Part shown: piece by piece, positions 1-64,000 of the stretch
Layout: each line of letters opens with the position of its first letter
Position numbering within the stretch: position 1 is the first letter of the stretch
NCBI GenBank assembly: GCA_040954595.2
Contig: CM082591.2
Span: forward strand, 2,083,745 to 2,147,744
Direction: 5' to 3'
DNA from: Balanoglossus misakiensis
Taxonomy: Eukaryota; Animalia; Hemichordata
DNA length: 64,000 bases
Program-made: the position numbers and the translations under genes
The notes under the pieces: model-generated
What the model was told of the DNA's origin: nothing
Seen by the model: the letters and a program-made list of their open reading frames with translations, nothing else
The model's database searches: none

Positions 1-2986
1 CGTGCCATTTCCGCCTGAAATCGTCAGAACCGGATTTTCATTGGAAGTTGCACAATAGTATCAGGGGGCTTTCCCTGTCGAACAGGAAGCGATTGGAAAA
101 ACAGGCCGAGAACATGCAAACTGTTGAAGGTGAGAATTCTTACATCGTGTATGTGCACCATGGTCAAATATTGTACGACTACCAAGATATTCAACAGGTT
201 GGACTAATAAAAAATCAACTTTTAAAGTTTATGCTCTGTTGCTATGGAGACCTTTCAAAATTACTGAAATTGCTCATTATTTTCCTGAACATTCAAATAG
301 ACACTGTACTATTCATTTATTTTTCGAAATGAAAAGTAATACATATTTCTTAATAATGATGTATTTGTTTTATTCAACAACTACATTTGTATAATTGTAA
401 CTGTTCATTTATACTTATATCCTCAGATCCATTCACAATTCCTGGGAATAATCTTCATGATGAGAAATTTCCATCCAGTGAGCCAGGAAGCAAATCAGTA
501 ACTCAAGGTGAGTCATGATCGAGATCTCAAGGTGGATGCATTTTCTCTGGTAGAAATACCACACACATTACAGTTCAAATCCTAACTATAACACTATTTA
601 TATTCCATGTACAGAAATAAGAAAGGATCATGATAGATTTATTCCGGAATCTCATTCCCATGACCCTCTGGAACAAGAACTAGGAAATATGGCTCAGCAG
701 TTTTCCAACGGAAGTCCAGGAAGTACATCTGGAGACAGAGAAGGAGAGCAGCCAAGGGATAGATTTCTGTCAGAGGATATTGAGGGAATATTGTCACCAA
801 TACAATCAGAAAACTTGGATGGAAGAGCAAGAAATTCAGGTAATGACCTTACATGTATTTTGCACCTTCATAAGCTGTCTCCACCTATAAGTGCATATAA
901 GTGCATATATATTACTATTCCGTCTCAGTTCGCACAAACACACCAGAGGTCATCCGCTGAAAGTTGACATAGGACACTGCAAACTGAACACTAGAAGAAA
1001 TTTTTTCACAAATAGGATAGCTGCAATCTGGAACAACCTACCAGCCCAAGTTGTCACCGCAAACTCTGTGAACACCTTCAAGAATCGTCTTGACATTTTT
1101 CTGGCAACACAGCCAATGAAATACAACTACTCCGAACCCTACATCATGCAAACCAGATCGGACAAAACTACCTCCACAATGGAATGATATGGAGCTGAAT
1201 ATAGAGGCTCACAAGCCTGCGTTCAGTACCTGCCTAACCTAACCTAACCTAACCTAACCTATAAAACTTGTTTGTATGGATGTACTTTACAGAGACACTT
1301 CATGAAGGGTTAGCAGACAAAACAGAAGATGGGCAGATGGCAGCAGATGCTGACAAAGTCAGTAGAAGTGAACAGATAACAACTGAAACAAGGCAGGCAG
1401 ATTCAGAACAGAAGAAACTCAAAGATGATAAACAGAACGACAATGACAATCAACATGGGAAATGTGACACTAGTACAAAAGGTACATGTGCAGGAGCATG
1501 GCAATCTGTTCCTTTCATTTCATTACAAAATATGTGGTCATCCGGATGGTTTTTGGCCCTGGGTTTGTCCAAAGTGACCCAGTTGGAAATTCCGTTTGGA
1601 GCTGTACTGTAAATTGTATCAAAAAGACACGTGCTGTCCTCACCTTCATTGTTTTCTATACCTCTCCTCCAGATGTGTCCAGTACTGATACAGTGCCCAG
1701 CTCCAATGGACTTGCTTCAATTGATCTGTTATCTGAATGCAGTGACACAGGTATTGATGACCACCTGACCTTTGTTGGCTGTAGCTTTTCATTTATTAGT
1801 TTCATTTGTGGAAGCAATAAAGTTAATTAACTGAGAATCAGTTGTAGATGATATGCTTTGAATTCTTTGAGGGTGAAATTAATAAGGTTATACAGTCATG
1901 GCCTAGCATCCATTTTGTCTTTACTGAACTCAGTCGGACAGATGGACAGATAGATGAGCATTGTGCATTTAACTGCCTGGTACCCCTGTTGAGAAGATGA
2001 TGTAACTGTCCTCCCCTTGACGTCAATCACAGAATATACCCTGCATCTTCAATCCTGTCATCTGATCTTCTATAAATTGGATGTAAGATTAAACCCTGCA
2101 GTCAAGGCAGGGCTAATTACATCCCCAGTACAAACTCTGTGATTTAAGAACACCAATTGTGATTGGCCGCAAGCAGGTGTCCGTTACATCAACTTTCTCA
2201 GCAGGGTATATACGTGGCCATTAGCTTGCATGTTGAGTGCACACCACTGCAGTTCTTGGCCGTCCATCACAAGAATCTTCTTTCTGTTCATTCCAGAATC
2301 TGCCCAGATGGCAGGCTTATCACTGGGTAACCAAGTAAATGACAGTCAAAGTAAGGCAATTCTGAAAATAACAGAAATCACAGTTAGCTAATTCTACAGT
2401 GTTTTACATATGTCATACGTTTCAATATCGTGACAAAGAGTCTTATTGCATTGAACCAATGTCTGCCACAAACTGTTTCTCATCAGTAATAATCTACCAA
2501 ATGATTAATCTTTTTATTGCTTTTCCTACCTTGTGAACAGGCAATTCTGCAAAAGTCCATGGAGAGACCTTACTGAGAAAACTGGAAGATTATGAGGGAA
2601 AACTTGATGCTGTCAGCGCAGCCGACCTAAGAACAGTATCCATGTCGCCCAATGAGTTCAGGGAGCACCAGAAATCTATGTCGAACCTCGGCAGAGACGG
2701 GCAAGACCTCATATGCCACATTCTGAAAACGTGCGCCACCACAGTTGGCGGTCTTCAACTCGACTCGGCAGTCGAACACGACATGTCGCATTTCCGGGAA
2801 TATCTGCTAAAAGAGAAGTACATATCCCCCAGTCTGGATCAAAAGCTGAAAAAGCTGAAATTTGAGGGAACGGCAAACAGTACTATGTCAGAGAATGTTA
2901 TTCAGGTTTCGAACAACGTCGTTGCCAGACTTTGTATCAGTGACTTGAAAAAGCTCATCCAAAAAGCATTTGAGACAAGTTCATGA
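1..2986 (+). CDS. 3' part of an unidentified multi-exon protein-coding gene (exons approx. <1-129, 427-507, 615-839, 1293-1481, 1673-1750, 2297-2350, 2541-2986)
   Basis: Canonical GT/AG sites with phase-1 junctions join one open frame (CHFRLKSSEPDFHWK...DPFTIPGNN...MAQQFSNG...NSAKVHGETLLRKLEDYEGK...LIQKAFETSS*). An AT-rich 3'UTR with AATAAA follows at ~3577 and ~3706. Protein family not recognised. Confidence 0.7.
891..1256 (+). mobile_element. 5'-truncated non-LTR retrotransposon (CR1/L2-like LINE 3' end) in an intron
   Basis: The ORF fragment TRGHPLK...RRNFFTNRIAAIWNNLPAQVVTANSVNTFKNRLD matches the typical CR1-group ORF2 C-terminus. It ends in a (CTAAC)n tail and is flanked by the 8-bp duplication ACCTATAA (883-890 and 1257-1264). 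Confidence 0.9.
1981..2208. mobile_element. Foldback/MITE-like element in an intron
   Basis: ~50-bp imperfect terminal inverted repeats (TACCCCTGTTGAGAAGATGATGTAAC...CAATCACA / TGTGATTGG...GTTACATCAACTTTCTCAGCAGGGTA), plus a central hairpin GGATGTAA..CCCTGC / GCAGGG..TTACATCC at ~2079-2123. Confidence 0.65.
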
Positions 2987-5900
2987 ATTTCAAATACATA
3001 TTCAGTTATTTTACCTTCTTTACGTTTGGGAAGATATGTTTCTGTATATTTTTGTAAGTTCTGTAAAATTGGGGTAGATAGATCAGAGGTGGCTTTTATT
3101 TTTTATAGCTGTGCATTATTTGGTAGGATTCGGTGAAAACTGCAATGTATTACAAATAGACATGTAATCTATGTAATTTATGCCAAACACAGAATGAATA
3201 TAGAGTCATTTACTTGTCAGAATTTAAGGAACAATCATTTATTTTTGCCATAACTAACATTTTGCATCCAGAATTTTTCCTTTCACCTTCCAATGCAGTA
3301 GAGTACACAAAAAAAACTTACATAAAGTTATTATTCATTCATTTGAAGGAAATTTATGCTTTGATTATATTATAGTCCTTACATTGGTATATTTAAATCA
3401 ACGTTTAGGAAAAGTCCTGAAATGGTTGTTAAAATATATTATGTAAATTTTTGCAACTTAGAGAATTTTAATGATCATGTGCTTTAAACAATCATAGGAT
3501 GCAATAATTTTATTTACACAGATCACTTTAACCCATGGACACTGCTTATATTTTTTAATGAAAGTAGTATTTCAGCAATAAATTATTTTTGAAGCCTAAT
3601 ATGTATAAAATTTACACCTTTAAAGATTATAATTTTATAGCGAAATTTTAATGTATATTTTGTTAATTGCAAAACATGGAATTGTAACGTATTTGATGAA
3701 ATAGAAATAAATAGTTTATTGATTCAATCCTTTAGTGAATTATTGTTTGAATTACTAACCACTGAATCCATTTAACCTGAACTTTGTATCTTGTACAAAG
3801 ATCTCGACTGACCTGTCCAAAGGTGAACAAATTGCAATGACCTGCGTCTTTTATCTTTATTGACTGTGGCGGCGCCCTGCATTCGTATGGACAGCAGACA
3901 GGCATGTAGACACATACAGAAAAACAGGATGGCAGGCAGTCAGAAATCTAAGAAAAGCACATAGACACGAGGATATAGTATCACGTGTACATCAGTGTAT
4001 ACCACACATGACAGCATACAATTTAAAATATCTGCTATTTCCTTTCATTTCTCTGAAAAACATTAGTTTGCAAGGTTTTGACGTCACCGAATATTAACCA
4101 TTAATGGCCATTATCTAGTTTAGAACAAATGCATTATATAAAACCAAATTGAAGTACTAAACGGTTTGGACATTGAATGCACTCACATGAATACAGTACA
4201 TCTTGTAGATGGATGAGTGAGGCCAGCTGTGTGATCTGTTCCAAGACAACTTCTCATTCAGATGAACTTTCATAATTTCTTGATTCTTTCCAGACACGCA
4301 TCAAGTAGGAGATCCATGTATATTCGTTGTAGTTCTCCTCTCGTCTTCAGCCAATGATACGCAGACAGAAGTGCACAAACAACATTTCCATTGTTTAAAT
4401 TTAATTCCCTGATGCTCGATTCAATTTTCCTCTTGCTCTTTTCCTTATCAGCCAGTGATAAAATCAGCGAATTCGATATGAGTTACATCAATGTCTTATC
4501 GGAATGGTAAGACATTGCTGATGTTCATCGTTTCATGCGACTTCTCAGTTCACCGTTGCTACGGGTTACGCATCAGTGCAGTGATTGTTTTACATTAGCA
4601 GCCAGCAATTAAATGCAGGACTCACTCAGGAAATCAAAAAAATCCATAGAAATTTCAGATCAACCATTTCATCATATGGAAAACCAAGAAAATATTGAAT
4701 TTCAGGTTAAAGAAACTAGGTTTTAGGCAATTTCCTATGTAGTTGCTCCAGAATTGTGAATAGGTTCAGAACATTATATTTTATATTGAACATTTAAATT
4801 TTAAACGTATTCCACACGTAAAGAAACAAATGCTCCCTCTTTCTCTACAAACATGACCTTATTTTTTTCTTCTGTAAATTACTGGTGCAATATACAGATT
4901 CATAATCACTGATGATTTGACATGGTACTGTGACTTCGTAAAATTCACATACATGTATATACATACATAAAAAGATAAATAACAGAATTACAGAATTTTT
5001 ATTGCATATACTCTATTCTATTTTACCCTGCTTACAACCGATTAAAATTTATATTGCTTGTAAGCAGTAGGGATGTTCGTTTAGAATGACTGGCACAGTG
5101 ACTGGGAACATTTGATTTGATGTTATTTTTCAGGGACGAAATCTCGTCATGTCCGCAATCAACAGCTACAAAGAGGGCGAGGTTTAATAGTGGTAGCGGT
5201 TCATACTTCACAGATCAAGTAACCGTGGCAACCCGGAAACGACACGGCGCTGGAAGTCAGCTCCAATCTAAAACCTATTGTGCTGGAACCGTTGCATAAA
5301 CTGTACACATTGAGAAATCGGAATACTGTGTAGGAAAAAAAATGGCTGGTTTTGCAATAACAAATTTTGGCTTCATAAATTTATTTCATATTGACATGCT
5401 AGTGCAATACTAAGTGAATATTTGCTTCATAAATTTATATTATATTTTATCGCGATGGAGTGTCTGAAAATGACAGTTTCATCACGTACAGCATTTTTTG
5501 ACAAATCACGTTTATTTTTTTTAACAAACTTAAGGAATTTACAATCAAAATACATTTACTGTCCAAAATCACTTTTTCATAATATAAATTTAATTATGCA
5601 ACTTGATACAAGGTTACATTGATTAGAACGCAAGAACACATTTCTGAAAAAAAGTTCACATCTGAGGTCAATAAACTGTCTTTGACAAAGGGGTTACAAA
5701 GTTGCTAAAATACACCAATAAGGTTTGATTTTTAAATACAAGGTCATAGGGGAGCAACTATACCTCATGCATAACACAATAATTTTTATGGATGGCTAAA
5801 CACACGTTTCACCAAGGCGTGCGTTGTTGCTACATCTGGCAGTGAGAAACAAACAATTCTATGTAAAAGATTTAACCAAAATCACCATATTAAGTGCTGC

Positions 5901-6860
5901 ACCTTCTTAAAAGGATGGCATTGCTACACACAGCCACAGTACTAATAAGTGCTATTGAATATTAAATAAGTGAGAATTTAAAATGTGATTCTGTGGCATC
6001 TATGTCACCAGTGGTCGAAGATATTTTACAGTTATCTGAGGCGAATTATTCCAGAAAATACTGCGATGTTCTTTTGATAACATGTATAAGCAGGTGGCGT
6101 TTGTCACATCAAGGGTATGGAACAGTCACACGCCCTGATCAAATACAGGAAACCACGATGAAATCATGTACTCAATTCACTCACCCACAACAATATTCAC
6201 TGACGGACAAAACCCACGTGATTTTATAGCAATCTTTTTATAAAGTTATTTTCATGTTATAACTACTAGAAATTTATGTTTTATGAATATGATAGAAATA
6301 GTAAAGGTCACTTGGCACATTTGCATTCAAAATTTGCATATTTCTCATTGACTGTTTATGCCAGTAGATTGAATCCGCCATCTTCCCTGCTTATCTAGTA
6401 TCTTAAACGCTTTAAAAAAATCACCTTGTGAAAAACACATAAAACTGATCAGACATAATAAAGCTCTGATAAATAAAAACTCACTGAGTTATTCTTCACA
6501 AACTCATTGCGTTATCTCATTGATCATTTGTTTCAAAAAAATAATACGCAATGATTTTTTTTTAAATTGCACATTTTAAACTTTGCTTTGATAATCAAAA
6601 TTGATGTCAACTGTTTTGTCGACATATTGGAGGACTGTCCTCCAACAGTCAAATTTAACGATTGGATGTCATAAAGAACTTGTAGAAGTACACCTTTTTG
6701 TTGACACTGACGTGACATAAAATTCGTCTTAAATTAAAGCAATACGGCAATCTATATTGCAACCAATTAAACAGACAATTAAACTGCTGGACGGACTATA
6801 TCTCAAAATACAACATTAAGGGAATAAGTAGAGGGCAGTTTAAATATTTTCGGGTCAACA

Positions 6861-7001
6861 TAACTCTGTAATAGATGGTTTAATCAGTCCATGGCGAGAT
6901 CACGCGAGACTTGGCTGTTCACCATAGAGAATGTTCTCCCGTATCCACGCGAGATCTCGTACTGTCTCGTTGAGGTCGGAAACTGGTCTATTACAGTGTT
7001 A
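6861..7001. mobile_element. Short palindromic MITE-like element (AATAGAC-end family)
   Basis: ~22-bp imperfect inverted ends (TAACTCTGTAATAGATGGTTT / AAACTGGTCTATTACAGTGTTA) and internal inverted CGAGAT..CGCGAG motifs. Related fragments lie at 9093-9141, 19094-19142 and ~20040-20112. Confidence 0.55.
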
Positions 7002-9557
7002 TATTAGAACAAAAAAGCAACGATATTAGGTAAATATACATGACTGCATTTCTAAATGAGAAACATTTCTGTAGCCTTGTAAATTACCACTCGTAGAACA
7101 CAATTGCACTCTGCTTTCTGTGGTTAGGTGATGAATTTCATGTCCTATACGTAATATTCTATAATGAAAAATATGTCTACTTTTATGGCAATGAAGCTTA
7201 TCAAATATTGGCAGCTCGGGAACTTCGGTAAATGTGGCATGAAGATATCCGGATTTAAGCACAATGGCGTTCGCGAGAAACCGTCACCTGTTCGTGACAT
7301 AATCAAAGTGATAATCATTTATATACGCTGGCTGGTTCAGGCTGTCTGGCGATTTCTTTGTTGAAAATCCAAAAACAGCTAAGCCACACTCTTGCATCAT
7401 TAAATGTTCAAGGCTTTATTTTGCATTCTTCTGCCAATCTGGCAAGGCATCAATGTGTCGTGCTATACAAATCTCAAATTGATCGTGAAATCCGGAGACA
7501 GGGTAAAAAACATCACTTGTTCCAGATGTTGCCAACTCCATGTAATCAAACGACCTCAATTTTCCAGTTAGCGAAACCTGCAAGTTGATATAGAAAACAA
7601 AACAAGTTAATAGTATAGGAAAGAATAGAAAAAGTAATTCTCCAAAGAGCAACGAAAGCAACAATCACACTACTTATTCACAATCACTACGACGCAAACA
7701 GTGGCCTCATAAATGATTTATGTATTTGAGATGACGACTGATAACTAATTTTAGGTTGCCATGGATTTTATTATATGCTGCGTAGCAACACAAGGGCAGG
7801 CGTGCTTTCACGATATTAAACTCCGCTTGTCGTTGTCCTTGTTGTTTTTGTATGTTGGTGACGATACAATTACAATTGAAGAACCCCGGATTTTTGTATC
7901 ATCGATTAGCCTTACTAAGTACCTGTTAGGTGTAAGTAGCAAGGCAAAATCAAGGGCAATATTGATGTCACAGGAAAAGTACACTTTTGAAAATTGCAAG
8001 GGCTAAGTTCTCATCGCATGCATGATACGCATGTACCGGCCTTGTGCCTGTGTTCAGCATATAAGCTAGCTGGAAGGCATTCGACAAAGACTAAAGTAAA
8101 TGTACAGTAAACATGACAACTGACCTTTCGCGTCACACGCAGCAATTATTTCTTAAAATTGACTTCAAATCACTACATATTGCCTTCTGGTGCATGGCAC
8201 TAAAGCAGTGGTACACAATAATACATTTGAAGAGCGAGCAGACAACACCAAATGGATAAATCCCATGATGAACACAGTACCGGGGGTATGTCGCTCGGCT
8301 GGGAGAATTTGACTCATCTGGTCGCATTTGCCAGTAACTATTTCCAATTGTTGGCCTTTCAGAACCCTCCCCAGATGGGAATTAGCTGAACTTTCAATCA
8401 TTCCCCTCTGTGAGTGACGACAATTACAGAACGTGTTTACTGCTAATCAGGTCTGCTCAGAGCAGATCAGAAAGGTGTAAGGGGTGGACCTTTTGATATC
8501 CTCGGGAGGGGGGTCTGCAAGATTGATGAGGTAATATTTTTTGTACCTGATCCACTGGTCAATTTTTCACTCTCTGATTTCTTGAAATTGTTCTTTGTGC
8601 TGTTCATTTGGAAAGGTTTATCTCACTTTCGTGCACCATCTGTTTTTCAAGCTTTCTCTGGCTGAAGTTATTTGCCTTGACATTTGCTGGGAATTTTCCC
8701 CTGAAAATCTTCCAGACCCTCGCCAGGAAATGAAGAAGTCCGCCCCTAACCATGAAAAAATTGCCAACCTGCACCTCTCCTGATGAAAATTAATAGGAAA
8801 ATGCATTCAACCGACGAGTTCAATCTACAGCATACAAAGAAAGGTTATCTTAACATGTATGTGTAGCCGCATTCTTGTGTATACTTAGCACGTAATTTAA
8901 TAGTTAGCGGGTATCTCACAGAAACCAGGCTATTTTTGGAAACACATAATCTTAGGCTGTGCGCGTTGTGTCGCCATCAAGCACTGAGATACCTGAGGCG
9001 AATGTATAATTCTGTATACACCTCTGTGATCTTTGAAGAGCCGTGTATGGTTTGACCTGCAACTGACGCTATGCGAACGCTCATGCTGATCGAATAGACC
9101 GTGTTCCGTACTCCACGGGACCACGGGAAATCTCGCGTGACATGGTAAAATATGCCTGCGAGTCAATCAGCAAAAATGGCGTATCTGAGTATTCAAAAGA
9201 ACGTTTGGTAGCGCTCTATTTTCGCGTTTGCCACTCGCTGAAAATCTGTGGATGGCTAGATTATTATCCAAATTATTAAGCCAGTCGTTTCTTACCAGCA
9301 TTATGTTTTATATTAATGAACATGATGAAAATGTGGGCAAATGTTATTATGTAACGGGATTAGAGTTAATTGTCTAGTCCAATATTTAGTAATTAAATCG
9401 TCTTTTCAAATTGAATGCATCGCAGAAACAGACTGGTAGTCCATATTTTAATTATGGCAAATATTGAGCTTGCGTATAATTATTAACTGGTATACACATA
9501 ATACCTAATAGACACTAATTAGTAAAGAGGGCGTTATGTAATATGCAACGACTCACC

Positions 9558-10739
9558 TTAAAGATAGGTATCAGGTCCCGGCATGGCTGCCAAAGGCCAC
9601 GCCATCTTCTTATCCCCTTTTGAGTCCCTGTCAAAATTTTTAGTCGGTGTACTTGATCGGTAGTTTCCGTTTCCGTTACTGGTTTCTATGATGCCCACGT
9701 GGTTTTTCTTGGCAAATCGCGATGTGGTCGTGATGGCATAGGTGTTGCTGCGATAACAACGCATGTTGGACATGCAGAAAACCTCCTTGCAGCCCCGACG
9801 GAAGTTCGAGTTGTAGCAAGAGTAGATGATGGGGTTGGAAACGCTTGATGCAAACGCGATCCACGTGACTGATATGTAAATAGTTGGGTTGACGTGCGTG
9901 GCCTGCGAGCATGCGTACCAGAGTTGCGCAATACAAAATGGCGCCCATGAGCAGAAGTAAGCGATGTTGACCATTGAGAGCATTTTAATAGTTTTGACTT
10001 TAGTCCTCGGGACTGTGTTCATAGTTCTTTGAAATGTCCTGCCTCCTACACCGACTGTCCATATGTACTTGTAGATTTTGATGTACACAATAAAAATTAT
10101 GACAACAGGGATGAGAAAGATGATGAGAAATATCAGAACTGTGTAGATTATTCCCCCTACTGTGTTTGGTATGAAAGTATTGCACAGCACGTTTCCATAG
10201 TAATGATCAGACGATGTAGCACCATAGAAGTAGAAAGTAGGGCAGGCGATGATGGCAGCGAAGATCCAGCTTCCTGTGATCATCTGTTTGGCCTTACTCC
10301 GTGTCACTTTAAAGCTCAGTGGGTAAATGATGGTGTAGAATCTATCGAAGGATATCGCGATCAAAACATACACCGTGGAGCCGGGCGTCAGAAGTTGGAG
10401 AAATCTCACCAACTTGCACATGAAGTCCCCGAAGACCCACTCGGCGGAGATGACCCTGGCTGCGATGAACGGCATGCAGAGGAAGGCGACTAGAAGGTCC
10501 GCCCACGCCAGTGACACTACGAAGTAGTTGGTCGTGCTTTGCATCCGTCGGCTGCGGTACACCACAATGCACACCAGCGTGTTGCCGAAAATGCATCCAA
10601 GCCACATGAGGGTCAGCGTGACGATCTCCAGAACGACGTTGGCGTTCGAGCGGTACGGGTCTGTCCACACAGCGGCGGTGGTGGCGTTGGCCGTAGGGAG
10701 CTCTGTTGTCAGCCCGTGGCCAGCTTCGGTTGACCCCAT
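9558..10739 (-). CDS. GPR19: Orphan class A GPCR GPR19 ortholog, 393 aa, single coding exon
   Basis: Seven hydrophobic segments with GN, LAxxD, DRF and NPIIY motifs. The C-terminal NFRRGCKEVFCMSNMRCYRSNTYAITTTSRFAKKNHVGI and the loop RTMNTVPRTKVKTIKM closely resemble vertebrate GPR19. A strong acceptor lies upstream (exon start 10937). Confidence 0.95.
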   Translation of the reverse strand: MGSTEAGHGLTTELPTANATTAAVWTDPYRSNANVVLEIVTLTLMWLGCIFGNTLVCIVVYRSRRMQSTTNYFVVSLAWADLLVAFLCMPFIAARVISAEWVFGDFMCKLVRFLQLLTPGSTVYVLIAISFDRFYTIIYPLSFKVTRSKAKQMITGSWIFAAIIACPTFYFYGATSSDHYYGNVLCNTFIPNTVGGIIYTVLIFLIIFLIPVVIIFIVYIKIYKYIWTVGVGGRTFQRTMNTVPRTKVKTIKMLSMVNIAYFCSWAPFCIAQLWYACSQATHVNPTIYISVTWIAFASSVSNPIIYSCYNSNFRRGCKEVFCMSNMRCYRSNTYAITTTSRFAKKNHVGIIETSNGNGNYRSSTPTKNFDRDSKGDKKMAWPLAAMPGPDTYL

Positions 10740-10865
10740 GATGTGTTATCATGGGGTGGCACCGGAGTTTAGGTTTTCCCACGCTAACCGATCACCGGGA
10801 AAATGAACTTGCCCCCGGTGAACCACAAGCCTACGCAACCCCAAGCAACACGTTACCTTCAAAAG

Positions 10866-13800
10866 TCACAAAAGTGGGTATCCAGATAAGGCAGTGTCTT
10901 CATAGTGTTCCCTTTGTAGCAACCTCACAGATGAAATCTGTTGAAAATTACAAAAAGAGAAAAAAATTCTGTAAATTTGTATATACAGTACTTAAAATTT
11001 TCTCACTGATTAATTCAGTGTTTTTGTTTGCTGTCGGCGTTAAATAAATAAATTACTCAACATTCATTCACCTCTTCGTCCGCAAACATTCATCCTATCC
11101 ATCGGAGCATACATATACAAATACGTTCGTACACACACGTACTCCTTCAATGCCCATACGACCAGCCACTTATTGTCGACGTCAGTGAAAACCACGCTTT
11201 CAAGACTTCTTAAAGGACACGTACACCAATTTCGCGCTTTAAATAGTAACATTCCTTGGCTAATTTGGAGTCTCTTCATTGTGGAAACCCCAATCACGCG
11301 TGGTGTCAACACAGGTCAAGATCATTAATTACATAGGGTATTGTTAAAGCAAACTCCAAACTCCAGAATATGCATGCGAAATATATAATGCCCACGCTGT
11401 AGTTACAGTCAGCAAATATCACACGTTTCAGAAGGTCAGACTGTTTCAGTTGACTTTATGTTACTCCATTTCTGAGATTGGGAAAAACATATTTTTCTGG
11501 AGGGAGGCATCACTGTGTATATTTTTCGTCACGTTTCACACTCCTGAACTTTCGATTATAATGTAAAACGCGTTCTTCAGTTATCCAACCCTGCATGTAG
11601 ATATAAAATTGGTAAAAGATATCGGAAGAGTATATTACACATCAGTCGATTCCAAGAAACAATTGTAAGAAATTATGGATTCCCCTCAATCACAGCATCA
11701 TTTCATTTTGTATGCATGTGCATTCAATCACACCAAAATACTCCTAATCGCGTTTGATTTGAAAGCGTTCAAACCAAAATTAATATTGATCAAGACACAC
11801 ACATCACCAACGGCAACGCGTACACATTTCTAAGAAGCGCGACTCAAATCAGGCTTTTGTGAAAACAATGGTAAGCCTATGGGCATGATTCGGGTATTAT
11901 ACAAAGTAGAACAGTCAACAAGCCTGAAACAAGCCAAATCAATCGTGAGTTATCCCGGAACGTCTCAAAGGGACTCAACTATACCATCGCACAAAACACA
12001 CCGTCCATTTCCTTTCACAACAAACTGAACTAGTTTTTGTTAACATGGCATACGTGTAGTTCTTGAAAACTGCATGAGCCAGGTTAAGTGTCTGACGAAC
12101 TATGACAGACTTCTAGGAAAAACTGTATGAGTACCTTTCAAAAAAGGGGTTGTCGTGGCAACGCTTGGTCTTCCTAAAATCAGAAGACGCTCTCTGCTGT
12201 GATAATGCTTTTGGAGACGTCAAGGAAATGCCGACACCTCTTGGAGAGATTGATCTGGAACACCGCGGTTGGTGAAAGAAAACCGAGAGTGTGAAAATAT
12301 GGCTGAATGGCTTCACAGGTCTTGGCTCAAATAAATATTTCCACATGCTGAGTGTTTGCACGACCGCATTGCCGCACACGTCCCATCATACAACAGTGGT
12401 GTTTCCGCCGGTCTATATTAAACATCTGCAGACCGATGGGGAACGTCCGTGAGAATAACGCACTTTCGAAGGATGAAAATGCTAAACTTCATCAGCGTAG
12501 ATGCCACCTTTTGTATCTCAGTCGGTAGGTAAGCCCAGCGCTTTGAAGGAATTCCAATTACTTTCTCGCTTCCAATGTCGACACGGCGACAAAGAGTATT
12601 CGTCTCGGAAGCGCTGCGTGAAATGCTCGATTTCATTTAAGCACGCTGGAGAATGCAGACACTCATAGGGCGACAAATAAACCAACGGCAATGAATCTCG
12701 TGAAATCTCGCCCAATGCGTAGAATACACGTTTGCCTGCCTTTTATACTCTGAATTAATCTAAGCAGGAGGCTTTTCAATTCAAAATGCAACGTACCATT
12801 CTGTGATTCCCCGAGCACTATAATCATTTTTTGCAACTGTCGACAGAGAATCTAATTTGCATTAAGTTTTGAAGAAGAAAGAGGAATATTCTGGAGAAGC
12901 ACTCGAGGGTGGACGGAAGAACGAGTGGAATCATATTTCAAGTATAAGTGCCTTCATTAGAGAGAAGAGCCCAGTGAAATGACATACAGCACTGCATCTA
13001 TCATCTGCCTTGTTCCGAGTGATTGACATGTGGAGTATGTTTGTCGTACGACCAGTTCATTGCGCGGGAAGTGCAATTACTGAAACTGTTCAGGGTGGGT
13101 TTCCAGACATCTTTACATCATCAAAAAGATGTAACGCAACACAAAGGACTCTTATGGTTCGAGTGATATGCGTTTCAGAGGACAATGGAACGCATCCAAG
13201 GAGATGGAGATGATTACATACTACCTGGGCAAGGACAACCACTGTGCGTACCGGACTGTGAAATTCAGTTGTCGTCTGATCACAAGCGACATGTAAAGGA
13301 ACCCCTCCTTGACAAAATCACAACAATAGTTGGCATTTCCACTGTAAGAATACACTCAATGGGGAAGCGAGCCAAATCACACGCAAAATGCCGTGAGACA
13401 ACAGTCCACATCTTGTGTGCAACACGCACATATTATCAGACGCCGAATCAATGCGTTTGTTTTGAAAAAAATAGGTGTTTCATTATAGGTAAAATGGAAA
13501 CTCTGTACATGTAGTTTATAGATGCACATTTGTATCAGAAACCTTGAAGGATTGCCTTTGTAGATGCAGTAGCTGTTTTTGAAATGTTGTTTACATTTAT
13601 CAGAATTTATATCTTCAAAGTAACTTGGCTATATTCACTACTTGTTTTTGAGTTACTAAAACGCCTGAGGCTCAGTTTGGTTATGTAACATATATGTGTG
13701 AATTTTAAAGGCGTGAAAAGCATGTCTGATTATAATGAGGTAGGTATTGTGATTTTCCTCATCTGTATTCCGTCGTCTGGTGCGTGGTTAATTAGCATTT

Positions 13801-16800
13801 TTAAATCTTGCAACAGTGTCGAGGAAATAGACAGTGACGTAGAGGTGGGAATATCACCACCAACACGTCATATATTATTACTAAAGACTTGACAAAATAA
13901 AGAAATTACCAATTTTGATTTTTACTTTGATGACGTAGGTACATGTGTGGCAAACGGACACAACATAGGTCTATTTATCCTGAGTTCTGTCAGGTACACG
14001 CAATGGCGTGTGGCTGTGCGTAAATACAAGATAATATCTTGCTTAATGCCACCACTCTTTTTGTATCCATGGTAATAGTCTACATAATTGCAAATCTGGT
14101 TTTGATTAGGGGGACGAACGGAAGCTCTTCGAAGCTTATATTTAACTACATGTATAATTGGAAACATAGATGTTTTTCAATTTGCGGATGTATACTTGCA
14201 GTGTGATCCCAGGCTAAAGTAGCTCAACTCTTCGAATGAATAGAACTCGACAAAAACTCTATCACAATGAAACAAACAATCACCTTGGAACCCATGTTTG
14301 ACAGCTTTTGCAAAACAGTCATGTCAAGAACAAGTGGTACTGACAGGCGAATTATTACAGGGCTTTTCTAAACGAGCATCGCTAATCCCTTGCGCTGGTA
14401 TAAACCTTTGAAGGTTATACTGAAATAACAAAAACAGTTATTAATTCTCAAATGAATACAGAACACGACTGCAGCCATTGTAGCTGAGTACGGCTACAGC
14501 ACGACACAAGTGCACTTTGGCCCTTGGGCGCGCACTCATAGTAGATGGGTTTGATGAAGATACCTCACACAGAGCATCAGACAGATGAAGGATTCATTTG
14601 AAGGAGTGTTTTGTCTGATGTAACTCAGCGATACAGTCGTGATTTAAAAGCCCATAAACCTAGATAAAGAGCCGGGGGTTCTGGAGAATAGGCAATATTT
14701 AAAAAGCTACACTAAACAAAATAGGGCCAATATAAAAGTTAATTAATACGAGAAATTTAAGATGTCTTGGCGCCACATGCCCACGACGAGGGAGTAAATT
14801 ACCACTGATTGATTGAAGTTATTACCTCAATGCTGCAGCTGTATAACTATCTCCAGGTGGCTACCGAGCCAACGGCAAGTGATTAGTTTCAAGAAATCAC
14901 TGTGGGCATACCGGTACAACAGTGACATCCAAAGTGTCGCAACCCCTCTCCAACATAAAACGCCCTGTACGGCAGACATGGGTCACGTTTGCAAATACCG
15001 TAAATACGTTTACTTGGCGACAACAGACGCTCCTAATAATCGAGGAATACACTCATTGTGAATATGGCTGACCGGAAATCCAGTGGTATTTCAGGAGCGA
15101 CATTTTCAATTACCTCACTTCCGGTTTACAGTGGCTATAGCGCGTCTACAAGATTCGCAATGGGTGCATTGATGACTGGCATTTGCCTATAATGCTTATT
15201 GTATTACAGCACGGGGATTAACGTAAAGTTCAATTCATTAAAAAAACTAGTTGGTTCATCGCCAGAGGCCACAACGATCAATAATGGATTTTGAAAGACA
15301 TTCGTTTTGGATACCTGCCTCGTGAAAAGCAATGTGTGGCAGGTGCGGTTTGGCAGTCGCAATTCAAACTCGAATCTCGTAAAAAGATTTCCAAGCCACC
15401 TGACTACAATATCTTTTTTCCAGCGAACTAATAAAATCCCAGTTCCCTCATTACTCACAATAGAATACCTTTAGGGTTAATTTTCAGTGGACAATTTTGA
15501 CAGTCTTTGTCTGGAATGACGACATCCCAGGCATTAAATGCTATTATTGTCCTAATTGCCTTTTTGCAAAATGATTATTTACTTATTAAACTGAAAACAA
15601 ATCTCCATGTCACCAAAGTAATTCAGCATCGTAAAGGTCGTGATATACTCTTCTGTCCAGAAGGCTGTCATTAACAAATATTTTCTTCTTGTTGCACCAT
15701 TTATCGTATTTCTTTTATATTTTAAATTGTATGCAATCAATTGCAATGAAGTAGATGGACATAATCTATTTGGTCGTTGACATTTATCAAAACCTTTGTA
15801 TTCCTCTCCATGGCTTTTTCCATGGTCATTATTTTTAAAGATCACAATGAGAATATCCCAACGACAGCTGACACTAAATTTCAAAGCAATCAGAAAGTAC
15901 TCTTTCATAAATTGATTTCTTGATGTATTAAATGCGTCGCAAAATGCCTCATTATGCCATTTTCACAATAATATCGGAAAAAGCTGACAGGGACACTCAA
16001 CTTTTGATACACAACACATCCATCAAATTCATCAGTGTGAGTTTCAAGAGGGAGCTTTTATTGGGTCAAAGCTTGGAGAAGAAAAAATCCATTACTTTTG
16101 TGAGTGAAACTACATCGGTTTCAAGGCCTTACAAGTGGTAAATTAATACAGTGACATTAAATTCTTCATACTGTGCATGAAAGACATTAATTTTCATGCT
16201 AGAACAAACAATGTGGAAAATAATGGACGCACAGCTACGTCAGTCGTTCACCCTTTCGCCGCGCGTCGTCATCATCAACAACAACAACATTGATAAAACC
16301 CAGTCAATTCTATTGCAATGACCAATCAGTGATATATGAGCCTAGCTGAATATTTCTATGGCATCATAAAAATATATTCTTAATACTAGTAGTAGAATTA
16401 CATGAAAACGATAATTTGTAGAAGATAAGTTATCATGCAGTTTATCGAAATTACAATAAATTTGATATTTTGTTGCAAATTGGCTAAATGAAAGATGTCT
16501 TCCATTCCGAACTGCAAATTACGTCTGACGTTCAATCGAACTAAATACTGACAAGGGGGAGCTATTCATTGCGATTTCGCGCGTGGGTGACGTTACCATA
16601 GCAACAGTTTGGTTGCTGCATGGCCAGGGAGGCAATTCGTAGGTTTACGAGAGTGGCGGGATAGAAATTCTTTGTACAGGGCCAGGGGCAATTAAGTTAT
16701 GATTTTCTCAATTTCATATTCATAACTCATGTGGTATACAGTTCGCAATTTATCACAACGTACAGAAAATGAGGTCGAAACATCTTTCTCGATCATAAAC

Positions 16801-19800
16801 CCATCGCTGTTAATTATCTACCTTTTCACTCCATATACTACGGTATCATTGACATCCAAAAATTGCTTTTATTCATTTCTCATAAAACACCCCTATTAAT
16901 TTACAATTCATTAATATGTGAGCAGCTAATAAAGGCATTATCTCAGATGTTTGTAGTTTAGATCAGAGGGGATGTCGTCTACCGGGTAAACTGCGCATGT
17001 GTGACTTTTCTGTTGCATATTGCTACGGTTTCATAAAAAATGTACATACTAGTAGTAGAATTACCGGTACATGAAAATGGCAAGTTGTAGAAGATAAGTT
17101 ATTATGCAATTTATCGAAATTACAATAAATTTGATATTTTGTTGCAAATCGGCTAAATGAAAGATGTCTTCCATTCCCAACTGCAAAGGTCAAAGGTTGT
17201 GACTATTCTTTGCGTAAGCAGTTTGTGATTTCTGACTTGGAGATGCAAATTGATTGGACGATAGATATGGGTGGATCGATGGTTGGTTGTTGTGTGGAGG
17301 GTAGTTCGAGTGGGTGGCCGCTTAACTTGGTTGGTCTTGGTTGGCTGGTGGGTGGATAGATCGATCAATGATCGAGGGACCAGACTAAATGTGCGACTGA
17401 ATCATGTCACAAGCGGCCCTAAAATAACCTTTCAAGTTCCGTACACAACACACGGGTACAGTATTCCGAGAACAAGATCCGTATCCTCAATACTTGTTCG
17501 ATAATTACGCACTCACGCAAAACGGTACTATTGATCCATGCAGATGGATTGAGTAGACCGCGCAGTCTGCACTTTAATCAATAAAAAGAAAGCTTCCTTA
17601 AAAGAACAAGGATGAGAAAGCTTCCTGGAAGATCCATGCTGGATATGACATCTCTCCAGAGACCCAGCACGTCTGACTTCCATTAGAAGCTGTTCAAACT
17701 ACACGCGGCTTGCAAAGACGATATGTATTTGTAACTTGGCACGTGACTAATGCAAATGTCTAGAGTTAATCAACCGGAAGTAGTCTCCTCCAAGCCTTTT
17801 TGTTCCTCGAGAAAATGTATCTGTCTGTTTGTCGGCCTGGGTTAGCTGCCTAGCTAACTTATATTTAGATGTATTTGCAGGTATGTCTGTCGCCTGTCTG
17901 TAACAGACAGAATGCTCGCTGATAAACCTGATTATTCAGTCACACATCTTGCCGGTAGACCTCTGCACACCGCTCTAAAAAGCCGGAAAAAGGGGTTACA
18001 TAATTGCCCTTCTCAAACTATTGCCAGTTGGCATGCACGATCAGGTCGACATATCCAGATAGAGCACCGCGGTTCAATTACGGTGCATCGGCGCGCGTCA
18101 TACCTCTTGAGCCCGAATCCCGCTGACGCAAATGGTATATAACCGCCCAGGATATCCTAACATAGATTGACATTTCAGAAATTGCACACATGCTCCTCGA
18201 TTTCCCGTTCAGTCAATTTTAACTGAAGTGGGTTATTTTGCGCGAGATGGTCTGCCTTCACCGTTTTCTATTCACCAAAAACACAAACATCTTAGTGTGA
18301 AAATTTAAAAGATACATCTGAGGCAGTAAACAACTTGCTGAGAAAATATGGCCAAGCGTAACATCCAAGCCATCGGGTGAGAGATCATTACATGCTTATA
18401 TGCCCAGATTAATAATATACATCGCTATAATTAGAGTCTACATCTGCATGTGAAAGTCATGCAGAAATCATGAAAAGTTATTCTCAACACAACATGACTT
18501 CAATCAATGAACTGCCACAGTGTTCTTTATAAGATAACATTAATAAGCTAATTTTAAAAGTCACCATGCAGCGCACCATCCTTTTAAAGCTTAAAGCTGC
18601 AGGGTTTCCATGTCTACCAACGTCACGTAAGTCAGGGCGCCCGACAAAGCTGGCTGAGACTTACGCTTGGTGCTAAACACATATGTTAAACATATTCTTA
18701 GGATCCAAGTTTATTTTAAAATCTCCCATGTGATCAGTAAGCGTGGTTCGCAATAAAAAGACTTAAGAATTTCGCATCTTCCTTCACGGTGCAAGATTTC
18801 TCAGAAAGTCTTTATGCGTTCTGCCATTCAGACTGGATGAAAATCGATCTGACATATAGATTAGAAAGGCCTTAGGTTAAGAACAGATTTGCAGCGTTCA
18901 GTATATACGGTAGTCTGTATGGGCTTCTACGAATTGAGAATCCGTAATATAGATTGAAGCTTCAGTAACTACCGGTATAACTGATATGTACCAGTGGCAC
19001 GGATCAGAGTGTGTAGTTACCATATGGAGTTTGAACCTGTGCTATAGAGTACAACGAAAACACGTGAGAATGTCTTTCCATATAAACTGCCTAGTCACGC
19101 GAGATTTCGCGGGATCACGTGGAGTTCGGAAAATTGTCTATTGTGTCGTCGCTCGAGCTTCAGATGGCAGCATCAATATTGACTGATTTGAGCAAAGTTG
19201 ACACTGCACAGTTCAACAGTAATCGGGACAATCAGGTCTACACTGTATCATGTTACATGAGGCGTGCGCGCGCGTTGCTTGGAAACGCACAGCAAGAGAG
19301 GGAGGAGGCCGAGGGGTCACCAAGACAACACGCATTGTCCGTCTCAGAGAAGATGCGGATGATCGACACCACCACAGCAGAGTGCTGGCAGTTGTCAACG
19401 AAATCAGGAACGTAACCTTTTGGACCATATGTGTGCCAACGGCGGTATTATGAACACCTGACACAGTCAGTTATGTACACACCACTTGGATGACACCAAA
19501 CTATTAAATGTAGAACAAACCTTACTGGCGATAAAACATCAAGGTTTGCACCGACGTGGTTATAGGCCTATTGGTGGTATTTCACAAACTACACCGTGAA
19601 ATTTATCGGGTAAAAGGAACATTGATTGCTATGTATTTTACGCAGCTATTTCATGATACATGGAATATCCCTGTAAACTGTGAACATCCACTTTAATATT
19701 GCCAGACTGTCTAAAAAGAGTTCGTGGTTTAGGCTGTCGAGATGTGTGTTACTGTCTTTCATTCGATGCACTTTATTCGATTCCATAATTGCCACTTTCC

Positions 19801-22800
19801 AGAAGCGCGCGCGTCAGAGGAAGCGTCGCCATGGTTACCTATCTGTTCCCCATTGTGTGAACAATGCATGGTGCCGGAATTAGAATGTACGTGTTTCTGG
19901 GCGGAATGAGCTGGTGTTACGTCATTTTTTGATATAACTGTTGTTGAAACCCTCGTGCTCTCGCTTAGAGCGTTGTCAGCTTCATGTATGTTATACATGC
20001 CTAGATTTGTTGGCCAAGATTTAATAATCGATGAATTCCCGCCCATTGCGAGATCTAGCGAGACTCGATCGAGATCTCATAGGGTCTCATGGAATTCGCA
20101 AAATGGTCTACTAGGCCCATCACGTTCTTGCATGTCATCAGATCCTCAAAACATTGACGCAAACAGGAATAATACTGAATGCATGATCAGACAGTAGTGA
20201 ATAACAAGCAAGTACAGTATGCATATATTCATGTTGAAATTGCCCTGGCAATGAAAACATTCATCCAATGTGTATCTTTTCGACCTCTCTATCAAGTTAA
20301 CAAATGTCATATTGTGGTGACGCTGATTGATTACACAGGGAATGCAAAGCCCAGGTTCCAGGCTGTTTGTTATATTCACGTTGAAAATTAATGCAAATAT
20401 TGACAATTGTCTCACCGTAAATGGCAATTCGAAAAGGACATAGCAGCCCTCGTTCAGAGCTGTGAAATGAAACAGCTCCAGCAAATAGCAATGTTCCACA
20501 CAACTGTTCCATAATATACCCCATAAACTCAATTTTCTTCGCAAAAGAACTTTGAGGAAACAAGAAAATATATTTGCTTCGTTCCGTGCTCGTTTAAGGT
20601 CGCCTCATGACGATAAATATTTCATGCTGAAGAGAGATATTGTGATTGCAACTTTACCTCTGACACTTTGGCTATTTTTGCATTCGTCTGTGTGAAATCC
20701 ATGGCAATGTGACGTTCCTGGTGAACGAATATGTCTCTGCCATTTTGCTGTACCAGTGGGAGGTTAATAAAACTTAGATAAACACTCCAAACATATATAC
20801 CTACTCCTCTGTAAGCAGATCTGTGCACGTTTGCAACCCAATGTATATAAATGTGTACATCACAATGAGTTTCAAGTACATTCACACTGTCATACACAAG
20901 AAAGTCAAAGCGTGATCATCAAAATGCCACACCGTTGACTAAATAGCGTATTTACTAATCTGTACACGCTAACGAACGCAAGGGTTAACGGGTTTGGTTC
21001 TGACTGCTGGCTGCTCAACTTTAAGGAACAATGCTGGGTGGTATCAAGATTGATATTCCAAGAACTCAGCGCGCGGTAATTGGTTTAATTAAGGTTTTTG
21101 ACAACCATGTACCATTCGTGATGTTTTGGTGATCGCACGTTCGACTTCCTTGCTGTCTTAAAACTCTGCTTTGTTTTCGCGGGCACGGGTGGTGGTAAAA
21201 CGTTCGATATTGTGAGCAGTCGCAGAACAAGGTCGAACACGCGATGCTCGAATTCACAAAACGACTGAATGTTCAATCTGCAGTTTCGTCCTCCGATGCC
21301 TGCGTGGCTAGCCAACACACACAGCGTGTCATTAGCACAAGCGCGCTTTGGGGTCGATATCTGCGTATTATAGTGGCGGATCTTTCTGAGAAAACACTTA
21401 GTTTCTCATCAAGGCCAAAAAGTCTCATAGATTTGAGATCAGATAGTAGGCCTATACGCCTCGGGGACAGATTTTCAGTACGGGAGTCTTTTTTTTTTCA
21501 AATTCAACTGCCAAGTACCAGTACTTCTAACACATAGCTGCTACTTAAATGGACGACGACCTCTGGCGCAAGGATTGATGGGATATCTAGAAAGGCCAAG
21601 TGTTTTGTGTCGATTGTGTTTATCACTTTCACTTGCCATGCGTATGATTTTCAGATATGTGTGAAATTGCATATAATGGCGGCCATACATTTTGGATGCA
21701 CTTGAAGAAATAGTCACTCAGATCTAACAACACAGTTCTTGTACAAGACCAATGATTTTGAAATAAAATCATACAATTACGTCAGTTTGATTAGCCAATT
21801 CGGAGTACATGATGCTTATTAAACAGGGTACAATGTATATCTTAGAATTTAATGGTCGGTTGCTAATAAGCCATCAAGGGCAAGGGTTTCCTTGTATTAG
21901 AGATGTACCTGGCTGTCCGATGCACAAAACCGACGTTTAAAAATTACCGTGAAACCTCTGTTATTTGTTCAACGCTTTCTGAGTTGTTAGCATTATCCAT
22001 TGCGATATTTACACAGAGGGTCAGCGACGTCACATATAATAAAAAGTCAAATCACAGACCTGGCTTCTGTCTGGCCTGAAGGTATAAGCTTTCAATTTCC
22101 TTCCATCTGCGGAAAATCGTGACTAAAGTCTGAACAATAAGGTACGACGACTTTCTTTCTCACTGCCTATAATGAAACACACCGCAACGTTCAAAGCTAC
22201 ACTGTAACATACAATATACTGTAAAACACTTAATTTTCGCGAGTTCAATTTTTTGCGATATCGAGAGAGGCCACTGTTTCGCAAGTATTAATTTTCGCGT
22301 TCTCTTATTTCATTCACTGCATCGTTATCTTCAAAAACAATTTACGCGAATTTTTATTTTCACGCTATTTTGGCTCTCGCGTATTTGGCGAAAATTATTG
22401 CTCGCGAAAATAAAGTGTTTTACAGTATTACTTTAACGGGAGCGCTCAAAATGGTTCATCTTCAGCCTATTTCAAACACACAGACAGATATCGTAACAAA
22501 ATCCGCCAAAAGAAAAGAAATCATATCTAAATTAAAGAACTCATTAAACATTAAACGATATTTTCAGGCACTTTTTCAGAGACAACTAATGAGATAGGGC
22601 GCTGGCGTAACGCAAGAGTACACCTCAGGCCTGCACAGCAGTGAGAAAAAAATGCTGAATTCGCAGGCGTAGTGTGCTCGAACGAACGCTCCATGCTTGA
22701 TACATGAATTTGATGTTTGTTCGCTTGTCTGCATGAAACATACATACATACATAGGTACTACAACAATGTTCAAATAAAGTGAATTTTTTACAACCCAGT

Positions 22801-25800
22801 CTCATTCCCACCATAATGATTAATTGCCGTTTCACGACGGGAACATTGCCCGGGCTGCGTATAACCTTTCACAAGCACAGTTTTGGTTTTAATGTTCGAC
22901 AAAATAAGCTCTGAAATATTCCGACGATTATATAAAACAGCAAGACATCGTTTCCCTTGTCTTCGAGTCTTTGATTTATATTTCTACATCACGTAAATCA
23001 GGATTGACATTTAACATGATGCCTGTGGCATACACACTGACACAACAGACAAGTTCAGCTGGCGTAAAATCGAATTCTACTTTTCTTCTCATCCTTTCTC
23101 TCCCCATCCACTGCTCTAAAAGAAAACGAGCCTGACGACACTAGTTGCCACACAGTGACCACACATCACCATGGCAACATTACTACCACCCAGTGCTGTT
23201 TTTAATGTCCGTCATCCGATTGTAACGGAAGAGCGAGAAAACGAGTACACTGGGAGATATTTACTGATAAAATGGCGGGCAGCCTTGACAACATGGTTCG
23301 TAATATTTTACCTCCAGTAAATCATCCTGGCAGTACTCCAGTCGACAAACGAAAATGACGGAGTCATAAAATTCCTTGAGAGCTTTTCGGCTGTAAAATT
23401 GATGGATCATTATTGAAATAAAAACATCTACATGTACAGCAGAGGCAGAAGGAACGATAACCCAGTTGAGCACAAACTACCGCCATTAAAAATAAGAGAA
23501 ATGTTGCTCAACATTATAGTAGGCCTATACGGACAAAACACAAATTCACACACGAACGTTTTCCCCCGATTCGATATTTGCTCACACCACATTCGACGTG
23601 ACATGTAGCCGCGATATGGACGCGAATAAACCCGCCTCGATGTCCACGCTGGCGTGTGGGGAAATAGTTGGTTCAACAGGCCGGCCGGGAAAAGCAGGTC
23701 GTTCGTTCCTCAGCGCATATTATATCGCAATTGAGGCCAACTGCAGCCTGTGTAACGCAGTGGAAAAAGGGTCGAATTCAAGGTCGGTGTATATTAATCA
23801 GTCTTAGATACACAATCGCAAATTTTAATTATATGTGGTTTAATTACACAGAAGACGTGCAATTCTAATCATCAATTGTTCCCATAACAACATTATTTAA
23901 TCGTCTATGAAGATGGCTTTAACATCCCGCCATGTTAACGTGTATCTAAAAGAATATGAATATTTATTTTAAATACAGATTTTAGCTTACCTATTTTGGG
24001 CACAGATTGTCCATGTGGTGCTTAAAACTCATACCTGAAACTCCATCGTTGAGAAACACCTCGGCACGGCCGATAAAGACTTGTAGAAATGGTGTCTGCT
24101 GATGCGTCAACGAAACAGCACTGTTTTTCTCTTCGTCGAGATAATGCCTCATGTAGGGCCCCTCAGCCTGTCAATGCGCGAGCTCCGTGTGTTTGTCTCT
24201 CCCTCGCGTCCAGACCCCCTAAGTCAGTGCAGTTCACTCTCAGCTTCAGTCGTATCCTTCACATACCTTGTAATCGAATATAACAAAGAGAAGACAGATA
24301 AGTAACCGATCCCCTTATACAGAAATTGTTACCTCCATGTTTGAGTGTTCACTGAATAATGCTTGAAGCTCGCGCAGAAAACTAAAACATCAAGCAATAT
24401 TGGTTTGAAATATTGAGACTATGTGGACATTGGATAAAATATAAGCAATAAATACGAGTATAAAAAGAGTTACATTTTTAAAGATATATATTGAGATACG
24501 GGCTACAGATTCCCTCGAAGCAGTGAATAGAAAATAAAGTGTTGCAAATAACATAAGATGAAATCATGCAAGTTTTATAATAATGGGGTTGCTGTGTTTA
24601 TAAATTTATGATTCAGAATGCCCTAACATTAAAATCTGTATTATTGAAAGTAGAATAATAATAGTGTCCATAATAAATTTACCAGAGTGTCCGCGTTATA
24701 AGTTTGTATGTAATCGCATAGGTTAGAGCCGGTAGCGTGGTTTCTTTGCAGTTACCACAAGGAGGTTTATTAAAATAAATTGTTGGTATTTTGATTGTCG
24801 TGCTTGGGCCAAACCGGCTTTGTCGGTGTTTAAATTGGACCTACATAACATGTAGGGAAAGGGATTATAAATTCTACACCCTTTAGAACAGCCTTCATTA
24901 CTTACTACTACCTGGCATACAGTTATAAATACCGGTACATGTAGTCAGAATAGAACCACCATTCAATTTTCTAGGGCTTCCCAATTATCCCTTACTGTCC
25001 TTAGCCTTGGCCTTATCACAGCGACTGAATTAAGTCGTTATACGTGTTTATATCAGCTCTCGTTGGATAGATGGCTCGGGTCAAGTTAAAACAGGGTGTT
25101 ATCATACATCCTCATTTCTAGAGGTTATATGATGTTGCGTAAACCAAGATTTCCTTGAACCAAGAAACTATATTATGTAAGCCTATATACTAGTACATCA
25201 CGGCTATAACACACTACAGGAAGGATGGTTGGAGCTTATGAAAATGGATCATAATTACTTTGCTCTCCAGCTGATATGAGCGACATTAGTGCAACATAAA
25301 AATTGGCCTCCACTGAAGTATTATTATCATCCTTATTAGGAAAACGATCGAAGTTCAGAGTAGTCGATATAAAAACGAAATGACCCACAATGCACTGCTA
25401 CTTCCGAGATAAAATAACAGGCTTAAAGGAACAAAGTCTCTCTCTCGCTGCCTTTTTGATACAAGACAGTCCGCTTATCTTATTCTACATGTGGATATAT
25501 AGTGAATCAACGTGCGGTCGATATGCTTGCTTGAATATTCCCTACTAGCAATGGATGACGTCACACAACTGCAAATTAGTGCAGAACGATACATCTCAAG
25601 ACGCTCATTAAAATGTTTCAAAAACCCTTTGGTGGGAAACGTCCAGCGTTTTTTTAAATAATTAATTTTTTCAAGAAGACAGCGGTTATTATCACCTTAA
25701 CATTTATCACAAATGCAGTAGTCCAGAGGAAAGCAGTCAATTTGAAGAACACATGTTCTTAATGATGGCCACGAGACAGTTTGCCGTGCTCAACACTTCA

Positions 25801-28800
25801 AATCTGAACAAAATATAAAATGTTATATCATCTTAGAAACAATATGCGTATCAAATGGCATGTAAATTCGGATTTATATTTCTCGCGATATTGCTTCACA
25901 GAATTACTATCTTAAGCCATGTACTGAGCTAAGCCTTTTGCAATTAACTTGAAATGGATCCACCGCAGTTTAACCCATTTGGTTTGCCCTGAACGGTATG
26001 ATTGCGCGCGGCTTTGGCGAAATAAAAACGAAATTGGTGATGTCTTCGGAAACAAATCAGCGACCCCCCCCCCTCTCCCAATCGCATGCATCTCGAACAA
26101 CAAAAGCGAAAATTATGAGCACACTAATGAGATCTCGTAAATTGCCTTGGTCATCAGCATTGATCAATTTGATATATTAAAACAAATAAAGAAGTCAACA
26201 TTATTAGCTTTACATTATTAATGTACATGAACCGCGCTGTCTAAACACTATAAATTGTACTGTTCTGTTCACATGACGATAGCATTAATCAAATCCTTAC
26301 AAATGCGACTCGTACATTGTACATTCGTATGTCTGGAGGCATTTCGTACATTTTGGCTTCTTACACAAAAGTCGCTTATTCCTTATTTGGTAATTTGCTA
26401 TGATACTGCTCTGGAACGTCATTTTCAGGGATGATAAAGCCAGTGGCACTAAGCTGGCAAACAAAATGTCATTAACATAAAATTTAGGTTCCCATTAGGT
26501 TCTACATTGTATATTTACATTACTTTATTTAGACCTGTTGTTGTTGTGGGTCACATGAGACAGAATTTGTCCAGGCACTGAAAACGATTCCTGTGAAAAA
26601 AATCCCCCAACGAGTGTGAGAAATCTTATCCAGGTCCTTAGTATGAGATTCAATTTCTCGCACAACCACAATTTTCTCGAATTCGCATTAGAATCTTGAA
26701 TATTTAATTGTCGTCTGCAGCTCCACTTCGCGTTAGTTTCCGCAGTGTTTTAGTACACGTCGCGTCATTGGATAACACGTCGTGCGTGTTAAGTAAATTA
26801 CATTTATCATCCAATCAGCGCTTGTGTCATAGTGTGGGATCTATTCACCCTACACCGTCGATCCCACACGGTCAGAATTGTTAGAAATAACAGTAAGAGA
26901 CGCTGGTATTTGAAGAAACTCTTTCAGAGTTTCATGTACAACACTGTTCATGCAATTCGCGGCTTACACTCAATAACTTCACCTCACGCACGTCTTTTGT
27001 GAGTTTGGCAGATGCTATGAATTGTACAATAATTGTTCGCTGAACTGCAGAGAATCACTTTTAAAGAAACGAGGCGACTCATGTGAACACCGAAGAGAGT
27101 CATTGGGGAAATGTTGACTAGTCTATTTTTGACATCATTAGGTCCATTTATAAAATTTTGCCTATAGCACATTACTTTCTTGTCAATATATAACTCTATT
27201 TTTTATAATTCTTTAGACCTCAAAACGTGTAATACAGTTACACAGCTCTTTGACCGTACGTTCGGGACTTATGCATTATCTCTGTGCAGCTTCGTGTTTT
27301 CCACGTTCACTCTGCGCAAAATGCCTCTGCCACAGGCCTTTGACTGATAAAGTATCGACACTGAGTGGGCACGTATAGTACATGAACATTACTGACGTAT
27401 ATAATTTGTTTATACAATTCTCACTCATAATTGGATAGTTAGTGCCAGCGTGTATACTTTCTATACTTCAGGGTGTCGCTCGGTGGGATGACCTTTGAAC
27501 TCGACTCTCGTTAACGTTTAATTGCCCACCTGTTGGTAGATCGCTTGTAAAATGGAAAATAGAATGGGGTTTAAACCCAGAAGACCACGGCTGTGATATC
27601 AATCCAGTACTGTATCTACGTAAAACATATAATCACCCACTTTTGAATATCTCAGTTGATATTGACAATTGTGGTGGATTTGAAGAGCTCTAAAGCTGGA
27701 CTCGCTAACTTCTCTGCCCCAGTTCAAAAACAAGGTCAACAACAGCGTAAGCGTTGTGTAGCAAACTTGACATTGGAAGAAGTTTCTCGCGCGAAAATAA
27801 CAGAGACTCTTGCAGGTTGTCCTTTCGATGACACAGTTTACGCGTGTCAGCTTTCGATGATATTTTGTGAGGCGTATACGTGTTATGAATGGCGTATGGG
27901 GGTCATGACGCCGAAGGGAGTTTACACGTCACAGACAGACACAGGTCTACACGCCAAGCACACATTTCAGGATGAATATTGTTGATTATCGGATTACGCT
28001 TGTACCAATGAGAAATTCAGTGTTAACACTTACCTCGCGTGGCACCATACTTTCACAGCATCTCTGATGATGACGGCGTGTACAACCCACAAAAATCGCA
28101 ACACAGACCTGAAAAATGACAGCAAAGGCTTTCTCTTATCTACCACAGTATCAATGTTTATGGGTCATACAGCTGTCGTGACATCAGTGACAGGTGACTG
28201 CTAACAACATGCAAAGTATATTTTGTCACCCTAGCTTTGTGGGTTAACTTGATTTATGATAATATGACTACCTGGCCACTACTCAAATGTGCGTATCCTT
28301 GAAACGACTACTTGAAAACTGTGATAGTCTATCCCTTCGCGAGGCGGTTTGCTTGCTGAGCCGCGGCTGGCGAGGTGTTAGGAAAATTACCTCAAGATTT
28401 GGCATATAATATGCGGATTCATAAAAAGATGGCTTGTAGTTTATTGGAATTTGTCGAGGAAGACATGTTGGCCGAATGTGCGGGATCTTGACAACCGAAT
28501 TTGAGTCTGAATGTCGAATGTCAACAAAAGCATAGGAAATGCTACACGGCAATATTATAAACGATAATGCTTGAAAAAGCCGATCAGACAAACAGGAAAA
28601 ATGATGTTTGAGGGCGCACTGACAGCCTGTCAAAGTTTGATTTTTTTCTATGAACCGTTTGCCACAGACTTTAGGAAACAGCCGACAAAAATGCATTCGT
28701 TGGTTTTATTTGATATGCTTATTTTATTTGGAAGTAATTTCAATTCTCTCCCCCCCCCCTCTCTCTCTCTCTCTCTCTGCATTTCAAGGTCGTTTGAGAA

Positions 28801-29046
28801 ATTCACAGCTTCGCAGAAAAAAAAGGGGGCATGATTTATACCACAGGGGATCGGCAGTGATGAATATATCATTTTTATAATGATTACAATTTTGGTCTTT
28901 GCCATTTACAAAATTACTTCCATTCACAAGGAACTAAGCAACAGAGAGGATGATTTCATCTCCAGACTGAAAGTAAAGAAAGTTACGACTTACACGACTT
29001 ACCGGTATTCAACACCATCCTCCCCCGCTTTGTCTGTTTTCTCCAT
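10866..29046 (-). CDS. Putative spliced 89-aa upstream ORF/microprotein in the GPR19 leader (exons 29046-29003, 28108-28034, 23390-23312, 10937-10866)
   Basis: Strong-context ATG (ACGATGG); donors GTAAGT, GTAAGT, GTAAAA; acceptors TTTTTCAG, TTTTACAG, TTTTCAACAG. Phases 2/2/0 give MEKTDKAGEDGVEYRSVLRFLWVVHAVIIRDAVKVWCHASRKALKEFYDSVIFVCRLEYCQDDLLEISSVRLLQREHYEDTALSGYPLL*. No transcript evidence is available. Confidence 0.5.
16350..17187. repeat. Pair of ~170-bp direct repeats (approx. 16350-16518 and 17017-17187) around a ~500-bp spacer
   Basis: Both copies contain the near-identical block TACTAGTAGTAGAATTAC...TTTATCGAAATTACAATAAATTTGATATTTTGTTGCAAAT.GGCTAAATGAAAGATGTCTTCCATTCC.AACTGCAAA. Confidence 0.9.
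16592..16605. promoter_or_regulatory. RFX X-box motif (one of several across the GPR19 locus)
   Basis: GTTACCATAGCAAC matches the X-box consensus GTNRCC-AT-RGYAAC. Similar motifs occur at 12149, 19825, 23165 and 29098. Confidence 0.5.
22219..22425. mobile_element. Tc1/mariner-superfamily MITE, 207 bp, TA target duplication
   Basis: TA|CTGTAAAACACTTAATTTTCGCGAG ... CTCGCGAAAATAAAGTGTTTTACAG|TA: a 25-bp TIR with one mismatch, plus internal repeated TTTTCGCG motifs. Confidence 0.9.
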
Positions 29047-29641
29047 CGTCCCTGCCTTCAATTTCTGAACCTTGTATTAACCCAGTACGGCAGAGTCGTC
29101 GCCATGGTTACGGCTGGCACTTCAAAGATATTTTTAAGGATCTGTATATTTACGGCAAAGTTACTGTTGTTATCTAGGTGGGTCATTCCATTTGCCTTCC
29201 CCACCCCCCGTAAAAAATATTGAACATTCCCAAAAACAACATACAACATGTACTTCAAACCTTCGCACGCCATCCACGGCAGTCTCTTGTTTGCCATCTC
29301 GATAAAAAATTGTCGTTCAGTATTCACAAGGTTATTGGTATGCCGCCCCTCCCCCCGGGGGCGGTGACACTGGGGGGTATCCATGCGTGTTCCCAGAATC
29401 AAGGGAAGGGGTGGTTTTTATTCCCTATCACGGGTCCGTGAAATCGACAAAAGGGGGAACGCACTTTTAAAAGAACCGGCTAAAAACGGTTTGAAATATC
29501 CCGAGAAATATCAATCACACACTCAAACTTCACCCCGGACTTGAAATTTTGTGGAACGAGTCGGCATGGATGCCCAAGCTCCGTTTGAGTGTTTCCACCG
29601 GGAATGAAATCGGGCAGCTCCGTAATATTATTTCTACATAC

Positions 29642-29930
29642 CTGATCAAGACTTCTCTTTCCTCATTAGGATAGAATGCGTGGATCTCTCTCTGCGCTGC
29701 TGCTCTCTCGTGGCATTTAGACGAACAGGGTTGCTACGAGTCTGACTCCGACGGGATATGAAGACACTGTTGACGGCTGAACCGCTATATATAGCAGAAC
29801 CGAGCGGGAAAATTCCAAAAAGTAGCAATTCGACATCGAGCGAACGTAAAAGTAAATACCCATTGCTACATTTTAGCGGGAGATTTCTTTACGATTTCCG
29901 GGCAAAGGAAAAGGAAGGCGCCCGATTGGC
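29642..29930 (-). promoter_or_regulatory. Candidate TATA/E2F/CCAAT promoter and first non-coding exon on the minus strand (probable GPR19 distal promoter)
   Basis: TATATATAG at 29785-29794, E2F-like TTTTCCCGC (reverse of 29804-29812) and a second site near 29871-29882, CCAAT (reverse) at ~29925-29929, and donor CAG|GTATGT at 29642/29641. Confidence 0.5.
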
Positions 29931-32081
29931 TGCAAGGGATCTCCATCAGGATCCGCATGGCGATACAAAACTCTGTATCGTTCAAATAACATTTATTTAT
30001 TTTCCAACTCTCTCTCGAAGAACATACTTGAAATAGATAGTGCCCGGACTTCACCAAAGTTTCATTGTGCGTTGCTCCCGTTAAAAACTGGTACAAAATC
30101 CTGTTCGGGTCTCACCAACCTATATACGATTTAGAGATATTACGCACGGGAATACGGTGGTGATTTCACTTACGTGTCGATTTTTTTTTCACACCAACCT
30201 GGACGGCAACGTGAAACTCTATCACCTGCACGTAATCCTTTCGGGTAAAACTTTAAAATAGGAACAGTACTGACTGGTGACGAAGAGAAAATTTGACACG
30301 TGTGTGATTGAATTGGTGAATTCAATTGATGCTTTATTTCGAAATGTTTTGCTGACGTCTAGCGTAGCTGCGGTCCCTTCGAGGAAGCATCCCTCTTCAA
30401 AGGGCTACTATCGGTAACTCCTGGTGATTTTTTCAGTATTTTTGTTTTATGAACCAACTACATTTTCTTGTTCTCCTCACGATGGTATCCCCAGTGCCCA
30501 GTTCTCAGACAGTCAACAAGTCATGCGTATGTGTATATACCATTGTTACTGCAGACAAAATGCATTCAAGCACTGACTTGAATACAATTTTAGCAATAGT
30601 GCTTGATCACGCACACGTTGATGATGGCAAGGATGTAGAGAAGATGTGAATAACACTGTGCATAGTTTTCTTATCATTTTGTCTTGAGTTATCAGTATAT
30701 GAAGGGCGTTTTCTTTCAAAGGTATCTTTATTTCGAGCGGGGGGGGGGACTTCCTGAGAGAAAAAAATGTACCCAGAACGAGCTAGCCAAGCCGGGCCCG
30801 TGGGGATGATGTCGAAATTCCAGTGGTGAGGGCCTCGGTTAACTAACTACACACCTCAATTCGCCGGAACATGCAATGTTGGAGAATTTCATACAGCAGA
30901 CGACAAGACGCCGCCGGATACAAATTGACGCAGAAGTCCTGATTTCAGTGACAGTTCGTCCTTTTACAAGAGTTGAGAAAATTGTGTTTATCGATCAATG
31001 CCATCGGCAACGTGCAGTTTCCGAGTATTTGGTTTATGTTATTGACATAACCATCTCGTTTTCACAGTGAACACAGAGAGTGCACTGGCAGCCATTTTGA
31101 ATTTACATTTTTTCAATTTACAATTTTTCTCTCCCATTCAAAATTTTGCACCGAAAAGCCCTTTGTTTATTCTCTATATTAAGAAAGAATAATCTATAAC
31201 TGCCTCATGGGAAAATTTAGAGAAAAAAATGAGATTTTCCAGGCGCATGCTACGAATAAAGGAATTTAACGCTGCCTGCTTAGATTGGGTTCGTGCAAAT
31301 GACTACAAAATCAAGTCACGTGCTCACACGGTAGCATCAGATCAGAAGGAAATCGCCGCCTTACTCGCTAAGGATTGTGGGAATCATACAACCTGTTAAA
31401 TATCGGCGACGCGGTACTTGGCCAGGCCTTCAGACTGAAATCAAAGGCGGTGACTGATTGGTGAAATTCAAGAATCGTCACTTCACGAAGTATTTTGTTG
31501 CAATCTCCAAGAAGTCATTGCTGTCTAGTGAACCACCATCTTGGTGAGTATATGGTGAATTAATTTGCATTAGGCATGAATTTAAACCACCACCCCCACC
31601 AACCCAAAAATACCTTCGTAGCTAAGCTGCCCGTTTGGTTGCGTGATTTTGTCTTGCTAGAGTTTTATAGCTTTGACATTATATTCTGTATGCAACACAA
31701 GCCTTCACCACTACCTATTGGCAGTGCTCAATAAAGTAATGGACTGGCACAAGAAAACTGATGAAAAACGGCATACATTTCCCTAGTCTCATTTCAAGTG
31801 TTTCGTGACAATCGCTTCCCTATGTCTGATAGATTTCTACCACTTCTTCAAGGATCGACCGAGAATGAAATACATCTACTTCAGCTCATAAGCGACGAAC
31901 AGAGATGTGTCGCTAGTCTGAACATTCACATGCCTTTATGAGAAGCGCTTTTCCGTTGCCATGACGCCGCAAAAAACCTCGAATCTTGTGAAAGTTGAAA
32001 AAAAGGCAGTTCATGTCTGGCTCGTGTCTTGTAATTAACACGTGACTGTTGAAAGAAAGACACTGTTAAATCTCCCCTTGC

Positions 32082-32169
<88 letters not shown>

Positions 32170-32170
32170 G
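32082..32170. repeat. (GTT)n microsatellite, ~29 units
   Basis: Pure TTG run; it explains the poly-Leu ORF 32042-32308. Confidence 0.98.
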
Positions 32171-35100
32171 AAACAAAGTATGTTCAACAGCAATGAGTGT
32201 TTACGAATCTATGGATCAGCGTACAAGCCTCCTGATTGTGTATATATCACCGATCATTATGTACGACAACCAAGATTGATGTATTTACCAAGCATGATAT
32301 TTCAATAAACTAGTAATTTCAATTTCAGCAAACATAAATTGTTAGTTCGATTTTCGGCGCCTTTCTCTTCTGCTGTCGTGCACGTTCGTATTGAAGGATA
32401 TTGAAAGGGCGAAATCAAAAACGATATTATGTTTATCGTTGTGTTCAACTAAACAATTAATGTACACACATTCCCGCTTCTTGGGCTATCGGCGATAGCT
32501 ATAGTTATATGCTTCAAAAATTACAGTTATATGCTCAAATCGTTTATTGCGCGCACAACAAATATTACCAGATGAAGTGATTTGGTTGCCCTTCAAGGTG
32601 TCGTGATAAAAAAAGTCAGTTTCTATCGAAGAATTTGCCGTCGTATAATTAACAGGGAAAACCTACCAGGGCATATTGTTGGAAGACGCGAAAATTGAGA
32701 AACCCGTTTATGGACTTTTCGACTGCAATTATTCTACTTGAAGGTCATGATGCAGATTTTCAAAGGTCTATGCTTAACACTTCAAGGGAAAATACTACAC
32801 AATAATAAGTTGGTGTGTCTACTGCCAGAATATTTGAATAGTGTGTCTGTCGTTTCTCTCTTTCCCTTCTTTTTTGAAGACATCAGCTTCAATAGAATGT
32901 TATATTTACCACAAAAGACACTGTCGCTTAGAAATTAATGTTTGAAGCTCCGCTGAAGCAAAATCTGCCTGTGGCTTAACATACAATTTCAACCTAGAAG
33001 TTTGAAGAATATGATGTGTACAGCAACAACAACGAAACTTGGATTCGGATTTCATATGATATTCGATTCCTGCAAAGGCAACAGAATGTGTGTAGCTGAG
33101 GTGCCCGATATCACATCTGTTCAAAATAGAAATCTTTGGTCGATTCTTCCATATAAGTTAGTCAGGTAATGTTTCATTGGGAAGGGATGAATTCTATATA
33201 CTCTTTAAGCACGGTTTCTGTAATTCCACAGCGCGCAGCTATCCTTATTACGATCCTGGATACCTATTAGTCATGGTTACCATCACAGGGGGAAATTGGC
33301 CTGCGCATGAGATATCTAATATTTCAACTGAGCAAACGTGATCTTCCTCGATAAAAAAAATATATAATTTGCGGGCTTTGAGGCAGATAAAATGAGACAC
33401 GAATCATTTCACTATTCTCATGAATTCTGACGACTGAGATGACGCGAGTGTTCTTTCCGCATTCAGTTAAATAACTTATTAAACTTTGACAAACTAATCT
33501 GCAGCCTGACTGTGCCAGTTGAGTAGTACAAGTAAATGAAAATGTTGTGTTCGCTCCAAATAAAAGTCTGTAATATACAGTTTCATTTCATTTCTACGGC
33601 TTTTGCAATTATATTGCACCAAAGACTCGACAGTAACAACGGTTCTGCTCGGAAAGGTGGGATTTAACGAGTGAACAGCGCCTTTGTGAAAATATGTTAC
33701 GCCGGCGGCAGGTACGATTACCATTTTAAGCCCGTGCTCTTTTCGAAAAGTCGCCCGTTGCCAGAGTAATAGAATAATTGGAGGCTCGAGTCCCCTGATG
33801 CTTGTCGTTGTGCCCACTGCGAACCTACCAGTGAAATCTAAAATACGGGTGCTCAGTAGGTTACTGGGGGATTAGATGTTCATTCTATACATCACTTGAG
33901 CTCTTCGTGCGTGCGTTTGTGGTAGCGGGCAATGCAACAAACGTCTTATATCAGACCTTCTTTTACTCTCTCAATATGTTCGCCCTACAAACCTTTCAAG
34001 TGTGTCACTACTAGACATACGCATGAAAATATATGGAAGTTGATCAATCTCTTCTTTGTTGGGCAGCAACGTGTGGGATGCACCAGCATGGTGCAAAAGT
34101 CATCGATATAACGTCACCGATTTTGCTAGATAATAGCTATTACATGATGGTCTTGCACATATTAAATACCAAAGGCTATAGCCCTTGGGCAAGACATTTG
34201 ATGAAAAATATGGTAAGCCCACACTATCAATTCGGAAAAAGAAAGAATGATCTGCTTGACATTTCTCACAAATGTATTGCCCTACTTTGCCATGCAAGGT
34301 TGGATCTTGTCACTGATTAAAATGTTTACTTCATGTTTTGCCTCGTTCGTGTTTATAGGCCCTGTGTGGCATTATGTCCATGCTCAGTATGCCAAAAAGC
34401 ATAGGTCGACCAATTGACGAACATTATAGAGACAATATTGGAAATCAGTCAATACGTTGCTTATGTTCACGCAAGTGCAGAAGGCCCAAATAAAATTCTC
34501 CATTATTTTGGCCTCCCCCGTCCATATATGTTTTCCTGTCTGTTCTTAATAAATTCAACTCGTGAGAAGGGTCGATGAGTGTTTGTTATTCGAGTTGTTC
34601 CCTTTAATGTCACATCGCAAAATGTTCTCGCTCATCTGAGCCCCAATGGCACATAGCAACATTCATTATCTTCAAAATTTGTCAAAAGACGCGCGATATG
34701 TCATGCAGTGTCTTTGATCATTATGCCAGGGGTAAGTCATTTGTACTCCCAAATCATGCCAATTTTTTACTTGCGTATTCTACAGAAAAATACCCTACAA
34801 CTAACATTCGCCAAGGTCGTCTGCCAGAGGATCCATCTACACATTTATGGCAGTATAGAAAGGGCCAAGAACGGGCTGTCCTTCAAATGACACAGTTATC
34901 ATAAAAGTGATTATTTGACAAGTAAATTGCAGTAACATTCGAGTTTGTAGCCGTGAGTGTAATCCGGGAGTGAACTTTCAAAATTGAAAGCCCCCTTAAC
35001 AGAACACGTAGCATTCCGACACCGAGGACTTTTTTATTGGAAAGGCTTTGTTCACGAAATTCAATAGAACTTGGACATGCAATACAATTTCGTCTATCCT

Positions 35101-35736
35101 TCGCATGACGCGGTATAGTGTTACCTACTTATCATCAGACGACGTGACTAGGGACTACGCTCTAAAACTAGAGGTGTGCCAACAATTGATTAAGCGAAAG
35201 TTTGCAAACGCCTATTTTGTCATGATGGTGGTGCGGTGGTGGTGGTATTTTTGTTGTTTAATACTTTGTTATTTTGCTGTGTTAATATTCCTATAGTAGT
35301 TTTACGGAGCCTGTTCCAATTAAACACGTCAATTCCATTCCACCAACAGGTTGTGTTGTCTAAGAATATCAAAACGGCTGACAGGATAATTAATTGAAAG
35401 GTGACGCTGTTCGTGTGGTTCTGACGCAAGCAACAGCCGTCCACAACAGCAAGACGACCGAAGACTGACAACAGAAGATTTCCAGCAGTGGCTGCAATTT
35501 GATCACTTGTCAGTTGGCAGACGACACTGACTTTTTGACTTAAGGAATTAGATAATTCCTTCTTTGTGGCGATGTGATATGTACAGAGTAGCAAACTAGA
35601 TTTTAAACCAAGAAAGTCGAACTGTGAGTTGGACAAATTGGATTTTTAGATCAAACATCTGTGTTGAATTAGGGATACCGATACCTAACAAATACCTGCG
35701 GTCTCATAGAACGAATTTTGGTTTATAGGTGGAATT

Positions 35737-36828
35737 ATGGATAATCACAGTGACCTCAATGTAACGCGTTGTGCGCTAGGAGAACTGTGCGTTGCTAAAC
35801 CACCACTGAACGCACTTTTGACATTTTACCTTGTCAGTCTGATAACTATGATGATAGTGGGGAACTTTGGCAACCCCATGGTGATATGCGCGGTCATGCT
35901 GCGCAATAAGCTATTCAGCTCAGGAGATATATTTATTCTCAATCTGGCTATTGCAGATAGCCTGGTCACTCTCGTCATTGACGTCTTCAATATCATCTCC
36001 ATCGTGCACGGTCACACTTATTTCTTAAACCGCCACCCGCTCTGTGAGATCGTGGGCGCCATCTGCATGATCTCTTGCACGTGTTCGCTGTGGAGCATCA
36101 TGGGAATCAGCATCAACCGCTTCGTGTTCATCTGCCACAACGCCGCATACAAGCGCCTCTTCTCAAAGATCAACTCTTTGATCATGGTGGCGGCGCTGTG
36201 GGTAGCGTGCGCGTTGGTGGATTTGCCCAATTTCGTAGGGTGGGGCGGACACGCGTTTGACATGAAAAGCATGGTGTGCTCGTACGACCGCACTGCGAAT
36301 TATGGCTACACGCTTTTCTTCATCCTCTTAGTTGTTGGGTGTCCGGTTCTAGTGGTTGGTGCGTGTTACATTCAGGTCTTTCTGTTTGTCAGACGACAAA
36401 AGCGTCGAATTCTGAACGTATCTTCAACCACAAGTAATTTTGTCCACACGGTTAAAAAGAAAGAGATACAATTGATTAAGACACTCTTCACGATCTTCGT
36501 CGTCTTTTCACTTTGCTGGACGCCGTATTCCGTCCTTGTACTGATCGACTTCGAGGATAGATTGCCGGCGTCCATACACATCGTCACAACCATCATGGCG
36601 CACGCCAGCAGCAGCCTCAATAGCATCTTATACGGTGCCACGAACCGGCAATTCCGCGAGGCCTACGCCAAGACAATCCGCCGCATTGCTTGCTGGGGTA
36701 AAACACAAGCGTCCTCAGACGACCCGCCTGCCAGCCAGACCTTACCCACGGCCAGCGGAAGTTGCCAGCAACAGAATTCGGCGGTGACGTACTTGGGCCA
36801 GGCACAAAAGCCCTCTGAAGTTATATAA
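35737..36828 (+). CDS. Melatonin-receptor-like class A GPCR, 363 aa, intronless CDS
   Basis: 7TM protein with NLAIAD, a TM3 end of INRFVFICH (NRY-type motif of melatonin receptors instead of DRY), CSYDRT in ECL2, CWTP, and NSILYG in place of NPxxY. An acceptor lies just upstream (TTTATAG|, ~35728) and a possible 5' exon donor at 31543. Confidence 0.85.
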   Translation: MDNHSDLNVTRCALGELCVAKPPLNALLTFYLVSLITMMIVGNFGNPMVICAVMLRNKLFSSGDIFILNLAIADSLVTLVIDVFNIISIVHGHTYFLNRHPLCEIVGAICMISCTCSLWSIMGISINRFVFICHNAAYKRLFSKINSLIMVAALWVACALVDLPNFVGWGGHAFDMKSMVCSYDRTANYGYTLFFILLVVGCPVLVVGACYIQVFLFVRRQKRRILNVSSTTSNFVHTVKKKEIQLIKTLFTIFVVFSLCWTPYSVLVLIDFEDRLPASIHIVTTIMAHASSSLNSILYGATNRQFREAYAKTIRRIACWGKTQASSDDPPASQTLPTASGSCQQQNSAVTYLGQAQKPSEVI

Positions 36829-39800
36829 AGCAATGTAACATGAAAGTTTATGCCGTATTATCAATACCACTCATTACTTTTCGTTGAAAACCCTGTTCAT
36901 TCTTTGTGGAGTTTTAATTCAGTTTGGATCGTGTTTAAGAATGTAATATTAACATCGGGTTTTACCAGTAAATACTTGATATTTGATTGTTTGTTTTATG
37001 AAGAGTTATAATTTGTGTAGGAAAATGTAGTCCAATTTAATATAGTTTATATCAGTTGTATTCTTATGATTCTTGTAAGTGCGATCGAAAATGACGTTGG
37101 GACAAGTAGTCATTTGTTGTCTTTGCATTGGATGTTCTTGTTATCATGTTATCATCATAGTATTAAAGATCATATCATGTGAAACTAGGTGTATGCTAGT
37201 CCTAATTTGTTGAGATTCGTTTTCGTGATGTATAATAAAATATACATATTTTCGTCACCACGAGCTTACAACACTCAATGACAACTCGACGACGAACTTG
37301 ACTGGTCCGCCATTTTGATAACCGGAACTGAACATAACCACGTTACGTAAAGCTGTGCATGTTATTCTTGACTTCTTTTGTCATTTACCCCCAAGTACAG
37401 GATGCTATTCATACCTGATGAATTGGCATTTAGGCCCTCGTATTACACGTGGATTTATAGAAATCTTCCTAACTAGGCCCGCAAGTGAGAAATTCACGTT
37501 TCGTGCCTAAATAGGCCTACCTCCACCCTTCCCCGGCGCTAACTCTTGCCGGTGCCTTCTGTTGATTTGGCATGCCTTAAGCATTGGAAAAGGGCATGAA
37601 ATAAAAATCTACCAATCAATCGCACAATATGGCAGATATTGTATCCTGTTATTTTGCAGTGAGAAGTCTTATACGCTAACCCATAGCGCAATGAGTTGCA
37701 AAACAGAGTAATTTGTGTCATTGATTTTACATGTACAATGATCGGTCACGGCTCTAGTGCTGATATTCTGTATAATATGATGCTTCGGTAAGCTCTGATA
37801 AAGTTATGCGTGTATCGTAAAGGTCGCTTGATAAACGACTTGGTATAAAACATGGAGTAAAACATATTGGAGTATAGTTATTTCAGTTGTTATTTTCTGG
37901 TGCGATGGTTGATCTGGCGTCGCGACGACGGGGGGTTGTGTTTGATGTAAATCTACTTGGCAGTACGAAAGATTCCGCCGGATCGTTAAGGTTAGAGATC
38001 CTGTTCCGTATCGACAGCTTTGTGTCCTGCGTCCATCGATTGTCGTCAATGTATCATCACATCTAACACCAGCCGGGAGCAAAATCGCTTGATGGAATTG
38101 GAAAATGTCGATTTACTTTTTCGCTGTATACATGTACATTACGAAAAACGCGTTACATCGAAGCCACTGCCGAATGTAAAATATTGATCACAACATTTTA
38201 AAATGATTTACACGAAGTCGTTTAGCTTCCAAACGAAAACATTTCATGTCCGGAAGTGTGTCGCACATGTTTTTGAAATTTTCAGCAGACGATGCATTAG
38301 GCTAACGAGGCCTCAAAGCAAAGGAAGGAGCCAAGGAAGACACGTGGTTTCATCTAGAAGTCTTTGAAGAAATCGAAAAACGACTCCCACCTTCCTGGGT
38401 AGTCATTCATCCCCTGCTGGAGTACAGCCAAGACTCTCAGGTTCTGCCATCTTTTGCGTGACTTTAAAATAATGATCTCGTTTTGATTTCGACGATGTTC
38501 ACGCCCTGGGGAGGTCTGTTGTAGTTCGCTCGTTAATGGTACAACCATCGAATTTTCGACTGTACCGATATTTCTTTTGCCATATCGTTAAATGTGTGGA
38601 GGATCTGGGACCGACAAAATGTATCTCATGCTATCTTGTCGGTGAGGGCGATTTTTTTATCGCAACCACGGCTGGCCGATTCATACCACGCAAAAATTCT
38701 TTTCAGCCGGCAAATGCCTTGCCAATAAACATTTCATTGACGACCTTAATGACAAGATCATTGCTGAAATATTGGTGCTAAGAATGAACCTTTTTGCACG
38801 GTCAGTCTGAGTACAGGGGTCGTGCCAAGTGAACGTAGCACATGTACACTGGCTAGTGGAAAGATCATTAGCGAATAATCGCTGTTTTGGGCAGGATAAG
38901 CGAATCAATAAATAAAGAACATTCCCTATTGACAAACTACTTATGTATATAAGTACAATATCGCGTTACTGGCTGGATAAATTTGCCAATAACTCAGAAT
39001 TTTAGGCAGAATAACACAACACGTCCCAATGAGCAGGGTTTGCGAATTACCGAAAAGCTGAGGGGTCAGGCTAAGTTCAGCAAAGAATCATGGGAAATTT
39101 CTCTGACCCAAAATGGCGACGTCGATGACAGTTTAACCATCGTTCATTTCAACCGCTGTTATGTCGACATTTTCACGGGGAATTGAGTAAAACAATGAAC
39201 GAGGAGTTTGGCAGTAGCGCAGTTTACTGGTGAGTACTGTGTAACTTTTCTATCGAGACCACCGGCAAGTCAGTGGTGCTACCGCGTCACCGTTACCACG
39301 GGTACGGGGTACGCTATGGACAGGCGTTGTTTATGTTGTCATTGCAACGATTACGGACAGCAGACGCCTGAACGGCGATCGGACTGGAGTAATGACTTAT
39401 TTCGGTACTCAGATCACGGTCGTGCTTAGATGACATGTCGGTAGTACGACTGGCCACGGACGGTGGGGGTAATCAGCCCCCCTCCCCCCACGGTACAGCT
39501 GCGTACCACAGCTAAGCTTAGATAAACTTGATACCGATAAAGGAAAAAGGATAGGACCGCCACATCGCCGCATGTTTGTTGTTGTTGGGGGGGGGGGGGG
39601 GCAAGCCATGATCAGACAACTCTGTCACAGGGACCCTGAGTAAAACAAGTATTTGTAACTAAATTTTCAACTGCCCATGTTGTAAGGTATAGAGATTACA
39701 ATCACTTCCTCTACCTGTATAAAGTGCTTGCCACTCACACTATTCTGACTGCAACATTGTAGCAGAATTCTAATGAAACTTCCAATAATTCCTCATTCTG

Positions 39801-39933
39801 AATAGTTTGTATTTATTTTCTGACGAGAATAAATGCACACACACATTCCAGATTTAATATAACCAATGATTTTACGCATTCTAGAGTAATACAAGTCAAC
39901 CATTGCGTGCTGTGATTATCGGAAAAGACGAGA

Positions 39934-42900
39934 ATGAGCATGCGTCAGATACAAGACCCAGATGATGAGAGTTGGGTAGAGGCGGAAATCCAGCGAGAGT
40001 TAGAGGAGCTGGAACCTCTCGACAATGACGGTGTTTATGACGGTATCGATGACGAAGTGCTGGATGACAACATTGATGATGACAGTGATGTCAGCGACGA
40101 TGAGGACAACAACATTCCGGACTCAGTCACGGAATATCTGGAGAGAGTCCAGAGCCGATCCACCGGAATCATGAAAGAAATCGAAGATTGCAGTCTGGTT
40201 TTGGAGCAGGTCAAAGATAAAGGTAAAGTACTAATAAACTTAGAACTGTGCCTAAAATAATCCCATTTCAGCACATTCTGGTATATCACAATTACTAGTA
40301 ACTGTGAGTATGTTGACAAGAATGGAATATTGTATTTTTCTGCCAGGCCTATCACACACTAAGGATCAACCCGTGTCCAAAGCAATTGAGGAAATCGCAT
40401 TTGTAATTGGAGAAGATCCGGAAGATCTCTATGATACGGTAAGAAATAAAAACAGTTGACAGTTTTCAGTCTTATACAGTTAAAACCTGTCTAAACCCAA
40501 CCCTGTCTAATCTGGAAACCGATCTTTGTGAGATTCTCAAAAGGTTAGTCTGTGCAGGATTTGACTAAAACGAGGAATTATATTTCTTTGTTAACAGGTA
40601 ATGAAAGAAATAGAAGAAGAGGAAGAAAAAGAGAGACAAGATGCAAATGGGAATGATAATGATGAGACCGAAATGGGGACATTTCTGACAGCTGGCGTTG
40701 TGGATGACAAGTCAGTCTCTGGTGGATTAGATGAAGACAGTTCGGTAAAGACCGACAATATTGAAGGAAGTCAAGGTAATTCAGGTGTGTTGGTTACTCC
40801 GTTGAACTGTTGCAGTCAGTGAAGTTTAGAGCTACATGTAAGCTTTTAATTTGGTTAACCATGAGCTGGGAACCTGGGTAACACCTCTACCACCATCAGT
40901 TTGATTACATCGATTAATCCAAGAGGAACTCGTGTAAAATGACTTGGGAACCCCAGTAACATTTCCGTGGTTACTGCCGTTAAAACAAAAATACTGATTT
41001 TAAAAATAAGTCATCCAATTTTTCGTGTTATTATATATCCAGGTGACCAGAACCTGACTGTGGCTGTGATGACAGAAAGCATGCTGGCCGAGATTCAAGC
41101 CAGACAGAAACTCAAACAGCTCATCCAGAAACAAAAGGAACAAGATGAGAAACGAGAGAGGGAGTACCGTCTGCAGAAAGAGGAGATCGAGAAACAGGAA
41201 GAGAGGATAGATCGGATGCGACAAGAGAAGTATCGTGAGTATGACGAGGAGAAGGTGGAGCTTGGAAAACAAAGGAAAGCAGAAGAAGAACAGCTGGAAA
41301 TGGAAATGAGGGAAGAGAGCAAGAAAATGACGGAAATGTTGGATGAATACAAGGCCAACATTGATGAGTTCGCAAAGACAACGGAAAAAGAGAGAGAGGA
41401 GTTCGAACACCACGTGGAACAACAGAGACAAGACAGAGAAGAGAAACTGACTACGTCTGCCATCAAAATCCAAGCTACGTACAGATCATACAGGTAATGT
41501 GCAATAGTCTACATATATTGACTGGATGGTTTTATAAGGGCATTTCTTTGCAACTATTAATCTGTATAACTCTGATATTTACAGGGTGAGAAAACCCTAC
41601 CTGCAGAGACTTCAGAAGATGAGGGAAAACAGGGAACGTAAGCGGGAAATGGAACGGCAAGTGGAGATCCTGGAAGTGAGAAGGAAGGAAGAGAACCGGA
41701 AGAAGGCGGAGAAGAAGAAACGGGAAGCGGCCGAGAAAAAGAGGAAGGAGGAGGAGGAGAGGAGGTTGAAGGAAGAGGAGGAGGAAAGAGTGAGGAGGGA
41801 AGAGGAGCAGAGAAGACTGGAAGAAGAAAGACAGAGACAGGAAGAAGAAGCGAGGAGGATGGAGGAAGAGATGAGGCAAAAGGAAGACGAGGAGAGAAAG
41901 AGGAAAGAGGAAGAGGAACGGATCAAAGAGGAGGAGAGACGGAAGAGGGAGGAGGAAGAGGCAGAGAGGAAAAGACAAGAGGAAGAAAAGAGAAAAGCTG
42001 AAGAAGAAATGAAGCAAAAGGAAGAGGAGAGGAAGAAAGAGGAAGTGAGGAGAAAGGATGAAGAAGCAAGGTTTGTTACTATGGTGATCATTTTGAAAGT
42101 CTCACTTCATTCATTCATTCATTCATTCACAATGAATAAACCTCGCAGACTGAGAATTCAAGAACATTGTATTTACAATATTAATTGATGGACTTTAATA
42201 ATTAATTTACTCACATAGGAGGAAGAAACAGGAAGATGGAAAAGCAGGAAAGGAAAAGAAACTCATCGAACAGCTGGAGAAGGAACGATCTCGAGACAAG
42301 GAAAAAGACGATCTTGATAAAAAAGCTGAAGACATTTTGAATAAAATTCAAAATGAGATTCAAAGTAGCCAAAACACAGTGCATGGTAAACAAGAAAACA
42401 TTTCAAGTAATAATAGTACAAAGACAAACAGAACTGGCACTAACTTAGACAAAAATAAACAAGTTGAAAATACTGCCGAGGCTGTTTCAGGCTCAGCAGA
42501 AAAAGGACAGATTTCTGTAAGTTTTGAAAAATCTGACAGTTCAGTACAGGAGAGGACTTTACATGGAAGTGCAATAATGAATACGGAGAGAGAGGATAAT
42601 CAGTCAAGAATCATGGAAATGCTGCCGGAAAACCTGGAAAAGAGAAGACTGGAATGGATGGAGGAATGTATTCCGTGGGGGTAAGATGTCTGAGGAGGAT
42701 TTCAGTAGAATGTGTCTATAAAAAATTGGATGATAAATCTTGATAATGTGCTGTCAAATTTGAGTCCCATTTAGTTATAATCACACTTTTCTGGAATTTT
42801 TTCAATCTTACAAATGTATATTATTTTGTCAAACTCTAGGAAAGTTATTGGTGAGAGCAAAAGCCAAGCGAGGAAGAGTGTGAAATCAAGGATTGGGAAG

Positions 42901-45900
42901 AGACCAGCGTCTGCCAAGCAGTTGCCAGAAATATCAGAGGAATTATTATTGCAAGCATCGTCTGAGAATGCAAGTCTTCAACAGGTCTGTGCATTAGTGG
43001 TGTTGTTGTATATGGCTACTATGAGTGATCTGCAAAATTGTATTGTGTAAATTGACCTTACAGATTTTACTGGATATAAAAAAATATATATCATGGTTAC
43101 AAATACTTTTCCAGCACATTTGCATCAGCCCCAGATGCTCTCCTAGATCCTGACAGATTGACTGTACATTATTTTTTCAACGCAGGTGTCCACGGTTCAA
43201 GTTCAAGGGTTGCCAGGTTGTAGTATGAGTAGTCTGAAGCAGTGTCCGAGTGCGCGGTCCATTACTCTGATCCAATGTGGAGTAATTGCCGTGGAAGGAA
43301 TAAGTGGGTGTACAGCTTTACAACATTTGAATTTACAGGTAATGTACACCTGGTCTGTGTGTGTGTGTTGTGTGTGTATGTGTTAATGCATGCATACACT
43401 TGTGTGTGTATTGGCTTGTGTGTCTATCTGTGTCTCTGTCCGTGCATGTCACTTATCTTTGAGTCTCTCTGTGCGTGTGTGTGTGTCTTTCTGTCTGACT
43501 CCTGTACACTAAGCTTAAACTATGGCTATTCCGTGGTATAGGAGTCAGACAGACTAGGACAGACAGACAAGAGTGACTGTCTGTGGGTCTATCTGTATGT
43601 CTGCCACTGATTCTGTCATTCAGCTTGTGTGTAATGTGAATTTTGTCTTCTCCTTACAGCATAACAGAATAGAGAGTTTAAATTGTCAAGATTTACAGAA
43701 ACTGCAAGAGTTACAAATGTCCAGCAACTGCCTTACGAATGTCCATGGTCTAGACGGCTGTAGTGATGTCAGAGTGGCTGACTTCTCAAACAATAGAATC
43801 ACCAGAACAGGTAGAGTTCCTTTGTGGTGTTGACCCAACAAGACACTCTTGACCAATTAAGTATGTATCACATTTCAATGTTTCAATTCTGAACAAATTG
43901 GAGCACAGTTCCCCTGATGCTAATTTGATTTATATCGGCAGGTGGATTCGAGTCCTGCCACAAACTGACCAGATTGCTGCTGGACCACAATCAACTCATC
44001 AACACACGCGGCCTACACAAGACGCCGTCCGTTCAGGTGGTAGACTTATCCCATAATCATCTGAACAGTGTACAGGATTTAGACAAATGCTGCCTTCTGA
44101 GGACCTTGAACTTGACTGGAAACAGTTTACAAGAGGTAGGTCAAAGGTATCATTGCGGCAAAAAGCTCCAGTTTCATTTTCCAGAAATTCAGAAAACTAA
44201 TATTTTTCATGAATGGACAAATAAACTTTATTTTCAGGTGAAATAATCTGAGTGTTTTCTGTTTACTTTTCAGCCCCCAAAACTTAACAATCATGTGTTA
44301 CTACGGCAACTCTTCTTGGATGACAACAGTCTGGGTTCTTTGGAAGTTTTATCGACAGCATGGCTGCCTCTGCTGGAGTTTCTGTCAGTCAGTCAAAACA
44401 GGTGAGGTACTTTTTCCTCCTAAATTTTGCAAAGTCTTTTTCTCAAATTTTGCTCATGGGAACTTTCGATTATTTTTTTTAAATTGAGAATAAAAATTTG
44501 GGTCACCGTAACTGTACAAAAAATGTGTTCTCTGGTAAACTCTAGACTTCGGAAGAAAAATAACATTTCTTTCTTTCTTTCTTTATAGTCTCTCTGAAAT
44601 TTCACCTCTGTCTAATATGTTGCTGTTGAAGAAATTGGATGTCAGTCATAATTGTATAGCTGGTGAGTTTTACATGTTATAGCGCCACCATAACTCAACT
44701 TTGGTCTACAAATTTGTCACCTAAATCCAAATAAACTTCTATGACTCCCCAATATGTTATAAGGTTTGAAATGAAAATACAGGTAGTATTACCACATCTT
44801 GGTACATTGTATTGTATTGCATTGTATTATGAAGGATGTATTTGTATTTTTCATAGATGTACAGAGTGTTGTATCTGGTGTGAGGGATTGTCACAGACTG
44901 CAGGAGTTGTGTGTTCAGGGAAATCCACTCACTGAAGAACAAGAATACAGGTGAGGAATAGAGTGTATTGTACTGTATTGTACCATTTATCATATACATG
45001 TATATATTTTCTTGAGTTTTGGATACTATTAACACTTCAACCAGTATTGAAATGTTCTCCTCTCGCCATTAGATCGTCAATCATAGACAAGTTGCCATGG
45101 TTACAGAAGCTGGATTCGGAAGATGTCACACCAAGGATATCACATGATCAGATCCGTGCCATGAGTAGCTTCGAAGCCATGTGCATCTCTCAGATACAGA
45201 GACAGAATGAAGTGCAAGCGAGACACAGCAAACAGCTCAAGTGAGTTCTCCGTCTTCAAGTGTCAGTGACAGTCTGGGAAACAGTTTTTGAGTTGTTCTG
45301 AAGGTTTTCAGATTCCAGACTTTGACAATGGTATCATTATTTATTGTATGTATGTATGTATGACTTGATATTATTGTGTTGGCAGGGAAACCAGGCAGAG
45401 ACACCCAGGTGACATGATCAAACTCCTAGATCTGAAATCACGGCAGTTTGATGAAATCCACGACTTGGCCGTACAGCACAGATACATGCACGAGTATGGT
45501 GACCTGACAGTAGATTCAGGGGACAGCCATGATGGAGATTCGGAAAATAAAGCACCAGGGAATTCTGAGGTGATGGAAGTTCCTGGAAAACCTGAGAACA
45601 GGAATGTTAGATTTAACGACAATGTGGCCAGTCAATCGAGTGTTTCTGTATCTGCCAGCGTTGTGGGTAGAGGGTTGAAGATTGAGAATGAAGACTACTT
45701 TTGTAGGTAAGTTGTTGTGAAACTCAGAAACTCATTTTATACCACCACGGGTATTAACACCAGAAAAGAAGGGATTGTTATACAAGTCCATGCATTGAGA
45801 GAGAGAAAGAGAGAGAGAGAGAGTGTGTGTGTGTGTGTAAACACAATTGTCCATAGTTGCATTTTCAAGCAATTAAAGGTAAACTTTTCTCCCTTGATTC

Positions 45901-48600
45901 CTTTCCCAACAGAGCTGCAGTAAAGATTCAAGCCCTTTGGAGAGGCTACAGTGTCAGACAAGAAATCCATGAACACATGCAGAGATGGCTGGCAGCCACT
46001 GTCATCCAGGCATATTGGAAGGGGCACGCCGTCCGACAAGAGATCAGAAAACACATTCCGGATTTCTACGAGAAAGAGGCGTCTCTCAGACAGCCGTACC
46101 CACCACAGAGGGTCGCGCCAACTCAGAGAGGGATGTCGGCTCAGAGGCAGGCAACGCAACAGAGTGTGGGTTCTGGAGGGAACGTATCATGGCAGGAGGT
46201 GTCAGACACTGTGAATGGAAATCAAATGTCGCCGCTGCAAAACATGGCTGCCACCAAAATACAGGTAATATATCACCAGATGTAGGGACACACTCAATCT
46301 TCCCGAAGTTTCAACAATCCATTTTATGGAACTGGGGCGCAAACACCCACCCACCCGAAGCTTGGGGGTAGGCTAGTCAATCACTGTGAGATATATTGCT
46401 CATTTCAGTTTCTTTAAGCCACGTCCCTATTGATCAAAAGTTCCCAGAGAAGTATCTTGTGAATAAAAAATAAAATGATTGCCCCAGCGGATCAATCATG
46501 GAGTACTGATTTGATTGATTGATTCTTGCAGGCCCTGTGGCGGGGATATTACATCAGAAAAAGAATTAAAGAATTCAAGGAGTCATTAAAGATTGACGAT
46601 GAAGAAGATGATTTGTTTGGTGAGCTGGACCTGTCAGCGTTTGATTTTAATGAGGTAAGTATGTTTGTAACCCCTTCACTGCATTGGTTTGGTCCAAATC
46701 TATTGTTTTTCTGTGGGAAAGTTTGATATCTATAAAGGAAAAGGGGATGGGGAGGGTTACACATATTATCATCAAATAATTACAGAATCATATCTTGTTT
46801 CTATTACAGGCAAGTTTAGAGCAAGGATGGTCGCCTGCAGAGACACCCCAGTTACCAATCACACAACACCCAGTGTTACCCCCGACGCCCCCCGTCCAAC
46901 CCCACCCTCCCAGGCAAGCGTGGAGGGGCGCAAACTCACCCATGGTGAATGACAGAGCCCAGCCTACACCCCTGGGCAAACCTCCCCTACCCCCGGGGTC
47001 AAGCATGAGCACGGAGACGCCAAGGACGCATGCGTCCAGTAAACAGGAGAAAATCACAGAGGAATGGTGAGTTGTCTTTGCTGGCGTTTATCAGCGGGTA
47101 AAATGTAACAAAACCTGGTCTGCCTGGTGCCTAATCGTGGGTGGAGCTTAATTGAAGGAATTATAATATGGTGCCAATATTGACATTTCACTGTATTTTT
47201 CTGCTATTGCAGGGGATTTAAAGATTCTACAACAGCTGAATTGATGATGAAAAGAGCCAAAAAGATGCATCGAAAGAAGAAAATTATCGGTAAGATCACT
47301 TATGATTGAAACACCCCCTTTAAATCACATATATGTAAATCAGAGGGGATTGTAACATTTACACTTTATGGCTTATTTGATATTAATTCCGGCTATTCCT
47401 TTTATTTGTTTTTGTGAAGATCCCAAGAAAAAATATGAATTATTTAAAAAACTGCAAGACTCCACCAAGATGAACCATGTGCATCCACCAGCCAGAAAGC
47501 AGACAAACAAACAAGACTACTTCCAAGGTAAATGCAATTGAATATTATTCCTAGTGGAGCAGGTTTTCCGAAGGCTTATATTTGGAAATAAGGCCTACAC
47601 CAGTTGAAAAAAGATAAGATGCTTGCTGAATACTGCAACTACGGCTTTCATGTAATCTGTTGAAAATGTCTTTTTTGTTGATAGCTCGACAGCACTTACA
47701 AAACTTCATGGAGATTCAGTCGCAGTCATCGAATGAACAGAAACAGCAAATGGTGTTTGAGTAAGTGTCTTTCATGTTGATATGAAAAAGTGTCTGTCCC
47801 ATTTGTATTGAAGTTACACTTCTAAAATACTTTCAAACTAAGCACAGTAACATTGGCTGTAATGCATCACTCTCCACAGATGGGTGCACACGCAAGCAGG
47901 TCCATACAGTGGAGCAAACACTCCACAACCGCTCAAACACCCTCCAATTTTAGGAAGACACACACACAGCGATTCTAGTTTACCGTACATTGACCCCCAG
48001 GTTTTGGAAGGTGGTCGAGTTCAGCTTGTTGTGAGTATACAATAATTTTGTGGTCAGTTAATCTCTTTGCGTGTCGTATTTTCAGAAGATGGTAAACATT
48101 CAGTCTTTGCTATTAATTTGATATATTATTCACCACTATTGACACCTCTTGTTTTATTTACCAGGCCAGTCCTAGCATCGAACTTGAATCAGTCGGGGAC
48201 ACATCAACAGTCGTTTCGTCACCGGAAAAAAATCGACGACATTCGTTTTCTTCCCAAAATGGTGAGTAAGCCTTCACTTACAGCGTGGCACATTGTATGA
48301 TTCATGAAGCATTTCTCTTTGTGTGTGATAAAATGGCAAAATAAAAATAATATAAAACTATAAATAATTCATAGTTAAATGGATAAATATAACTACCACA
48401 TGTCATTCGTATAGTACCAACTACCATGTCTTTCCTGTAAATGTACATAACAATAGTTCATTTTTATCACAGATGACAAAGTCCAGTTTCCGCCTCTGAA
48501 AACCAATTCAGCACCCAGCTCACACACCAGAGACAGAATGGCAGCAGTTGAACGATTTGATGGATGGGGAGGAGGAAGAAGGAGAAACAAATATAAATAA
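39934..48600 (+). CDS. LRRIQ1: Leucine-rich repeat and IQ domain-containing protein 1 (about 24 coding exons)
   Basis: Acidic N-terminus (EAEIQRELEEL), E/K/R-rich helical region, IQ motifs (AIKIQATYRSYR, AVKIQALWRGY, ATVIQAYWKGH, ATKIQALWRGY), LRR exons (LDHNQL, LSHNHL, LTGNSL) and C-terminus GWGGGRRRNKYK*. Splice sites are canonical; a 5' non-coding exon ends at 39229. Confidence 0.9.
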
Positions 48601-49179
48601 CAAGATGGCCAACAATTGAAGCGTAGTTTTGATTTTCCAACTGTGAAACAAGAGATTGATTTTAACTGTAACTGTACTTTTCTTCATAATATTCACATGG
48701 AAAGATGTAAGGGATATACTGTTGGAATATACAAACAGTTAATTAATGAAGAATTCCAAAATCTGTCTACAAAAACTGAGTTTGTTTTATAGTGTTTATT
48801 TTGAGATTCTTTTGAAGTACAGTGGTTGGGAATTTTGAGATTTCAGTGAAATGCATATTATTTGTGTGTGGATTAATTTGTATACTTTGTAAATATTTTC
48901 ACTTCCACATTGTCATTGATGCTGCTTTTATTAAATATTGTATTATCAACTGATTTTATTCGACTGATATACATCCATGTGCCTGTGTGTGTGTGTGTGT
49001 GTGTGTGTATTTATATACAAACATGTTTGTCACATTAAAATGGCATTGATCTGCACAAGTCAAAAGATTGGCTTTGATAATTTCTCATAAAGTATATCAG
49101 ATATTTTGATTTTATGTGTGCGGTGTGTCCCACTTGGAATTGGGGCAGGCAAAATGAGAAACACATATTTCAATGTGAA

Positions 49180-49329
49180 TAGCCATCTTCCCGCCAGGAG
49201 TTTCAAGGAAGTCCCAGAATGATTGGAGGTCGTTAACCTTTCACCTCATCCTTCGACCAATCATAGGCCTTGTTTGTCGTCCCGCCATATTGCTTGACGG
49301 TATCCTCGTGTGACTCTGCTGTCTCGAAG
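49180..49329 (+). promoter_or_regulatory. NAP1L promoter/first non-coding exon
   Basis: YY1-like GCCATCTT and CCGCCATATT motifs, GATTGG and CCAATC boxes, and donor AAG|GTAAGG at 49329. It lies upstream of the exon carrying the ATG at 50633. Confidence 0.55.
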
Positions 49330-50438
49330 GTAAGGCGAAAATATAATAAATGTCGATGATATATTGGGCGCTATTAACGAAATTAAAGATAATCGAATAT
49401 CAAGAACGCGAAAAAAGTGTCATTTTGGGACAAAAAGGCCAATTTTTACACATGTTTATGTTTGACATTCGCTTATTTTCTCCATCTGAAATTTATAATG
49501 GCAGCCATGCTAATGCGTGTGTGTGTGTCATGTTGGTCGTGTTCGGAAAAAATATCTAATCATTAGATGTAGAAAAATGTCATAATGACGTCCGAACTTT
49601 TGATTAACATTTTATACAGTGATTCTCACAGTTTCTGTCTCAGCAATGTCAAGCTGGTTAACTTGTGTAGGTTTCACCTCGTCCCTTGAAATAGATTGCG
49701 AGACGCGATCCTTTTATAGCGCGGTACAATTTCAAATGTCACTTACATACCGTGGCCTTGGCGTGAGCTAGACATGTGCGGAGGGTCAGAAATGAGACTC
49801 GAGTGATGAAAATTCATCAGAGTTTCTCATTCTGTCCCTGATGATAGATACACGAGAGGCCCAGATGCATCGACACACACACACACACTGCAAGTGTATT
49901 GATTGTTGAATCTTGAAACCGCGTCTGTGCCCTAAAACGCTGGGAATAAAATTGGGGTGATCTAGAAAAAGAAGAATGTTGAGCTTCTGAGGCCGTGACA
50001 TGCGGGCGGGTTCATTCATTCTTTTGGTTACATTACGCTGGACTGGACTATACAGCGTGGTGGACATCCGTCCACGCGCATACTTGACAGTATAGCCAGA
50101 AAGCATGTGTTGATGATGTCTTGTGCAATCAATATGGTTCTAAGCCATCCATTGACTTGCAACAGGATATGTAGGGACAGTTACTAGGTCATCTGTGTAA
50201 TTGTGGGCCTAGATTTGAACAATAAGCAATACACATTGCCAGATGCACTGGCAATTGAAAAAAAATGCTGTAACAGTGCATGTCGTGGCTGAACAACATG
50301 CTGAAATTGACATACTGATGAAATTCAATGCAAATGTAATATGATCGATTGTGACATAGTATACACCGATCTTGGAGGTTTATCAGAAAAGTAAGGAGTG
50401 TTGATTACAACTTAATACAGAAATATAGTATGGTTTGA

Positions 50439-50523
50439 CCCTTTCACCGCTATGGTTTAGTCCAAACCTATTGTTTTCTATGGTATAGTTGGACCTCTAT
50501 ACAGGGAATTGGGGGTGACAGGA
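50439..50523. mobile_element. 85-bp piggyBac-like MITE, copy 1 (NAP1L intron 1)
   Basis: CCCTTTCACC...GGTGACAGGA flanked by TTGA on both sides; homologous over its full length to 52935-53019. Confidence 0.75.
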
Positions 50524-50632
50524 TTGAATTGAAATGTAATTATCATCAGATGTATAATCATATTGGTATCAACTGGCATTTGAATTCTTTTGTTTCGTTG
50601 TCTTACAGAGACAAAGAAGTATACCATCGACC

Positions 50633-53600
50633 ATGGCAGATAATCCTGAAACGTAAGTATGAATGAATTGTTTTAAGGACTTGAGTCCAAGCACTGTACA
50701 GATCAGAACTGAGTTTCCAACAAGGTCAGCGCTGGGCTAACCCAAGGCTGGCTAGGGTTAGCAAATTTAGCACCTCATTATCATGCTTAGCCTGATTTTT
50801 TACTAGTGAGTGTAAACTATGATGGGAGAGAGCATTATTCATAATGGTAATTTTGGGTTCAATTTTTCGCTTCATTTCTTGTGATAGAAAGTATTATGTA
50901 ACCTTTGTGTTGGTATGAGTGATATTTCATAGTTTAACGAAAGACAGAAGGTAACAGCTGTTAAAACGAGCTGACTCAAATTGAACCCTGTGGGCAAGAT
51001 ATTTCTTTTTGGCTGTGTGTGATTGAGTTATGCAAACAATTTGAACGTGAATTACACAATCCTTGAATTTTTTGTCTCTAACAGCAAACCAACGGAAACT
51101 GCGGTTGACATCGAAATCGGCGACAAGAACGAAGAATCCGTCGAGGAAATTGACGTTGAAGAAGGGGGAGGAACCAACCAGACTGGTTCCGGTGATGGTC
51201 CCCAAGTTGGTGAGTCCGAATTAGCTTCAATCCAGAATTTGACCAGCGGTAAGGGCTTCAAATTGCTACCTGGTATGTCTGAACTCGGCAAAACACACGT
51301 GACACGTAAATTAATATCACCTCCCCTCAAAAATATGAAATTGCAGTACAGTACGTCCTTAAAATTCATATTTATGTCACCTCAAACAGCAGTGATAAAT
51401 TGTTCACGTGTCTTTTGTATTGAGGTTCAGCCCAGGTAGCCAAAATCATACCATATCCACTTTCATATTCCTTTCCTCTCCTCTGTGCCTCAACTTTCAC
51501 CTTTGACCTTTGCTCAGCTCCCTCAAGCCCTCAGCTCCCTTACACCTTGGTTGAGTGACGCCATATTGGTTGGTTTGTTTGTTGCAGGTGATATTACATC
51601 TCAAGTGATGCAGAGCCCCCAAGTGTTGGCTGCATTGCAGGACAGATTGGATGGTTTAGTCGGCAAGGGCAGTGGTTACATTGACAGGTGAGAATTTCAT
51701 TTTGTGGATATGACTCGCATGAAGCTTGTATTTTGTCCAGTTCTTTGGTTCATAGGCCTAGTTTGTAAATTTATTATCTTAGTACAACTCGGCTGCAAAA
51801 GAAGAAAACTTGCATATGTCTGCATGTTTTTCAGCATAAATATTTCTTCACATATCTACATCTGTACTGTCTCCTTTGTTCCACAGTAGTAGTTTATTAC
51901 GGATGTATTTAAAAGCTCGGTTATCGAGGTAAATATAGAAAGGAAATTTAGATAATATGGTGTTTTAATCATCATCGGCATATTTTTAAAGGGTACAAGG
52001 TTTGCTATGAATAATTCATGTGGTAATTTGACGATTAACATCCAAAGATTGCTTGGATTAAATTTTGTAAACAGCTGACAGGGGCTACCAGGTCATGATT
52101 TATTGTCACCGCAGGTTTTGGCATCAGGAAAGCTTGCGTATTCAGAAATTCAACCGGCGCCATTGTCATATCTTGATTTGAGTATCATGTGTGCTAAGTT
52201 GTATATTTATCTTGAATGTCTAATAATCGAGGTGTCATTCCACGCCTAAATAAGAGTGCACTGTGCTAGCTAACGAACAGATACTTGTTATACGTATTTT
52301 ATAGCTAAATGTTTGTTCAGTTGTGTCAATCCTAGTTTGGTCTTCCTTGTAGTTTACCCAAGGTGGTGAAACGTCGCATCAAAGCCTTGAAGAACCTCCA
52401 GCTGAAGTACGCCAAGACGGAAGCGAAATTCTACGAAGAAGTTCATGAATTGGAATGCAAGTATGCGTCCCTCTACCAGTCACTTTACGAGAAGGTTAGT
52501 CAATTTTCACAAACCTGTTGGCCTGTTGGGTCAGTTCAGTTTGAGGAATTGCTTGTTCCAGATTTGAGATTTCAGTAGATAGATTGATAGATTTTATTTT
52601 CCGTTTGTCCAGAGGAAAGATGTTGTAACCGGTGCAATAGAGCCAACAGACTCTGACTGTGAGTGGGCAAGTAGTGAAGAGGAGGAAGATGAAGAAGACA
52701 AAGAATTGCTGGCTGTAAGTGAAATCAATGTGCGTTAAATGAATGAGTAAATGACTGTAGGTGTGACCTTACTGATTATGTCAATTCCAGTAAATGAAGT
52801 CAGTGTGTGATAAATGAACTGTCTGTTGTGTATTGACAGGATGAACTGAAGAAGAAGGTAACCATTGACGATAAGGAAAAAGAAGATGGCAAGGAGGAAG
52901 GTGAGTGTTTGTCTCCTTTCCATGTATTCCTCCACCCTTTCACCACTATGGTTCAGCCCAAACCCATTGTTTTCTATGGGAAGGTAGGACCTTTGAAGAG
53001 GGCAGTGGGGGTGAAAGGGTTAAAACCATCCCTCCACTCCACTGCTTTATGTCATAAGAATATGCGTATTTCTGTGGCCATTTTTCACAATTCAAATTCT
53101 GGGCATTGCCTACTGAATAATGATCACCACTTTTGACCCGGAGTTTTTTCTTTCCCGTTCCCAGAGAGTCCAAGCGGCATCCCGGAATTCTGGCTCACGA
53201 TTTTCAAGAATGTAGACATGTTGAGCGAGATGGTGCAAGAGCACGATGAACCAATACTGCGGCATTTAGAAGATATCCAAGTTAAATTCTCCGAGCCAGG
53301 ACAGACTATGGTGAGCAGCAAGTTCATACTGTTATTTAGTTTAATTTTTTACTGCTATTCCCGTAAATTTAACGGTTGTTGTCTTTTTTTTTCCAGGGCT
53401 TCACACTTGAGTATCACTTTTCTGCTAATGATTTCTTCAATAATAAAGTCTTAACTAAACACTACACAATGCGATCGGAGCCTGATGAAAGTGATCCGTT
53501 TAGTTTTGAAGGACCTGAAATTGTTAGTTGTACAGGGTGAGTCGTGTGTTTTATACAATCATTGAAAGACAGGCATGCCTTGTTTACCATATATAGAAAT

Positions 53601-55155
53601 ATGTAAATTAATTATGATTGTATACATCCAATAGAATTGTGTTTTTTTTATTACCAGATGTACAATAGACTGGAAGAAAGGAAAGAATGTCACAGTGAAA
53701 GTAATCAAGAAAAAACAAAAACACAAAGGCCGGGGGACGACCAGGACAGTTACTAAAACTGTACAGAATGATTCCTTCTTTAACTTCTTCAATCCTCCAC
53801 AAGTTCCAGATGAAGGCGAAATGGTAAGTTGTGGATAGAAACCGTTTCCACAGCTCCCTGCGTGTTCATGATTACAAAAACATGGCAATGGTAGTTATGT
53901 TGTATTCCTAATAAATATATCTTTTCAAACAGGATGAAGAGACAGAGGTAGTTTTAGCAGCTGACTTTGAAATTGGTCACTTCTTCAGAGAGAGAATTAT
54001 ACCCAAGGCCATCCTTTATTTCACTGGTGAAGCCATTGAAGACGATGATGAGGTTAGTAGTAACGTTATTTGCCATTTTTGCGTTGTTTTCACAATTTTA
54101 TTTTCAAAATTAGACATACATTTATCATACTGTTTGTAGTTTATTTTTCTTACAAGTTTTTCTCGTTTGTTTTATTCGCAGTATGAAGAAGAAGGGGAGG
54201 AAGAGGTAAATGTGAACAGAAAGGCTAGGGTAAAAACCAACTAGTAAAACGTAGTTGTATGCAAAACAAAAGAATGTTGCATGCAAACACCGCTTTTTGT
54301 CAAGAGAAAAAAAAATCACCGGGCTGCAGATAGAATATGAGCCCCAGCGTGGTTCAGTTTTCAGCACTGTACCTTACCTATCGGTGTAACTCCCTGCGTT
54401 TCCAGGTTTTGTATGTTGAATAACACCCTGTAATACAACCCTGCTTATAGCACTCAATATTAGCTGTCCAATACCTTCTCTTACTGTAAAACCAAGACCT
54501 GTATCATAATAAATATAAAAGTCCAGTTATTTAGTTGATTACTATGAAGCTATTATAGGCAAATAATACCCTGTGTTCAACACACCAGTAAAATAACACC
54601 CCAGCTGCCATGTGACTAACACCCTTCAAGTGGTATTTTACCCAAATAATACCCTGCACATTATTACCAATGTTAACACCATATGTTGTTATAGGTAAAT
54701 AATAACCTTTCCGGAGTATTTATATGGGTGTAGGCAGAATGTGACTGATTGGCTAATCAGAAGGGTAATTGTAATTGAAACTCCATGATCAGCCAATGAG
54801 AAAGGGTGTTATATGCTGCATTTGTTTGTCAACAGGATGCTGAGGGTGAAGAAGGAGATGAAGAAGATGAAAATGATCCTGATTATGATCCTAGTAAAGT
54901 AAGTCGTCATACAGTGTGTGTTTGATGTGATCCTGGTGAAATGAAGGCTTGTGGAGTGCTGGAAAGTTATGGAAAGCTAAGGCACTTCATCTGGAAAGTT
55001 AATAAACCACTCACAGATATAATCCTGGAAAGGCTCAGGGAAAATCCAGGAATTTTTAGTGAGTTTATTACGGTACTGGTGGCAAAAATGTAATTTTGGA
55101 TGTCTCTTTTTTTCACCAGGACGGACAAAAACCAGCTGAATGCAAGCAACAGTGA
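50633..55155 (+). CDS. NAP1L1: Nucleosome assembly protein 1-like (NAP1L1/NAP1L4 co-ortholog); coding exons 50633-50652, 51085-51209, 51588-51687, 52353-52494, 52613-52714, 52840-52900, 53165-53310, 53397-53536, 53658-53823, 53933-54052, 54182-54205, 54836-54898, 55120-55155
   Basis: Recognisable motifs QSPQVLAALQDRLDGLVG, LPKVVKRRIKALKNLQ, FYEEVHELECKY, GIPEFWLTIFKN, EHDEPIL, SFEGPEI, IDWKKGKNVT, SFFNFF and ADFEIGHF; acidic tail; C-terminal PAECKQQ (the CKQQ prenylation motif of NAP1L1). Confidence 0.95.
52935..53019. mobile_element. 85-bp piggyBac-like MITE, copy 2 (NAP1L intron)
   Basis: Perfect 10-bp TIR CCCTTTCACC / GGTGAAAGGG followed by TTAA; same length and internal sequence as 50439-50523. 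Confidence 0.8.
54419..54812. repeat. Intronic cluster of degenerate AATAACACCC/AATAATACCC motifs with one inverted copy
   Basis: Motif at ~54419, 54432, 54561, 54591, 54616, 54644 and 54697; reverse GGGTGTTAT at ~54804; inverted TGATTGGCT / AGCCAATGA at ~54746-54799. Confidence 0.6.
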
Positions 55156-56287
55156 AGCTAGCAAAATTATTTTGTCATTTCGTACCCCAAGATTTACACT
55201 TTGTTTTTCACAGCGTCATCCATGTCTGAACCAAGTCGTTTGCAATCCCAGCTGTGTGTAGCCACTCTTAGCTACAATAGTTACTATAGAAACGAAAGGG
55301 CGGATTATTTTTTTGCCCTTTAGAGAGACAAATCTTTACAAAGTGAACATTGAGACCATTTTGTGTGTGTCTGTGTGTCATTACTGTCTCTGCGTAATGT
55401 CACCATTTACAAACTACTTAAATTTTGTGTATCTAACAACCTCAAGCAGAACGGAACCTAAATGGGCAGGGCTGTATTAGCTTCGTGACAGAAGTTTCCA
55501 TTGAGATGTTTGGGGGGAACCCTTTTAAAGGCCAGCAATCATCTTATGTGGTGACGTAATTTGTACAAGTTAGCCTCTTTCCTGAACTTGATACCAAAAT
55601 TTTGCTCTTGAAAGCTGTGTCGAAAATGTATATAAAAACAGCAATGCACTTCACTACTTCTGAATAGTTGGTTTCTGTCACCGAAGGCACTCTATTGAAT
55701 TCACTTCAACCCGTTTGTCCACAAATTTGTTAAAAGCTCCACACACACCATTCCTCAGTCTAAACTGACCCGTGCATCCATCCAAAAGGTGAATTTTGCA
55801 CTGCCATTCATAACATCCCGTGTTTTCGTAAATAAATCGCATGTATTCTCAGAGTTGTGGAGTATATACAGTGTTCCCAGTATTCAACAAGTTGCTGTTT
55901 TTATGTTTGACAGATAATAATGCTTGCCAGTGTTCATAGCAACTTGCCGTGCGTGCAGTTTTTCCGTAATCACTTGATGAAAATCCCATGTTACTGTAAC
56001 AAAATGCGTTTTCAGGAGTTTGTAAACCCATTTTTATGAACGATCCAGACTTCATTGTAGCTATTTTTGTACTTTATTCAAATTTGAGCCAATTGAATAC
56101 AAAACATACTTTGTCTATTTATTTGTACTTAATTTTATTTCTGATGTATTTTGGGGGACTGGTTCAATTTTTGCTTGTAATTTCAGTGCTTTGTAGAAAT
56201 TATGCTCAATGTAATTTTCAGAATTCTGCACAAAGTTGTAAACTGTCAGATGTTATAATCCTCTGAATGCATGCAGTCACAAGTACT

Positions 56288-56417
56288 ATCCAATCAGGTT
56301 AGCTTTTACAGAATGTAATCCAATCAGAATCTGTGGTTTTTATCCAAGTGTCTGATAGGCTGTGTGGCAGAGATCCATCCAATCAGATTGGCTCTTTCCT
56401 GATATTTATCCAATCAG
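56288..56417. repeat. Degenerate ~30-bp tandem repeat with ATCCAATCAG core
   Basis: Core at 56288, 56318, 56377 and 56408 (spacings 30, 59, 31), with a decayed copy near 56342. Confidence 0.7.
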
Positions 56418-57867
56418 GTTTGATCTTAGCAATTTTCAAGGTGGATTCTTTAGCATTTTGAAGAATTCACCTGTTTGCCTGTAAGGGAAATAAACAGTAA
56501 GAATGATTATAAATATTGAGTAAGATTTGCAGAGATTTTTATGACTTGGATGTAGATGAGCTGATGCACAATTAAGGTTCAGTTTTGCTTGACGATATTG
56601 GACATTTTTCAGAAACCTTGATAGCATGGAGTAAATTTAATAAAGCACGTAGTGCAGAAACCAAAATATTATGTAGAGACAACCAGATTTTTACTTGTAT
56701 TATGTTACTGTGAATCTGTGCTAATGATGTAGTTGATCCCCGCCCCCCTAGGCCCTCTCCCCTCCCCTCCCCTGACCTCCAATGCGTGGAAAACCTCCGG
56801 CCATGTTTTGCATAAAACGAAGGGTTCAGCAGTGTCGATAGAGGGCGCACACTGACGTCATCAATTTTTCAACATGGCCGCGTGCATGTGGGGTGGCGTG
56901 TCGTCTGCTGTGCCAACAGTTTGAAGTTTCTGCTATATTCCCTGTAAGACACTGAGAAACGAGCCTATGGAACAGACGTCTTTTTATGCAACGCTTCTGG
57001 ATGAACAGCCAACAAGGACAAACAGAAGAACGTGTGTGCGCTGGAGAAATTGTTTGGTCCATGGATGTGCACGGTAGGTACTACAACTTTCGCATTTTCC
57101 CCTCACAATGTACATGACCCCGAGTGTGTTAGCACCTGTAAAATTTGGGGATATGTCATTGGCTGTAAGGAAACTAGTGTGTGCCTCCTGGTTGGTTGAG
57201 CTGTAGAAACTTGCTCTGCAGATGTGACGAGGGCGTGGCATGAGGGGTCGAGGGGTCACCGCCACGCCCACTTTCTACACCAGGTGGTGTTTACACGATG
57301 CCGTGGTCGGACATTTGAACCACTCAGCGTCGTGCGCACTATGCACTATTGCGCTCCAGAATACACACCGCCGGCCCAAATGACTAGGTGTTTCTGATAT
57401 TTAACAGCCAAGCAAATGAGTTTTGCGAGAACTACAGCAATTCGTATCGTATATTCTTGAAAAACGCGTAGTTTTACAAGTAACATCTTGTAGTCATGTG
57501 AACGTTGAAAATGTATAAAGAGCGCCCCCAACGGTTATATTTCAGTGTACTTTCAGCAAAGCCATGTGTCAAGTTTGACATTTATGTGAAGTGAGGGCAG
57601 TCACACACACAGGAAATTCAGGGAGATGTGTCAGTATCACACAGACCAAGAGCAACATACAGACACAATCATCAAGGTTATTAAAAACACAGTCACCTTT
57701 TTCAATACGCTTTATTACATTTTGTCTACACTTCGGTACCACCCTGCAAAGTTCTTTTAAATCTCTGTCACTACATTTCATGTACTGCACACGTACACTA
57801 CCTACGTTTTTGCCTCTTGCAATTCAAACAATTCTATGTTACTTTCTCAACACCTGCCATTTTCATG

Positions 57868-57993
57868 TCTAGTACCTTCAAGCAGTCATGAATTTGAGCT
57901 CAAAGTGAGGCTGAATGGGAAAACCCATTGATGTGATTGGTCAACTTTCCCCATTGGCCTCACTTTGAGTTCAAATTCGGCTGCGTGGCTAGA
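57868..57993. mobile_element. Palindromic MITE-like element
   Basis: Inverted arms of ~32 bp (GAATTTGAGCTCAAAGTGAGGCTGAATGGGAAA / TTTCCCCATTGGCCTCACTTTGAGTTCAAATTC) with outer TCTAG / CTAGA. Confidence 0.7.
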
Positions 57994-60208
57994 CTGATGA
58001 AAAGGATGTACATGTATTGAGTAAAATACACCTCACACAATTATACACTTGTAAAATCGCATTATGCTGATCCGAAACAAGGCAACCAATACAGCTCTCT
58101 GGATTGGTCAATAAATAGACTAACTATGCAGTTGCACTCTCCTTTAAACCAATCAAAATATGTTTTGCATCGGATTGAAGATTGTCTCGGCTGTCGAAAT
58201 ATGTTGAAGGGATGGGATAATATTATATATTATATAAAGACTACAACGTGTTTCTGTTGACAATCATGGCACTTCTAAGAATGATGTCTTGTCGTAGACA
58301 AGTTTTCTCGTGGTCCTACAAATACACAAACCTCAGAGCACCAATTTTATACTTTGAATTCGTTTTTATGTACACCAGGCAAAGAAACAAAAGTGAGACA
58401 AAAGTAGACCAAACTTTCTTCCACTATCAACTTTTAGTTTTGAATAAGGGCAGGTCAAATTGGGCCGATTTTTTGCACACAAGATGATTGATAATTTCAT
58501 CTCCACATGCAGCATGAAGTGTGTTGCAAGATGACTCACATATCACATCAGCATCCAAGAAAGCCAGTGAAACCAATTATTTGTGATCACAAACAGAGAA
58601 AAAATATGCAAATAAATACACAACCCCCTTTCTGAGAAAAATTAAACATATGGCACTATCATATTTTATCTTCTTACTAATTCTTGTGCAACTCAAAATA
58701 TCACATTATAAATTTGGGGCCTAGGTGTTGAAAGTCAAACAGACAAACTTAATAATTATACCTCATAATGTATTTTTACAGCCAAATGTACAGAAATTAA
58801 AAAATAACACATCTAGACAACATGAATAAACTCTAATGATAGTTTACAATACAATCTCTGATGACCATTAACCTTAGCATCTGCTCCACAAACTTTACAA
58901 TTGTTTGAAACTAAAACAAGATAAAGTCTCCACCATGGCAGCCATTTTGAATTCCTGTTTCCTTTGAAATAATGAAATAAATAGAAACAGGTTAAACTCT
59001 TTAGTATTACGAGTCAAATGACAAGCCTTGAAAACAGGGGTGTCTAATTAAAATTTGGTGTCCTACATGTAAAAGGTGTGAAATTATTTCTTGCACAAAA
59101 ATACTAGGGCATATTTGACACACTGAATTACCAGCACGCTAAATTCTAACTGGATGTTCTAGGTTTATACACTAAGTACATTACGCTTTATCTTCGCTGT
59201 GTTGCATATATCATTCAATTCTTATATAACATGTCATGTACCCAATTCGGCAAAGGTGTAGAATCACCTATATTGAAATCAGTCTAACCACAAGTTGCCA
59301 TGGAAAGTTGAAACTAGCCAATCACAGAGTTTGACTTGAGTGGCTATGCGAAATCATTATTTTAAAACAACAATTTTGATTGGCTGCTGGTGACCTGCAA
59401 CAAATCACGGGCTCCATCCACCAATAGGAAAAGACAACAGCAGCAGAGTGATAAATGACAAATGAAAGTTTTACATTTCTGATACAGATTTGTTTGAAAA
59501 CTCAAGCACAGAATTCAACAAAGCGAACACCCTCATTTGAATGTTGAGAAACGTCACCTTTCCAACATCTGGAGAAATGTCGTACTATAATAACAAAGAA
59601 CTTATTTCAGCAAAAATGCAGCTATATTGACTTATAAACTATAATACCAAATGAAAACATTCCATCCACACAACTAACTCAACTCAAAACTCGCTCGCTC
59701 TGGATTTGAGTTGACAACCACTGAAATAAAACTGTGCGCGTTTAACAATACATTTACAGAATAAAATAATTTGAAAAATAAAACAAGCGTCTTGAAATAC
59801 CCTCAAGTGTCTGCACAAAGCTAATAGATATGTCCTTTAAAACATTCCTATAGTTGATAAGTTTTGAAAGTCAAGTGACACCGTTATTATGTTCATGATT
59901 TGGAAAGTGTAATCTGTAATCAAGTAAGGAATAGTTCCACGTGTTCTATGCCGAGATGTACCTGTGTACATATGCACTATGTACCATCTAACGCTATTGT
60001 TTTAAGAGTAGCACAATCCGTAAATTGCTTTCTGAAATGGCAGTTTTTAATCAAGTTTATCTATGCAGTTTCCTTGCTGAATCGAGGTCATTTTCCGCTT
60101 TCCAAAGTGAAGGAGACGCCATCCGTTGATTTGAAATCATTCCGCCATGCTGGATTTGAGACTGTTCCACGTTTCAGGTGCTTCGGCTGCATTGTGATGT
60201 TCACCCTG

Positions 60209-60333
60209 CCATATTGGATTTGAAATCACTCCTCCATGTTGGATTTGAAATCAGTCAGCCATGTTGGATTCGAAAACGGCCCGCCATATTGAATTTGGAA
60301 TCAGTCCATCACATTGGAAGTGTAACCGTCCTG
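60209..60333. repeat. 25-bp minisatellite, 5 copies (CCATRTTGGATTTGAAATCAGTCNG), in the MOB2 3' region
   Basis: Five consecutive 25-nt units, plus related copies at ~60125-60165. Confidence 0.85.
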
Positions 60334-60444
60334 CTAGATTGAATTTTTCGATTGTCCTCAAGAAAGCATTGCATTTATAGTCTGTGTTTTTTTTGTTTGG
60401 TTTAATAATCATCATTGCATTATCAGTACAGAATGCTTCCGAGT

Positions 60445-62474
60445 CTACCTAGCGGTCGTGGCATTCGCAGTCTGTGATACGTCCTTGGAGCGCGAGCGGT
60501 GCTTCTCATCATTGAGTCCCAGGACTTCGATGAGATCGTCCAGCACCGCGCACTCTTTGCTCTCGATCACGTTGAACTCCCGCGAGAAGTAAATAAAGTG
60601 GGCAAACAAACAGTTGAGATGTGAGCTCATGTCCAACATGACCATCTGTTCAAAGTGTGCGTGGTAAATGTGAGCGAGTACGTGGAACAACAGCCGGAAT
60701 ATCCTCTGCACGATGACGTCATAGTCCTGCGGGAAGACATGGCCTGCAGGGAAGAAATATGAAACAATTTTTATTTCCTGGAAATTCTTATTCTGAATCA
60801 AGCTGACTGTAGTTCCAAGTTTCCAGATTTGGCAGAACTTCGCATAAAGAGTTTCACACATACACATACTCACACACACACACACACACACACACACGTA
60901 TATACAGATTCACCCACTAAAAACGCCTCATATAAGTTCCCAAGTCTAGTGACACACACACACTCACCATATTTGGTTGGGAAGACATGCTCCTCGTTCA
61001 TAAGTTTTTGTACCGATGACATGACATAGTCCACATATTGTGCGGCAGTACATTTCATCTTTTTACCTTTCTCATCAAGCCATGTGTAAACACTGCAAAA
61101 AAAGAACACATTTACACCGATTATCGAAATCCTAGAAACAATTTTGGGGTAACTAATTATCATTTCCTGGAGTTCTGTCACAATTCTGAAGTCTTATGTC
61201 ATTCTAGATTTATATTTTGACGTTGCAGCTTTAATTTCAACTGATAGGTTAGTGGGAAGTTGTCAAACAAGCTAGTTTCCGGAGAAATAATTCCATTACT
61301 CTGGTCTCTAGATACGACTGATTATGTATGTGCTATAGTTCACAGTTTCCTGCAAAATATCAGTTCCTGTAATAGATCTCTCACTTCGTCCTAAATAACG
61401 TGAACAGTTTCTAATGGAGTTCATATTAAGGATGTCAATACACACACCAAAGAATATCGAAATTCAATTCTATGACTTCCTGAGAATGCACACAGCATTA
61501 AGAGCTACGAAAGGTGGCAACGACCTCTGACCCTTGACCCCAAAGACACAGAAATACAGCAACATGAAATAGACACTTACGTAGAATTAGGTGCTGTCAT
61601 CATAGTGCAATGTGACGACGTACAGAACTCTGATATACAGCCATACTGCAAATTTATGTTATTAAAAAATGCTATCGCTGCAAAAAATAAACAAGATTGA
61701 CACAAATTACTTTAATTTTAAGTTTTCGCAAGAACTTTAGCAGGCATCGATGCACATGCATGGTAAAACGTAAAACCTATGGAGTGTATCGTTCATAAGA
61801 TCTCATCCTTCGGGATACTAAACTGAAATTGCGCCCTATTTAATTACTCATTTCATTTCTTATTCATGAAGCAGAATTCATTACAATGAGTGGATTGATT
61901 ATCACAAGAAGTAGTCTAATATTTAAGCAATAAAACACCCCCAGCCATGGTATAGCACGAGATTTTGACCAGTTCACGACATATACGCACGAGCGATAGC
62001 GAGTGCGTATATGGAGTTGAACTGGTCAAAATCGAGTGGTATACCATGGCTCGGGGTGTTTTATTGCTATTATATTATGCCAGTATATTGAAACTTTGCA
62101 TAAAACATTTTAAAAAGGCATTTTCTTTGACTATGATATATGACTGTGGTATATGGCTAATATATCACGGTCACGTGTCGTGTCTCGACCAATCAAATAG
62201 TGTGATTTACACCATCAATATACTGGTATGATATAATTATTATTGTAACATTGCAAGCCTGATAACGTCTGGACACTTACCAGACATTGCGAACAAGAAG
62301 ATCATATCTAGACACTTACCAAATGTGGCAAGCCACTCATTAAGTTCAATCCCATCGGGTAAATGGACAGCCTCAGTAAAATCCAAATGCATTATTTTGG
62401 CACTGGTATATTTCGCATCTAAGTACAACTTCTTTTCTTCCACTGGTGGTTTCTTTTCCTTCCTACCCGCCTTC
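60445..62474 (-). CDS. MOB2: MOB kinase activator 2 (exons 62474-62320, 61677-61581, 61092-60968, 60743-60445; first coding exon not located)
   Basis: KKPPVEEKKLYL, LPDGIELNEWLA, FFNNINLQYGCISEFCT, WLDEKGKKMKCTAAQYVDYVMSSVQKL, FPTKYG and FRLLFHVLAHIYHAHF match the MOB2 subfamily; splice sites are canonical. Confidence 0.95.
61926..62237. mobile_element. Composite non-autonomous element: 143-bp hairpin followed by a segment bounded by 23-bp inverted repeats
   Basis: Arms 61926-61990 and 62003-62068 are near-perfectly complementary around the loop GAGCGATAGCGA. A second inverted pair lies at 62069-62091 and 62215-62237. Confidence 0.75.
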
Positions 62475-63702
62475 CTGTTGGTCACGGGAAGAAAAATATC
62501 AGGAATGAGTATATCCAGTAGTTTCAGGTCCGGAAGCAAGATGGTCGATACATGGATGAAATTCTGAGGCCAGCCCAGAGTTTATGGCTAGAAATGTTTG
62601 AAGTACACGTTGGTTGCATCCAGTCTCTAACACAACAGATTTTCAAGGTTGCACTGACACAGTCATCATTAGGTTGTTTACCTGAGGTCACTATCTAAGC
62701 GTTATCTGTGAACACACCAAAGCTGATAAGATGTTTTTCCCAAAGCAGGTCAGACAATATTTGAAGCAAACATCATCCTAATTAACCAATATTTTTCACC
62801 CCCCTCCCCACCAAAAGAGAAACAAACACCCTATATATAAAGAACAGATGCGACCTTACCATCTGACTAGATTCAACATTTTCCCACCGTTTGAAACACA
62901 GAGCAGTTTTTACGCTGTTGATCGCAAAGCTAGGGGGCCTCACACAGGCTTCGGGCTTCACCTGTTCGTGACCTTAAACGACCTTTCTTATAAAGCACAC
63001 TTATTGATCATCCATCGATCGAAGACACAGCCAATTTGCTCTGTTCTGACTTCGCTCAACAAACGAAAATTGGAGCAAACGATTTCAACTGATTTACGTG
63101 CTGTGTCATTTGAGGAAAGACCGTTACTTCCAACGTAAATCCTATCCGAGTTTGATGATACAAATTAGAATATGCTCCCCGTGCCCAGCTGAATAATTCC
63201 ATGGGTGTGGTCAATGACAGAAAGTAAATACAACACAGTGATAATGTAATCAACTATATATAGCACAACCCCTAACACTAAGAGCTCAAAAGCTTCCATG
63301 ATGTATTTTGCAGAACCTCATCCAACTGTCTGTCACTAGACATCCTTCTTTATTTGTTTAATGTTGCCTAGTGACGCAAAGCTTGTGACAAAAGAAGTAA
63401 TTTTCACTTTCCTGATGAGAGTCAAATTAGGCAATTCTCACATGTATTTTGTGAACAGGGATTTTATAACCTCTACCTTTTACACACCAGTTCACGTAAT
63501 CGCAGTTTCGACTTTCATCACTTCGTGAAAATCACACACACACACACACAAATACGAGATGATTAGACAGGAAAACAGTCCCTATCTGAATTCGGAACAG
63601 AAAAGGCTTGCCTTTCATTGATTTTGTTTGTGCCTGTCAAACTGGATTTCAATCAGAATGTCTTTTCAAAAAAGTCTTAAAAGATTCATGAAATATGGTA
63701 CC

Positions 63703-63840
63703 ATTATATACACATCATACTTGATTTATATTCATATTATGATGCCCAGGTTCTCTAGATGAACATGGCACAATTATATACACATTATGCTCCAGTTTTG
63801 ATATTGACATTATGACGCCTACAGCTCCCTAGATGAGTAT
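63703..63840. repeat. Two-copy ~70-bp tandem duplication
   Basis: ATTATATACACAT...ATTATGA.GCC...CTAGATGA begins at both 63703 and 63773. Confidence 0.75.
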
Positions 63841-64000
63841 TAGGCTGGAGATTAATTGATATTTAAAAGCACTAAAGATGCACCGCTTGAACTATCTCTG
63901 CTTTTTATCAGCTGCGTCCCGAGAGGATATTACATCTAATGTAATGAATTCCAAGAAGCGATGATGATCGTGAACCTGGCCTACTTCTTGTAATTACCAT

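What the first reader, a model, noticed from the sequence alone, without database searches (positions are those of the whole stretch)
10866..29046. Spliced 89-aa upstream ORF sharing an mRNA with GPR19 (candidate microprotein + GPCR bicistron)
Seen: three small minus-strand exons with good splice sites (29046-29003, 28108-28034, 23390-23312) join the acceptor of the GPR19 exon (10937) in compatible phases 2, 2 and 0. They give a stop-free ORF from a strong-context ATG: MEKTDKAGEDGVEYRSVLRFLWVVHAVIIRDAVKVWCHASRKALKEFYDSVIFVCRLEYCQDDLLEISSVRLLQREHYEDTALSGYPLL*. It ends ~126 nt before the GPR19 ATG and has a hydrophobic or amphipathic segment and a CxxxxC-spaced pair. A six-frame ORF scan cannot see it because it is split over 18 kb. 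Inference: either a peptide-coding uORF that regulates GPR19 translation, or a co-expressed accessory microprotein. I do not recognise the peptide, and chance in-frame joining cannot be excluded.
Basis: partly seen in the sequence, partly recalled or inferred. Interest (0 to 1): 0.85.

Follow-up and report, generated by a model that had tools for sequence, protein, structure and literature searches.

The report
Unproven upstream ORF in GPR19 leader
Four DNA pieces in front of an acorn worm's GPR19 receptor gene join on paper into an 89-codon reading frame, but one splice is weak and no RNA support or related peptide was found, so it is likely an ordinary upstream frame that would dampen receptor output rather than a second protein.

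Summary
Coordinates, GT-AG sites, phases (2, 2, 0), the 89-codon frame, the strong start context and the 126-nt gap are all in the sequence. The main ORF is GPR19 (93% identical to Ptychodera flava). With a splice model trained on 36 introns of this window, the exon 1 and exon 2 donors rank 2 and 1 of 1196 and the GPR19 acceptor 1 of 986, so a spliced leader is likely real. Exon 3 is weak (exon rank 73). Shuffled exons 1-2 give a joinable frame of 89 aa or more in 26% of 300 trials, so the length is within chance. Codon composition is modestly coding-like for exons 1-3 (P=0.0025, uncorrected) but not for exon 4 (P=0.8). No homologue of the exon 2 or exon 3 frame was found, and 38 distant GPR19 loci show no similar peptide. 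Junctions and conservation in other acorn worms could not be tested. Best reading: an ordinary uORF (43 aa without exon 3, 89 aa with it) in a leader holding nine upstream ATGs. A conserved microprotein remains possible (about 20%). The scan had not noted this on other DNA.

The parts
29098..29111 (-). X-box-like palindrome (RFX-type site, consensus recalled), 65 nt upstream of the uORF ATG; candidate promoter element. It holds an ATG (29105) that opens a 15-codon ORF ending just before the uORF start
   Evidence: 3 matches in the window, 0.02 expected from 100 shuffles; the pattern was drawn from this site, so the enrichment of this one match is circular
29003..29046 (-). Leader exon 1, coding part of the uORF (ATG at 29046, A at -3, G at +4; 44 nt); 5' end of the exon unknown
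   Evidence: donor 29002 rank 2 of 1196; codon score P=0.005 against dinucleotide shuffles
28034..28108 (-). Leader exon 2 (75 nt, symmetric phase 2-2); best-scoring internal exon of the region
   Evidence: acceptor rank 9 of 986, donor rank 1 of 1196, sum 21.1 bits against 16.2 for the best antisense candidate; codon score neutral (P=0.18)
23312..23390 (-). Candidate leader exon 3 (79 nt, phase 2 to 0); weak and unproven
   Evidence: acceptor rank 84, donor rank 22, exon rank 73, sum 11.4 bits; codon score P=0.04; with the coding score added it ranks 5 of 109 open candidates, 14.0 bits against 13.2 for the best antisense candidate
10866..10937 (-). 5' end of the GPR19 coding exon: acceptor at 10937; last 23 codons and stop of the 89-aa form (or 4 codons and stop of the 43-aa form)
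   Evidence: acceptor rank 1 of 986; codon score not coding-like (P=0.8)
10740..10865 (-). 126-nt spacer; in frame with both ORFs but closed by TGA TAA just before the GPR19 ATG; holds a weak-context out-of-frame ATG at 10752
9558..10739 (-). GPR19 orthologue, intronless 393-aa class A GPCR
   Evidence: 7tm_1, E=5e-53; 93% P. flava, 83% G. talaboti, 78% S. kowalevskii GPR19
9550..9557 (-). Consensus splice donor one base after the GPR19 stop; possible 3'-UTR intron
   Evidence: 12.6 bits; highest leave-one-out score of the 36 true donors is 12.4; use not shown

Best explanation
The GPR19 gene of this acorn worm likely has a spliced 5' leader whose strong-context ATG at 29046 would open an ordinary upstream ORF (43 codons if exon 3 is skipped, 89 if it is included) that likely lowers GPR19 translation, with the peptide probably a by-product. 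Shown: the sequence, phases, stop positions, nine ATGs between the X-box and the GPR19 start, and top-ranking splice signals for exons 1, 2 and the GPR19 exon. Inferred: transcription from an RFX-type promoter near 29.1 kb; splicing of exon 1 to 2 to the GPR19 exon; capture of most scanning ribosomes by the two strong-context ATGs in exon 1 (29046 and 29018); GPR19 made from this isoform only by leaky scanning or inefficient reinitiation, or else from nearer promoters. All joins that start at 29046 stop in the GPR19 exon upstream of the receptor ATG, so no fusion protein arises.
For: Splice ranks 1, 2 (donors, of 1196) and 1, 9 (acceptors, of 986) on the GPR19 strand with nothing comparable on the antisense strand (same top exon under a generic model). 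A pyrimidine-rich acceptor lies 30-150 nt upstream of the GPR19 ATG in 6 of the 8 distant loci examined (best-of-region pick, no control), with variable length and no shared peptide. ORF length within chance (26% of 300). Exon 4 codons non-coding-like under all five training sets (P 0.19-0.88). Nine ATGs in the 461-nt leader counted from the X-box. No homologue of the exon 2 or exon 3 frames, in 120 GPR19 proteins or in 38 GPR19 loci.
Against: Exons 1-3 together are more coding-like than their own dinucleotide shuffles (P=0.0025; whole ORF P=0.03; 400 shuffles), GC by codon position is 0.55/0.34/0.51 as in the window's genes, exon 2's best frame is the uORF frame, and exon 3 ranks 2 of 40 phase-compatible open exons downstream of exon 2. 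The homology searches are weak: 24-26 informative residues, only longer proteins, and gene annotation rarely records uORF peptides. Nothing shows that exons 1-2 splice to GPR19 and not to another transcript.
Confidence: 0.5

Rival explanations
1. The four exons are spliced as proposed and encode a selected 89-aa, 10.4-kDa acidic soluble microprotein made from the same mRNA as GPR19 (bicistronic), either acting on the ribosome in cis or accompanying the receptor, for example in ciliary trafficking.
For: Strong start context and compatible phases; coding-like codon composition of exons 1-3 (P=0.0025; P 0.001-0.005 against intronic stop-free stretches for three of four training sets); the stop falls in the GPR19 exon; X-box-like site 65 nt upstream.
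Against: Weak exon 3, and a stronger rival acceptor at 23524 (10.5 bits against 4.4) shares its donor and would stop the frame at 71 aa; length within chance; exon 4 part non-coding-like; the codon signal rests much on the 14 purine-rich codons of exon 1, was found after choosing segments, and vanishes for the whole ORF with GPCR-only training (P=0.39 and 0.26); no Pfam family; no homologue; no transmembrane-grade or signal-like segment (best 19-residue hydropathy 1.46).
Confidence: 0.22
2. Exons 1-2 (perhaps 3) belong to a separate small gene or non-coding RNA ending within the 12-17 kb gap, and GPR19 is transcribed from a nearer promoter.
For: Further X-box-like sites at 19838 and 16605; a cluster of donors at 24266, 24034 and 23990; 11 AATAAA hexamers on the minus strand between exon 1 and the GPR19 exon; coding-like signal stops at exon 3; introns of 4.6 and 12.4 kb are far longer than the 36 introns of the neighbouring genes (86-1279 nt).
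Against: No strong further coding exon was found downstream (best open candidates 14-16 bits, most true exons above 17); long 5'-UTR introns are common in GPCR genes (recalled); the acceptor at 10937 needs an upstream donor and the two best are those of exons 1 and 2.
Confidence: 0.2
3. All three upstream pieces are pseudo-exons picked from 18 kb of intergenic or intronic DNA; none is spliced.
For: Dozens of exon-like candidates exist on both strands; no RNA evidence in hand.
Against: The two best donors and the best exon of the region lie within 1 kb of each other, on the GPR19 strand, just downstream of an X-box-like site, and exceed every antisense candidate.
Confidence: 0.08

Closest known systems
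Ordinary (sequence-independent) uORFs in spliced 5' leaders of intronless class A GPCR genes (general knowledge, recalled)
   Same: Single coding exon with an acceptor shortly upstream of the ATG, several upstream ATGs, uORF ending before the main start.
   Different: The 89-codon form would be long for a regulatory uORF, and reinitiation after it would be poor; it spans up to three introns.
Conserved-peptide uORFs (CPuORFs) of animals, ESUCA screen, PMC7530721 / bioRxiv 10.1101/672840 (passages read)
   Same: ATG-initiated ORF in the 5'-UTR, separate from the main ORF and not fused to it.
   Different: Defined by cross-order peptide conservation and low Ka/Ks; neither is shown here. GPR19 is not named in the main text (0 occurrences); the supplementary list could not be read.
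Bicistronic uORF microproteins such as ASDURF-ASNSD1, MIEF1-MP, SNURF-SNRPN, uMKKS (recalled; ASDURF also named in scan note e1-7591451)
   Same: Multi-exon upstream ORF of about 70-100 aa on the mRNA of an unrelated protein.
   Different: Those peptides are conserved and detected as protein; this one has no detected relative, family or fold, and no similarity to them was tested beyond Pfam scans of single exons (no family).
Alternative proteins from GPCR mRNAs that modulate their receptor: AltB2R of the bradykinin B2 receptor (PMC7949122, search listing and start of abstract only); PEP7 of the angiotensin AT1a receptor (recalled)
   Same: A second ORF on a GPCR mRNA proposed to affect the receptor.
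   Different: Those were shown experimentally; here no translation, product or interaction is shown.
GPR19 of hemichordates and vertebrates (mouse Gpr19 PMC8599615, start of abstract only)
   Same: The main ORF is a clear orthologue, same length as the P. flava protein.
   Different: No GPR19 uORF was found in print by three searches (listings only, one preprint opened and found irrelevant).

Membership tests
GPR19 orthologue (main ORF) | Class A 7TM domain | tested here: met
   Pfam 7tm_1, E=5.4e-53
GPR19 orthologue (main ORF) | Best relatives are annotated GPR19 over the full length | tested here: met
   93%, 83%, 78% to three hemichordate GPR19 proteins, 97-100% coverage
uORF | ATG upstream of the main start, open frame, stop before the main ATG | tested here: met
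   (on the predicted join)
uORF | Lies on the same mRNA as the main ORF (junctions exist) | not testable with these tools
   no RNA holder listed, so no reads could be laid; splice scores only
uORF | Translated and affects main-ORF output | not testable with these tools
   needs Ribo-seq or reporters
Conserved-peptide uORF / bicistronic microprotein | Peptide conserved in other orders or closer relatives | tested here: inconclusive
   no hit; but no hemichordate DNA or transcripts were available and the queries held 24-26 informative residues
Conserved-peptide uORF / bicistronic microprotein | Purifying selection (Ka/Ks < 1) | not testable with these tools
   no orthologous DNA
Conserved-peptide uORF / bicistronic microprotein | Coding-like codon composition | tested here: inconclusive
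   whole ORF P=0.03, exons 1-3 P=0.0025, exon 4 P=0.8; depends on training set; 15 of 18 true 88-codon chunks reach P<=0.05
Conserved-peptide uORF / bicistronic microprotein | ORF longer than chance joining gives | tested here: not met
   26% of 300 shuffles give a joinable ORF of 89 aa or more
Single-pass membrane accessory protein (RAMP/MRAP-like role, recalled) | Transmembrane helix or signal peptide | tested here: not met
   best 19-residue hydropathy 1.46 with internal Arg, His, Asp, Lys; 11-residue peak reached by 40% of shuffles; no dedicated predictor was run
N-terminal extension or read-through fusion with GPR19 | Continuous frame into the receptor | tested here: not met
   same frame but three stops intervene; no similar extension in 120 GPR19 proteins
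Exonised LINE reverse-transcriptase remnant | Significant similarity to retroelement proteins | tested here: not met
   best hit E=0.09 in L010/L011, equalled by 9 of 100 shuffles; no transposon Pfam family in 34 surrounding frames

The most novel reading that the evidence does not exclude
Acorn worms make a selected, family-less 89-aa microprotein from three dedicated coding exons in the leader of the orphan ciliary receptor GPR19, under an RFX-type promoter: a bicistronic microprotein-GPCR unit in which the small protein gates translation of the receptor or chaperones it.
Probability: 0.2. Interest if true: 0.68.

Novelty: new member of a known kind. Interest (0 to 1): 0.3.

Why it matters
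If the peptide is real and conserved, it would be a new microprotein family tied to an orphan GPCR with reported ciliary and circadian roles, and a ready candidate regulator to test in other animals. If it is an ordinary uORF, it is one more example of a GPCR leader loaded with upstream ATGs, of local interest only. One look at hemichordate RNA-seq and genomes would decide.

Tried and rejected
No whole genome is held for this window. Sequencing runs: no RNA holder listed for 9500-11000; this is no evidence either way, and no reads could be laid. Pfam: no family for exon 2, 3 or 4 frames at E<=1, and no hit above a curated cut-off in 34 surrounding frames. Homologue searches: exon 3 frame with intronic flanks, proteins of 85-2000 aa, none; exon 2 frame, 78-2000 aa, 1 candidate, none at E<=10; shorter proteins were not searched in that database; phmmer of the exon 3 frame over 1.84 billion representatives gave 1 hit (E=5e-4), a 209-aa tandem-repeat protein judged spurious. 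Exons 1 and 4 were not searched in the large databases, and the whole peptide was compared only with the 120 GPR19 proteins and 38 loci held locally. The ESM Atlas could not read a new sequence. The window's own GPR19 is not in the protein collection. GPR19 scan of prokaryote genomes: 0 of 64 pattern matches. Rfam 9-31 kb: 0 matches. Rejected: fusion with GPR19, membrane accessory protein, LINE remnant (see membership tests). Literature: the ESUCA supplement was too large to read; one human Ribo-seq ORF catalogue (id recalled) is not held and the paper reader then closed, so human GPR19 uORFs in those tables remain unchecked. Scan look-ups by sequence and relatives found nothing. No structure or complex was predicted.

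Full report
OBSERVATION. The four pieces are at the stated places. Joined by coordinates they are 44, 75, 79 and 72 nt, all introns GT-AG, phases 2, 2, 0, giving 89 codons and TGA. The ATG at 29046 has A at -3 and G at +4. The stop ends at 10866, 126 nt before the ATG at 10739. Skipping variants give 18 aa (exons 1+4), 43 aa (1+2+4) and 64 aa (1+3+4).

MAIN ORF AND ORGANISM. 10739-9558 encodes an intronless 393-aa class A GPCR. It is 93% identical to Ptychodera flava GPR19 (also 393 aa), 83% to Glandiceps talaboti and 78% to Saccoglossus kowalevskii (403 hits at E<=1e-60, best 120 listed). The window is therefore inferred to come from an acorn worm, in line with a scan note on the same genome.

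ARE THE EXONS REAL? I annotated by eye 23 introns of an LRRIQ1-like gene and 13 of a NAP1L gene in this window; the joins give open frames of 1584 and 414 aa, which validates the coding introns. With weight matrices trained on these 36 introns, in 10.9-29.7 kb on the minus strand the donors of exon 2 and exon 1 rank 1 and 2 of 1196, the GPR19 acceptor ranks 1 and the exon 2 acceptor 9 of 986. Exon 2 is the best internal exon (21.1 bits; best antisense candidate 16.2). A generic model with recalled frequencies also ranks exon 2 first. Exon 3 is weak: acceptor rank 84, donor rank 22, exon rank 73, 11.4 bits, matched or undercut by only 5 of 34 true internal exons. A stronger acceptor at 23524 shares its donor and would end the frame at 71 aa. 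So exons 1 and 2 are likely real exons; exon 3 is open. No RNA run was listed to test junctions.

IS THE ORF MORE THAN CHANCE? Under the generic model, 7 of 33 candidate third exons read through after exons 1-2 and 4 of 33, exon 3 among them, give 89 aa or more. Under the window model 64 candidates reach exon 3's splice score, 5 joins give 89 aa or more, and with exons 1 and 2 dinucleotide-shuffled a joinable frame of that length still arises in 26% of 300 trials. Length and phase fit carry little weight.

CODING SIGNAL. GC by codon position is 0.55/0.34/0.51. Against 400 stop-free dinucleotide shuffles the codon score gives P=0.03 for the whole ORF, 0.0025 for exons 1-3, 0.005 for exon 1, 0.18 for exon 2, 0.04 for exon 3 and 0.8 for exon 4; 15 of 18 true 88-codon chunks reach P<=0.05 in the same test. 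With four smaller training sets the whole-ORF P ran from 0.013 to 0.39. With splice and coding scores added, exon 3 ranks 5 of 109 open candidates and 2 of 40 phase-compatible ones, at 14.0 bits against 13.2 for the best antisense candidate; 29 of 33 true exons score above 15 (not leave-one-out). The signal is suggestive, not decisive.

PEPTIDE FEATURES. 10.4 kDa, pI 5.5, three Cys. The best 11-residue hydropathy and hydrophobic moment are reached by 40% and 30% of 2000 shuffles, CxxxxC by 7%. The best 19-residue hydropathy (1.46) is at the level of GPR19's two weakest helices and the stretch holds charged residues; a membrane anchor is unlikely. No Pfam family.

CONSERVATION. Single-exon frames found no relative (one search gave one repeat-protein artefact). 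None of 120 GPR19 proteins has an extension like the peptide (best E=0.38). A scan of metagenome contigs gave 38 animal GPR19 loci from 234 pattern matches; none matches the peptide (best E=0.09, equalled by 9 of 100 shuffles). In 8 of the 38 loci, chosen for holding the start of the gene, 6 show a pyrimidine-rich acceptor 30-150 nt before the ATG (no control for this pick), with no shared peptide; in L004 only 30 nt are available, too few for a 23-codon tail. An X-box-like site lies upstream in 3 of the 8. These animals are distant (39-49% GPR19 identity in the best segment) and most loci hold under 4 kb upstream, so this argues only against deep conservation of the exon 4 part. Conservation among acorn worms, the real test, could not be examined.

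MECHANISM. An X-box-like palindrome lies 65 nt upstream of the uORF ATG; GPR19 appears in papers on ciliary receptors (PMC5350516, PMC9868275; search listing only; ciliary location otherwise recalled), so an RFX-type promoter is plausible but inferred. From this site the four-exon leader is 461 nt and holds nine ATGs, two in strong context in exon 1 and a weak one 13 nt before the GPR19 start that opens a 136-codon out-of-frame ORF. The uORF is in frame with GPR19 but three stops intervene. By established scanning rules such a leader would give little receptor; output would need leaky scanning, reinitiation (easier after 43 codons than after 89) or other promoters, for which there are candidates at 24.3, 19.8 and 16.6 kb. 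If the consensus donor one base after the GPR19 stop is used, termination at the uORF would lie 1.3 kb upstream of a junction and could trigger nonsense-mediated decay; this is untested.

PRIOR KNOWLEDGE. Searches for GPR19 with 'upstream open reading frame' (2 papers), 'uORF' (1), 'bicistronic' (4, 3 listed) and 'hemichordate' (2) listed nothing on a GPR19 uORF (listings only; one preprint opened). The ESUCA preprint does not name GPR19 in its main text; its supplement and human Ribo-seq catalogues could not be read and may bear on this. The scan holds no note with the word GPR19.

VERDICT. Real sequence pattern, likely real spliced leader, unproven 89-aa product. Ordinary uORF 0.5, selected microprotein 0.22, separate upstream transcript 0.2, pseudo-exons 0.08. 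Interest 0.3.

Noticed in passing
window 9550-9557 (-): Consensus splice donor one base after the GPR19 stop (12.6 bits, above the leave-one-out score of all 36 training donors); possible 3'-UTR intron. Not evident after the stop in 9 distant loci.
   Followed up: partly
window 10752-10342 (-): Weak-context ATG 13 nt before the GPR19 start opens a 136-codon out-of-frame overlapping ORF; no Pfam family; the same frame stays open 85 and 104 codons in L001 and L018 but 32 or fewer in five other loci.
   Followed up: partly
window 19825-19838, 16592-16605, 23878-23891, 45091-45104, 55280-55293, 238-251: Further X-box-like palindromes; the one at 19838 is identical to that at 29111; the one at 16605 abuts a CRE-like half site (motifs recalled). 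Possible alternative promoters or enhancers.
   Followed up: no
window 29800-29641 and 24300-23990 (-): A TATA-like stretch near 29790 followed by a strong donor at 29641, and three donors at 24266, 24034, 23990: candidate alternative first exons.
   Followed up: partly
window 35740-36828 (+): Second intronless class A GPCR (7tm_1, E=1e-38), divergent to GPR19, 6.7 kb from exon 1; subfamily not determined.
   Followed up: no
window 39934-48620 (+): 24-exon LRRIQ1-like gene (name recalled from LRR + IQ domains and an E/K/R-rich coiled region), 1584 aa.
   Followed up: partly
window 49300-55155 (+) and 60445-62581 (-): NAP1-like nucleosome assembly protein (414 aa, with a non-coding first exon) and a MOB1/phocein-family gene.
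   Followed up: partly
window 960-1262 (+): Likely 3' end of a LINE (recalled resemblance) ending in a short 5-nt repeat tail, inside an intron of the gene at the window's left end.
   Followed up: no
window 57890-57978, 61917-62077; 16347-16518 with 17014-17187: Two long hairpin (MITE-like) palindromes and a 170-nt direct repeat pair flanking the X-box at 16.6 kb.
   Followed up: no
L006, L008-L038: Many of the metagenome GPR19 loci match in separate pieces, i.e. GPR19 appears intron-containing in those animals, unlike here.
   Followed up: no
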